DNA of 59,132 nucleotides, filler included, from Sphacelaria rigidula (lineage: Eukaryota): NCBI GenBank assembly GCA_964200075.2. It is 6 parts of 6 records of this genome, joined end to end, with 100 filler letters (N's around TTAATTAATTAA, not from the genome) between each part and the next. Parts side by side here need not be neighbours in the genome. Positions count along the whole stretch, not along the records: positions 49,362 to 59,132 come from CAXNAA020007798.1; 5 more parts are not named here. The stretch is one strand, 5' to 3'. Both the position numbers and the translations under genes were made by a program. Positions 1-59,132 of the stretch are shown here, piece after piece (position 1 is the first letter of the stretch; each line of letters opens with the position of its first letter). The notes under the pieces are model-generated. The model was not told the DNA's origin. It made no database searches and saw nothing but the letters and a program-made list of their open reading frames with translations.

Positions 1-138
1 TTGGAACCCCTGAGCCAGACAAAATTTCGCGAAAAAAGTGCACCCCTACCGTAGCATTGCTCTAATGCTGGAGCGAATCATACAACGCACTCTCGACCAA
101 CGCTAGACTCTCAAGCGAGCGAAACCTCTCTTAGATAT

Positions 139-405
139 GGGCGCATCAGCCGGGGTCACACAGGAGGAAGGCCAACATAATTTTTTGCTTTGTTTGTCTT
201 TTTTTAGTACTCCACCTTCGTTCTGCGGTGCTTCCCTTGATTTGTACCGCGAGAAGGATTCAGCAGTTCTTTTCCCTCGTCAACCGTGAAGTCGAACTTC
301 TTGCACGCACGACATAATCGTTTTCCATTTTCGGACATGATGTGAGGAAAAATCCCAGATCGTGTGACTTCACCGAGATTCGAACCCACGCCCCAACCGT
401 ATGAA
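139..405 (-). mobile_element. tRNA-derived SINE family 1, partial copy
   Basis: Reverse complement contains B-box GGTTCGAATCTC and a body matching 740-1114. Confidence 0.8.
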
Positions 406-739
406 AAATACATACTCCCACCAAAATGCCGATATTGACGATTCGACGCCGATCTTTGTCCGAAACCGTGGCTTGGGGAATTGTGCGACCTCGGGAAGAC
501 GTGCTACTGTACACTGACCGAGATTATTATAGCGTACTTGTCGGATTTTAGTGCATCCACTTTGACTTTTTACCGAACCAGAAATATTGGATATTAGCAC
601 CCCCTCCCGTCCCTCGGGGGATCTCCGGGTGGCAGGAGTTTCAACTTTCCGGCACTCATTTTGAAGGATCGCAGTAGTCATCGGTATCTCCGTATCTCAA
701 ATGATACGTCTCACATTTGCGTGGTACCGTCAGCTGGTC

Positions 740-1114
740 GCCCCGGTGGCTTAGTGGGTAACCTCGAGACCTTCTCACGGTTGAGACGTCGATTCGAATC
801 TCGTTGAAGTCACACGATTCGAGATTTTTTCTCACACCATGCCCAGCAGTGGAAAATGACTACGTCGGGAGTACAAAAAGTTCGACCTCACGGTCGACGA
901 GAGAGAGGCCACTGAACCCTCCTCGCGATCAAAATAAGGCAAACACCGCAGAAGGAAGGTGGAGTGCTAAAACAAACAAAAAATCAAGTGCTGACCCTTC
1001 CTCCTGTGTGACCCCGGCTGATGCGCCCGCGTGTACCGAAAGGTGTAGACTGGCGTCCAGAATAGATGGGATGGCAACACGCGAACACACACACAAACAC
1101 ACACACACACACAC
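740..1114 (+). mobile_element. tRNA-derived SINE family 1, full length (~370 bp, CA-repeat tail)
   Basis: Head GCCCCGGTGGCTTAGTGG (A-box) ... GATTCGAATCTC (B-box), shared body, (CA)n tail; homologous copies in four of the six contigs. Confidence 0.85.
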
Positions 1115-2779
1115 CGTGGGTCCTCGGCTTCCCTTGTGTGACAACACTGATATCAAGATCACGAACAACGATAGGAAAAAACAAGAAACTAAAATGATAT
1201 TTTTAATCTAGAGCTGTTGTGCTGCTGATGTTGCAGCCGTTAGTTGTAGCCCGGCCCCGCCAGCGGTAGGTAGGCGCTTTTTTCACGAACGAGGATACCG
1301 CACAGTATCGTTCACACGGCGAATGTATCTGGTCAACGCAGATGGGGCGAAATCTATGTCACCTGCCAGCGTGGGCACAGAGCGGCGGTACTGCACTGTA
1401 TATATTTGCACCGCAACACACGGGGTAGACGAGAATACAAGCAGGTACTGCCGAAGGCACTAACTGCTGGAGGACAACTGACGGTGAATGGCTATACACA
1501 TGTAAATAACTCGAGGGATATCGCACAAGGTCTCACATGAGTTATCACGACTCTTCGTCAAGTAGCGCAACCGTGCAAGCGCTTTGTTGGGATTTGGAAT
1601 GCTCGCACTTGGCTTACACCGTATTCAAGTGATCAACAATGGCCACACTCCATCCTAGTATTTACTGGTACATACTAATATCAAGTAAAGCAGCTGTTGG
1701 AGTATACTGTCGTAATATACATCGCCGCTCAGTGTACCCTGTGACGTGTACTCCCACCTCCAGCTGGAGCATATCCCAAATACGTCGGTGTAGCGCACGA
1801 TATACCGAGGATATCACCCCACCTAAATCCACCAAATTCCAACTCAAGAAGCCTACATTACTTGAAAATTGAAGTACGGAGCCACCCGGCCAAACTATCC
1901 ATTTTATATACAATGTAAAACCGAAAAAAAATGTCGTTTTCCTCTGATTTTTTCTGATTTTTTTGGAGAATTCGGACGATTTCGAGAGCTGTATGAAAAA
2001 CGATAGTCCAGACAATGGCCAAACTATTAGCATCTGGAATCGGTAGAGTGCACTAGAATCCTCTCGGACAGAGTAGTAACTGGAACCAAACTCCAGGCCA
2101 TTTTTTCGCGGAATAAGTGGTGCTGAATTGCCAATATATGTATATCTATATATAGACTACATATGCATTAGGTGTTTCTCACACCCATAAGAAACGGCCT
2201 CACTTGTAAGATCCTGCAGCTCCGGAAACCACTGTTCGCGGAGGAATATTGAGCATGTTGCCTGGACACAAAATCATTGATGGTGTGGCATCCCCGACTT
2301 TCCACACGATTAATCAAGATTGAGCACCTTTTCGCGGGGTCGCCTTCCCCCCATCACCGAGGACAGCTTGGGTCACTTCACCTCGATCACCCACGATGCT
2401 TGCGACGTTGTTGATGCCTCCTCGGGAAACGCAAAATGATACCTGTCGCCGTGCTCCTTGATTCCACCACGGGACGACACTAGCGATGATACCCTTTCGA
2501 CTTGGGTTGTGTATGTATCGGCACCGATACATTCGACGCCGCTAATATTGGTCGATATGTATCATATCGGACATCGAACATCATGATTGGCCCCGCTGTC
2601 CGCGAACACAAAATACGTGACAGCGGGGTACGAGAAGCCGAAGTGCTACCTTCGCGCTACTCCCGCGTGATCGGTGTTCAGCGCTGTAGAGAGCCATTAT
2701 GAAAAAAAAATGGGGAAAAATGAGCTAGCGTAGGATCCGGATGGGTACGCTGACAGGGAGTAATATATATATATTTTTT

Positions 2780-2912
2780 CTGTGTCTTCTTTTTCTCAAG
2801 CGAGTGTTTCAGTCTTGTTTTATCTTGGTTGGGTATGTCTATCATGTGACCTCGGCTGGATCCCGGGGGGGTCGGTTAAAGTGCGACAAAAACAATGAAA
2901 AAAAGCAATCAA
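2780..2912 (+). mobile_element. 3' tail fragment of RTE-like LINE (CAAT-type tail)
   Basis: TTGGGTATGTCTATCATGTGACC..GGCTGGATCCCGGGGGG..AAGTGCGACAA motif shared with 34470-34711, 42830-42948 and 25480-25700. Confidence 0.6.
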
Positions 2913-5338
2913 TTCAGGTAGCTCATGAGCTGTCCGACGTATGCAAATAATTTGATAAGATATGAGACAAAAATGCCCTATTTTGTTCTGCCTCCGACGG
3001 CCTGCTCGCTGCGCTCACCGATATTTTTGCAACGTATGCTGCAGTAATATTTTCTCGACACACGGGTTTCGCCAATCTTCGTTACATATATTATATTGCT
3101 TGTTATTGCTGGTGCACAACCCTAGTTTTAACCCCTTAGGCTGCGACCCCCCCACAGGCCGCCTCGGATCGCCCATAGCACATTTGGGGTTCAGAACTGC
3201 GCACATGAACACGTAAATGTTGAGCATCTGTACAGCAAATCAGTGCTAGAGAACCCCTGGTCGGTTTCGAGGCACAAGCCTAGTGCACAGAGGTCATCGC
3301 TGAGGCGTTCACGTCTGGTAGGCGCCCTGGTACGTGGCAAGTGGTGCACGCTGACAGCCACTACTACTGCCGCTATGTACTCACGCATACATACTCTCTG
3401 GGCTCTTTCGGGGAATTACTGGCACAGCTCGACCATGTTTATCTTACACGCATGTCAGATCGTCTCAACTACAGCTAGCTTTTCACTGCTTGAACTACCG
3501 CTGCTGCTGCTGTACCGTACACACATACGTTCTTCATCGGCGGTTGAATGAACCAGTGTATCGTAATCATCACTTCCCCACTGCACACAGTCTACTTCAC
3601 GTTATTCTTTCATCTGTGCGTAGTGCTCGACAACACTACAGTGTGCTACCATCCTGGCGACACAAGGGAGCCAGGGAGCACAGACTACGCCCAGAGCGAG
3701 AAGCATCCCCTTTTTCGTGTGCTTCGATGACTGAGTGATCGACACCCACACGGTTATTACGACGGGGATGCGAAGTAGGTGTTTTGAAGGTGTTTCGCTG
3801 GGGAACATGTTGACTAATTCGACCAATCAGAACGATCAAACGGTCACTCCCCTCCCTTTGGACTTTGTGCCGTACTCGGAATTGTCTTCTGGAAACTTCC
3901 AAATACGCATAGTTGACTTCATAGGATTTTCGGCTGGTCTGAGAATAAGCCCCCCCCCCGCTCGCTGAAAACCCTCGGATGTCTCTGGGCTGTCAGTCGG
4001 TAAAAACCAAGGTGAGTCTCGCAGCCAAAGAGTTAGATGAAATAATTATTCATCTCATCGTGATACAGAACCGGTCCGCTACGGCGTTGGCTCGCTCATA
4101 GAAAATACTGTTTCGGGGCCAGGCCCATACCATATTATTAGTATCACCCGGAGGACAAATATATCGGAATCTTGTAGCGCTAATCCTACATCCCAATTCT
4201 TGGGCCTTCTTTGCCACGATACCCTACCCCGAAAAATTGGCCTGAGTTTCGCACTAACCTGTCCTGTCGGCTCTATGTACTATTTCTTCATACCAGATGT
4301 ACCGTTGGCGCAACTGATCCGCATCCATGCTATATTCACATTTTCTTGCCATTTTTTGTCCGTTGACAGTTCCGCGATATTGTAGTGGACGAGTCATTTG
4401 TAGGCGTAGATTGACACTAGTTAGACCCAAGATGATGAGCATAATTTTTCACGGTTGGGGTTGTCACCGATAGTATGGAATTCGTCGCGGGAATTCCAAG
4501 TAGCGGTGTCACGCCGATACTGCATCGCTAGCTGTTTTCGAGCTGACGACCATGCGATACAGCGTGCACAACCACGCATCCGCCGGCTCAAGGGTAAGGT
4601 TCGTGTGTACTTTACATGTTCATGGCCGAAAATCCTTTTGGCCACGGTGGTCTCTAAGCGTCACGGCGAAATGCGCCTGGTCGTGGCTTATACACGGTAA
4701 ATTGTGACGGGGGGAATGAGCATGGTATTTATTGCCTTTGTGGCCCCAATCTCCCCTGTTTCTATATGGACTTTGTCCCTCCGCCAGAACAACTACCCCG
4801 GACCATGAAGAGTCGTCCAATTGACGTTCACCTAACCACCTGGGTTGTGGAGGGATCAAATGAAGGACCCGTGAAGAAGCTAGAGCTACTTTTACGGAAG
4901 ATTTGTTTTTTCTTCAGAAATTAGTTTTTTGCCACTTTTCAAGTGCTTCACATGCTGGTTTCTTGTCTGTGTTTCCATGCCGCTGCGCCGCAGCCCGCCC
5001 TACAACTTCCCCCACACAACGAAGATTAGGGCTAAGTCCCTCCTAAAACGCATTGACACACCCACTGCAGCAACTTACCAAGCCTCAGGGCACATGAAAT
5101 GGACTGTCGCTATCGTGCTGCTATGCGTGGGCGTGGGATGCTAAGGTCTTACCTCACTGTCTAATTTTCCAATTGCCTCTGAAGTGTTATAAAAAAAGCA
5201 AAGCACTTAGCTCAGCATTTCCTTGCGTGAGGCATTACGGCTTGAGCCAAGGCGAGTTTCTTGATAACGCGCCGGATCTGTGCGCCAACTTATAGTCAAT
5301 GTGCTGCAAATCTGTGTGTTCCGCGCGTCTTACGACAG

Positions 5339-6629
5339 ATGCTGTGGGTGAACAAACCTTCGGGTCTGCTGTCTCAAGGCGACCGTACTGGCGATGCAGA
5401 CGTGTTGGGGTTAGCCCGAGAGTACATCCGAGTGGCTGCCAACAAACCTGGAGAGGCTTTTGTAGCCATGGTACATCGCCTCGATCGACCAGGTAAAACG
5501 GTTGCAAGGCGGGGTGCCCAACAGCTTTTGCTCCGGGGCGACGCACAGAAATTCCTTCATGATTCAAACCGGGTACTATCGCTTTTCTCTTGTGGAAGAA
5601 ATTTCGTCCCGCGTTGACCCAAGCGCCGGTATATGTTGAAGGAGGGGGGGAACTCCCATCTCGCGCATTGAGACACAGCGATTCCAATATATGTCTAATA
5701 CCTGCAAGGGATGACTGAAGCAACACATGTACCCCTGTGTCAGAATATTGCTTTTTTAACGTTGTGTTGCGCCTAAGTTAACGATCTTCTGCGCGGACCC
5801 CATCATCCCAGTGTCAGGTGTCATGTGCATAGCGCGAACCAGCAAGGCGGCCGCTCGACTCTCCGCCAACTTTAGGGACCGCGTCAGTGTGGACAAAATA
5901 TACCATGCTGTGGTTGCCGGAAAACTCTCCGGCAGCGGCACTTGCGAGGACTTCCTTGTGCCAATTGCAAGCAACGATATGAACGATGCGAAGGGGTGGC
6001 GGGGTCCCAGGACAATAATAGCCCAAGAAGACACAGCAGCGATGAGGCTAGAGAAGGGGGAAGGGGAAGGCGTAAGGAAGCGTACGGCCGGCGCGGCAGA
6101 TGCGGCCGGCTCTGGTCAGCTCGCCGTGTTGGAGTGGAGAGCAGTCCATCACCTTAATTCAGCCAATTCGAAGCTGTGTCGTCCGGTTGGAGGGGGTGAG
6201 GACCGCCCTCATACCCTGGTGCAGATCAAGCCCATGACTGGGCGGAAGCACCAGATCAGGGCGCAGCTTGCGGCAATGGGGTACCCGGTAGTGGGGGATG
6301 TGCGCTACGGTGGTCGATCGTCTGCATCGTACCGCAGCGCTAGGAGAAATTGGAGAAACAACAAGGGTGCCAAGAATCCTCACGATAGAGTTGGGGTGTT
6401 GGAGGAGTATGCCACCGGTGTTGCCGGCATGACTCCTCTCAAGGACAGGAGCATTTTGTTGCATGCCAGCGAGTTGGCAGTGCCGCATCCTACGCGGCCG
6501 GGCGAGGTGGTGCGTGTGTGGGCTCCACCCCCCGATAGCTGGGCTAAACTTTGCGGAGACGACATCTTAAGATTCATGATGCCTCGTGGCTGCAAGCAGA
6601 ACGTGGTAGCTCGAGCGAGACGAAAATAA
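5339..6629 (+). CDS. RluA/RluD-family RNA pseudouridine synthase, exons 5339-5492 and 5812-6629 (upstream exon(s) not resolved)
   Basis: Spliced translation [13 protein letters not shown]...[25 protein letters not shown]...KIYHAVV...[26 protein letters not shown]...LLHASEL has motif I (NKP), catalytic HRLD and TGRxHQIR; phase-1 GT-AG intron 5493-5811. Confidence 0.92.
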
Positions 6630-6798
6630 CGGCATACTTTTCCACGTCACCACTAACGTTGTGACCTCTATCGTTGGTACTGGTGTGCTGCGGCAGCTGT
6701 TGCCGCCTGGGCGGAGCAATTTCGGCGCGGCCAGTTGTTCAAGATCAATGCAGGAGCAAGGAGATAGTTCTTATGTATTCTACCGTGCGATCACGCTT

Positions 6799-7098
6799 AA
6801 CAACGTTTTCGTGAGATTGAGAGTAGGGCGCTGATTGAGAGTGGCTTTGATCGTTAGCTTTAACTTATCCAATTTTTCATTCCATGCGTACTTTTTTTTG
6901 CCTCCGTCGCTGGCGTGTGCTTACAGCTACACGTCGATATCCTACCCAGGGATATCAAGCGCCTCAGTGGCAAGCTCCTACAGGAAGCTTATCGGGCCTG
7001 GTGGAGGGGCATTTCGGAACTGAAACGATTCATTCACTGATTGACCGCTTTTCACTCTCAATCGTATCCCCTACTCTCAATCTCACGAAAATATTGTT
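6799..7098. mobile_element. ~300-bp MITE, family B
   Basis: TIRs AACAACGTTTTCGTGAGATTGAGAGTAG / CTACTCTCAATCTCACGAAAATATTGTT; copies at 17864-18161, 37359-37660 and 32478-32785, partial copies at 34812-34928 and 38641-38700. Confidence 0.85.
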
Positions 7099-7409
7099 GC
7101 CTGCACCAGGGGTTGGATGGGTGTATAGTTACGCCGTTCGCACCGTTCCTAACGTTGAGAAACGAGGTGATGTTGTTACGTTTTCGAACGTTTTTAAAAG
7201 CCACGTCTGTTTCCTCTTCCAGATTTGAGAAGTTACACCCCCGAATATCAGCACTGCTGCTTGTTTCCTTGAGGTTGGCGCACGCAAAACCGCGATACTG
7301 TACACACCACAACTGCAGTGCCGATATACTTTTGCTCTTTGTTGGGATCACCATGACACTGGGTGCTTCCGGTGCTCCATTGAAACGGCAAGATGAGATG
7401 TAAAATGTA

Positions 7410-7665
7410 CAAGGTTCGGGCAAATTACTGATTCGTCTGGAAATTACTTAATTTTAGTGTAATTGATTCGTACCGTACGGATCAATTCTCAAGCTCTGTT
7501 TTCAGCGTCACAACCCAGGTACGCACAGTCCAGGCACGTGGAATGGCGCAACATTTGCGTGGAGACCTTCTTGACATGCGGTCAATTTTTTTCTCTTTCG
7601 AGCAATCAGGCCTTAAAAATCGTAGATTTGGTGATTCGAACCGGCAATGATTAGTCCAAACCGTA
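7410..7665. mobile_element. hAT-type MITE, family E (256 bp)
   Basis: Ends CAAGGTTCGGGC / GATTAGTCCAAACCGTA; perfect 8-bp TSD AAAATGTA (7402-7409, 7666-7673). Confidence 0.8.
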
Positions 7666-8307
7666 AAAATGTAGCATGTGATGGACCAAAGCCGTACGCC
7701 AAGGTGTCATTTGTTCGCTCTTCCCGGTGGAAAATGGAAAATACGACAAGTTTCCAAATAAATACTGCAATCCACGATCGTGGAGAACGTAGCATCTATC
7801 CGGGATCTGAGCTTGTTCGTTCCTGCGATCGAGAGACCATACACCAACTTTACTCGCGTTTTGTAAGGTCCTGGATCAATGAGTGCTGAGTGCTTGAAAA
7901 AAATCGCATGTACAAAATGAGCTTCGTGGGTGTTTCCTCTGAGCACATGTAGCCCAAAAACCCGGGCGCTACTTTCGAACACAATCCCACACATGGAGAA
8001 CGAAGGAAGGTCCCTTTAGTGAATTTTTTACACCAATGCACAGCGGATCACAAAGGCATATGACCAAATACAAGTCGGTTTTACGAGGTCTACAAGAGAC
8101 ACCCGAAAACATAACGTCTTCAACTCCATGCAGTCTTTCACCACAACAGAACTATGTACACTCAACACACCACACACACATCCTTTACGCGAACTAAAAG
8201 AGCCTAACCTTCAGCTACTCAACAGGGCTTAATTCAGGCACGATCTGTCCAAATACCAATGTGCAGACTTCGTTCGACTCAGAATAACCAATACAAAGAA
8301 GAGTGCC

Positions 8308-9667
8308 CTAGTTCACACCGTGGTGCGGGTCGACCGTGGAAATCAACGGCGTAGTTAGCTCATGATTTTCATGGTCTGCTCTCGCTCCGTCATGACCTCC
8401 CTCGCCGACAACGTGCCCGTGGTGATCTGGTGCCTCTCCGGTCTTGACAACTTCCAAACCGAGCACGACTACGGTGGAAAACACAGCGAGAGCTCCCTTG
8501 GCCAAGATCATGCCAACATCGGCCGAGTCCCCTAGGAATGCCTCCAACCACAAGTCGAATGCTTCTTCCCACGCCCACCCAACCATAAGGCTTACACCAC
8601 CCACGACGACAAGCATCCGCTTCGCATGCAGCGCGGTCACAGCTTTTCTCCATTCTTCCACTCGCTGGCTGCCGTTATCTACCAACCTTCGCCATTCTCG
8701 GCCGTTGCTGCGCCAAAACTTCCACGCTTCGTTACCGTCATCGCTCGCGATATCACCGTTCACATGGCCATTTCCCACACCTACATTTTGCCGCTGTCCA
8801 CTATTATTGTCAATCCCCACGTTGTCCAGTCTATCCGCTCCTCGCACCATGATGCACACACCTACAGCAGTGCCAATCGTGGCGTAGACGGTCGCTCCGA
8901 GCGCCGACCCGAACCGAAACTCGAGCTCTTCCTGCCGAAACTCCACCTGGCCCCACAAGTTATAGGCCCACCCTACCATCATCCCCGCGGTGAGCCGCAG
9001 ATACGTCTTGACGCCTCGACGAAGAGATTGGCCCCGAGCGCGTGCCGCTGCGGCGACTGCCTCCACCAAAGCGTCTTCTTCCGCTATCGGGAACGAGGCC
9101 AAAACATCTTCTTTGTCTCGACGCTCCTCGCTGCCGACAGGGATTTCACCGGCGACAGCATCATCGGCATCTCCACCGCCGTTGACGCTTGTACGAGGCC
9201 GCAAAGAGGTCGAGGATGCACCTCTCATAGAGGTTAACGCTAGCTGGGAAAGATCACGAGAGCTGGTGTTACTTTCACGTCCACGACGACCGCTGGGTTC
9301 GACGTCAGATGCCAAAGCAGCCGTAAACGGCCCCCCGGCTTCCACCGCTCGCAGCAGGTGGTCACTGCTCCCCCGGATGCTTCCCGCCCCTTCTCCTGTC
9401 TCGGTCCTGACTACACCGCCGCCGTGATCGCCGCCGTGCGCGTTCACTTCGCCGGCCGCGACGGCCTCCGCTACTGTTCCCCCCAAGACGCACGACGCCA
9501 CTGCCGTGCATAAGAGCGCGTAGACGAGAAAGAAAAGTGACGCAGCCAGGTGTATATCCACCTCTTGGCCGTCCCCCTTGCCGCTGCCGTTCTGTGGACC
9601 ATTAGCCGCGCTGGTCCGGTAGAAGAAGCCGTACAGGCCAATGTGTACGGCCTGAGTTACGAGCCAG
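8308..9667 (-). CDS. Terminal exon (~450 aa) of an uncharacterised multi-pass membrane protein
   Basis: Long open frame with several hydrophobic helices in pairs (e.g. LTAGMMVGWAY, VSLMVGWAWEEAFD); acceptor TTTTTTATCAG at 9668-9678. The ORF-track start MSTPPP comes from a retroelement tail. Confidence 0.75.
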
Positions 9668-9711
9668 CTGATAAAAAAGTTGAGACGCACGAGGTCCCGG
9701 AGGGGGGGGGG

Positions 9712-9773
9712 CGTACTCATTTGTTGCTTGCCTTAGTCATTTGACCATTGACCACGCATCCCGTTCGAGACGG
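9712..9773 (-). mobile_element. Mini retro-tail (module C) of the poly(C)-associated LINE
   Basis: Matches the 3' end of LINE 55254-59070; adjacent G10 run on + strand. Confidence 0.8.
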
Positions 9774-9873
9774 NNNNNNNNNNNNNNNNNNNNNNNNNNN
9801 NNNNNNNNNNNNNNNNNTTAATTAATTAANNNNNNNNNNNNNNNNNNNNNNNNNNNNNNNNNNNNNNNNNNNN
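9774..9873. other. Artificial contig linker (N44-TTAATTAATTAA-N44); same linker at 19647-19746, 29519-29618, 39391-39490, 49262-49361
   Basis: Five identical 100-bp spacers containing a six-frame stop palindrome; flanking pieces are 9773, 9773, 9772, 9772, 9771 and 9771 bp. Confidence 0.97.
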
Positions 9874-9989
9874 TATTAATTTTTCCACAACGAGCAATGA
9901 CTCGAGTGCTCGCCCTATTAATTTTTCGGCCAACGAGCACGAGTGCCACTCGTGCTCGTCCGACGTATGGAGAATTTTGTCATTTGAAT

Positions 9990-10350
9990 TACCACAACAC
10001 AACCCAGACATGGATTTGAGCTACAAAAGTCAAGCACTTTTTTTTTCACTCCAGTACCCGAACACAGCCTGGACATGGAGGTGGAATAGCGAAACAAACC
10101 ATTTTTTCTTCACATCAACACAAACCGGATATGGACATGAACCGACGAAGCTAATCATTCCTACCTTTGTACGAACCAGGACACAGGCCGGGCACAGACA
10201 TGAAATAACGAAGCCAACCATTTTTTTCCATTACCATATCACAGACCGGATGTAGACATGAAATACCTAAGCTAGCCATTTTTCCTTGTGCATCAACCAG
10301 AACACGGACCAGAGACTCGAATAGACATGGAATAACGAAGCTAACCATTT
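9990..10350. repeat. Diverged ~60-bp tandem repeat (~6 units)
   Basis: Recurring GACATG(A/G)AATAACGAAGCTAACCATTTT motif at ~60-bp period. Confidence 0.7.
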
Positions 10351-10414
10351 AATGTTCACTTGTATCGAGACAAAAAAATAATCGGCCTTCTGTCGCTCAC
10401 ATCGCAACAAAGGT

Positions 10415-11460
10415 GACACCCACTTTTATGGCGGGCACGAATATCGATTTTTCAAGATTGGGGGGGGGGAACTCGTGGAACGCATTTTATGGACACGGAT
10501 TTGGACCAAATCGGGGGCGAAAAAATCGCGCGGTCACGATCTCAGAACGGGGTTCCCTGACTTTTCGAAAACGTCGAGGCGAATCGTTCCAAGACCGTGA
10601 CTCCCCCTAATTTTTTTTGAGGTGATGTACGTGCAGTGACGTACATTGCTAGAGTACGAGGCGTTTGATATTTTTGCAACGGCAGCAGAAGACAGTCTCG
10701 TTACAGCACAGACAGGGCGTGCCTACCACACCCTGGACAATATATGGTCAATAGGTTCAATAGACAAGAAGTGTACTGCATAAAGTATGGGCCTATTGCA
10801 ACTATTGCCGGCCGACAATAGCCGCAATAGGCCTATACTTTACGCAGTACGTTTCTTGTCTATTGCCACTATTGACCATATATTGTCCAAGGTGTGGTGC
10901 CTACTGCCCCCAGCTGCTGAAGCAACTTCGCACGGGGTTTGACAAGTAGATAATAAATGCTGACGCCATATCCTGCGGCGATAGTAATATTTTATGCCGC
11001 GCTTCGCTGCCATATGTACCACTATAATAACGACCGCTACTGTACTCTCCGAGCTCTTGTCGCTGTACTTGAGGAGTGATGTACATGTACAGCACTGCAC
11101 TACTGAACTCTGCTCGCGCCCTGTTTGTTCTCTGGTCTCGCAATATCGGCTGTGGCATCATGTACAACCACAAGGCATTACACTGTACTGATATGTCCTG
11201 CACTGTATTGCCCTAGGGTACCAAGGTACGACACTGTACTCGAAGGATTGTTTTCCGCCTGCCTCTGCTCTTCGGCTTCATGCACGAGTATGCACCACCA
11301 CACTCATGCAGAAAATGACCGTCTGTGTACAGAACCGTTTCACAAATCTGTGATACGGCATTGTCTGTGCCATAAAACGGTCCCCCCGATTTTGAGTCCG
11401 CGAATTTGAGTCCCGCCCATTTTTTCAAAATCGAGATTCGTTGCCATAAAAGTGGGTCTG
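10415..11460. mobile_element. Non-autonomous TIR DNA element (~1.05 kb)
   Basis: ACCCACTTTTATGGC..ACGAATATCGATTTT at left and its inverse AAAATCGAGATTCGTTGCCATAAAAGTGGGT at right; no TSD seen. Confidence 0.65.
10727..10896. mobile_element. Fully palindromic 170-bp hAT-type MITE
   Basis: ~80-bp inverted arms, short loop, perfect 8-bp TSD GTGCCTAC (10719-10726, 10897-10904). Confidence 0.85.
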
Positions 11461-11719
11461 AGACATGCACCAAAGAAGGACGCCCAGGTATGTAAGACTC
11501 TGATAGCTTGAAGGTTGACCCCCTTTTACATGCATGACCGAAAACACAGAAATATACAAATACGATATAGTATGTCACCCCGATATGTCGATTTAACATG
11601 AACGTTGGGTCTAGGCTTCTACTTATTATGCTAGTGAGGTCATTTTTTGATGCTAGTATTCTCACCAAAATTATGCTCGTATATTGGAATATGTGCTCAA
11701 TTTATGCTCGCATTTTCAC

Positions 11720-12222
11720 AACATTCAGTACCAAGTCTGATCTCCTGCGAAACAGAATGCAGGATAGAGTCCACGAGGTACGTGTGTACGCCAACGATTG
11801 CATTGGGCACCAGGAGACCTGCTCGGAGGCGACAAACATAAGACTCTTCAAAGCTGTCAAGTTCGCGAACTTCACGTACATGGAGTAACACATGTACCCG
11901 AAAGATGACATCAGCACGTTAGCGGTGTTTCCGTTTGTGACGAATGACATCGTCGATAAGCTCGTTATCGAAAGGGACAAATATCGCTTAGCGGCAACCG
12001 ACGTCAATGCTGAATACGACCTATTGACGTTTTGAAGGGAAAACAGGAGCCGTCTGCAAGCTTGGCACAGCATGGCGATGGATCTGGCGCTAATCCAGCC
12101 ATCGTCATGCTTCATAGAGCGAGTGTTCTCTATCCTCCGGGCGTGCCTGTACAGTAGACAGGGGCAAACTCTTACAGTGATCGCACTGCCGCAGCAATGC
12201 TCCTTGAATATAACAGAGGGCA
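11720..12222 (+). pseudogene. Decayed hAT transposase C-terminal dimerization domain
   Basis: Translation ...DLLTF*RENRSRLQAWHSMAMDLALIQPSSCFIERVFSILR... matches the hAT dimerization motif (W..L..A..L..P.SS..ERVFS); stops and a frameshift. Confidence 0.8.
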
Positions 12223-12275
12223 AAGTGGTCAGAGTTTATACTGTGCAGACAGTACATTTAACTTGTTGATGTTTT

Positions 12276-12637
12276 GTGCCGTGTGTGTTGTTTGTGTTAT
12301 CGTCCCATTTATTCTGGACGCCGGTTTGCACCTCGCAGTACATGTGGGCGCATCAGCCGGGGTCACACAGGAGGAAGGTCAACACAGGAGTTTTTGTTTG
12401 TTTGTTTTGTTTCTCCACCGTCCTTCTGCGGTGCTTGCCCTTCTTTTGTATCGCGAGAGGGGTTCAGCAGTCCCTTTCCCTCGTCGACCATTGAGTCGAT
12501 TATTTTGTGCACCCACGACATTGTCGCTCTTCACTGTTGGGGATTGTGTAAGAAAAAATCCCAGATCGCTCCGAGATTCAAACCCACGACACAACCGTCA
12601 GAAGGTTTCGAGGTTACCAACTGAGGCACTGGGGCTA
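12276..12637 (-). mobile_element. tRNA-derived SINE family 1, full length
   Basis: Reverse complement begins GCCCCAGTGCCTCAGTTGGT...GGTTTGAATCTC; body and tail match 740-1114. Confidence 0.85.
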
Positions 12638-12865
12638 CCAGCCTCGTGTGCTTTCATGAAAACGCTGTTCGGATCTTCACTCGATTAGACCGGCGGTTTT
12701 AACGACCAGTTCTAGAGCATACACGTATTTCAGACCCGCGGTCGATGATAGCAGAGTTTTCGCCCAAAATATCACAACAGGCCTGCATTGAGACTGGTGT
12801 TCCCACCCCTATGGTGAAAATGTACGCTCGATTATGCTCCCAACGTGGAAATTATGCTCGATTAT

Positions 12866-13274
12866 TAGAGCTCGGAAATGGTTTGTCTAGCCATTAACCA
12901 GTTGAATGACTGCGTCGCACAACCATTAACCAGTTAAATGGTAAATGATGGTTTGGTTATCGAGCAGCGCAGCCGCGAGCCAAAAATCCCCCCCAGCCTA
13001 GGGGGGCCCGCCGTAGCCGCCCCCGGAGAGGCCCGCTGGAGGAGCCCTGCCGGAGGCGCGTCTTCACGTGATTTGGGCTCGCTAGAGCTAAAAAAACGTT
13101 GAATTTGGGCCAGTTCTCAAGGGCTGTATGTAGCGTACGCAGCCGGTAACGGCTTATGAAGCCGACAAGGATTAATGGTTTGGAACCATTATCCGAATTT
13201 TTCATATTATCATTACCGTTATTCCCATTATAATGATGATGGCCAGTTATAACTGGTACCATTTCCGAGCTCTA
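12866..13274. mobile_element. hAT-type MITE (409 bp)
   Basis: Perfect 17-bp TIR TAGAGCTCGGAAATGGT; TSD TCGATTAT/TCGATTGT. Confidence 0.85.
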
Positions 13275-13812
13275 TCGATTGTACTACTTGCTGAAACGCT
13301 ATGCTATTTATGCTATCGAGGTGGAATTATGCCAAAACGTTTGCTACAGTGCAGTACCGTGCATCTCGTCACCTACATTTCAACACAAGTCAATAATATC
13401 CGCGACATCCACACCGCTCCTTTCTATACACAGCAAAACAAGTGCAATCTCGTGGCAGTTGATACACACGCACTCTGACTCTAGCTATTAACATTCACAC
13501 GACGCGAATTTGCACAACGAAAACCATTATATCGAAACATGCCGAGACAACCCTCCTGTACGCGCCTGGACATAATCCCATGCTGTAAAGCTCGGGAAAA
13601 TAACGTGAGCACTTGTTTTCAGAGCAGTGAACAGACACGACTGCGGCTCACACGACAACATTGCCCATGATGGAACTCAAATGTACGCCTGGACAAGACT
13701 TTCAGGTTGGTGTCGCCCATCACTTATCTCATACATGACAAGGCTGTTTCTACATGGTATGTAAGCCGAAGTCCAGCACAGACGTGGAACAGAGGCGTTT
13801 CTTTTTTCGACA

Positions 13813-13834
13813 TGGGTGGTGTTGAGTAAACACC
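13813..13834 (-). promoter_or_regulatory. Histone mRNA 3' stem-loop
   Basis: GGTGTT-TACTC-AACACC followed by ACCCA, ~77 nt after the H1 stop codon. Confidence 0.7.
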
Positions 13835-13910
13835 AGGGTTGGATGACCGCCAGCTGGGCGCGTTGGGGATGGGAGATGGGGATGAATATGTCCGCAGTCA
13901 CGGTGGAAGC

Positions 13911-14252
13911 TTAGGCGGCCGGCTTGGGGGCAGCCTTCTTAGAAGTGGCCTTCTTGGCGGCGGTCTTCTTCACGATATTTTTCTTGGGCGTGGCGGTCTT
14001 TTTTTTCACGGCCTTCTTGGAGGTGCCGGCAGGCTTCTTAGTCACAGTCTTCTTCTTGACGACCTTCTTTTTGGGGGTGCCGTCCGCCTTCTTGGTTGAG
14101 GTCTTCTTGACGACTTTCTTTTTCACAACTTTTTTCGGGGTCTTCTTCACTACCTTCTTGACGGGCTTCTTCACCACCTTCTTCGCGACTTTCTTCTTGG
14201 GCTTCGGCGCCGGCTTCTTTGCCTCGGCCGACAGCTTGTACGAGCTCTTCAC
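13911..14252 (-). CDS. H1: Linker histone H1, 3' exon (end of globular domain plus Lys-rich tail)
   Basis: CAG|VKSSYKLSAEAKKPAPKPKKKVAKK...KPAA*; the VKxSYKL wing motif and K/A/P/V tail are typical of H1; 5' exon not found in this contig. Confidence 0.85.
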   Translation of the reverse strand: MKSSYKLSAEAKKPAPKPKKKVAKKVVKKPVKKVVKKTPKKVVKKKVVKKTSTKKADGTPKKKVVKKKTVTKKPAGTSKKAVKKKTATPKKNIVKKTAAKKATSKKAAPKPAA

Positions 14253-14694
14253 CTGGTGGCGCCATTCGAAACAAAACCAGATGAGTATTAGGAGCTTGTT
14301 GAGAACGCGGGTGTACCAAGCTGAAATGAGTAAACCGTCACCATGAAGCTGTACAGAACCATGTAGAGGTGCTCGACGGTTGGCACAAACTGCTGAAGTC
14401 TCACTCTGGGTGACTCCGCAAAAAATCGAAATCCAAATTGGTTCACAAATAAGGATACAGCACCGGTGGAGAAAACACTTCAGATACGCTCGATTCTGGC
14501 CCACGACGACCGGAAGCTGACAACAATCATAGCCAACTGAAGGACTTCAAACGCGGATCATCCAAGTTCACCTGCGTATCGTTTCTTCTTGTATGCTTAG
14601 ATGTGCGGAAAGTAACATTACAATGCCAGTTTCCGCAAAACAGTACAGCACAAAACGGTGTCAAAATCGCACACTTCGGGGCAGGGGACTTGAA

Positions 14695-15245
14695 AAAATT
14701 CCACACCCTGGATATCACGTGATCACTCGTTGTAACAGACGAGAAATGTACTGCGTTAAGTATCGGCGTATTGCACCTAGTGCCGGCGCAGCATCACGTA
14801 CAAGACAGTTACACTGGAATGAGCGCAGATCCACAGATGGCCTAACTCCTATAATATGTAGTGATTTTGATCGGGCGCATTCGGTTCCGTCTAGGTCAAG
14901 CATCAACTTATGTGTGAGCACTGTGAAATTTCACACCCTGTACACTAAATGGTCGAAAGTTCTTGCAGACGAGAAATGTGCTGCGTTAAGTATCGGCGTA
15001 TTGCACCTAGTGCCGGCGCAGCATCACGTACAAGACAGTTACACTGAAATGAGCGCAGATCCACAGATGGCCTGACTCCTATAATATGGAGTGATTTTGA
15101 TCGGGCGCATTCGCCCACACATACGTTGATGCTTGACCTAGACGGAACCGAATGCGCCCGATCAAAATCACTACATATTATAGGAGTAAGGCCATCTGTG
15201 GATCTGCGCTCATTCCAGTGTAACCGTCTTGTACGTGATGCTGCA
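14695..15245. repeat. Tandem duplication (~230-bp unit) plus an inverted third copy
   Basis: 14695-14920 ~ 14925-15112; 15114-15245 is the reverse complement of the unit's 3' half. Confidence 0.85.
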
Positions 15246-15853
15246 TGCCCTCATCTGATGGGCGCACATTTGAAGCTTTTGACCAAACTGGCGTACGGGG
15301 AAAAATTTCACGCCGTCTTTGAGGTGTTGGGACTGCGAAAATCGGAAGTATCTTCATTATTTTCAGGGTTCGGACGAGCAAAATCGTGGTCCATTTCATA
15401 TGCAACATTCCTAGCGTATGATTCGTGCGGTACACTGACGAATGTAGACATTTCCTCACTCCACACCATCTGTCTGATGACAGTACAGGGGGTACGGTAT
15501 CAATCGGGCGTGCAGACAGCACCGAATCCTGGCGGCCTCATCATGATTCTTTGCCCGGTGATGGATGGAAGGCTCAACGAAACACAGCTAAGAAGCATTG
15601 AATAGGCCCCGTCATAGATACGAGGGTGTGGCTGAACGTTCCCGCTCCAACTCGCTCGACAGTGTCGGTTCAGCTTTTGTCGCTCGCGCCATGGGGCGCT
15701 TTGGCAACGACCCTTGCGGGCGCACATTGGAAACGGGCAACGTCCCCCTACAGGCAGTACACACCCTAGCGCCCGCACACTTGGGTAGAGAATTTAAATC
15801 GTACCCAATCTACCCAAACTGGGGAAGAGGATCTCAGATCGTACCCAACATAC

Positions 15854-16727
15854 CACGGTTCGGACGAATCAGAGTTCACACGGGTTGACTCCCCATGAAT
15901 ATTGAATGCGATTCATGTACAAAAAAGTCATGCGGTATGATTGAACCACCGATGGGAAAGTCGTACATTCAACGTAATACCACACGAATCACGAACTGGA
16001 CATGTCATCACTTCAAGTAGTATCAGACGAGTCAAGCGTGGAAAATATGTATGATTCGCACTTTCGGTGTGAACCATGGGTGGGAAATATGCACACTCGA
16101 GCTTGATTCATCTCGAATGGATGTAAGGAGGAGAACGTGCACGTACCATTAATTAAATGCTACATGAACGGAAATCGATGAGCATGCACGTGTGATTCAC
16201 CTCGAAGGGATGCAAGGCGGAGAACGTGTACGAATGATTCCACGGTTAGCACGAACCATCACGACTATGAATCACCAACTCCACGACTTCTTCGGCCTGA
16301 TTGCCCAAAAGGGAGAAAAAGGTTGACCGCTGGTCCAAGGGGTATCCAGGCAACTTTTGCGCCATTCCACGTGTCTCGGCTGCGTGTACCTATGCTGCAA
16401 CGCTGAAAACAAAGTCTAGGGATTGATTCGTACGAGACGAATCAATTACATTAAAATCAATTAATTTCCAGACGAATCGTTTCTTATCCGACCCTTGAAT
16501 GATGCCTGCTCCATGGATGAAAGGGGAGATACATAATTAGGAAAGACGTAACTATGATTCACACCATACGAATGGGAAGGTATGAAACCTGCACCTTTGA
16601 CGGTGTGCCGCACGAATCACGAACCCAACAAAACATGTACAAGTCACGACTTATGTACGAATCGTATGATTGATTCGTCCACATGTAAAACATAAATCAG
16701 GTCACGAATGTATTCGTCCGAACCGTG
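15854..16727. mobile_element. hAT-type MITE family E (874 bp, contains a nested copy)
   Basis: TIR CACGGTTCGGACGAAT; perfect TSD CAACATAC. Confidence 0.88.
16241..16497. mobile_element. hAT-type MITE family E (257 bp), nested in 15854-16727
   Basis: Ends CACGGTTAGCACGAA / TCCGACCCTTG; TSD AATGATTC/AATGATGC. Confidence 0.7.
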
Positions 16728-16939
16728 CAACATACCCAATCCGGTAGGGTAGTGAGGTCATAGCCAAGTGATGCACTACACCCAGGTATTGCTGAGAGTG
16801 CTTACCCAATATTTTTGTAGTATTTGAGGCCGAACCGGATCTGCCCAAAACTCAGGTAGAGTACTGAGACCATACCCAGGTGATGCTCTGTACCTAGGTA
16901 CTGCTGAGGGTGCTCACCTAAAAATTGGGTGGAGTATTT

Positions 16940-19129
16940 CAGGGGTCTACACGTTACACGTGCCACAGCGTTACACGTTACGATTTGGCCGAAACATAAC
17001 GTGAACGTTAAAAAACAATTACGTGATGAACGTAATGTTTACGTAACGTTGGAATTTCAAATGAAACGTTCACTTAGCGTTAAATTTTTCAACGTGACGT
17101 ACGTGAACGTTTCATTACCCAAACGTTGAAATCATGTCATATGAAACTTTCCATGCAACGTGTAACGGCTATTACACGTTAAACGTGCATTAGACGTTAC
17201 ACGTTACACGCAACGTTATATGTTACGTTACACGTTACATGAAACGTCATGAACACGCCACATGCAGTGGTGAATCTTCAAGTTTGCAATGAATTAAAAA
17301 ATCCTGGAAGATGGTGCTTATGGTATAGGTATGGTACTATTGCAAGAATTTCGCGCTCTCCCCACTACACGTCACAACGGCCGGCCGCACATCATAATCA
17401 TAACATCATGATTATCTCGACCACATTCAAGGCTACTTCTCATGTGTAAAGAACACGTTGTCAGAAAAGACGTTTCTCAACAGTGCGATTTACTACATGA
17501 TTCTTCAAACTAGCCTTCCTCACGTAATCGACGCGGTGTCAAAATTGGAAATGCAGTGCTCGTCGTTTTTCATGACGTGTGCAGGTATAATTTCGAATTT
17601 TGGGGCGCGCGAAATAGACGCAGCACTCTGCTGTCGTGTCGTGGTGTACGGTCCGTACTGACTGTCTGTACTACAGTTGTGATACATCGGCTGAGCAATA
17701 CATGGTGGACTGCGTGACGAAGACGATCAATAAGAACACCGCCTTGCTGTACTGACTGTAGGAGTGACGGTTGCGCTTTTTACTGCACGGTAGTACTTGA
17801 CTGAAAGGAAAGCACGGACAAGAGTACATACAACAACAGTACTGTATTGTATGCCTTGGCTGTAAACTTTTTCGTGAGATTTAGAGTAGAGCGCTGATTG
17901 AAAGTGGCTCTATTCTTTCGCTCCAACTCCGCCAATTATTCAATCCGTGTGCGCTTTTTCTCCCCTTCATCACTGGCTTGTGCTTAAAGCTAGACGTCGA
18001 TATCCTACTCAAGGATATCAAGGGCCTCAGTGGCAAGGTACTACAGGAAGCATATTGGGCCTCGTGGAGGGGCATTTCGGAACTGAAACGGGTAATTCAG
18101 TCATTGATCGCCTTTCACTCTCAATCGTATCCTCTACTCCCAGTCTCACAAAAGCCTTGTTTGTAGTGACGGCTTGGCTGCCATCATCACTACTGTCGCT
18201 GGTGATCGCGGGCAGTCAGCGTTTTGCTTCATGTCCTTCGCTCGCCAGTAGCGTGATGGCCCTTACCCCTTTCCCCCATGAGAACAAACTCGGCAGGGTC
18301 CATGACGAGTGCTGTTAGACACCCTGTGTGTAGGTTGGTTGAACAGCTATGTACCTCAGTTCATGTCTGCATGCCGCGTGTTGCAAACAGCACTCGAATG
18401 CAGTACAGACTGCCCAAGCACCCAAGCCCCGTAGACACTACAGCAGTAGGACTACTGCTTATACTGTGGTGTTGTGTGTACGATCAGTGCAATCCTGTCT
18501 CTACAAGTCTTGGGTGCATGGGCAGTCTGTACTGCATCACGAGTACTGTTCGCATCACGCTGCATGCACAGACCTGAAATGCGAGCTACAATACTGTCTG
18601 TGCAAACTACACGCAGTGTTTGTACAGCACTCGTCATCGACCCTGCCCTGTGCCGTTCTCATGGGGTAAAGAGCTACCATGATACTGGCGAGCAAAAGGA
18701 CAATGAAGTAACGTGCTGACTACCCACGAGCACCAGCGACAGCAGTGGTGATGGTAGCCAAGCCACCCATGGCTGCTGTCGTGGGCTGGAGGGTGTGTTG
18801 GCGTGCGGCGGGATTTTAAACGCGTTTTTTGATCACACAAGAAGTGGGTTATAAGAAAACGCACTGTTTTAGAGTGTTCTTCGTGCATGAGAACTAGCCG
18901 ACGAGTCACCGTCAGCGTCACGTACACGGTAACATCACGCGTTGAACGACACGTTACAACGCCTCTAACACTGGTGAATGAGTTGCGACATGCACAGAAT
19001 GAAACGCTACATTCGAACGCTACACGTGTCGAACTAACGTGATATTAGACGTTACACGTGACATTGAAACGTTTCATATTACGTTACATGTAATGAAACG
19101 TAACGTGGACGTGAACGTGTAGACCGCTG
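16940..19129. mobile_element. Non-autonomous hAT element (2.19 kb) with ACGTTAC subterminal repeats
   Basis: TIR CAGGGGTCTACACGTT / AACGTGTAGACCGCTG; TSD GAGTATTT/GAGTTTTT. Confidence 0.85.
17864..18161. mobile_element. MITE family B, nested in 16940-19129
   Basis: Colinear with 6799-7098. Confidence 0.8.
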
Positions 19130-19416
19130 GAGTTTTTGAGATCGTACACAACCTGCTCCAAATTTGGGTGAAGTATTTGAGTCTGTACCTAATCTATGGA
19201 ATCTATTCAATCTACCCAAACCTTGGGTAGAAAACATTCTCAGGTGTTACCCGAGTATTTAAAACATAACCTACCCGACCTGCCTTCAAAGAACTGACAC
19301 TCTGGACAATAGAGACAATAATAGTTCATTGCTTGAGCAATAGACATCGGGACAAATATATCGATATATATTATCGAACACGATAGATGTTGAAACACAT
19401 CTTTGATATGTATTGC

Positions 19417-19570
19417 AAGGGGCAACAGAGGTCGCCCAGGAGGGTCAACACAAGAGGTTTTTTCCTAATGTGTTTGTAGTACTCCATCTTTCTTCTGCGG
19501 TGCTTGCCTTTATTTTTCATCACGAGAGGGGTTCAGCAGCACCTTTTCTTCGTCGACAGTTGAGTCGAAT
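19417..19570 (-). mobile_element. SINE family 1 internal fragment
   Basis: Matches 12355-12500. Confidence 0.7.
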
Positions 19571-20233
19571 ATACTGCTGTCGCGTATTCAACGAGACGGG
19601 GATAGCACAAACATATAAAATGATGCTAGGAGAGGACGGGGGGTATNNNNNNNNNNNNNNNNNNNNNNNNNNNNNNNNNNNNNNNNNNNNTTAATTAATT
19701 AANNNNNNNNNNNNNNNNNNNNNNNNNNNNNNNNNNNNNNNNNNNNTAAAAAAGAAAAAAAAAAAAAAAAAAAAAAACGACACCCATTAAAAAAGCCGGG
19801 GTGGGGGGGGGGGGGGGGGGGGGAGGCGCTCCGTGTCCAAATTTTCTCTCGACAAGCCCTTGAAAAAATAAAACAAAAAACACAAGAAAAATCATGACAA
19901 TTTTCGAAAAATTGCCCTCCGGGGCGGGAAGGGGGGGGCTCCGTGTCCGAAAATTTGATCTCTTCAGACCCTTGCACACATCTGTAATTTTCGCCTCTTC
20001 ACTACTGCTTCACTACTGGAGTGAGAACAATTCGGCGGCAGCCTCGCGCTGTCGCACTCTGTTGGCAACAAACGCAAAAATCTTGCTACAATCTTGTCAG
20101 CGAGAACACAACATTCAGCATTACCAAAAACTGTCCACATGCATTGGTACGTACGTGCGAGACGATTGGCTATCTCATTTGTGCTGACGCAGCTCAGCAA
20201 AATAAGGTGCATGATGGTACATGCCCATGCAAT

Positions 20234-20608
20234 CTAAACTTGTAAGTTGCAGCAGGATCCACGCGGCATGCCTTCGCTCGTTGGGTCCAATAAGGCGTTT
20301 GAACTACGAGGAAGATATTCCTTGCGCAGTTCAAACTTCCTCCGACGTAGCGCCAACACACGATGGGTGAAGGTTTGCGAGGCGTCAATCATGCATGGAG
20401 GGCGCAGCTACATCAATATTCCATAGAAAGCCGTTGTTGGGCCATCACTGCAACGTGTGAAGTGGAAAATATGCAATGCTGGCGTAAACTATAGACCGCA
20501 CGCACCGGGTAGCCTTGAACATGGTGACACCCACCGCATGAAAACCCCCGCACAACAGAGTCGTCGTTTAGCCTTGGTTGAGCCAGAGCCCAACAGAGTA
20601 TATGCAAC
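20234..20608 (-). CDS. Possible last two exons (20608-20506, 20407-20234) of an unidentified gene
   Basis: Phase-compatible CAG/GTGCGT and TAG sites give LHILCWALAQ...CGGCHHVQGYP|LRPPCMIDASQ...CCNLQV*; no recognisable family. Confidence 0.3.
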
Positions 20609-23600
20609 CTGCGTTTCAAACGACGTCGAGAATGAATGTGTTCGCGAAAGCTGGTTTCTTCTTTGTAGAATCCGAGGTAAATGTCATTCATGTTTTCCCT
20701 ACAACGTACAATCTGCGCACCCCAAGCTTAAATATGTATATATATATAAATATACACACACAAACAAACGGGATAGGTATTCTGGAGTATCATGCATAGG
20801 AACATGGCAAACTGGACCGAGGTACTGGACAAACCCGAATGGCAAAGCCCTCACAGTGCGAGCTTCTCAAGAAACTAGATGCACCTGTGGATGTGGTCCA
20901 GTCGGCGCGAGCGAAATGAGCCGAGGGGCGCCAAGTACTGTAGAAGAAATGAGTGAATATTGAGTCAAGAAAACGTCATGTGCCTTCACCCCGTGTACCT
21001 GTCCTGGGCCGACCTAAAGCTTGAATTTGGAAGTGTGCACTGCTCAGCGGTTCGAGCTGTGTAGCTCGTGATACTGTGTAAGTGAACAGTCAACGTCTAC
21101 TGCCGGGTATGCACGTCAACCCGTGGTGTTCCACTCGTAGGGCGAAGCTCCACGTTAATTCTGTGGTCAGAACCCAAATAAGGCGTGGTACAATACTCAT
21201 ACAGTCCTGCTATGCTGCATGGACGTGGTGAAGAGAAATTTCTGCCTCATGGACAGGGTACACTGACGAGAAACGTCTATATCTTGATCTCGTAACATCT
21301 TTGTATGCGTCGACTGTGTCCGACCCCTCAATTCAGCCCAGAGTATCTTACCGGTGTACAAGGCAACACATACAGAACTATACAGTAGTGCAGATTCTCA
21401 TTTTGATTATGGTATCTCCGGATACAAGCTGTGCAAGAGGGGCAGTCGGATCCCAGCTGAGAGATCTATCAGAGTCGCCGAAAACAAGCAGACAGCACGT
21501 AGACTGCAGACAAGACTGACGAAACGTATCCAAACGGAAAAGTTAGAGGATGACAATTTTGGGACGTACAGGCGAACGAAGATGAATAAAGATCGTGTGA
21601 AGGACGTCTGGTTACGTAATAATAGATTCAACAGTAGTGTACAGCACATACACCTGAGTGAAATAAACATAGCATTGAGGATTGGAACCTGCATATCAAG
21701 ATACATAATCCCGCCGTCAACAACGTTTATGAACGATTGAGGCACGCCACGCGCCTGGCCCAAAGTCGCAGCCATGATCAAACGAGAAGAAATGCCATCC
21801 TGGTCGAATCAACAAACACCATCTACGGGTCTTGTATATTGACACGCAAATGTGGGTACGAATAAGATCAAATGGGATATGATCTACGCTACAGTCCACG
21901 CCTGTGCTAAGATAGAGAGCATGGTTCCTGTAGTAGCTACGTGGCGGCATTCTTGCTGCAAATCGGCTTATGCGGCGTCTATTACTAGCGGATTTTACTT
22001 CCAGCGGTACCGCTGCGTTTCTATCTTCAGGAAACGAGGAGGGAATGTCTTGCTGCGGCAGCGGCAACGTGCGAATCGCTGCGCTTGGAATGAGGCAAGG
22101 TGAGGGTACATATGCAAGGGTTGTTGCCTAGTGCTGCGGCTTTACCAGTACGGTACAGCATAGTACAGTGGATTATGCGCCTACATTCATCAACTCATCT
22201 CCCATGTCACTGGCACAGAGAGTTGTGCCAGCCTTCTGAGCATTGTAGCGATTCGCCGACACCATGGTGTAGTCCGTTCGTTGAGGTAACCATTGCGCTC
22301 AGAGGGCTTGCTCGCCGCGCACGTGACATGACCAAGCACAACCTCGCCAAGGTACGGAGATCCTATTCCATGTCAATAATGTTTTCTAACTTGTCTACAT
22401 CTCAGTATGACGTTGATATGATCCTGGTCGTGCGGGTATCTGCAATGCTGACAGGCAACTGGAGATCTCCATACGGATGATAGCACCCCCTATGACAAGT
22501 CCCGTAGTCTCGTTTTTTTCTCAACGTGCGGCTCGCGACGAGGTCGTCAGAATCCCTCATCAAAATCTTTCGATCAAGGGTACAACATATGTTGATACAC
22601 AACCTAATCGAGGTTTCAAACGCATCACCCACGGGGTGTCATACCCCGTCACATTTTTGTGGAGCGAAGCAGTCGGGTCGACAGGTAGAAGCATGGTCAT
22701 TTCCGGCGACGTCTCATCATTATTAGATCGGATATCGCGATACCCGTTGGATATCTGTTTTTCGACAAACAGAATTTGAGCACAGTTGGTTGCAACGGCG
22801 GTTGGTATTCCTTGTGCATTCATTTTGTATCTGTAATACCCGTACACGTGTGTAAATTTCACCCCGACATGAATAACACCCCCGGGCGATATTGCAATGT
22901 AAGCCGCCCTCGGAAAGGAATCGACATCTGTTGACTCGAGGTGAAGGCCAAAGTAAAAAAAATCATATGTAGCAAGTGGAATCTACCGTAGCAACCGTGC
23001 GCTCGGCGCTATCGCGCCGCCGATATTCCGTGACACTCGATCAATCGAGAATCAAATCACTGGCTTTGGCTTCGTCGTTTTCTTGACGCCAAAAAGTTTG
23101 CTACGAGCAAAGTGAGTAGTGTGAAAGGTGCTGAAGTAATCCGTGCTTATTGGGAGTGGGACTGCTTCTTGTGGGTTCTATCGTATTCATCGAATGAAGA
23201 TTTCGTTGTTTTTATGTGTGAGTAGTTCAAGTGTGAAGATATTGAACAAAAAGTACATCTACAGTACGGGCATATACACAAGAAGTATGCATGATACACG
23301 CAGTACACCAAAACATTTGAAGACGTCGTCATAGATGGGTACTAAGCACGTTAGTGCGACATTTTTTATATAAAAAACGGTGTGTGCTGTGCTGTGGTGG
23401 CTATGTTGTTTAATGGAGAGAGGGGCACATTGTCTCGTGGACATGATACGGAGAGAAATTTCTTCGTGTCCCGAGAACCGCTGCCAGACGTTGCTTTTCA
23501 AACGATCTGATATGTCTCGAATATAATGACGGAAGCACAACGAATTATGTATGCATTTTCTGTGATCCCGGGTCATGGTCATGCCGAATCATCACATTAT

Positions 23601-23960
23601 CCAGGGCGATCGTAAGGCACATGACCAGTGCTACACCGGATGTGCTCCGGAAGGAAGACGGCAACAGCCGCGCGACCATGCTCGCGTCTCTTCCCCCGGG
23701 GAATACTGTAGGAAGACTGCCGCACTCATCGTCTCACTTGAATATTTCGTTCTCAAGCTCCATACCGGCACCATATTCATCAAGCCTCAGAAGACAGGTG
23801 TTCGTCTCTGTCCTGCTAACAACGATATGGGACAATACTGGGAAATGGTAGGACAACATATACTCCCCATGGTGCTCCTATATCTCAGAATGCAGTAGAC
23901 GCATGTTTGACCGCAACCTCGCCATGATTGTGATTCATACCCTTTTTCGCGTTCACGCAG

Positions 23961-26900
23961 GCACTTCACGGCAAAACGCGTCTACGATAGTCTACGTAAT
24001 GTTTCTGACGCGGAAAATGCGGGGAAGCGAGTGGTTGTCGGCATGTCTGGGGGGGTTGACTCGTCAGTCGCGGCGATGCTAATGAAGCAAATGGTGAGTG
24101 AGTAAGTGAGCAAGCAGAGGCTGTATTTTGTGGGTGCGCTCATGGGTACGGTCAAAATCAGGGAGGAGGTTGTATCTTGTCAGGAGTCAATGCTGGATGT
24201 TGGGAGGTGCGGGGAGGCTTGGGGATGGTTGAGAATGTGTCGCGTGCCTGACACGGTATTGGGTCCGCTATATTGGGCGTGCCAAAAACGACGCAACAGG
24301 GGGGATGATGATGTTGACGGTGCTTTTTGGTTGGCCAACGTATACCGATCGCCCCAGCGGCTCAGTTGGTTGCTTCGAAACCTTCTGACGGTTGGGACGT
24401 GGGTTCGAATCCCGGTGAAGTCACACGATCTGGGATTTTTTTTCTCACATGATACGCCCAACAGTGGAGAGCGACTATGGCGTGGGGACACATTGTCCGA
24501 CTTCACGGTCGACAAGGGAAAGGGACGACTGAACCCTCTTTTCCTCGCGATAAAGAGAAATTCGAGCACCGCAGAAGGATGGTGAAGTGCCGAAACAAAT
24601 TGAAGAACAAAAACTCCTGTGTGAGCTCGGTTGACGCACACACATATATCGAAAGATATCGATTGACGTTCAGAACAGATGGGATGACAACACAACACCG
24701 TAAGCATACCAAACTAAGGGTTTGATGTGTTTTTGCTTGCTCTCTTTTCTTGGCGGCGGCGGGGGGGGGGGGCGAACCACAACGCGACAAGGGTTATGAT
24801 GTCGTCGGTGTGTTCATGCGAAATTGGGATCGAGATGACGAAGAGGGCCAGGAGGCGTGCTCCGCGGATAGCGATCTGCAGGATGCGCGGAAGGTTGGCG
24901 AGCTCTTGGGTATCCCCGTAGAGACGGTGAGTGAGTTTTTTTTTTTGCCCAGTTTGATCACGCATTTGTCCCGGAAGAGCGTCCCGGTCGGTTTGCATGT
25001 ATTCTCATTTTTTCCTGGTTGTGCAATCTGGTTGGTTACCATAACAATAGTTCCCCCGCACCATCGTTCGTGTTTACGTGTCTCCGAGACGGTGAGTGGA
25101 ATTATTTTTCATTTTTTGCCATTTTTTTCACGCATGTTCCGGAAGAGCGTCCCGGTTTGCATGTATTCTCACTTTTTTCTGGTTGTGCGATCTGGTTGGT
25201 TTCCATAACGATAGTTCCTCCGCACCATTGTTCGTGTTTACGTGTCGTGTCAAGTTACTTCCTGTGTATTGGCTATTGGACCAGATGGTCTCTTCTCCCT
25301 CATCGGATGAACTTCAATCTCTAGGGTGTGTGCCATGACTTGGGTCGATTTAGACGATCGTGTCATTCCAGACAGCTGGGGGCGACTTGCCCCAGGGATA
25401 TCGATATCAACTACAGGCGGCTCGGAAAACCACAGTCGACGGTTGTGGATTCTATGACTGCGTTTTGTCTGAGCTTATGATGGATTGGTTGTCGTATATC
25501 GCCGGATCCGCTGGAAATCCGACCGTGGTCACTGGATAGACATACCCAAGGAAAATGAAAAACAAAAATACTGGCGATAACAAAGGAAGCTCGAGAAAGA
25601 CAAGAAATGGAGAGAGAAAGAGAGAGAGAGTAAAGTGAAAAGCAAGAAACGGCACAAGAGCAGCAAAACAAGAACTAGACAAAAGGAGAGGGAGGAGGGA
25701 AGAGTACCCGTCTGTTTTGCTTGCTTTGGTCGTTTGACCATTTGCCACGCATCCCTTTCGACACGGGGCGCGACGGAGCAAAAGGGAGGGGGAGGGGGGA
25801 GGGAGGGGCGTACTCATTTGTTGCTTGCCTTAATCGTGTGGCCATTGACCACGCATCCCTTTCGAGACGGAGCAAGGGAGAGGGGGGGGGCAGGAAAGGA
25901 AAGGAAAACGAGAAACAAATAACGCCAAGATAGACTTAGAGTACCATTATTGCTACATGCAAAAGAGGAATGGTCGACTCCTGCCGCATGGCGTCAGGTG
26001 AGGAGGCCTTTCAATATCAAACCATATATAACGAGAATGCCGGCGATACTTGTACATAATGTATTTTGACGTGTGTAGTAGCCTGCCGTGGTACAGTGAC
26101 TCGCAAGCCCCATCTTTGTCCCCTGGGGACGGTTCCTGCAGCGATCGAGCTTGAGCTTTCAGAACTCCTCAACCCTGTTGAATTCGATGAGGAGGCGTGT
26201 TTCCGAAGCTGTTGAATTTGACTTTGACTAGCCTTTGCCGATACAGCTGTCCGCATTTCTTTTGCCTTCGTCGCGCACTGTTTAGCCTCCCGCCCCCCGC
26301 CCCACCGATCTCGAACACAGACGAACTTCTCTCGAGAATACTGGACGGAAGTATTCGCCCCGTCCTTAGAAGAAATCACGCAGGTGAGGCCGAATTAGCG
26401 TGGCAAAAATTCTGATTTATTTCTGTTCGTACCGTTGTTTCAACAGAAGTCATGTGGTGGGTGTCTGACTAGTGCAGTTCTGGTGAACGTACATCGATCA
26501 CTCATACGTTGGGGGGATTGTCTAGACATGATGATGGTGTAGCAATGGGGGTGAGATGCTTTTTTCGAATTGATGGAGGCGAGCGCGGTTTCGGTAGGCC
26601 CTTCGTATCGCCTGTACTTCGCTACGTCATCCTCCAACGCCTGCTCGGACGAACTTTGCCACGTTAAAGTGGCGATCGCGCTGTCATTCGTGATGCGTTC
26701 AGTGCACAACACCTAATGGGCATAAAACTGCTGTTTAATTTTTTCCCTTCTTTCTCGTCTTGTCTTTGACCCCTCCCCGTCCTCGGGATGAGCCCGTAGC
26801 TCAAAAAAGGATCAAACAAGTGTTTCTCCCTGGGTACGTGCTAGACATTTTGGCGTTGTGAATTTCATCAGCAGGCCCGTACCTCGTCGACACTCGTCAA

Positions 26901-29175
26901 ATAAAAATCTCCTTGCCACGCTATTGCTACGCGCATCCTCACGTTCCCAACGGTAAAATTCGGAAATTTCTCGGGAAAAAAAACAACGTGTCTCCCGGGA
27001 TCAGAACCGTCGACCTTCCGCCCTCACCAGTTCACGATATAATGTTTTCATCTTTACCACCGCGCCGCGGTGCTGTGCGTGGTGAAAGCTACATGCGACT
27101 GCTCCCTGTCCTTGCGCGCCTCCTCCTATCCTTTATTACAGTGTAGTCATCACGTTGTCTGGCTGCACTCTTTTCGGAATAACTGCACGGTTCGGACGAA
27201 TCATCGCCGCTTCGAATCACTAAATGTACAATTTTTCGGAGATATGTACGGATAAAACCGTGGTTTTACGGATTGAAGACTGTAGCGTCAGAACAAAAAA
27301 TGAACTTGAAAAAATGTGGGACACAAAAAAGTAACCGGTACGGGACTCGATCCGCGCACGTTCCGCTTCGAACGGATTCATATTACGGCTCCTGCTACGG
27401 ATTTACAGCGTAATCCGTGGCGAAATTTTGACGGATTTTAAACCGCGGACTTTTCCTTCAAATGGCTCCTCAGCGAACATGCTGGTTCGATTCCTAGTCA
27501 TCATCAGCTGTGTTATTTCCCCTTCTTTGCGTCAAACTTCTTTTTCTGTTGAATTCAGAGCAAAAAGAAGAAAAAAAAACGTGATTTCCTCCGTACACAC
27601 CCCTGCAACTTTTAAGGCGTGATTCCTCGAGAAAGAGAAAAACGTTGACCGCTGCGGTCAAGAAGATCCCCATGCAATTTTTGCGCCATTTCACGTGCCC
27701 GGGCCGAGTGTACTTGGGTTGCAGCGCTGCAGTCAAAGCCTGAGGATTGATTCGTCCGGTACGACTCATTCATACTAAAATCAAGTAATTACCAGACGAA
27801 CCATTTGATTCGTCCGACCCTTGAATAACTGCGCACCTCTCAGAGCACATGTCGTGCGTAGCTGCATGAGCGAGATTTTGTTGTTGCTCGAGAAAACGCA
27901 GACACTGACCACATCAGACATACAGCAGTCTACCTTCTGCCCCCATCTTTTGTTGGACGGTACCTCACCCGGTCCCGTCGCCCCGCCACATCCACCTGAC
28001 AGGGACGAACTCCCAATTTCGACGTGTGGTGCAACCGTTTCATCAAATTCGACGCGTTCAGGAAGTACGCCATGGATGTCCTTCGAGCAGACCTTGTCGC
28101 TACCGGTAAGAGTTTTATCTCTGCAACATCCGCCATATCTAGGAGACTCCTGGTCATCTTGTGCAGCAAGCCATGGTTGACTGCAATCCCGAAAGCTCGT
28201 TTTATACACGGTAAGGAAGTAGGTTATGCGTGCCGTGAGCCATATGCAGCCGGCCTTGTGGCCACTCGTGCATATTTCCAAGTAGTACCGTTAGGCGTGA
28301 CTACAGTTTGATGTCGTGAGGGGGGGAAAGTTTCGAAAATCGCCCCTTCATGACTAATCACGATGTTTCTGCAGTGAGGGTAGCTTCCAATCGAGACTGC
28401 ACTACTGGTTCATGACTATTTGTCGTGCTCTTAAAGCCCCTCACGTGCTGCCAGAGCATCAGCACCGCAAAGCATGTACCTCTACGGGTATCACGCATGA
28501 GCTGAAGAAAGGTGACGCTTCTTCCCTATCTGGTACTGTGTTACTGAAGATCATAAGAAGCCTTTTTCACGAGAACGAAAACATTGCGTGCCGTTGCTGT
28601 TAATCTCGAAATCTCTCCCATCTCCGCGCAAAGGAGATGATCGTACTACGTAGTATTTGCATGGTGAGACATACACTCATGAGGTAGTGTATAAGTCGTG
28701 GCTGTCTCTGAAAGTTGCGTTATCAGAAAATGAAGCAACCCATTGTAGACTGTCATCCATATGCGAAATAACCAGCGCGCTTCGGGCCGAATAATGTTAG
28801 CAGGATGCAGCTCACCCTTCGTGCGACTCGGCGAACACACCACAGCGCTTCGCGCTCGGTGATTGATGGCGAGCCTGGTCCGGCAAAAATCCAGCGTGCT
28901 CCGTCCCGACTTTGTAGGGATGCGAGGTCAACGGCCAAATGACCACGGCATGCAAGATCATGAGTAACCCCCCCCCACCCCCCCCCCACTGTGGGTACAT
29001 TCGTGCATGATCCACCCGTGCCGCCCTTGTGGGTAATTTCACTACAGGACACTACGCCAGGATTGGACCTGGGCCCTCGGGTGGATGGGAAACACCGGTT
29101 TTGCTGTCGGGGGAGGATACAGACAAGGATCAGTCCTATTTCCTTTGCGCAGTGCCCAGCTCGGCGCTTGCTAAC
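23961..29175 (+). CDS. mnmA: tRNA-specific 2-thiouridylase MnmA/TRMU, partial; exons 23961-24093, 24792-24926, 26321-26383, 28003-28105, 29048-29175
   Basis: Spliced protein KRVVVGMSGGVDSSVAAMLMKQM|GYDVVGVFMRNWD..CSADSDLQDARKV..LGIP..|TNFSREYWTEVF..|GRTPNFDVWCNRFIKF..ATG|HYAR..DTDKDQSYFL: PP-loop SGGVDS, CN.FIKF, ATGHYA and KDQSYFL motifs; all introns GT-AG and phase-consistent. First exon uncertain; the gene continues past the contig end. Confidence 0.95.
24351..24705 (+). mobile_element. tRNA-derived SINE family 1 in an mnmA intron
   Basis: GCCCCAGCGGCTCAGTTGG..CCTTCTGA..GGTTCGAATCCC head plus shared body. Confidence 0.85.
24921..25245 (+). repeat. ~165-bp tandem duplication including the 5' splice site
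   Basis: GAGACG|GTGAGT at 24921 repeated at 25086, followed by near-identical intron sequence. Confidence 0.85.
25480..25700 (-). mobile_element. RTE-like LINE 3' UTR fragment
   Basis: Reverse complement: pyrimidine-rich tract, then TTGGGTATGTCTATCCAGTGACCACGG...CGACAACCAATCC. Confidence 0.55.
25704..25874 (-). mobile_element. Two tandem module-C mini retro-tails (25704-25780, 25809-25874)
   Basis: Both match the 3' end of LINE 55254-59070; separated and flanked by GGGAG-rich tracts. Confidence 0.8.
26975..27072 (-). mobile_element. Second tRNA-like Pol III head (SINE family 2 or tRNA pseudogene)
   Basis: Reverse complement GGCGCGGTGGTAA (A-box-like) ... GGTTCTGATCCC (B-box-like), then T8. 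Confidence 0.4.
27186..27823. mobile_element. hAT-type MITE family E (638 bp) in an mnmA intron
   Basis: CACGGTTCGGACGAATC / GATTCGTCCGACCCTTG; perfect TSD AATAACTG. Confidence 0.88.
28625..28967 (+). mobile_element. Non-coding retroelement family D (~350 bp) with C-tract tail
   Basis: Homologous to 43881-44225, 49030-49261, 49362-49437, 29460-29510 and 59083-59132; 3' end resembles module C; C-run at 28968-28988. Confidence 0.75.
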
Positions 29176-29382
29176 GTAAGTTGTGAAGCGAAAGATATGT
29201 CCATTGATACGAGCACATTACGATAATGTCCATGTTGTACCTAGTGAGAAAGTCAGACTTGCTGGAAGTAACGTAGGTGACGTCGAAAACGGTTATCATC
29301 CACTCACCTCCTCCCATTCCCCCCGCACGCACGCACGCGCGCCCCCCTGACGATCCTGGAGCCATGCTGCGATAGGGAGGGG

Positions 29383-29441
29383 CGTACTCATTTTTTGCTT
29401 GCCTCAGCCGTTTGACCATTGGCCACCCATCCCTTTCGAGA
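29383..29441 (-). mobile_element. Module-C mini retro-tail
   Basis: Matches the LINE 3' end; GGGAGGGG flank. Confidence 0.75.
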
Positions 29442-29674
29442 TTGACCCCCCCCCTATCTCAGCCTGGTCCGGCGAGAACCCGGCGTGCTCCGTCCCGGCT
29501 TTGTAGGGGCGGACCCCCNNNNNNNNNNNNNNNNNNNNNNNNNNNNNNNNNNNNNNNNNNNNTTAATTAATTAANNNNNNNNNNNNNNNNNNNNNNNNNN
29601 NNNNNNNNNNNNNNNNNNGGAAGCCACAAGATTTTTGCGGTCGGCGGTTGATGGCGTGGGTCTCAAATGCAACG

Positions 29675-31595
29675 ACAAGTGGTGGGTCATAGAGCACTCT
29701 TGTTCATCGTGACACATATCTCGTCCCAGCTTGTAACGCATGACCTTCTCACATGGGAATTCTCAAAAGATATCCTTGCTGGCATGTGTGTAACAGAGAA
29801 CAGTAGCGGTGACGGGAACACCGCCCTGTTTTTTCAACTACATGCGCTGCAGCGCACAGAAGCGCTTCCTGTCCAAAAGCGAGGCAAAGAGAAATCGATA
29901 TTTGCATTGGTAAGCTCCACAGACAAGAGGAGACGAGAACCCTTCGCACCTTGGTGTTCTTTGGGGTGCTGTGCAGCAATAACCTGCCTACCAGCACATG
30001 CGAAATGGGGTCAATGCTGGTAACATCCATGATGCCAGTCTCTCGAGCGATTGGGAATCGCCGAGCGAGGACACACGAAGGACACGGGCGAGGAGCTTCC
30101 CCTCTGCCGTTACTCCTCTGGTGGTATCGTCATCGACACGCGTGTACACCGCATTCGTTCGGTGCACCTAGCCACAACAGCTTAACTGCTACAGATTTGG
30201 GGAGGGGAGAGATGGTTTCGCTTGGTGTAGCTGTTTCGCGTCATCCCTGCAAAAACGTCATGCCACTTCAACCCCATTTTAGTGTTCAACCCCAAAACAT
30301 AGAATTGGCTTTTTATATAACGTGAAAATAGGCGCTGTCTTGCGGCGGTTGCCTGACGACGGTTACTACCCTGTCATTGCAGGAGCCTGACGACGTTTTC
30401 CACCGGTCAATGCAGGAAACAGGCGTTTCGAATATTGTACGTCCTCATGAAATGCGGGCGCATATATCTGCATTCGAGTATGTGCACTTGCCCCCACAAC
30501 CGCTGCGAGACAGTACGTTTTGATGACCATCTCCACGTAGAGCACACATTCCACACGTGAAGGAGTTCTGCTCCATCCTGGGATACAAATTCGTTGCCGT
30601 AGTATATTAGATCTTACCCCTACTGAGGCGATCACAAATCTGCATGCTATGCTTCGTTTTGGAGCAGCCGAGTCTAATTTTGGGGTTGAACACTCAAGTG
30701 GGGTTCAACCCCCATTCGAAAAATCGAGAATTCACGCCAAAGAGGATCACCACGGGAAGGAATTTTCGCAAGCAGCGTTTCTGTTGCAGATATGCCGGTG
30801 TGGTTAGGTGCACCTGATGAATGCCGTGCACACGCGTGTTGATGACAATATTACCAGAGGATCAACGGCGGAGAGGAAGCTCCTCGCCGGTGTCATTCAT
30901 GTGTCCTCGTTCGTCGATTCCTAATCGTTACAGATATTGGCATCATGTTATAGTACCAGCACATACCCAGGTTGCCATGTGTGAGCAGGCGGCTTATTAT
31001 AGCACAGCCGCGGAAACAAGATCGCGGGATGCCCCAGCTGTCGTTTCCTGTCTGTGGCGCTGACCAATACAAATATCAATTTCTCCCTGCCTCTCTACTT
31101 GGACAGGAAGTGCCTCTGTGCGCAGTAGAACACGTCGTCGAAAAGCAGGGTGACGTTCCCGTCACCGCTACGGTTCTTTTACACACACATGCGAGCAAGG
31201 ACGGCTGCGCCCTCGCGGCAAGATCTAACAATCGGAAGCTGGGGGGCGTTATTGCAGTCGTTGAGTTTACCCGACGTCTGAGAAACAAGGACAGCAGACT
31301 GTCTGCCACATCCCAGTTGGAGGGGTGGATGTATGAGAGACCAAACACTCGTGTAGACCTTCTTGGTATGCGGAGTGGAAACAGATACCTCGTGCGGGGG
31401 ACTTAACTCTTGCTGGCGCGACCGAAATGGGGGCTGAGATCCTGTAATTGAGCTTCCTGCTGTCAACCGGTCGCATGCATGGTGTGTGTGTCGGGGGGAC
31501 GTCTGTTGCAAAAAATTGTTATGTGAGGAGAGTCATCCTAAGCGAAGGCGAGATGTGGTTAGAAACAGAGGTGTCCTATGATTAACCACCTGCCA
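29675..31595. repeat. Large diverged inverted repeat (arms ~29675-30300 and ~30675-31595)
   Basis: e.g. CCTTGCTGGCATGTGTGTAACAGAGAACAGTAGCGGTGACGGGAAC vs its inverse at 31155-31200; the right arm has ~295 bp extra at 31203-31497. Confidence 0.8.
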
Positions 31596-31770
31596 TTGCA
31601 TTCCTAACCCGCGCCGACAAGCGCTGACAAGAAAGGTTTTGCCTGAGAAGAGCGTTCGAGCAACGACAGGAGTAGGCAGTCTGTTCAGCCCGGAATGTTA
31701 CTGCAATTTCGTCACTGCATGCACTGGTTGTAGCAATTTAATTGCACAAGCCTTGTGAGGGAGGAGGTTG

Positions 31771-32157
31771 ATCATATGAGAACCTTAATCGGTTAAATCA
31801 AAACCATGGCCACAAGCTGAGGGGAAGTGCAAGAGTTGGGTTCGGTCAGCCGTTCGAGGATACCTACAACAAGTTGTTTCACCAAACGTTTCTGGAATTT
31901 GCAAAGAGCGATCAGTATAGAACCGAGCTGAAGTGGGCCCGTTTATGTTCGAAATTGAATTTCTCTCATAGAAAAGGCTTTGCGTTTGGAAAAAGGTGAG
32001 TTCCTTCCAGAGGAAACTCTTTCGGGGCCCAGCAATGTTTCTTGGAGCTTGCAAAAACTGTGGCATTGTTTTATATACCTGGCAGAAGGGGGGAGTGCGC
32101 GTTCTGATAGCTTGCGACAGCCGTTTTGATTTAACCGATTAAGATTCTCATATGATT
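31771..32157. mobile_element. MITE (~387 bp)
   Basis: ~35-bp TIR ATCATATGAGAA(C/T)CTTAATCGGTTAAATCAAAAC. Confidence 0.75.
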
Positions 32158-32477
32158 AGAAACGCCTTTGTAAAAACAGGGTTTTGCTCATCGAAAGCCT
32201 CCAGGCCGCAACAGATAGCCGTCACCGCCAGGGGGAAGTCCCCTCGGTCATCTCCAGTATTTATTCCGTCACCGATGCTGGTGTTGTGCAAGCAGAAAGT
32301 TCTGGTTCATGAGTTAGACAGAGCAAGATGAATTTTGTCTCCTATCGACACTTTTTCTTCCTCTTTTTGAAACATTCGATCTTCTCGTCGTCCTATGAAG
32401 TAGAATGATGCATTGGTGGATTGATCATCGTACATTGACTGATTCGCCACGAATAGAGCTGTGGACATAGCACACAC

Positions 32478-32785
32478 AGCGATGTTTTCGTGAGATCGAG
32501 AGGAAAGCGTTGATTTAGGGTGGCTTCTATATTTCGCTTGAAGTTGACCATTTTTCATTCTGGGTGTGCTTCTCATTTTTTGCTTGTAACACTGGTGTGT
32601 GCTCAGAGATACACGTCGATATCCTACTCACGGATATCAAGGGCTTCACTGGCAAGCTGCAACATATAGATTGCCCTGTGTCCAGGGTACTTCCAATTTC
32701 ATTTTTTTCGGTGTCTGTGACGTTGCGGTCTTGGATTGCGACGGTAAAGCCGGAGCGGTCTCGGCTGGGTCCTTCTACTCTCAAA
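32478..32785. mobile_element. MITE family B, diverged copy
   Basis: TTTTCGTGAGAT start, CACGTCGATATCCTACTCACGGATATCAAGGGC core, CTACTCTCAA end. Confidence 0.65.
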
Positions 32786-33729
32786 TGAAGGTCTGCCCCA
32801 CGCACCCGGGGTATGGTGATGTGCGGTCACACGGAAGCGTAAAGTTGTATTGAGGCATCAGTCGTGCTCGTGTTATCGCCGTCGCCCTACACTCACAAGC
32901 GCCCGCAGCAAGCCGGCGCTGAGACGCGAGCCGTTTCCCGAAAAATTCCCGCTAGGTCTTTCCGCACTAGTCCCAGCCACTACCATTCCTGTTTTCAAGT
33001 ACACGTACACGACTTGCTTCCTGGTATGCCATAGACTCTTATTTGCAAATTGCTGTTTCTCAGGCAGACAGGAGACAGTGTCAAGCGTGAAGCAGCTGCA
33101 CGCTGGGCCGAGGGGCCCCATATCGGGAAATGACGGCACCATCACCCTCTTCAGGTCGCCCAAACCTCATTCTGGGGCCATAGGCGGAGAAGGGGGGCGA
33201 CCCGTGGGTACCCTATTTTAGGAGGGGGGGTACCCCCCTGATCGATGGATAATGGCGATAGTAGTTGCTGTGTGTGTGCGCTTCGGTCTTCAGAGCACAG
33301 ATCTATATACAAGTACGGTACATAAAATATATGCTAATTGCTGCTGTGTTCGACACTGCGTACCAACCGCAGCGTGACGCGTTTCGGCGGTACTACCTGC
33401 TCACTGCACAGCGGTAGAGTGCAGGGTGACAAAACACACCGCAGGACATCACATCCTTAGCCTATCCCTGTCCTGCATTGATTCCGCGTTGTTCTATGCA
33501 GTTCGCCACATCATGAACACAGCCGCTTGTACCTGCAGCCAACGTGTACGCAGGATATCACCCCTCGCTACGCGCTATATCGCTACGCCACATTTTGTAA
33601 AGCTGTCCGTGTTGCAGCTGCAGCGTGTGTTTGCCCCAGGTGGCGTACGCAGGAGTGAAATGCCGTCTCCGTCGCTGTAATGGCTGTCTGTATTTCGGGC
33701 GAAGCTGTATGGTAACACAGCTGCTGCTG

Positions 33730-33805
33730 GTGCGCCCACATATACCGAAAGGTGGAGACCGGCGCCCAGAATATATGGGACGACAACACCCACAACACAC
33801 AGACC
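33730..33805 (+). mobile_element. SINE family 1, 3' tail fragment
   Basis: Matches 1022-1100. Confidence 0.6.
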
Positions 33806-34469
33806 GTGCGCAGTACACTTCCAATATCGTGTTCGTACTGACGGTAGAAATCTTTTGTTCACGGTCTGATACGTTTCCATGTATAATACAGAGTCAGGTA
33901 CATCTCCACCTATATTGCAATGGAGGGTCTGGTACATTTCCACATGTAAGTGTATGTATTGTATATTTCCGCATGTAAATGTATATAATGTTGCTCAGTA
34001 ATATGGTGAAAAAAAATCCGCAACATCTGGGGTAACTGCAGGTGAGGCAATAGCCGAAATACCCACCTGGAAACTCTGCTCCAATGCACTCTAAGTTGAT
34101 ATCGCTAGAAGGACGCTACCATAACCACCTTGCCGGTTGCCAGACGGTCAGACGTAGAACCCGCTAGCATTGTAGTGGATGTTGCCCCCTTGTCGGGTAC
34201 GCTTTGGAGCATGATACTAGATGTAAACCATCCTTGTACATGGGCACCAAACGCTGGGCGTTCGTACTCAAGACTCCGATTTGGAGGACGATACTATGTA
34301 GGGGGCAGCAACTGCTGAGTGTCCAGGTGCCACTTCGAGCAAGATGCGTTTGGTTTCTGTTTGAGAAAGTTTCCCCCAAAACACGAAATCAATAGGGGTT
34401 TTAGAGTGGAAATACCTAGCAAAAAAAAGTCGCAAATATTGAGTCGCAAAAATCAAGTCGCGAAAACCA

Positions 34470-34711
34470 TTTATTTCTGTGCTTTGCTTGTGTTGAATTT
34501 TTATCAAGTTTTTTTGTCACGACTTAGTCTGCTATGTCGTTCTGTTCGACCCCTTTCTTTTCTTTTTTCCTGTTCCTATTTTTTTCTGTTTTTTTTGTTT
34601 TCCTTAGAGCGTGTTCGAATTTTTTTTTTTCTTGAGTACGTCTATCATGAGACCAAGGCTGGACCCCTGGGGGGTCGGTCAAAGTGCGACAATCAATCAA
34701 TCAATCAATCA
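34470..34711 (+). mobile_element. 5'-truncated RTE-like LINE tail with (CAAT)5 and TSD
   Basis: TSD AAAACCA at 34463-34469 and 34712-34718; (CAAT)n tail. Confidence 0.75.
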
Positions 34712-37358
34712 AAAACCAAGTCGCAACAATGGAGTTGCAAAAATGGAGTCGCAAAAAAGCGGTCAGTCGAATTTTTACTCGCAGCAGAAGCCAAATTCAT
34801 TTTGTGAAATCGGAAAAGCGTATCGGGCCTCGAGGGAGGGCATTTTGGAAGTGAAAATATTAATTCGTTAGTTGACCGCTCCTTACTCTGAATCGTATCG
34901 TCTACTCTCAATCTCACGAAAAACTGTTACACACGTTCTCGAGGTAATTTGTTGGAATAACACCGCTAAAGATCACTACCGTAGGGAAAAAGGAAAAAAT
35001 GAAGGTGAAAGCGCGAACATAGTGAACGAAAAGCAGAAGAGGGAAGGGAGAATAGGATGAGAGAATGTAGGGTAGTATCTAGAAACAGTCCCCCAGAAAA
35101 TTTCGAAAATACGATATACGGAAAATGACCGGCCTCTTGTCATATGGCTTCAGGTAAAGAGGTGTACAAAAACAGAACTATACAGAGCACAACAAAACAG
35201 GACAGAACAAGACTGTTGAAACAGGTTCCGACTCAGATATCTAAGCACCACACACCACTCAAGTATCCAAAGCGGCGCTGTTTGGGTAGAACCCGCGAGC
35301 TCGTCGGGGGTGAAATACCAACACTGACAGGTAAATTTTTACAATCTCGCATGTGCTCGGAGTACCGAGCGCGGACCCTTGCGACGGGCCAGCCACTCTG
35401 GGTGTAATGGTTCAATCCGGCAAGTAAGCAGCCGCTTCAAATCATGTGGCTTAGAGGGAATACGCTCAAGAAGACGCGTTGAATTATCCGAATGAACCAA
35501 CGAGCAAAGCACATTGCGGACGCACAAGCACACATACCGAACAATGCCAGCCATGCCAGCCATGCCAAGCAACTTGACATAAATATGACGGCAACATCAC
35601 GGTGCTCATGAGGATATGTCTACAACGCAGCACGGTAGCGGAGAGAGAAAACTCCCGCTTGACTGTACTCTCTATCCGTGCCAACGCATGGCCACACACG
35701 ACATATAAATGACACACGAGGTACTGAAATATAGACAAGGTAACACAGCCAATACCCGATCGATGGTTCGTGATAATTTTATGTAGAATTCATGGAGTTT
35801 TCGCATGATCATATCTGGGGGCTGCACCTGCACCTGAGGGGCATTGCTGGCGGCAGAGGAAGCACGGGATTTGTTCCCATCGTGATTGATTTTACTCCAG
35901 CGTTGAGGTTACCCGTTCAAATAACCGTTTGTCCGCACTCCGGAGAAACATTGGGCGCGCATGCAAAACTCGATTTGCCCACCCGTACGAGAAAATACCT
36001 TGGGAGCTTTACGATCACACTGTGTGTAATTAATGTAGATTCCAAGCCCACGCGCATGATTTGAGGATCGTGTTCGGGGGCCGAATTTCCGCTTCTTCTC
36101 TGCCACCAGGTATGGACGAAATACTCATCGCTAATTTTATTCCGGGTGATGGTGTTCGCATACTCTGACAATGAAACACAAGGCACTCTTCTTGAGTCAT
36201 GCCATAATAAACCGCTCTGATACGGGGGTAAGCGTCCACACAACTCAAGTGCGTGAACAGCAGCCAGCACCTTGGTTCAGGCAGATAACAGTCGTATAGA
36301 ACACGTCTTGATTATCTCCCTTCACCCTGTTTACTCACTCAGATTCTAATCAACCTCATTCAGTCACACAATAACACACGCTCAATCTCTCCCGCTCACT
36401 ACCACACACACGGACTCACCACATACACTTATGCAAACCCCCGGGGCAAGGCAGACAGATGGCACCTAGAACCTGACCGGACTGACGGACGGTGGGCGTC
36501 AGGCAACTCAGTTTCCCGGACTACACACGTAACCGTACTCGCATAGCCTACGTCATTAGACATTATTCCTCTGATTGGTTACCTATTCCTCCGCAATCGC
36601 AACATGGTTGATGCCACTTGTGCCGCACTAAATCCTACATCAATCTTGTTCATGACAGAGCGTGAGCATATCCAATTAGCCCCCCTGTTCACGGCTCAGT
36701 CATTGACTTGAAAACCTATACAGTTGAAAATCGGAATGGAAAGATAACAACCCCTCACAAAAATGAAAGTATCTTAAGTCATGCTCGAACTCCACAAATG
36801 GTTCATATTCAATTATGCCACGGTAGGGGTCGCTCATACGAGCCCGAATGTTTCTCATGAAGGGGCTCCTCAAGTCAGGAGCTGCCAAGAACATGGGCCA
36901 GTACATTCCCGTTTTAATATCCATTCAAAACGTCCCTAGCACATTGGAACGCTACAATCATGGCGTGCTCTCACATACTCCAGGACTCGTTTTTTTGGAT
37001 GAGATGAAGGGCTCTTGACAATTCAAACTTGACATAAATACTTTGTGTACCGCTTCCGTGATATGACTCTCTCCTGCATTGTTTCTCAACGCGAGCAACC
37101 CCCTCCGAACCTATTAGAAGTGAAATGTCTAAGAAATTAAGCATCATGCAGGATACACCGGATTCATGTTGTATGACTACAGCTCCAAATTCCAGCACCT
37201 GCTGATACGTAATGATTAACCCGTCTCTTTCGTAGCAACAAGTTCAGATTACTTCGTACGACAAAAACCCTGGCAAATGTCCGGTGAGGACACGACGTAG
37301 GCATGCCATGGCACACATTCATGTGAATTTAAAACGGCAGTCAGTGATGTCTAGAGCA

Positions 37359-37660
37359 AACAACGTTTTCGTGAGATTGAGATTAGAGCACTGGTTGAGA
37401 GTGGCTTTGATCACTCGCTTTAGCTTGGACAAATTTTCAGTCCGTGTGGGCTTTTCTTTGCCTCTATCTATTATTGCGTGAGCTCACAGCTACTCGTCGA
37501 TATTCTACTCAGGGATATTAAGGGCCCTAGTGGCAAGTTACGAGAGAAAGCATGTCGGGCATCGTGGAGCGGTATTTCGGAACTGAAATGATTCATTTAC
37601 TAATTTACCGCTTTTCACTCTCAATGGTATCCTCGACTCTCATTTTCACGAAACCACTGT
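37359..37660. mobile_element. MITE family B
   Basis: Colinear with 6799-7098. Confidence 0.8.
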
Positions 37661-39490
37661 CAGCAATGCCCCTGTCATGGGAAACGCATTATAAACAGAA
37701 GCCGTCTTGACTCAACACGCGCCGGCGACCACGACAGAAAACTACCAAATGGCAACCTGCAATCACCCGCCAGCAAGTTCGAGCGTTGTTCCACCCATAA
37801 ATTTACCGATCGAATTCTGCGGTATAACCGTGTACTCGGAATTTATTTGGAGCAGAAAAAATGTTACAGTTCCCTCTCGCTGATCACAACATTTGGAACA
37901 CTATACTCGTGAGATTCAGAACGTAGTTTCAGATTCAGAGTGGATGTTCTAGCGTTCCTAACAGGCAACGCTTTATTTTATTTTTTGCTTGAGCAGACGT
38001 GCTGTGCATGCAGCTATCGTACAGTACCCCATTCGAGGAATTCGGCGGTCTGATTGGTGAGATACCGCACAACGCATTTTTACGCCTGGGGGGAATTTCG
38101 AAACTGAAACTGTTTCAGGCATTAACCGGTTTTCCCTGAAAGAGGGGATCTTTCGTTGCAATGGACTACGCCGTTGCGATCAAGTGATGTGTCAAATTGA
38201 TCGTGTAGGTGACAGCTTCCATGAAAGCCACCGCTTCACCAGCTAAGCGCATTACTCCTTGGACTGTGGCGATGTCAAGATTGATAAGAAAGTCGATTGT
38301 TTCGGGTCTCACTCTGAATTTGAAACTACCCTCTGGATCTCACGAATGTAGTGTTTTGGGCGCTAAATAACTCCTTACGATGGCACAACGAAACATGATT
38401 TTTCCGGTGTTGAATTTACTCAGTCCATGTGACTGCTGGTGATATTATTTGTCGACGGTCGCGCTGCAGGCACACAAAAAATGGAAAGGAACAAGTCCTG
38501 CGAGAAACACCACCGGTTGTCGAGCAAGTTTCAGGTAGTAACCAAAGCCTTGTTGCATCACACCAAAGAAGCGAAGCGCGTATCTTGACAGCGGGCAGTC
38601 TCAGCCCTCGAATTCTTCTGCAGCGAGAAGCGTAGAATGTAAACAATATTTTCGTGAGATTGAGAATCTACGATACGATTGAGAGCAGGCTTTTCATGGC
38701 TTTCAGCGGCTGGGTGTGTCTGCATCATTAATGGACAAAACGCTTACCTCGCACATTGGTGCAAAATCCTGCCGGCAAACCCAACAATGTTTCCGTGAAA
38801 TCGAGCGTCGAAAGTACGATCGAGAGTGAGGTTTTATTCATAACATGTCTCGCTGCGCCGGTTCCGATAATGAGACGAAAAGTTCACATGTGTAGCATGT
38901 TGGAACATTCCTGCCACCCGTTCCCTGAATGGAATGGCAGAATAATGTTGGACAATGTTGCGCGCTGGCCCACAGGCGTGCATTGTGGGAAAATGCACCG
39001 TTCAAGAGGTCTCCGAAGTAGTGTGAGTCGTGCGCTTCGAGAAAAAGATACGATTTAGCCAGGTTGTGCCCGAATTCATTCGCAAATGCAGTTGATGCCA
39101 CCATTCGTGTGGACTTGGGGCTCGTGGATATCTTGAAATCACGTTTCTGTTCAAAACTTTCGCCGCAGTTTCCGTCGTTGTTTTTGAAAGCGCAAGTCAT
39201 CGCGTGTGATATGACTGCTGATATCCCGCCTTTTCGTGCCGAGAAAAGTCGCAAAACGTGGTGGGACCCTGGATTCTGTTCCATCATCTCACCCTCGATG
39301 GCAGCGGGTCATAACAAATTCTCTTGCACGAAGCCAATGGAGCGCCTCCCGTCTATGAACTGCAGCAAATCGATTTTGCCAGGGACTCTCNNNNNNNNNN
39401 NNNNNNNNNNNNNNNNNNNNNNNNNNNNNNNNNNTTAATTAATTAANNNNNNNNNNNNNNNNNNNNNNNNNNNNNNNNNNNNNNNNNNNN

Positions 39491-40275
39491 TCCAATACCT
39501 ACCGTACCCGCCCAATCCGGTATTTTCAAAACTCATACCTACGATACCTACGTATACCACGGTATGGGATTTACGCTCGGTACGGTACCTTACCTACGGT
39601 GCCTGTGAAAACTTCGACTACCCAACGTGCAACCAGATCTGAAACGCTTCGCACTGCCAGACGGCAGTTTTGAATTCGGTGTAGAGGGTGAGGCAGGTAC
39701 CCGGTACCGGTATTCGGGACATCTCATACCCTACCGATACCGACCCAATCCGGTATTTTCGAAACTCATACCTACGATACCGACGATACCAGGGTATTTT
39801 GAAACTTCAATACCCACCGTACCTGCTAAATCCGGTATTTTGAAATGTCATACCTACAATACCTACTTGTACGATACCAGGGTATTTCGAGATGTCAATA
39901 CCCACCGTACCCGCCAAATCCGGAATTTTCAAAACTCATACCTACGATACCTACGATACCAGGGTATTTTGATATTTCGATACCTACCGTACCCGCCCAA
40001 TACGGTATTTTCAAATGCCATACCTACGATACCCACGATACCAGGGTATTTCGAGATTTCAATACCTACCGTACACGCCCAATCCGGTATTTTCAAAACT
40101 CATACCTACGATACCCACGATACCAGGGTAACTCGAGATTTCAGTACCTACCGTACCCGCCCAATCCGGTATTTTGAAATGCCATACCCACGATACCTTC
40201 GCATACCACGGTATGTGATACCCCGGGGAATACCGGGGGTACGCTCGGCACGGTACCTTACCTACGGTGCCTGTG
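39491..40275. mobile_element. Composite hAT-type element with ~82-bp internal tandem repeats (left end cut by contig start)
   Basis: TACCTACCGTACCCGCCCAATCCGGTATTTT units; TIR ACCTTACCTACGGTGCCTGTG at ~39587-39607 and 40255-40275; inverted copy at 46816-47741. Confidence 0.8.
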
Positions 40276-41407
40276 AAACGAACCGCATTTGCGGGGGTCA
40301 TTACCAGCAGGCACTTGCTCTTGAGTAAGCATTGTCAAGCATCAAATCTCGACAAGTGTAAGAGCCAAATATTTGCGGCCTTCAGGCTCTTGTGGGGTGC
40401 AAAGGTGCGGGAATTCGGATCTGACCTGTGGCGAGATTCGACAATTGACGAGATTTACACAAAAGCGTGTCCGCTAGAAATGGCCCCGAGCGAGCACGGA
40501 TAATGTCGACGATGTGGCAGCGCAGCCCCAGCATCGTCAAGTTGTGAGGTTTTCATATTGAGCACATACGTGTAGGATTTCCCGCTTTGACGTCTTCGAT
40601 CTCCGATATATGACGGGAAATCTGCCCTGTGTATGTTCAAACATTGGCTTTTGATATTGTCGTCTTTGCACTGACTGCCACGTGCCGTTTTCGCCCTACG
40701 CGACATGAAACCCTGTTCATGTCACACTTCATAACCATGCGGATCCCTCAGTTATCAATATCGGCTTTCTTATTTTCTGTTGAACTGCTATATTCCCGAC
40801 GCCAGCTTTTCAGAACCACTGCAGCAGGAGCGGGGATCTTGGTGGAAAGGCTTGTCGGAGAGCAGGCACTACGGATACGCGTGTTGCGGCAGAGAAGATG
40901 CCGTCAGCGAGACGGAACGCACACTCCATTCGTAACCCCTCAAAAGCTTGGTATTTTTCCCAAGTGCTGCATGGGTCATTCTGAATTGTCGCGCAATTTT
41001 CCGAGAAAACAAGGTAACGCTACCCTTTCATCCTGCATCGCCCGTACGTCGCCTTTGGTACAGACCACTGCTCAGTGACACTTCCGTACCCCTTCTTCTA
41101 TTGCGGTTGCGCATTTGATGAACCTACTTCTTTTACTGCTGTTGCGCATTTGATGTACACACTGCGAAGCAAGTATACAATGTCTAACCTTCGGAAGCAC
41201 GCTACGTGGAGTACATCTGTCATGAAATCCACCAGATATCCGATGCAGCAGCCCCGCCCTTCTGCGTGACTTTGTCGCTTTATCATACCTACTTGCTTGA
41301 GTGTGACAGCTCCACACTCTTCACACTGTGGGAGCTCTACACTCTACAAAGACGTCCGCGACCGTACGTTGATGAAGAATGAAAGCAAGTCCTTTAAAAT
41401 CTTGTAA

Positions 41408-44400
41408 CTAGCGAGATTCTTTGAAGTCGACCTCCTTGTCCATGGGCCATTCCACGGTGTACTCCAGAGGGATCTGGATCTCGCCTTGGGGGGCTACTTT
41501 CACCACCCACGCCTGACACATATCGGAGACGTTGCAGGACACAGGTGGGCACGATTAATCAGTGACAAACCACGGGCTGGAATGTTGCAATCAGCTAATG
41601 TGAGATAATCAATCAACGAAATCAATCAATGCCACGGCACGTGACATATATTTATGCTCCTGCAGACCAGGCGCAGCAGCTGCGACTGCCTCATGCCGTG
41701 TAACATGAGCTCTAAACCTCGCGGATCCCGAAGACTTCAAACGGTGGCATTCTCGGAAACGATTTTGCCTATGGACCTTTTCTGTACATACGCGACCACA
41801 CATGAGAAATCGAGTAGCGCAATTGTTTGACATGCGCTGCGAAGAACAAAAGAAGCCGGTCCTTCAGTTTTGTCAATGTTTCTGCACGTCTCTGCGTACC
41901 ATACAGTGCGACAACACACACATTCAAGCGTGGTAAAAAGTGCATGTATTCGTGGTCGGATAAACTGGCATCGCGGCCTGCCTCTGTTTGTTGTTGGCTC
42001 GAGTTGATTTTTCCTCGTGGTCGTACTTCTGTGCGCGCGTCCGACCAGGAATACAGAATCAGTGGTTCCTCACAAGCACTACACCTCTTACGTTTGGAGA
42101 TGTTCACGAGGATCAAATGTAAATGACACAAAACACCTGCATGATTTCAACAACGAAACGCATGCGTTTTTATCCACGTAAAGCCAAACGTTCACCAGCA
42201 TGACCTCCCAAACCTCCCTGTATCCCATACACTCTACAACAGCATTTGCTGCGAACTTCCTGCGCTCACCAGGTGGTTCGACGAGTTCTTGCTCACACTC
42301 AGCACGCCCGTCTTCACCGGACCAGCAACAACTGGGAGGCCGCTGCTGTGTACCGGAGATTTCTCTAGCGCTTCGGCAACGAGTTGCTCGTCGTTGATGG
42401 CATCGGACTCTTGGACAATCGCCGGAGCGGGCTGCTGTAGCGATACCTGTAGTATTGAGGGGTTGACAGGTCAGATTTTATGCATACCTTGTTTGAATGG
42501 GCGCTGAGAAATCAGCGACTATGGTAGCTACTGTGTTGAAACGTAATCGACGTTATTGCGCCGATCTGCTCTCGCGCATTGTCAATGATTTCAACAGCAT
42601 CTAGGATTCGCTGTTTGATTTCCCACGATTAGCGATAGCCTGTTGGGTGCGAGCTGACCTCGTGTTCGTGCACATGTATGTTTGCGAGCGGATTCAAGTC
42701 TGTGAGGCAACTCAATGCGATAAACGACGAGGTATTTCGGAGTTGATTTTTCAACAATGTATTCGACTGTCTCGACTAGGTTAAGGTGGCAGCCGGCGAG
42801 GTCGTGGGGATATATCTCCGAATACCATGTTCCTTTTTGTTTTTTCTTAGAGCGTATTTCAGATTCGTTTTTCTTGGGTACGTCTATCATGAGATCACGG
42901 CTAGACCCCTGGGGGTCAGTTCAAGTGCGACAATCAATAAAAAAAAACATGGGATGTGAGGGCGAGGCTGGCGCTCTTTGCTCCCCCCCCACTTCGGTGC
43001 TCCGTCTCGAAAGGGATGCGTGGTCAATGGTCAAACGACTAAGGCAAGCAACAAATGAGTACGCCCCCCCCCCCCACTTCGGGCAGTTTTTTTTCCTTCA
43101 CTTCTAACGTGATAAGCACCAGGGCATCTAATCTTCGAAGTTTTTCAATTACCTTCCGCCAACTATGGGTTCATGGGTGAGGCCCCACTGGGCGATCCAG
43201 TCTGAGGTTACATCAAATCGATAGGTATACCGTAGTGTCTGCACGCTGAAAATTGCCCGCCGGTGCTATAAAACCCTAGAGAATTGTAGAAATATGTGCT
43301 ATCACCATCCGTTACATCCTGCATGGAGTTTGAGGAGTGTAGATGGATATTGGGGGGGGGGACGCCGAGGCGTGCCTTCCAGTGCCCTCGCTAGAAGACG
43401 AACTTTCACCGTGCTCCGAGTCTACAACATACATGGTTCGACCCGTCAATGCTCAGGAACTGCTACATGGGCTCAGGCACCGCCATCTCCTCTACAGTCG
43501 CTTCCAACTTCTAATACCATCGACGATGTACGATGTAAAATAATCCAGAAAGCAGGGACTAATCACAACAGTTGAGCATCTGACGAACACCTTTTGATTC
43601 AGTAGATGGTTCTCTTGTGAAGTACTTGGAGAATGACAGAAACGTGCAGGATTGGTCACAGGTTTTGTTCAAGTAGCAGTCATCGCGGTACAATAGCACA
43701 CCAGTACAATACGCACCTTGATTACATCATCGGCCGAGCGCGGACTGGCGTCCACGACGACGCAAGTGACGGGCACCCTCTTGCTGTTCGAAATAGATGT
43801 GCTGCATTTATGTGTTCATTCGAGGATGGAAGTGGGCATGAGGATTGGCGAGGAGGGGCGGGGGGGGGAAGGGGAGGGGGTTACTCATGGTTTTGCATGC
43901 CGAAGTCACATGACCACTGAACTCACATCCCCACCAAGCCGGGACGGAACATGTCGAGTTTCGCCGGATCAGGCTCGCAATCAGTCACCAAGCGCGAAGC
44001 GCCGTGATATGTCCGACGAGTCGCACGAAGGGTGTGAGCAGCATCCTACCGAGACTTTTCGACCCGAAGCGTACTGATTATCTTCCATATGGATGTCAGC
44101 CTCCAGTGCGTTGCTGCATTTTCTGGTATCTTCACCTCCAGAGACAACCACGGGTTATACTGTCGCATGGGTGTCTCACCACATTGAAACACTACGTTGT
44201 ATTATCATTTCCTTCGGTTCAGATTCTCCAGCCCTCGCCCAATATGATGTAAGTCGATCACCATCATGGACACCACTAAAAACGCGAGCGCAAGAAATCC
44301 CGGGGTAATTTCGTTGCCTAGCTTACGCAGGAGCGGCGTGTTCTACAACGTCGTTGCCAACCGACGCCAACCCTCAAAAGGGGTGGGTTGGCGAGATGGA

Positions 44401-47400
44401 GGGAGGGAGGGGGAGGGGGGGCGGGGAGTGGGTTTCATTCGCCGCAAAGAATGCTGACGCCAACAACAAAATAAATTTTTTTCAAAGGGGTGACGGGATA
44501 TCGAGTCAGTGTAGGGTACACGTCAAAAAGTCAAAACGACACCTTCGTCCGACGATAGTCGAAGTTGAAAGCACACACACATACACAAACACACACACAC
44601 AACCATTTCGGGCAACTTTTCCCCCTGGTCTTAGAATAGCATGGGGCACGTAGGTGCGGACTAAATATTGTTTCAGGTACCCTTGCCCCAGTTCTGACTG
44701 AAATCTTCGCAGCGACAATAGTTCGAGAGAGCGCAGCGACTACTACTCCGAAGTGCGATGCTATAGGTAGTGACGACTACACGTGTTCCACCTCCACCTT
44801 GGGAGCAGCTCGACTATTTCACTCACCTGTGCGCGTGTACGACTTGATGCGACTTGCCAAAGATGCCCTTCCGTTTCTTGGTCTTACGGGGGGGCGCTAC
44901 CTTCGTCTAAGCATCCAGAGGGCGTTAAAGTCGGGCGGGAAAAGGGAAGAGGAAAGCGTACGATGCAAGGGGGTTGACATAATTGCGGTCATGTCACCAA
45001 ACCCAGCCAGTCAAACTACCCCTAACCATAGCCCTTAACCTCAAGGCAGAAAATATCTCAGATGGATATCATACGTGGATCTGACCATTCCAGACGGACA
45101 TCCCGGATGAATGTGATGTCCCAGCGGGATATTACACGTGGATATGGACATCCAAAATTGATCTCCCAGATAAATGTCCTCATCCCAGACCAATGCTGTG
45201 CGACAATGGAAGGCCATACTACCTTCCTCCTGTTCCGTATTGTGGGGGATGTCCCGAGTGGAGATTCATACCCCAGGCGGTCGTCCATCTCGAAAATCAC
45301 CAGGTGCTTATAGACATCCCAGATTGATTTGGTATTCCATACGAGCACGGTTGTCCGAGTTGGACATCCGGAGTGGACATCCACACTGGATATCCCAGCT
45401 GGACCATGACATCCCAAATCCAGTAGGGATATCCCAGATAGGTAGATATCATGCCCCAGGTGGAGGCCACACGATAATATAGGTCTTCCTGAGGTGGCGC
45501 AAAAGTTTTCTTTGAAATTTCTATGTTACAACCACGCTGCTGCGAATCACCAACCACGAAATCTATCGTGCACAAATAGTGAAGAGGAAATAGTAATATA
45601 ATGAGAAAGCCATGCACCCTTTAATATGTTGTGATCGTTTCGCCGATGCCCCTGGCGCGGGCCGGACCACAATGAAACACGCTACCCCCGATGTTGTGCG
45701 CAGATTGTACAGCGTGGTGGACAGGAAAAATGGCGAGTAATCACCACGGGAAACCCAACTTTGGAGCCAGAAGGGTAGATCAACTCATCGTGGTCATACC
45801 TTAACGGCGGGATCAACGCCGAGGAACGTCTGGAAAGACTCGCCGGGAGAGACAGACCTCAGGTTGGTCTTGGCCACAAAGCTGTTGTCGAAGAATATTG
45901 ACACGTTTGCACTTGCCAGCAGTAAGTAGTCCGTGTTGTTCGTCGCCTGAAGATTGTCACGCCCACCAGCGCAGACAGGATCAGTCAGAGAAAGTGCAGA
46001 TGGTATCGTCCATGGTAGTGCTGCTGCGAAACTTGGCGAGTGGTTCAATATCCACGGTAGAGTCCGTTTATATTGAATGATCGCATGAAAACGGTTCAAT
46101 CTCCACGACGTATGCACCAGGTGCACCGTGCTGCACCACAGCATAACATCAGTACACCTGGTGCGAACGAATATCAGGTCCGCGTCCGCACCGTCGGAAG
46201 ATGGACAGCGGTCAAGTGAAAAAGATACTCGCAAGATACCTCCTAAAGTCGGAATGAAGGCAGGAGGTCAGATGTTTCTGTACCCGTGGTGACGCTGCTC
46301 GTTGAACTTGATGCAAGAGATGCGGTTCAACTTCCGCTTACACGTTGGATCATGGAAAGCTGCTCGACATCCTCGACAACCCGACTTCGCACCTCGACCC
46401 TAGGATGTGGGCCAGTCTAGAAACGTTTTTGACCGTTGTAGGCAATTTAGCAGCTCGGTTTCGAAAGTTATGCATCGAAAGTTTGATCCGGAAATCAAAG
46501 TGACACAATAAAAAAAAGGGCCCGAAGACATCAAGTTTGTATTCTTTTTGAGTTAGGGCCAACAAACGAGATCCATTTGTGACAACAAAGTCCTTTATCC
46601 ATGAAACAAAAACATACTCAATGTCGTCAGGCACGTTTTTGTATAATGCCCTTGCGATTCCCCACACAAATGCCGAAGCACAACTCTCAACCGGAGCTGC
46701 GAAATCAAGATATACAGGCTGAACCAGCCGCGAAACGGAGCTGTATATTACATCTAAGCTGTGCGTTGCATCCGGATTAACCAGCTTAGTTTTGACAGGT
46801 GTGCTTTTAAACTTGCACAGGTATCGTAGGTAAGGTACCGTACCGAATGTACCCCTGGTATTCACCGGGGTATCCCATACTGTCGTATGCATAGGTATCG
46901 TAGGTATAACATTTCAAAATACCGCATTGGGCGGGTACGGTAGGTATTGAAATCTCGAAATACCCTGGTATCGCAGGTATCGTACGTATGGTATTTGAAA
47001 ATACCGGATTTCGCAGGTACGGTAGGTACTGAAATTTCGAGATACCGTGGTATCGTAGGTATCGTAGCATGAGTTTCGAAAATACCGGATTGGGTCGGTA
47101 TCGGTAGGGGATGAGATGTCTCCAATACCGGTACCGGGTACCTGCCCCACCCTCGATATCGAATTCAAAACTGTCATCTGGCCGTGCGAAGCGTTTCAGG
47201 TCTGGGTGCAAGTTGGGCAGTCGAAGTTTTCAGAGGCACCGTAGGTAAGGTACCGTACCGAGCGTAAATCCCATACCGTGGTATCCCATACCGTGGTATG
47301 GGTAGGCATCGTAGGTATGACATTTCAAAATACCGGATTGGGCGGGTACGGTAGGTATTGAAATCTCGAAATACCCTGGTATCGCAGGTACCGTAGGTAT

Positions 47401-48694
47401 GAATTTTGAAAATACCAGATTTGGCGGGTGCGGTAGGTATTGACATCTCGGAATACCCTGGGATGCGTAGATATCGTAGGTACGAGTTTTGAATATACCG
47501 GAGTTGGCGGGTACGGTAGGTACTGAAATTTCGAAATACCCTGGTACCCCAGGCATCGTAGGTACGAGTTTCGAAAATACCGGATTGGGCGAGCACGGTA
47601 GGTATTGAAACTTCGAAAAACCCTGGTACCCTAGGTATCGTAGGTATGACATTTAAAAATACCGGATTGGACCGGTATCGGTAGGGTATGAGATGTCCCA
47701 GATACCGGTACCGGGTACCCACCTTACCTACGTTGCCTGTAGAAACTTGATACGGAGAATCGCAAGAGCTTAGTAATAAAGGGATGAGATTTACTTTTTC
47801 ATGAGTTAAGGGTGCTTGTATCCAAAATCGCATCCTTGACTCACGAAAACAAAAAATGTCGATGTCTCGAGGCTTTTTTATTGCTATTTTGCTTGTGCAA
47901 GTCTCCATAACAAATTTGAATGCACAGCTCTCAAAACTGAGCTGCGAATTCTAAAATAGTGTGCCACGGGTTCAAAACAAGATTCACTCATGACAAGAAC
48001 ACCCCTACCTCATGAACGAAGAAATCTTAATGTGCCTTGTTTAATTTTCATGTTGCCCTTGCCCACACCAAACTTGCGAGCACAACTCTCAAACCTGAGA
48101 CGCGAAATACATATTAGTGCGTTGGGTACCTTTCCTCGCGGTATCTTAGGTTTCGTGTGTAAGATCTTATGCGCGTCATATCTCTCCTTAGACAGCGACA
48201 TAGGTGGAGGTGAAGACATCGACCGTTTTTCCGTGCTTCAAGGAATGTGCACACCGAAAAATTGGCGTCATCCGCTCCATACCTCTTTCGGAGATTCGTC
48301 TAGACTTTGGTATCGAGATATCTCCGGACGTCACGGGATTTATTTGACATGGCGCTGAATCAACGAGAAAGAATTTGATTGGGCTGTTGAGCTGCCGGGC
48401 AGATGCCCCTTGGTCGGATGATGGACAAGATGTACGATGTATGCATCACCGCCCAGTTTGCCTGCGTCGATGAGATATGGCTGTAACAGCTTCAACCCGT
48501 TCGTAGGTTGGTCCATCACGTGGGACAGTAAGACGCTCGCCTAATTGGGTTGGGTAGTCGCGGTATTTGTGCCCGCACGCCCTACCTTTGCCTGCAGGTA
48601 CGCGGCCGACGCCTTGGAGGGCACAATGTAGTGCGTCACCTCTGCCGAAAGCTCCAGTACTCCAATTGTAAGCCTCTTCGCGCAGCCGTCGCTC
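41408..48694 (-). CDS. DUF4139 (MuiA/F37C4.5-like) protein, C-terminal six exons: 48694-48586, 45946-45800, 44906-44827, 43801-43717, 42446-42270, 41512-41408
   Basis: Spliced SDGCAKRLTIGVLELSAEVTHYIVPSKASAAYLQAK|ATNNTDYLLLAS..IFFDNSFVAKTNL..VSPGESFQTFLGVDPAVK|TKVAPPRK..GIFGK..|..ISNSKRVPVTCVVVDASPRSADDVIK|VSLQQP..NHL|AWVVKV..LEYTVEWPMDKEV..*; all GT-AG and phase-consistent. Confidence 0.88.
42830..42948 (+). mobile_element. RTE-like LINE 3' tail fragment
   Basis: Matches 34600-34700. Confidence 0.65.
42996..43063 (+). mobile_element. Module-C mini retro-tail with TSD
   Basis: Flanked by direct repeat CCCCCCCCACTTC(GG) (42983-42997, 43068-43082). Confidence 0.88.
43881..44225 (-). mobile_element. 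Retroelement family D
   Basis: Reverse complement of the 28625-28967 family; G-tract at 43852-43880. Confidence 0.75.
45058..45465. repeat. GGATATCC/GACATCC motif-rich segment, probable MITE
   Basis: Dense short motifs in both orientations at both ends; no clear TIR/TSD. Confidence 0.4.
46816..47741. mobile_element. Composite hAT-type element with ~82-bp tandem repeats, in a DUF4139 intron
   Basis: TIRs CACAGGTATCGTAGGTAAGGT / ACCTTACCTACGTTGCCTGTA; TSD TAAACTTG/GAAACTTG; internal third TIR at ~47232-47252. Confidence 0.82.
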
Positions 48695-49029
48695 CTTCAG
48701 GAATGACAAGAAGGCATGACAAAGCAGGTTGTTTGCGTGAAAGGTGATGCATACAGGAAAAAGAGCAATTCGATAGGGGCGAGAAAGCATCGTCATTATT
48801 CTGGTAGTATTCAAGTCACGCGTTACGCCTTACCAACGCAGCATAACATTCGCCCCTAGATTTAGCCGCACGCTTGTCGTCCGATATGCACGAATTGCGA
48901 GGCCTCCCTCTCCGCCTAAAAAAACGAAGCACCTCATTTGAGGGGTATCATTCATATGCAAAACAATTCGTACGCTTCGGGACAAACAATCATACCAGGA
49001 TGCAGACCCCTCCTTATGCTACTCGCCGT

Positions 49030-49261
49030 GTAATCCGGCATGCTTTGTCCCGGCTATGTAGGGATGCGAGGCCAACCGTGTCATGACTACAGCTTGCAAG
49101 ATCATGGGTACACCCTCCGACCCCCCCCCCCCGCCCTTCGGACACCCGTGAGGCAGTGTACAAGCCATGGCTGTCTCTGGAAGTGGCGATACCACAGAAT
49201 AAAGCAACTCATTGTTGGCTGTCATCCAAAGGCAAGATACTCAGTAGGCTTCGGACCGAAC
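49030..49261 (+). mobile_element. Two tandem family-D copies separated by a C-run
   Basis: Tail ...GATCATGGGTAC, C-tract 49112-49137, then D body GACACCCGTGAGGCAGTGTAC... Confidence 0.7.
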
Positions 49262-51429
49262 NNNNNNNNNNNNNNNNNNNNNNNNNNNNNNNNNNNNNNN
49301 NNNNNTTAATTAATTAANNNNNNNNNNNNNNNNNNNNNNNNNNNNNNNNNNNNNNNNNNNNCCAAAGCCTACTGATTATCTTGCATTCGGATGACAGCCA
49401 ACAATGAGATGCTTTATTTTCTGGTATCGCCACTTCCTGTGCCACGGAAGGGCCTGACCTTTTAATAAATAACTCGCGTGGCTGTTCTTGCAATTACCAG
49501 TTGTTCGTCTACCGATCCTCTGTTCATCCCCAGTCATGTTGCGCCCAAGCTTGTCGGGTGGGCCCGAATATTGAATATTGAACGAGATTCCGACAGATCG
49601 AACTAATCATGTACCGCTCATGTAGCACCAAGCAGATGAGTAAGAACCCAAGACTTTACGGTTGGAGATTCGTAAGAATCCGGCCAGAGAAACTAGACCC
49701 ACCCACTTCTTCTAAAACGGGAGAAATCGCCAGAAAGAACACGAAGTAACACACGTGTCGAGTCGCCGTTCGATAATATGGGTAGCTGGTGATTTTAAGC
49801 GATCGGTTTTGACGCATGTACAGGGGGAGACTTTTTTGTTATTTTCGCTTGCCCATCAGCAAAGTCCTAAAGTAAACATTCCGTATCAAATACTGTTTCT
49901 CTACGGCAAATCGTGGGCGACGGGTCAGCGTATGCTTTGTCGCTCAACGATGTCACTGTACACAGTAGGCGTACGCACCGCCATCGTGTGATGTGTCGCG
50001 CTCTCTCCTTGGCCTCCCATCTGGAGAAGGGGGGGGACCTCGTACCCTGCAGCTTCTGCGGCCGCCCCCGCTGCCGCTGGAGCGGCCCCGGCCGCCAGTG
50101 ACGGCGGTGGGTCCAACCACAAGCGACCCTAAGGCTTCCGATGCAGCGGCGGTGGCCCCTATCTCGATGGCGGCGGTGATGGCTGTCCGTGCGAGCGTGG
50201 GTGTCTTAAAGAGTCGTAGATGTGGCGACGGTGTTCCCCACCCCGGCCCAGATGGCGGTGACGAGAGTGGGAGCGACCGCGTCGGCTGCGTCGGCGTCGG
50301 TGGCATGTTGCGTACCATAGATAGCATAGGTTAGTCTCCCAGCTGCGAAGTTTTCCCCTGTACTCGGTCAAAATCTCACAGCTACGGAGTGTTGCCGAGA
50401 GTGTGGGCGCCATCACGGAGAATGCGTCGATGAAGATGAGATACGAGCGGGCCCGTGTCAGATTCGAGGGGTTGGAGCTACCTGCCGACGCGGGCGGGGG
50501 CGGCTGCACCTCCGCGTGAGACCGGTATAAATGTCATTTACCTAGATGGGTGGACAAGGGGAAAAAATGGACAAAATGAAATCGCGTACACGAAAGATCA
50601 CAAGGAGAGTAGAACAAAGAGCAAGGCGTAAAGATGTAAGTGGAGGTAGAGCTAGGTCATACATTGGGGAGCTCACAGTAGCGACACACGATATTCGTAT
50701 ATTGTCCCTCACGGGATAGAACAGGGCCGGTCATGTTGGGATGGATATGCAAAGCGATATGTTGTGACGTCATCGGACTGCGGTAGACAAGGAGGCCGGG
50801 CGAGCCGAGTTCACTGCCGTGAGATATCGCATCTTGTGCTGCGGGATAGAGAGGGGGTACGTGAAGGACTGGACAACGTGGAGTTAGGTCGGTGATCAGG
50901 GAGTCGATCATCAACGCCGCGTGGTACAGGCATTCATCAATGAGCGCCGCGTATCGATATCTTTAACCTGGAAGGCAAATCGAACGCTGTAGCGTCTGTT
51001 ACCGACGCCCCTACAGACATGCCCACACCAACAGAAGAGAGGGACATGTTGTGAACTGAGTTGGACAGCACTGTGGACCGAGTTCCCCCCGACGACCACC
51101 TGTGTTTCATAGACCTAACGCCGGTGATGGGGTAATATCAGGGGAGGAAGATCGCAGGGTGATAGCAGGAGAGGAGGGTCGTAGGAAAGTAGGGGTGTAC
51201 TGCAGGGATTCCCGAGCCACCGGCAGTACCGGCACTACATTGCTACAGCTTCCGTTTTTGCTATCTCCAAGAAACGCGTGCCGCGTGTGTTCAACGGTAT
51301 TACAAGCCGTGCCGTAAGCAATAACGTTTTGAGTACATCATCACACGGCTATTCCACCCCTGACTTGTTCGGAGTGTCGCCGTCTACATGCAACTCGTCG
51401 GAATCCGACTACAACATCCTGTGCGTCGC

Positions 51430-54400
51430 AGTGTGACTCCTCGTCCAATTCTCACGCAACAGACATCGGCAAACTCCCACCGAGCGTGAACTTGTAGATG
51501 GGGCGAGCAGTAACATCTGACACCGTTAGACGTGAGCATCCCATGCATTTTCTCTGTCATAGAGAGAAGCAGGACAAACCCGAAGATACCGCCGGTTAAG
51601 TTGCTTCGATCTCCAAGGACGTACTCCTGAGATCCGACGGGATGGTGATCCCATGATCGATTCGACAACCCTAGACACGAGGGTGGTTCAAGGATGTGCC
51701 ATCTGCTGAGTCCGAAGAGGCATGAAATGCAGGGGAAAGTGCAAGGTTGACGGTACGGACAGAGTCGAAAGGTAGCCTTGCATGGCGTTTGCGTGCGGCG
51801 TGAAAGAGTCTCAAGAAAGTTATTCAAGCTGGGTTGAATAGGTACATGGTTGTGTATGCCAAGAATCTAAAGGCGTACGCAAGAATTGGGGATATGGGAG
51901 GGTGGTACGGACATCTGATAGGAGGATGGAGACCAGCGGGAAGCAATCTGGAGAGCGAACCGTATATCAAGGACGAGGACGGAAACTGCTACGGTGCAAG
52001 AGTCCAGTCTGTGAGAGATGGAGGCTATATTTTTCCACTTGTGCTGAATGAATCATCAGCAACTATAGATATATCCGGCATCAAAAGTATCACGCAACTG
52101 TGTTACTTGGAGGTCAGCCAAATCTAAATGAAAGAGAGAAGGTACTATGAGTCATGGCTGATGACGAAGCGATGGGGGTGGATAGGCTTACTGCTGAGCT
52201 CAAGCATGTATTGAATACGGATGGGGGCAGAGAGAGAGAGAGGGAGAGAGAGAGAGAGAGAGAGGAGGGCGCACAGAGAAAGAGGGCGCGTGCGCGAGAG
52301 AGGGGGGATTCGAGCGGCCAATTTTTTCAACAAATCTAGGGGGACCTTCAGGAACCCTGTACCACGTCTATATCATCATATTTTCTGTTTGGATTTCTGG
52401 CGAGATGCTGTAGGAGTGGAAGGACGCGACTATCAAAGTGCTACACAAGAAGGATACGACCGAGTGTGATAACTATGGGGGCACCATCCTCGTGACGTCT
52501 GCTGGGAACGTTTCCTCGAAATCGTAGCCAACGGGCTCGGTACTTTCCGCGAGGACGAAGGGATTTTCTCGGAAGATCAGTGCGGAGTTATTTGTCCGTC
52601 GTTCGCCAACTGCAGTATTTAGTTGGGATAGGGGGACAAAATCCCACTGAACATTTGCTTCATCCACCTGGAGAAGACGTACGACTCCAGAGACCGCACG
52701 CTCTTGTAGGAAGTGCGATCCCGTTTCGGAGTCCCGCCGCGGAAGATCAAAACCATCCGTATAATTCACGATGGCGTGCGAGCTCGCATATTGCTGGATG
52801 ATGGCGGACTACTAGGGCGTTTCCAAGTCCGTTGGGGACTCAAGAAAAAATACGTTTCGTCCCCGCTGCTGCTCAACATCTTCGGCGCAGCTTTGTTAGA
52901 TGTAATCTCACTGCGTTCCATGGCAAGCGGAGCTATCATCTCCTCAGCCTTAGCGTCCCTAGTTGGTGCGCCGGACATCAAGAATGATAACTCCACCGTA
53001 GATACGCCGCTGAAGAAGGTACGGCTCGCGGTCCGGGAAATGCTGTACGCGGATGACGCAAGCATAGCCTCGAGAACGGACTTTCTACAATGCAAGCTAC
53101 GATATTGGTGATCCGTGAAGAGTTCGAAATATAAGGTAGCGGAGAACAAGACAGTGTCCATGCGCCTGCGTTGTACCCAATTCCTAGAGACCGGACTGCA
53201 CATCAATGCGGTAGGCCAGCGGAAAAAGGAGACGGCCGAGTATGTCACGGGCATTTATATCAAACCCAAGCGCTGCATCGGCGCTGCGCAGACACGCCTC
53301 CGAAGAGGTAGTCCCCAACTCTACGATCGGCCCACCGGCCGGCTCTGTATGAAGATAAGGCTGTAGCGATGTATCAAGCGACGCTACAAGGATGCGCTAC
53401 ATGGACACTGCGCCCAGAGGACTTCGAAAGCCTACGAACCGCCTACCACAAGCGTGTACGCGCCTAGGTGGCTTCCATGGGAAGGATCCAGTGAGCACAA
53501 GACTCATACAGAGCTGTGCTCGAGATGACCTAGTACAAGCGTATCGAGGCAACCATCTTCCGCAAGCGTGTTGTTTCCGGGCGGTGTGCCGCACAAGCAC
53601 CGGGAAAACCGCCTCCAGGGGATCTTGCGTGCCTCGGGGGGGGGTATCCCACGCAAGGGCGAACGAAGGAATCTGGTCTGCCCACGGCTTGGAGATCAAC
53701 AACTCACATGTTTGAGTCACTGCCGTGAAGAACATGAGCAAATGGCACGTGTGGGTCGAGAAGCGGGCGGAGAGTTTCGAGGCAGCGTGGCGACGCGAAG
53801 GCCTACACCAATCCGGGGTACATCACGAGCAAGATCTTGTCGCGTTGAGAGCCGCCAGCAGGAGCTGGTATAACAAGAGGAACAGCAGCACGCGAGGAAT
53901 CCAAGATGGAAATGGTTGAGAGAGTGGCCCGTGTTGCCCCCGACAAGGGATCAGCGGGAGGGGTGGGGGTATCACTGAAACTGGTACAGATGGGTCTTAT
54001 TTTATTGGTTGTCAACTTCAGCGATGTTCGCACGCTATGTTCCTGTATATGTTCTACGTTGTTTATGAGGCAATTTCCTTCCTTATTTTCCCGATATTCC
54101 ACTATATTAGTCAATCTTCTCCATTTTCTCCGTTCTCTTCTCCTCCTCCTCCTCCTCCTCCTCCTCCTCCTCCTCCTCCTTTCATCTGTTGTGTTCTGTT
54201 TTGTTTCGTTCTGCTCTGTTGTTGCTGCTGCGGTCGTTTTTGTTCTCCGAATGTACAGTACCCGTGTCCAAATACTGCAGTCCCTAGATAGTTTAATCGC
54301 CAGCTGCTTTTTCACGGCCTTGTTCGTTCTTGTTTTGTTTCTCTCTTGTCTCAAATTTCGTGCGCCCCCCTTACCACACCATGCGGATTCTACCGTTGCT

Positions 54401-54565
54401 GTTGTTTTCACACGTTTCGGACTGCTTTTTTTTTCTTTCCGTTATCGCCCTTTCTCGAGTTTGTTTAGCCTGCATTCGGCTTATCTTTGTTGGGTACGAC
54501 TGTCTCGTGAAAACGCCTGGATACGCAGCAGACCAGCAAAAAATACGCGATAATGAATCAATCAC
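51430..54565 (+). mobile_element. Decayed RTE-like LINE (RT pseudogene plus 3' UTR)
   Basis: Frameshifted motifs [44 protein letters not shown] (53040-53057); pyrimidine-rich UTR ending AATGAATCAATC; (GA)n at 52229-52264 and (CCT)n at 54140-54180. Confidence 0.85.
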
Positions 54566-55253
54566 ACACATCATCAATCACATGACAGATGAGACGACAA
54601 CACACACACATGATGATAGCGCAAACCTGCATCACCCCTCGCTCGCTGTCCCGCTCCTCACCCCAGAGCCATAGGGAAGGACGACCGAGCTCGGGGAGTC
54701 TCATGCAACAGGTATGTCGCCGGATACATCTGCCGTCGCCGTTCCCGCCAGCGCTGGCCGGTCTTGTGCACCGTCGCGTTGCTCAATTGTGGCGACGGCG
54801 ACGCCCCCGATGCAACCGCGGGTGGCTAGTTTTGAGGCGGCCTATAGCGGTCTACCCTCAGGCCCAGGCTTTAGTTACCCCGCTGTGACCACCGGTGACA
54901 CCTCGGACAGTCCATCCGAACAGCGCGGGTCTGTGGTTGCTGCAACACCTGGCGTGGGTGCCGTGAGTGAGGGCCCAGATTGACTTGTCCAGAGATCGTG
55001 CGCCGTAGCGCCTACAGGCCGGCGAAGTGGGAGGAAATGGCTGTTGGGGCGCGTATCGTGTGGGATAGGTTGGTAGAACCCGCCCGGAAGTCTGCGGCGG
55101 CGGTGGTGGTACCAGGCGAACGAGGGTGCAGGAGGGCGACGGTGGTGATGGCAGAGGCAACGTAATGCACCGGTGTTGTTTGGCTGCGGACTGGGGGAGG
55201 GCGACTCGACCGTGGAAGGTAGCAGCGGTACTGGGCGAGGAGGGAGGGGCGGG

Positions 55254-58200
55254 CGTACTCATTTGTTGCTTGCCTTAGTCGTTTGACCATTGACCACGCA
55301 TCCCTTGCGACACGAAGCACCGTTCCTACTCCTTATGGAGACACCTCCAACATTCCGGCGCTCGTTACATGCATTACACAAAAAACCTCTAGCATGTCTT
55401 GTCTGTGGTCATCATCATCACCATCTACCCTTCCTGTTTCGGCGTCTGTGGCCGTCATCTATCTTCTAGTGTAGCCATCATTTTCTCCCTACCGTCTAGT
55501 GCATCAAACGATTTCATGCAACCTTCGTTTACTTCACGCATTTCCCCCTCTAGCACGTCCTGTTCAATGCATGGTTCACATTCCGCCACTCTATGAGTTC
55601 CAAGGGCAGGTTGGGTAGGATATGCCCAATACTCAGTATTTTTTATAAATCATACTTAGTACCCAAAATCTGGGTAAAGTATTGAGGTCATACCCAAGTG
55701 ATACTCAATACTCAAGTATTACGGAGAGAGCTTACCCAATGTTCGGTAGAGTATTTGAGGTCGTACTCAATCTACCCAAGATTTAGGTAGAGTTTGAAAA
55801 TCGTACCCAACCCAGGTATTGCTAAGAGTGCTTACCCAATATTTGGGAGAGTATTCGAGGTCACACTCAATCTACCCAGAATTTGGGTAGAATATTTGAA
55901 GTCGTACCCAATCTACCCAAAATTTGGGTAGAGTATATGAGGCTGGGCCCAATATACCAATACGTTGGGCATAACTTTAGTATTCAACCTCGTACCCAAG
56001 ATACCCAAACCGCCTGTATAACACGGACCACCGGGGCCTGTTTTGGGATCAGGTCTATCACTCCTGACCCCGTCGCGCCTTTCTCTGTTGTTTCCCCTCG
56101 CGACTTTTGCGGTGTTTCCACATCTTCCACCGTTTCCACCGCTGGGCCTCCCGCAGAGGGGTTAGATGTGCGGCCCGTGGCGTCGCTCATTTTTACACTA
56201 CCTACCCGACTACCCGCCGTCTGCTCGATTACCCACTGATGATGAGTAGCGCTTTGTACTGCAACTGATATCGAAGAGGATGCGAAGTATGAAGTATGAA
56301 GTATGGGTATGGGTATGGGTATGGGTATGTACTGCCGGGGGTGAGGCAGGTAGGTTCATGCACCTGCACGCTATTTTCATTTTTTGATGGCCACCATCTG
56401 CTCATAATAATTGTAGCCTTTGACGTGAGATCACTCATCTCATTGATGGCCACCGGTCGCCCATATATTCGACATAGTCTGTGAAGTGACGTCACGAAGT
56501 CGCCCACGGTCACGGTTACTCATCATATCCAAGGGATACTCTATACCTAAGTATTACTGAGATGACTTACCCAAAATTAGGTGGAGTATTTGAGATAATA
56601 CTCAATCTACCCATTTTGGGGGTAGAGTATTGAGGTCATACCCAAGTGATACTCTATACCCAGGTATTGCGGAGAGTGCTTACCCAAAATTTAGAAGAGT
56701 ATTTGAGGTCGTACTCAATCTACCCAAATTCGGGTGAAGTATTCGAGGCCGTACCCAATCTACCCGAAACTTGGATAGAGTATTCGAGGCCGTACCCACT
56801 TTGCCCAAACGTTGGGTAGAGTAAATACCCGGGTATTTTACTCTAGTATTCAAACTTACATACCCTACCCGACCTGTCCTTGATGACTTATACTTTCTAT
56901 AGCTTTGCCACAGGGGCAAGTCTGTGCATCTACTTCCTCCTCCACTGGACTACTGGTATCTCTCTTTCTTCTTCCTGGCGGGTCCAGGTCCCCCACCCGA
57001 AATCGCCGTTTCGAATTTGTCGCGGAGCCCATTGGGCCATGCAAATATGATTTCATTGCTGTCCCCTCTCTCAACCCCCCGTATATCGCCAGGTGCTCTT
57101 CATCTCTTTTCCGTCTGAGCACTCATTTTTCCCTTACTTCTATCATGCCTCTTACTTTTGTCTTCTACCCCGCGACTTCACCTATGGACGGCAATTCATC
57201 TTGTTTCCCTCTTATCCCCTTCCCATACTTTCTCGACTTCTCCATCCCACCTTCTTCCAGCCTGCCCGTTCGTGATTGTCTTCCATGCAGCTCTATCAAC
57301 TGTGGCTGGCAATCTCTTTTTTATCATGTTCTTTACGCTATATTGACATCTCACTTTTCTCATATCTCTGTTGAATCCAAGTAGGTACAATCCCAATTCT
57401 TCTCTCAATGCTGTATTTTTCGTCGTTTTCGAGCACCCACGTATTTTCTTAGCTGCTGCCCTTTGTACTGTTTCCAACTTCCTTCATCAACTTCGCATTT
57501 TCTCCCCATGCTTCTCCTGCATATTCCAGCTTCGATTTAGTCACGTCCATCCTGCCTATCTGTGCCTAACCCTTTTCTATCACTTTATTTATGTGTGCAT
57601 CTCCAGAACGCTTTTTTGAAATCTCGACGCCAGAGTATGTATACTGGTTGGTATACGATCGACAGTTCCTCTTCTTCCCACTTCCATTTGAGCTCTACCA
57701 TATTTTGCCTATCTTCGTTGCATACAAGTACCGCTCATTTAGTGCCTTCTCTACTTGCTTCTGCAATCCTTCCGGTGTTTCTGATGTCCCCATGAAATCA
57801 TCCGCGAACATCGATCCTGATACCGTATCTTCCCCCACGCTGGCTCCTTGCTTCGCTGCTTCTATTGCTCTCATCAGGTCTTTGATAAATACTTGAATAG
57901 AGTGGGTGATCAATCATTGTGAAACTCCTTGTAAAATAACAAGATATTTCGATAGTTCTCCGTCTAACACAATAGCGCTTTTCGCACATTTTGTTATCTT
58001 CTTCACCATTCTCCATATTTGGTCCTCAGATCCCAGTTTCCCACAACTTTGTCCACAGCCAATTTCTCATACTGAATCATAGGCCTCCTGTACGTCCAGA
58101 AAGAAACAGTGCTTTGTCAGCCCAGCGTCTTTCCTACCTTGTGTAATCTCACCTAACGTGTACATGGTGTACGCAACTACGGTTTGGTCTAGAACCTGCT

Positions 58201-59070
58201 TGCCCCTCGCTGATTTTGTTTATTCTAGTATCGTCGCCACTCTATCATTCACAATCTTACCGAACATTTTCCCTACGGTGCTCGGTAGCGCTATCCCTCC
58301 ATAATTTCCTGGGTCAGCCTTGGCTCCTTCCTTGAAAAGGTTGAATACTACTCCTTCTCCCCACCTCTTGGTTGTGTACTCGTTGTCCCATATCCAGTTA
58401 TACAGTGTAACCATCGTGGTAATCATTCCCTCTCCACCGTACTTCAGAAATGCATTACCTGTTTCGTCTGCCCCTGCTGCCTTTCTGTTCTTGAGTTTAG
58501 CTACTCACTGGTATTCCTTGTCTCAGAATCCTACTCCCTTCATGCCCCTGTTGTTGAGGTTTTGTCTCATCCGCTTTTTCCTGTCCATACGTACTCTTCA
58601 ACTTCGCATTCTATTCCCGCCTTCTCTTTCTCCCACGACTCTTGGATCCCCACGATATCTAGGTCGGGGTTACTTACTTGTTCGGCTATCTCTATTATTT
58701 TGCGCCCGTCTGACGAATCCACACACGTTCCGCGATCGTATGCTCAACTTCCTTTTCGAATCATAATCCACTCACATTGTGTCCACTGTTCTCTCTCGGT
58801 CGTTTTACTTCTATTTTCCCTCGCTTGATTTTTCTTCCCATTTCCGGTTGGTTTTTCTCGATTTGCTTCGGGCCGCTGTGTCCCCTCCCCTTTCCCTTCC
58901 GAGCACTTACTTGTTCCTGCTTCTCCTTTCCTCCGTTTACCCGCGAACTACGCCTTAGGCTCGCTGTTCCATTGGCTATGCATACTCTCCATCCTACCCT
59001 TCTAATCCATGCCGACACCTTACTTGTCTATTTCCTTCCCCATTCCTTGCTCGCGCTCTGTTGTAGCGAG
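55254..59070 (-). mobile_element. Second LINE (5'-truncated, decayed RT plus CCHC C-terminus) ending in module C and a C-rich tract
   Basis: KEGAKADPGNYGGIALPSTVGKMF, MFADDF, C-terminal CPCGKAIES..H(I/R)VAEC split by a MITE; reads directly into GGTGCTTCG..GAGTACG-CCCGCCCC. Confidence 0.85.
55601..56882. mobile_element. hAT-type element family F (1.28 kb) inserted in the LINE
   Basis: TIR CAAGGGCAGGTTGGGTAGG / CCTACCCGACCTGTCCTTG; TSD ATGAGTTC/ATGACTTA (6/8); ~37-bp TACCCAA subterminal repeats. Confidence 0.85.
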
Positions 59071-59082
59071 CAGGGGAGGGGG

Positions 59083-59132
59083 TGTACTCATGATCATGTA
59101 TGCCATAGTCATCAGACCATTGACCTCGCATC
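59083..59132 (-). mobile_element. Family D 3' tail abutting the LINE 5' end
   Basis: GTACTCATGATC..CCATTGACCTCGCATC with GGGGAGGGGG flank. Confidence 0.7.

Follow-up and report, generated by a model that had tools for sequence, protein, structure and literature searches.

In three genes of the brown alga Sphacelaria rigidula, repeats ending in a run of C lie inside introns, in the orientation of the host gene and shortly before the 3' splice site, which raises the question of whether such elements are led to intron ends or have come to lie there by accident. The window, i.e. the whole stretch of 59,132 nucleotides analysed here (assembly GCA_964200075.2), is made up of six pieces of 9,771-9,773 nt each, joined by N44-TTAATTAATTAA-N44 linkers. 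These pieces are not necessarily genomic neighbours, a point overlooked in an earlier note on this DNA, and five of the 12 piece ends fall within C-tailed repeats of the two kinds described below, i.e. module C and family D.

C-tailed elements in the window

Module C represents the extreme 3' terminus, some 60-100 nt long, of a non-LTR retrotransposon that is itself autonomous. A LINE with this 3' end was recovered from two public contigs, L001 and L005. The latter (5,259 nt) carries a 1,382-aa ORF at 113-4261(-), in which an Exo_endo_phos domain at residues 193-415 (E 8e-11) is followed by RVT_1 at residues 763-1012 (E 7e-32), and no second ORF of at least 150 aa was found on the LINE strand; this single EN-RT ORF was seen in a public contig with the shared 3' end, outside the window. 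L001 holds a second copy of the LINE (RVT_1, E 5e-33), and of the 20 ORFs of at least 25 aa that overlap positions 1-690 downstream of it, none was recognisable on inspection. In both contigs only 5 nt separate the stop codon from the C-run, which is C13 in L005, and C8-C12 tails stand behind the window copies. Across seven module-C copies, identity to the L005 LINE 3' end ranges over 81-98.6 %. The recovery of an autonomous EN-RT LINE with the identical type of 3' end thus bears out the earlier proposal that these repeats are retroelements. Scans with short motifs of the element returned no locus in viral contigs, two in metagenome contigs (one of them, L002, unrelated) and one in genome contigs; the MAG with the last of these held no further element copy. 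The LINE is probably of the RTE-X type as annotated in Ectocarpus, an assignment made by matching descriptions and not by an RT tree.

Family D is a non-autonomous element of ~390 nt that has its 3' end in common with the LINE. Its copies in mnmA and in MuiA are 77 % identical to each other over 360 nt (blastn, alignment). When compared with the LINE 3' end, the last 50-65 nt of D copies show 72-85 % identity: the last 65 nt of the mnmA copy are 84.6 % identical to L005, and the MuiA copy reaches 81.2 % over 48 nt, while blastn of family D against L003 gave 77.9 % over 86 nt. Family D was rejected as a SINE in the strict sense, i.e. with a tRNA, 5S or 7SL head and a Pol III promoter: ARAGORN found no tRNA in the window, and Rfam gave no match there at gathering score, the sole sub-threshold match being a chance-level snoRNA (E 1.1). 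Its shared 3' end makes it a LINE-dependent non-autonomous element, or a SINE in the loose sense.

These repeats are very abundant, with 13 copies per 58.6 kb of window, and most of the LINE copies are shortened to 60-100 nt. Ten copies lie in mnmA, MuiA/DUF4139 or a membrane-protein gene, four in sense and six in antisense. Besides the three sense copies near acceptors, which are treated further below, mnmA contains two 5'-truncated LINE 3' ends in tandem (25717-25756 and 25787-25874, within 25690-25890, - strand), each with a C-rich tail and antisense within one intron, another antisense LINE 3' end at 29362-29445 (-), and a 5'-truncated D-like copy in sense at 29455-29518 (+) that runs off the end of its piece. 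Antisense to MuiA are a young 5'-truncated LINE 3' end in the middle of an intron (42997-43075, +; 98.6 % identity to the L005 LINE) and two D-like tandem partners, both upstream of the MuiA exon 48726-48586, one at 48921-49132 (+), including a C12 tail, the other at 49141-49261 (+), cut by the piece end. Three further copies, i.e. a D-like fragment at the start of piece 6 (49372-49437, -), a 99 nt LINE 3' end with 93.9 % identity to L005 (55239-55340, -) and a LINE 3' end fragment at the end of the window (59074-59132, -), have no host gene assigned, since Pfam gave no gene among 115 ORFs in 47.9-59.1 kb. In a DNA run, bins of the element reached thousands of times the single-copy depth, a figure of summed contig depths and not of copy number.

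Insertion at C-runs

The elements insert at existing C-runs, on the strand that bears the run, and duplicate it. The young copy at 42997-43075 has an intact target-site duplication (TSD), with C8-ACTTCGG on one side and C12-ACTTCGG on the other, and the copy at 25787-25874 has Cn-TCTCCCTT at either flank. A third case is the D-like copy at 29455, where C9-TATCTC, adjoining the neighbouring LINE 3' end, stands just before the element as a matching 5' junction. In all three, i.e. two C-run-led TSDs and one C-run 5' junction, the run is on the element's own strand; element and target thus share a strand, and the target sets the orientation. The targets documented in this way are homopolymer runs of C8-C9, and copies are arranged in tandem at 25690-25890 and 48921-49261. 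The earlier claim of a C-tract landing pad renewed by each insertion is therefore supported as far as duplication of the C-run is concerned (42997 and 25787, with the 5' junction at 29455). Its other half, which equated the landing pad with the polypyrimidine tract of introns, did not find the same backing: none of the three copies near acceptors has a TSD that could be made out, one of them being cut by a piece end and the two D copies being old.

Three sense copies upstream of intron acceptors

On the + strand, two mnmA exons were identified by Pfam PF03054 and by alignment with MnmA from the PDB, i.e. 28003-28105 (GRTPN...LVATG, with the donor G|GTAAGA) and 29048-29175 (GHYAR...), which the acceptor AG at 29046-29047 immediately precedes. 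The PDB alignment of both exon edges defines a GT..AG intron of 942 nt at 28106-29047. It contains a family D copy in sense at 28596-28967 (+), whose 5' end may be either 28596 or 28625, followed by a C9-A-C10 tail at 28968-28987 that ends 58 nt before the AG; from the end of the body (28967) to the exon start there are 80 nt. Pfam found no mnmA exon among 51 ORFs between 24925 and 28003. Reads were placed on 19747-29518, with four sequencing runs guessed to be RNA and none recorded as such; among the joints listed, two GT..AG joints belonging to mnmA 5' exons were present in two guessed-RNA runs and absent from two other runs, while neither the joint at 29047 nor one from an empty allele appeared among them.

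The MuiA/DUF4139 gene, on the - strand, was resolved via NCBIfam TIGR02231 and then by tblastn, which mapped six colinear exons with nine representatives; a word-based homologue search with a 48-aa ORF gave no match, and Pfam found no further DUF4139 exons. The exon after the occupied intron (43716-43801, -) is supported by Pfam DUF4139 (E 0.0037), by tblastn with the nine representatives and by the spliced reading, for joining 44903-44827 to 43801-43716 in silico yields the '...H|STSISN.KKVPVTCV...' of the homologues. The occupied intron is accordingly 44826-43802 (1025 nt). In it, the second family D copy with its tail lies in sense at 43847-44232 (-; 5' end 44232 or 44214), the body ending at 43881 and the C-rich tail (43880-43847) leaving 43 nt to the AG (43803-43802).

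In the membrane-protein gene, also on the - strand, homology of the exon to eight brown-alga proteins (from Laminaria, Ectocarpus, Scytosiphon and other brown algae) starts exactly at 'SWLVTQ', right after the AG at 9669-9668. The LINE 3' end with its C10 tail (9699-9773, -) is in sense upstream of this last exon, and 62 nt of it match the 3' end of the L005 LINE with 98.4 % identity. It ends at 9712, with the C10 run at 9711-9702, and the tail lies ~30-32 nt before the AG; the 5' side is lost at the piece boundary, and the piece contains only 105 nt of the host intron. The observation of the earlier note that three C-tailed copies sit near acceptors, sense to their hosts, thus stands at these coordinates, with the acceptors confirmed by homology. 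The in-gene mapping agrees with it as well on the copies at 25704-25874, 29383, 42996 and 49030, which had been called antisense and are found in that orientation, away from acceptors.

Acceptor proximity and C content of intron ends

All three evaluable sense copies end at ~30-58 nt from the AG, as against none of the six antisense copies. Under a null in which ten copies are placed uniformly and in random orientation over the 14,124 intron nt and 11 acceptors of the three genes in the window, the probability of at least three sense copies with the tail within 60 nt of the AG is 0.0015, rising to 0.0057 within 100 nt and 0.017 within 150 nt. These P values are nominal, because the distance cut-off was picked after the data had been seen (n=3). 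Three of ten in-gene copies fit the proposed splice-site targeting, for this window only and against a post hoc uniform null.

C-rich sequence is itself unevenly placed. The sense 100-nt acceptor zone, estimated at ~3.4 % of all 15-mer windows, holds 58 of the 604 15-mers with at least 8 C (9.6 %) and 24 of the 234 with at least 9 C (10.3 %), i.e. moderately C-rich 15-mers are ~3-fold enriched in sense near acceptors, and targeting could therefore account for the pattern. At higher thresholds, seven of 118 15-mers with at least 10 C and none of 55 with at least 11 C fall in acceptor zones. Upstream of five unoccupied acceptors the C content is 23, 26, 30, 32 and 42 %, the last being that of the 100 nt preceding the acceptor at 28002, against a background of 24-25 %. 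At 24791, an acceptor supported by RNA, there is no pyrimidine tract, and a G12 run stands 19 nt upstream. For Ectocarpus introns, a classical 3' polypyrimidine tract is reported (PMC3787667). No report of an acceptor-proximal sense bias of such elements was found in the open-access papers searched. Taken together, the data are suggestive of a preference of C-tailed elements for intron ends.

Origin of the pattern

The reading we favour, at slightly less than an even chance, is that the acceptor-proximal sense copies of the RTE-X-type LINE and of family D are a by-product of a target preference for C-runs. In target-primed reverse transcription, nicking of the bottom strand would expose a poly-G end able to prime on the C-tail of the RNA, leading to insertion at the C-run and to its duplication. 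The last ~100 nt of introns would be enriched in pyrimidines, and in C, on the sense strand, so that sense-oriented targets would be on offer there. An insertion upstream of the branch point would spare the branch point, the pyrimidine tract and the AG, and for this reason copies close to acceptors could persist. The three sense copies would then be a side effect of the choice of C-runs, with no dedicated splice-site homing system. Several observations count against this reading: no TSD is discernible at the three copies, the 15-mers richest in C are absent from acceptor zones although the documented targets are homopolymers, C content before unoccupied acceptors is modest, the acceptor at 24791 has no pyrimidine tract, and the sample consists of three cases with a post hoc cut-off, one of them in a piece with 105 nt of its intron.

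Chance combined with ascertainment, i.e. a small-sample fluke in an abundant family after many patterns had been examined and with breaks falling at repeats, is somewhat unlikely in our view. In its favour, there are only three cases, the thresholds were set post hoc and P reaches 0.017 at the 150-nt cut-off; moreover, the membrane-gene intron is present in its piece for only 105 nt, five of 12 piece ends are in repeats, orientation in genes is unbiased overall (four sense, six antisense) and the bins of the element stand at thousands of times single-copy depth (again as summed contig depths, not copy number). Against this, the nominal P is 0.0015-0.006 at the observed distances, the split between three of three evaluable sense copies and none of six antisense copies runs through place and orientation together, and exactly this coupling is predicted by the C-run TSD mechanism. 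Should chance be the answer, the window would merely add one species to a described element family.

It is tempting to go further than a side effect and to speculate that the C-run needed to prime reverse transcription causes RTE-X LINEs and their derivatives to colonise C-rich intron 3' ends preferentially and in sense, renewing and lengthening the poly-C before the branch point. We regard this stronger proposal as unlikely; if true, RTE-X elements would be systematic shapers of intron 3' architecture and intron growth, and a rare case in which the chemistry of a LINE tail gives a sense, acceptor-proximal bias, contrary to what mammals show.

Retention or selection after random insertion appears improbable. 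According to this explanation, acceptor-proximal sense copies are kept while others decay or are purged: a C-tail just upstream of the branch point would be harmless or would lengthen the pyrimidine tract, and sequence beside splice signals would be protected from deletion. The age of the two D copies at acceptors, which share 77 % identity and are nearly full length all the same, speaks for it. The LINE copy in the membrane-protein gene (9703), however, is young, with 98.4 % identity to the LINE, so that long retention is unnecessary there, and protection from deletion would favour neither strand and would act equally at donors, where the copies show no such effect. That an element provided the acceptor or gave rise to the intron in the manner of introners, for which only the proximity speaks, is extremely improbable, considering that the tail-to-AG segments of 43-58 nt are unrelated between the two D-bearing introns (the acceptor therefore being host sequence), that the element fills only ~390 of 942 nt and ~386 of 1,025 nt, starting 490-590 nt past the donor, and that the exon junctions are at conserved protein positions.

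Relation to known systems

Insertion at C-runs has a mechanistic counterpart in L1 and Alu, which integrate by target-primed reverse transcription at TT/AAAA sites. As in the elements described here, the homopolymer of the tail is that of the target, the TSD begins with it, and the tails of old copies become targets, giving tandem or nested copies; the homopolymer is A in L1/Alu and C here. The A-rich targets of mammals are not tied to acceptors, and intronic L1 and Alu copies are usually described as biased towards antisense and depleted near splice sites.

Introners of micro-algae and other protists take up virtually the entire intron, whose splice sites they carry with them or generate. They resemble the present elements in being mobile, intron-associated and algal, but differ in that the element here is an insert in a pre-existing intron with a host acceptor. 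An introner identity was rejected on this point, ~40 % of each D-bearing intron being covered by the element.

The elements are not of a new kind: for Ectocarpus, a catalogue of C-tailed RTE-X LINEs, together with non-autonomous derivatives whose TSDs are C-rich, exists already (PMC12477816). The entries for RTEX-1 and RTEX-2 read 'single EN-RT ORF; (C)n 3'', with the TSD given as 'C-rich' (PMC12477816, supplementary file 1). Like our LINE, RTEX-1_Ec32 and RTEX-2_Ec32 have a brown-algal host, encode EN and RT in one ORF, end in (C)n on the 3' side and show C-rich TSDs, and they are present in thousands of copies that are mostly 5'-truncated and common in introns; they come from another species, and the likeness is drawn from their descriptions. 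RTEX-N1 (607 bp) and RTEX-N2 (188 bp) share the RTEX 3' end, the catalogue entry for RTEX-N1 noting '60 bp 3' end 83%' and that it 'can be present in tandem' (PMC12477816). Family D is like RTEX-N1_Ec32 and RTEX-N2_Ec32 in being short and non-coding, with a LINE-shared 3' end, a C tail and tandem occurrence; at ~390 nt its length differs from both (607 bp and 188 bp). PMC12477816 presents no analysis of orientation or of the distance to splice sites, the word 'orientation' having no occurrence in its main text. Brown-alga genomes are nearly half intron, with RTE-X elements as the most numerous repeats, according to the same study (PMC12477816). If the chemistry of C-tail and C-run steers insertion to the sense strand shortly before acceptors, it would partly explain how these introns grow without breaking splicing, and would provide a simple, testable link between the priming requirement of a retroelement and gene architecture.

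C-tailed copies and intron acceptors

Using blastn of a family D copy and a repeat finder, 13 C-tailed copies were detected in the window, ten of which lie inside three genes, i.e. mnmA, a MuiA/DUF4139 gene and a brown-alga membrane gene. Four of the ten are in sense: a family D copy at 28596/28625-28987 (+) and a 5'-truncated, D-like copy cut by a piece end at 29455-29518 (+), both in mnmA, a family D copy at 44232-43847 (-) in the MuiA gene, and a copy of the LINE-derived module C, also cut by a piece end, at 9773-9699 (-) in the membrane gene. The six others (25717-25756, 25787-25874, 29362-29445, 42997-43075, 48921-49132 and 49141-49261) are antisense. Around the three copies left without a detected host gene (49372-49437, 55239-55340 and 59074-59132), Pfam searches of 115 ORFs and scanned ORFs of at least 105 aa revealed no gene. 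In the three evaluable sense copies, the gap from tail to AG is 58 nt (mnmA), 43 nt (MuiA) and about 30 nt (membrane gene). The earlier note, which had reported three C-tailed copies in sense just upstream of acceptors in three genes, was therefore correct as an observation, judged by the homology-placed acceptors and the copy positions in the window.

Based on homology, all three acceptors are real. For mnmA (+ strand), three ORFs match Pfam PF03054 in colinear profile order, and alignment of solved MnmA proteins shows one exon ending in '...LVATG' and the next beginning with 'GHYAR...'; together with the donor G/GTAAGA (exon end 28105) and the acceptor ACAG/ (29044-29047), this defines an intron at 28106-29047 (942 nt). 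The upstream introns 22100-23960 and 24094-24791 show GT..AG joints in two sequencing runs guessed to be RNA, which are absent from two other runs. The latter intron ends without a pyrimidine tract and carries a G12 run (24761-24772) 19 nt upstream of its acceptor 24791, where the RNA-like joints are found, indicating that a G-run at this distance from an acceptor is tolerated. In all four runs, summed contig depth at two further mnmA intron stretches (24311-24636 and 26919-27244) is 100 to 2,000 times that of single-copy sequence, which marks them as additional high-copy repeats with no relation to families C and D.

For the MuiA gene, the Pfam DUF4139 match, presumably the basis of the original gene name, is weak (E 0.0037, 62 ORFs searched), while NCBIfam TIGR02231 matches two more of its ORFs colinearly (E 1.7e-9 and 0.025) and 189 relatives were recovered in a full HMMER search. 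With nine of these 189, tblastn placed six exons on the minus strand, i.e. 48726-48586, 45949-45797, 44906-44827, 43801-43716, 42455-42258 and 41512-41417. Joining 44903-44827 to 43801-43716 yields '...HQVVHAH/STSISNSKRVPVTCVVVD', which agrees with the homologues at each residue across the junction, and the occupied intron is 44826-43802 (1,025 nt). In the membrane gene (-), similarity to eight aligned homologues begins exactly at 'SWLVTQ', the first residues past TTTTTTATCAG/ at 9669-9668, and longer models among the homologues extend upstream with other exons.

Two arrays of ~82-nt tandem repeats, ~800 nt each (39493-40330 and 46810-47730), are mutually inverted with arms 83-93% complementary. 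Between them lie five of the six mapped MuiA exons, with one array in intron 48585-45950 and the other beyond the final exon, and their layout is similar to that of long composite inverted repeats in foldback-type transposons.

Identity of the elements

A search with a degenerate 23-nt motif of module C found a marine-metagenome contig (L001), and one with a 25-nt motif found a contig of 5,259 nt (L003/L005) wrongly binned in a bacterial MAG. The latter encodes a 1,382-aa ORF in which an AP-endonuclease domain precedes a reverse transcriptase, and the former a 5'-open copy of 1,014 aa with the reverse transcriptase. Since the stop codon precedes the C-run by 5 nt in both, module C corresponds to the C-terminal end of the coding region of an autonomous LINE. 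LINE copies of the window are 5'-truncated insertions with 81-98.6% identity to L005, those at 9703 and 42997 being young. Family D, of ~390 nt, is 72-85% identical to the LINE end over its last 50-65 nt and gave no protein-family, tRNA or Rfam match in searches of the window; its two long copies share only 77% identity and are thus old. In a DNA run, depth over the element bins reaches thousands of times the ~29-fold single-copy depth; this value sums contig depths and is no measure of copy number, but it indicates that the C-tailed family is very abundant.

By eye, a diverged piece of the LINE 3' module was seen in antisense immediately upstream of the full-length LINE (L005 4740-4800, -); it is another nested or adjacent insertion. 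Tandem repeats of ~55-65 nt, also upstream of the LINE (L005 5100-5259, -), look by eye like the window array 9991-10352, a hint that this contig derives from the same alga or a close relative of it.

Matched by description, the window elements are a new-species case of a known brown-alga system of LINE and non-autonomous partners with C tails and C-run targets. In Ectocarpus, RTEX-1_Ec32 is catalogued with 'single EN-RT ORF; (C)n 3'' and RTEX-2_Ec32 with '(C)n termini/TSD', while a 'C-rich' TSD is given for both non-autonomous families, RTEX-N1 (607 bp) and RTEX-N2 (188 bp), with RTEX-N1 annotated '60 bp 3' end 83% RTEX-1/RTEX-2' and 'can be present in tandem' (PMC12477816, supplementary file 1). 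According to the same paper, RTEX-N1 is the most abundant single family, with >6,000 copies (PMC12477816). We found no orientation or splice-site-distance analysis for C-tailed RTE-X-type elements in the open-access literature searched.

Insertion at C-runs

The earlier note had also proposed a C-rich landing pad regenerated on insertion, and this is supported by the flanks of three copies: 42997-43075 has C8-ACTTCGG upstream and C12-ACTTCGG downstream, 25787-25874, which adjoins an older copy, has a C-run plus TCTCCCTT on either side, and C9-TATCTC precedes the truncated D-like copy at 29455. At all three, the C-run is on the element's own strand, and orientation thus follows the C-run strand. 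By analogy with L1, which inserts at A-rich sites, such flanks would be expected where a nicked G-run strand primes on the C-tail of the element RNA.

Acceptor proximity and chance

With ten copies placed uniformly and in random orientation across the 14,124 intron nt and 11 acceptors of the three genes within the window, 0.24 hits are expected at ≤60 nt and P(≥3) is 0.0015, rising to 0.0057 and 0.017 when the limit is widened to ≤100 and ≤150 nt; these values are nominal, since the limit was set post hoc and one case lies in a piece that includes just 105 nt of its intron. After element masking, the sense 100-nt acceptor zone (an estimated ~3.4% of all windows) holds 58/604 (9.6%) of the 15-mers with ≥8 C and 24/234 (10.3%) of those with ≥9 C, an enrichment by which a preference for C-rich sequence would roughly triple the number of sense copies expected near acceptors, so that 3/10 would be unremarkable. 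The zone holds 7/118 15-mers with ≥10 C and 0/55 with ≥11 C, and a strict homopolymer-run requirement would not have that effect. Upstream of five unoccupied acceptors, C content is 23-42% versus a background of 24-25%. That the element itself supplies the acceptor was excluded: the tail-to-AG segments are unrelated between the two D-bearing introns, the element starts 490-590 nt past the donor, and the exons join at positions conserved in the protein. Three window loci without recognisable TSDs underlie the sense pattern near acceptors, which is nominally significant and mechanistically plausible.

Other features of the window

The six pieces (1-9773, 9874-19646, 19747-29518, 29619-39390, 39491-49261 and 49362-59132; 9,771-9,773 nt each) are joined by N44-TTAATTAATTAA-N44 linkers (9774-9873, 19647-19746, 29519-29618, 39391-39490 and 49262-49361), their order implying no genomic adjacency. 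The C-tailed family holds 5/12 piece ends (9773, 29518, 49261, 49362 and 59132), as if the underlying contigs were broken at these repeats. One sequencing run containing piece 3 carries the label 'algae metagenome'. The source organism is a brown alga: a 474-aa ORF at 8311-9732 (-) has 32 homologues, the named ones from Laminaria, Ectocarpus, Scytosiphon, Pylaiella, Choristocarpus and other brown algae. On piece 1, PF00849 (RNA pseudouridylate synthase family) matches two colinear ORFs within 5246-6626 (+; profile positions 2-48 and 48-152), which points to a further gene.

Another short repeat ending in a C-run (C21 and C8) has two copies, 19803-19860 and 19931-19975 (-), beside a long A-run at a piece start, and may be a second C-tailed family. 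A ~300-nt interspersed repeat, 61-86% identical to the reference copy, occurs in three pieces (6799-7098, 17862-18161, 32478-32664, 34816-34922 and 37359-37660).

Follow-up and report, generated by a model that had tools for sequence, protein, structure and literature searches.

In mammalian L1, a nick frees a T-run that anneals to the poly(A) of the element RNA, and the target-site duplications (TSDs) of ~15 bp tend to open with A's; the tail comes from polyadenylation, and recognition is of the 'relaxed' type. LINEs of the RTE clade, as Malik and Eickbush reportedly described in 1998, carry an APE endonuclease and then a reverse transcriptase (RT) in one ORF, followed by a very short 3' UTR. 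They end in a simple-repeat tail rather than poly(A), and extreme 5' truncation leads to SINE-like copies. Zepp of Chlorella and the R1-clade elements Waldo, Mino and Kibi insert into their own tails or into simple repeats, which yields nested or tandem arrays; to our knowledge, no element of these types targets C/G homopolymers.

The closest described elements come from another brown alga. In the curated Ectocarpus library, RTEX-1_Ec32 and RTEX-2_Ec32 are entered with "(C)n 3'", "(C)n termini/TSD" and a "C-rich" TSD (PMC12477816, Supplementary Material 3), and RTE-X is given as the most abundant LINE group of the Ectocarpus genome, with 16,418 copies (PMC12477816). Two further entries, RTEX-N1_Ec32 and RTEX-N2_Ec32, have C-rich TSDs and only their last 60-100 bp in common with an autonomous LINE; for RTEX-N1_Ec32 this is a 60-bp 3' end, and the element "can be present in tandem" (PMC12477816). 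The term "C-rich" is absent from the main text of that paper, and among its passages listed for RTE-X, target sites and microsatellites, none discusses tail or target (PMC12477816). Among the matches listed by literature searches on poly-C, C-rich or RTEX tails, there was no retrotransposon paper beyond the Ectocarpus one. Since RTEX-1 and RTEX-2 are already so recorded (PMC12477816), a (C)n tail combined with a C-run habit is not new, and the statement in an earlier sequence-only reading of this DNA that no such specificity was known in stramenopiles does not stand.

Results

The window, by which we mean the whole 59,132-nucleotide stretch of Sphacelaria rigidula DNA analysed here, consists of six ~9.77-kb pieces with linkers (N/TTAATTAATTAA) between them. 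In the sense direction (minus strand), positions 55254-55322 read ...GGGATGCGTGGTCAATGGTCAAACGACTAAGGCAAGCAACAAATGAGTACG and then CCCGCCCCTCCCTCC. A 46-nt pattern from this segment, allowing up to three mismatches, matched at 9712, 25809, 43018 and 55254, with a chance expectation of 0.00 in the window, and AATGAGTAC occurs five times there against 0.39 expected, a count reached in none of 100 shuffles. With blastn, a diverged A-type copy came to light at 25688-25765, as did members of a second subfamily, termed B-type, at 28916-28983, 49063-49115 and 59066-59132; further B-type copies lie at 43860-44214 and 29461-29508. The window holds six A-type and five B-type copies of the 3' end, each sharing the ~66-nt end, on both strands and with unrelated flanks, at a density of ~1 module per 5-6 kb (Table 1). 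Three of the six pieces terminate within a copy. What the two subfamilies have in common is the ~70-nt end only, and the B-type module is a diverged form with a 1-nt frame difference.

The earlier reading had placed the same 3' end, standing alone, at 9712, 25704, 25809, 29383 and 42996. The end does recur, with the 9712 copy cut by an N run from 9774. The 25809 and 25704 copies lie head to tail, and the latter ends in GGGTAC followed by TCTTCCC, not in AATGAGTACG. Elsewhere in the window, G-run repeats at 19803 and 19931 are followed by GCTCCGTGTCC, which is like the module start and unlike the remainder. A scan of metagenome contigs for the family gave three loci (with 400-nt flanks), a scan of genome contigs one intact copy, L004, and a scan of viral contigs no match.

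Table 1. Positions of copy A, its parts and the other module-bearing copies in the window
Feature	Positions	Strand	Remarks
LINE copy A	55254..59069	-	5'-truncated; aligns to the 1360-aa relative P0002 from about residue 59; tblastn, ORF fragments
Probable 5' TSD CCCCTCCCCTGCTCG	59067..59081	-	matches 3' copy at 13/15 positions, counted by eye
N-terminal region and first ~75 residues of APE endonuclease, incl. ...LDIVGIQESWEK...	58511..59069	-	tblastn, Pfam on P0002
Reverse-transcriptase region, degraded	57476..58504	-	matches P0002 679-1056, 51% identical across 379 aa
C-terminal region to CCHC motif (CPCGKAIES..H)	56883..57230	-	ORF fragments, tblastn
Final ~108 ORF codons	55262..55598	-	tblastn; stop TGA at 55259-55261
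3' module, ~66-69 nt: final 22 codons, TGA, GTACG	55254..55322	-	pattern and blastn matches
C-rich tail CCCG, then probable 3' TSD CCCCTCCCTCCTCG (55236-55249)	55236..55253	-	direct sequence reading
A-type module, 5' end cut by piece boundary	9702..9773	-	C10 tail 9702-9711
Head-to-tail pair of A-type modules, 25809-25875 and 25705-25785	25686..25890	-	separated by 23-nt C-rich tract
A-type module, ~8 nt shorter at 5' end	29375..29441	-	tail CCCCTCCC
Solo A-type module, 42998-43063	42983..43082 (region)	+	C12 at 43064-43075
B-type non-coding element, ~360-400 nt	28631..28987	+	ends ...CATGAGTAA + C9-A-C10
B-type copy, 5'-truncated, begins at 29461 and is cut off at the piece end	29446..29518	+	15 nt upstream of the 5' junction, a C9 run begins
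B-type element	43860..44214	-	ends ...CATGAGTAA + CCCCCTCCCCTTCCCCCCCCC
B-type element, internally deleted	48921..49136	+	ends GGGTACA + CCCTCCGA-C12-GCCC
B-type copy, cut by window end	59073..59132	-	C-rich tail CCCCCTCCCC at 59073-59082

The minus-strand element, copy A, had been called a LINE, and both tblastn to P0002 and the ORF fragments bear this out. Residues 59-246 of P0002 align at 59069-58511, 679-1254 at 58504-56883 and 1253-1360 at 55598-55262. Residues ~247-678 (P0002 numbering) are deleted, stops and frameshifts are many, and a foreign insertion at 55601-56882 splits the copy; Pfam on its single broken ORF pieces found no domain at E<=0.01. The endonuclease, previously described as missing, is indeed mostly gone with the internal deletion; its first ~75 residues are nevertheless kept, the remainder is deleted, and an APE endonuclease is part of the family's coding capacity.

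In the intact relatives P0002 and L004, the APE endonuclease and the RT are accompanied by a CCHC motif. Pfam places the endonuclease of P0002 at 170-414 (Exo_endo_phos 170-392, E 3e-12) and RVT_1 at 740-989 (E 1e-30). L004 has an open frame of 1382 codons that ends ...KASNK-TGA-GTACG-C13, with no other sense ORF of at least 100 aa within 998 nt upstream, the element 5' end lying beyond; its contig contains neither 5' end nor TSD. The frame is open up to the TGA in copies L001, L002 and L004, and in these, as in the window copies, the stop is followed by 5 nt and then (C)n. The '70-nt tail' of the earlier reading recurs as claimed and is here amended to coding sequence: the ~66 nt make up the final 22 codons of the single ORF, wholly identical to the coding end of the LINE, and the stop is the TGA inside AATGAGTACG.

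Like RTE-X elements, P0002 and L004 have a single ORF with an N-terminal APE endonuclease before the RT and without a separate ORF1, and L001, L002, L004 and the window copies have a very short 3' UTR with a simple repeat, not poly(A). The element is most likely a brown-algal LINE of the RTE-X group, with one ORF and an APE endonuclease; the group placement is taken from the Ectocarpus table descriptions. Ectocarpus proteins are 59-78% identical to this family, and for the Ectocarpus sp. gene models P0025, P0039 and P0014 identity is 51-78%; P0014 has the same C-terminus, ...VANGQMTTASNK, and that of P0025 and P0039 is related (...VVNGLTAK). The motif C(V/E)VNG, encoded by TGCG(T/A)GGTCAA(T/C)GG in both window subfamilies, also lies close to the C-terminus in protein relatives with as little as ~40% identity. 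Outside brown algae, the named protein matches have generic labels only ('jockey', 'endonuclease-reverse transcriptase' and the like).

Copy A ends in ...AATGAGTACG and then a C-rich tract, and such a tract follows every copy with its 3' end present, as had been claimed. At least seven C's occur among the first ten flanking bases in 13 of 14 scorable copies (ten in the window, and L001-L004 on four contigs outside it; three B-type flanks were scored by eye from a sequence print-out), against 873 of 117,184 10-mers (0.74%) in the window as a whole. The exception and least C-rich case is the 25704 copy, with six C and four T. An A-run follows the 3' end in no case among the 14, in agreement with the earlier view that a C-homopolymer stands where L1 has poly(A).

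Pieces of the ~66-nt end number tens of thousands in the contigs of four sequencing runs. In all four, the 3' flanks are homopolymers of 10-22 nt, seen as a loose-end consensus of G's on the plus strand adjoining the element 3' end; the contigs behind these consensuses number 641 + 423 + 812 in X1, 246 + 357 + 181 + 662 in X3, 568 + 453 + 844 in X4 and 35 + 55 + 32 + 93 in X6. Many short copies in the run contigs also have a C-run on their 5' side, where the loose ends consist of the module start and then a G-run (223 contigs in X1, 152 in X3). This evidence is from contigs, from which RNA ends are not readable.

The solo copy ending at 43063 is flanked by an exact 15-bp TSD, CCCCCCCCACTTCGG, at 42983-42997 and 43068-43082, with four extra C's at 43064-43067. 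Because its 5' copy is C8 and then unique sequence, exactly duplicated, the C-run was in the target, which upholds the earlier inference that it pre-existed and was duplicated at this insertion (42996). The probable, imperfect TSD of copy A opens with a C-run as well; its 5' copy coincides with the C-rich tail of a B-type element lying upstream, in whose tail copy A is located. These two TSDs are the only ones readable on both sides, and an empty counterpart of an insertion was not seen; TSDs of the B-type copies at 28631 and 44214 were looked for and not found. Across nine 5' junctions, a C-run starts 15-16 nt upstream in four (post-hoc binomial P ~3e-9, the distance rule having been spotted after data inspection), although C5+ runs begin at just 0.11% of positions in the window, rich in repeats as it is. 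The other five junctions have no C-run at -15/-16; among them is the 29383 copy, which adjoins a G9 run (sense strand) instead. Set against a strictly site-specific LINE, with every copy at one position of a single target sequence, the junctions are thus split four to five. The tandem at 25686-25890 has a C9 tract before it and TCTTCCCTCC... after it, and tandem joints ('goes back 49-71') are present in all four runs.

The predicted fold of the module is no more stable than that of shuffled sequence (z = 0.28), and there is therefore no structural support for an RT-binding hairpin. ARAGORN reported 0 tRNA genes, and Rfam gave 0 families at gathering score and no match on the module at E<=10; the single match beside it, to an lncRNA (E = 8.8), is irrelevant. 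With these results, a ribozyme, tRNA or known-RNA origin of the discrete 66-nt unit is unsupported, and the short copies have neither the tRNA, 5S or 7SL head nor the internal Pol III promoter of a SINE.

Discussion

We regard it as probable that the family is a (C)n-tailed brown-algal LINE that targets C-runs, primes on G-runs and builds arrays by self-targeting. Its RNA would bear a C-run after the stop codon and five bases, in place of the poly(A) of L1, and the last ~66 nt of the ORF may serve as a 3' recognition module that non-autonomous elements such as the B-type share. Integration would proceed by target-primed reverse transcription: the bottom strand would be nicked at the edge of a G-run (a C-run on the element sense strand), the freed G-run would anneal to the C-tail and prime cDNA synthesis, and the top strand would be cut ~15 bp downstream, so that the TSD would begin with the C-run. 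The tails of earlier copies are presumably the commonest genomic C-runs, and new copies would for that reason often land behind old ones in head-to-tail arrays. Most insertions would be so extremely 5'-truncated that only the ~66-nt module remains between two C-runs. In this scheme the anatomy, the C-tails, the C-first TSDs, the abundance and the tandem joints are observed, whereas we infer where the nick falls, that a G-run primes, how the RNA ends and that the module takes part in RT recognition; the homopolymer flanks in the run contigs, the C-first TSDs and four of nine junctions lend support to the priming of a nicked-strand G-run on a C-tailed RNA that the sequence-only reading had put forward. 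The C-run must be templated from a master copy, unlike the L1 tail. The preference may lie in the nick specificity of the endonuclease or only in annealing of the G-run primer to the C-tail.

An alternative is that (C)n is merely a templated simple-repeat tail and insertion is not aimed at C-runs, the C-rich 'TSDs' arising from tail/flank ambiguity and old tails. Non-A simple-repeat tails without a known target preference are on record elsewhere, as (CAA)n in Ectocarpus RTE-1/2 (PMC12477816) and (TTG)n in plant RTE elements (PMC3747384). The five junctions without a C-run at -15/-16 fit this alternative, and with ~1 module per 5-6 kb in the window, C-runs would be common targets by chance alone. 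It sits poorly, however, with the exact duplication of C8 plus unique sequence at 43063, with a fixed distance in four of nine junctions to a feature starting at so few positions, and with a homopolymer 5'-flank consensus across hundreds of contigs, and we judge it unlikely.

Less likely still is that the ~66-nt units are a separate SINE-like retroposon with its own small RNA starting at TGCTCC, mobilised in trans by the LINE, and not truncated LINE copies. The discrete TGCTCC 5' end of the short copies, which simple random 5' truncation does not explain, speaks for it: three of the four A-type short copies with a 5' end present start within a few bases of this point (the 29383 copy begins 8 nt further on), the 5' loose-end classes with the best support in X1 and X3 stop there, and summed depth drops ~3- to 5-fold directly upstream of the module, although part of this drop is an alignment artefact, the window copy having three mismatches at 55307-55315. 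Ectocarpus also has short non-autonomous partners, such as the 188-bp RTEX-N2 (PMC12477816). Yet the unit is headless, with no tRNA, no Rfam family and no space for a Pol III promoter, and is identical over its whole length to the LINE coding end. We consider it very improbable that the module and C-run units form a tandem repeat of satellite type, propagated by unequal exchange or slippage and not by retroposition. Tandem joints, in all four runs and in the window (25704/25809), would suit such a repeat, as would the tandem occurrence given for RTEX-N1 (PMC12477816), but dispersed solo copies with exact TSDs exist (43063), copies occur in both orientations with unrelated flanks, and long copies show the unit continuous with an intact ORF.

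Like RTEX-1/2_Ec32, the family has a brown-algal host, a single EN-RT ORF, a (C)n 3' end (13 of 14 tails) and a C-rich TSD (at 43063 and in copy A); it differs in species and sequence family, and the likeness, with identity inferred, is to a table description and not an alignment. What is unusual in Sphacelaria is the scale together with the discrete 66-nt copies: tail-only copies of ~66 nt dominate, and contig counts are far above the 16,418 copies given for Ectocarpus. The ~400-nt B-type element stands in the same relation to the autonomous LINE as RTEX-N1/N2_Ec32 do in the Ectocarpus library, whereas the heads are unrelated or of uncertain relation. Elements of the RTE clade have tri- or hexanucleotide repeat tails, in contrast to the C homopolymer, C-terminal CCHC motif and N-terminal extension found here. 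With L1 the family shares the logic of homopolymer priming, with G for T and C for A, but it belongs to another clade and has a 3' module in common with its partners (the 'stringent' type). Zepp, Waldo, Mino and Kibi differ in clade and in repeat, namely (A)n, (ACAY)n, (AC)n and (TC)n.

A more far-reaching proposal, which we put forward tentatively and at somewhat less than even confidence, is that the last 66 nt of the ORF and the C-run form a self-sufficient minimal unit of retroposition, with a machinery that recognises the module, uses G-homopolymers for priming and favours its own tails as sites of re-entry. If true, the family would in this way have produced tens of thousands or more of C/G homopolymers and tandem module arrays in this alga, and would be a main architect of homopolymer content, assembly breaks and possible G4/i-motif sites across brown-algal genomes.

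So far, the property is on record only as a supplementary-table note for Ectocarpus, and a mechanistic or genome-wide description would be new. Given the probable C-run habit, priming by homopolymer complementarity in target-primed reverse transcription would not be restricted to A/T, and the contrast with L1 offers a natural setting in which to ask how the specificities of tail, primer and endonuclease evolve together. For annotators of brown-algal genomes, the 66-nt end is a usable signature. In Sphacelaria itself, the family would account for much of the C/G-homopolymer content of the genome, and may explain short-read assembly breaks of the kind seen where window pieces end inside a copy.

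Results

A C-rich tract directly follows the LINE end in 13 of 14 copies (window and four outside contigs, L001–L004), which have at least seven C among the first ten bases 3' of the element, against 873 of 117,184 window 10-mers (0.74%). The same tract recurs in contigs from sequencing runs, bearing out the C-runs proposed by the sequence-only reading. The sole exception is at 25704, where 6 C and 4 T suggest a decayed tail. Pure runs (C10, C12, C8, C10 and C13) follow young-looking copies, and T-interrupted runs follow older ones. Gene calls P0007, P0008 and P0023 extend beyond the stop into Pro/Ser-rich strings, which we infer to be translated C-rich DNA.

The copy at 43063 (42996 in the sequence-only reading) is flanked by an exact 15-bp target-site duplication, CCCCCCCCACTTCGG (42983–42997 and 43068–43082), and its tail is four extra C's. 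The C8 on its 5' side cannot be derived from that tail, so the claim that the C-run pre-existed and was duplicated stands at this site. Copy A, the degraded minus-strand LINE, has flanks equal at 13/15 positions (CCCCTCCCCTGCTCG 5', CCCCTCCCTCCTCG 3'), the 5' repeat being the tail of an element of the second, B-type subfamily. A C-run starts 15–16 nt upstream in four of nine assessable 5' junctions (43063, 25809, copy A and the B-type copy at 29461) and at no such distance in the other five; with C5+ runs starting at 0.107% of positions, four of nine gives P of about 3e-9, for a distance chosen post hoc.

Features of the window
Feature	Position	Strand	Evidence or content
Degraded LINE, copy A	55254–59069	minus	tblastn of P0002 (1360 aa, full-length relative), three blocks
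Copy A block 1	59069–58511	minus	P0002 residues 59–246, tblastn
Copy A block 2	58504–56883	minus	P0002 residues 679–1254, tblastn
Copy A block 3	55598–55262	minus	P0002 residues 1253–1360, tblastn
Surviving endonuclease part of copy A	58511–58743	minus	about 75 residues (..LDIVGIQESWEK..)
A-type ends (n=6)	9712, 25704, 25809, 29383, 43063, 55254		pattern match and sequence comparison in window
B-type copies (n=5)	28631–28987, 43860–44214, 48921–49136, 29461–29518, 59073–59132
Nested non-autonomous DNA transposon	55601–56882		~1.28 kb, inside LINE ORF of copy A
Two tandem-repeat arrays in nested transposon	55672–55969, 56523–56816		~100-nt unit
Repeats related to these arrays	15781–15855, 16743–16943, 19130–19286
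Microsatellite in nested transposon	56285–56325		(GTATGG)n / (GAAGTAT)n
Second reverse-transcriptase fragment	52366–53183	+	24–40% identity to distant LINE proteins, e.g. P0124
Short repeat, two copies	19795–19850, 19920–19960	+	CCGGGG and G-run (G21, G8), then GCTCCGTGTCC(A/G)AAATT
Pseudouridine synthase host gene fragment	5246–6626	+	PF00849, E 1e-14
tRNA methyltransferase HUP domain, host gene fragment	24726–25205	+	PF03054, E 1e-08

The tblastn blocks show that copy A, which carries many stops and frameshifts throughout, is 5'-truncated and lacks residues ~247–678, which cover most of the endonuclease together with the linker. The endonuclease had been called missing; this is correct for most of the domain but not for the roughly 75 residues that survive. 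The foreign element interrupting the copy looks hAT-like, with terminal inverted repeats CAAGGGCAGGTTGGGTAGG / CAAGGACAGGTCGGGTAGG matching at 17/20 in the best register and an 8-bp flanking repeat ATGAGTTC / ATGACTTA at 6/8 positions. The second reverse-transcriptase fragment belongs to a different LINE family, unrelated to copy A.

B-type elements are ~400 nt long and have only the last ~70 nt in common with the A-type; coding similarity to LINE proteins was looked for in them and none was detected. LINEs and their non-autonomous partners are usually related in this way. Six ~9.77-kb pieces, linked by N44-TTAATTAATTAA-N44, make up the window, and three of the six end within module copies (9773, 29518, 59132), which suggests assembly or sampling breaks at this repeat. 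The short repeat starts like the 5' end of the module, its remainder is unlike it, and a 30-nt A-run (19747–19777) lies just upstream. Module copies occur within a few kb of both host gene fragments.

Outside the window, the module was matched in three metagenome contigs (L001–L003) by a 22-nt pattern taken from the tail, and in L004, a 5.3-kb contig assigned to a bacterial MAG, by a 21-nt pattern. A single frame crosses the module uninterrupted in L001, L002 and L004, ending ...GAPSRKGCVVNGQMTKASNK-TGA. The shared end previously described as a 70-nt tail is coding sequence up to this stop; the TGA lies within AATGAGTACG, and GTACG alone separates it from the C-run. L004 holds a 1382-codon open frame followed by C13, and P0002 and P0013 carry Exo_endo_phos, Exo_endo_phos_2 and RVT_1 domains with a C-terminal CPCG...H....C motif. 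By these frames and domains, the family is autonomous, encodes an endonuclease and has virtually no 3' UTR. At the position corresponding to the start of P0002, a metagenomic gene call, L004 has GTG and no ATG, and an inverted, diverged module copy lies ~500 nt upstream of the intact ORF (~440–520 of its reverse complement). Bacterial names on these eukaryotic copies (P0004, Parasphingorhabdus MAG; L004, 'uncultured bacterium' bin) probably reflect algal contamination of bins.

The motif G-C/R-V/E-V-N-G lies ~6–10 residues from the C-terminus in P0026, P0029, P0033, P0037, P0045–P0049 and P0053, relatives with only ~40% identity to the LINE; the B-type module encodes CEVNG, as do P0033 and P0053. 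The extreme ORF end is conserved beyond expectation for a protein tail, and retention of the motif down to ~40% identity hints at a nucleotide-level constraint.

Logan contigs from four runs were aligned to 54950–55600 at a likeness of at least 80%, placing 65,771 (X1), 25,648 (X3), 51,186 (X4) and 2,224 (X6), with one or two contigs covering the unique flank. In X1, summed word depth, which by the tool's own caveat is not copy number and serves as an order of magnitude only, rises from ~66 in the flank to 2.3e7 across 55258–55301, and is 4–7e6 just upstream of the module and 1.4–3.4e6 at 55478–55565. The drop inside the module is partly an alignment artefact of three mismatches in the window copy (55307–55315). 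These data point to tens of thousands of module copies or more, most not longer than the module, and the window density (11 copies per 58.7 kb) agrees with high abundance.

In each of the four runs, the best-supported loose ends at the 3' side show a consensus of ~10 to 22 G's (plus strand) adjoining the element; in X1, 641, 423 and 812 contigs back them. At the 5' side, 223 X1 contigs contain the remaining module (TCGAGACGGAGCA), one C and a G-run, and 152 X3 contigs pass directly into a G-run. As both sides end in homopolymer, many short copies are flanked by C-runs on both sides in sense orientation. 'Go back' joints of 49–71 nt, present in all four runs, are modules arranged head-to-tail.

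Discussion

The best reading of these data supports the mechanism first proposed, a LINE with a C-tail where L1 has poly(A) and with priming on G-runs. In target-primed reverse transcription, a nick in the bottom strand would fall at the edge of a G-run, the freed G-run would pair with the C-run of the element RNA and prime synthesis, and the top strand would be cut ~15 bp further on. This brown-algal LINE would thereby follow the T-run/poly(A) logic of L1, with G/C instead. Several of these steps we infer, and either a nick specificity of the endonuclease or a mere annealing requirement fits the data. The C-run of the RNA must be templated by the master copy's own tail.

The common ~66-nt module suggests 'stringent' 3' recognition, as that concept appears in PMC3747384. 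The module matched no Rfam family, and its fold was not unusual against shuffled sequence (z = 0.28). The 5' ends of short copies cluster at TGCTCC, a pattern that could stem from microhomology (the 43063 junction shows CGG), from a fragment protected within an RNP, or from a discrete small RNA.

The closest named proteins come from Ectocarpus sp. and Sphacelaria rigidula, which makes the family brown-algal. The curated TE table for Ectocarpus (PMC12477816, Supplementary Material 3) describes RTEX-1_Ec32 as 'single EN-RT ORF; (C)n 3'', its TSD as 'C-rich', and RTEX-2_Ec32 as '(C)n termini/TSD'. RTEX-N1 and RTEX-N2 share their last 60–100 bp with the autonomous LINE; 'C-rich' TSDs are listed for both, and RTEX-N1 is noted as one that 'can be present in tandem'. 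In the remaining LINE/PLE rows of that table (C)n is absent; the main text lacks the term 'C-rich', among its passages retrieved on RTE-X, target sites and microsatellites none deals with the tail or its target, and among the papers listed by full-text search of the literature nothing further concerned C-tailed LINEs. Placement in RTE-X follows the architecture, the tail, the host and the resemblance of the proteins to gene models of Ectocarpus, and not phylogeny, because the RTEX consensus elements were compared by description rather than by sequence. The novelty claimed for the C-tail and C-target habit, which the sequence-only reading itself would have given up for a family already so described, falls to the entries for RTEX-1_Ec32 and RTEX-2_Ec32. 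Still of interest are the scale on which a 66-nt coding-end module has been amplified between C-runs, the C-first geometry of the ~15-bp TSD, the tails as targets of their own family, and a C(V/E)VNG motif conserved close to the C-terminus of relatives.
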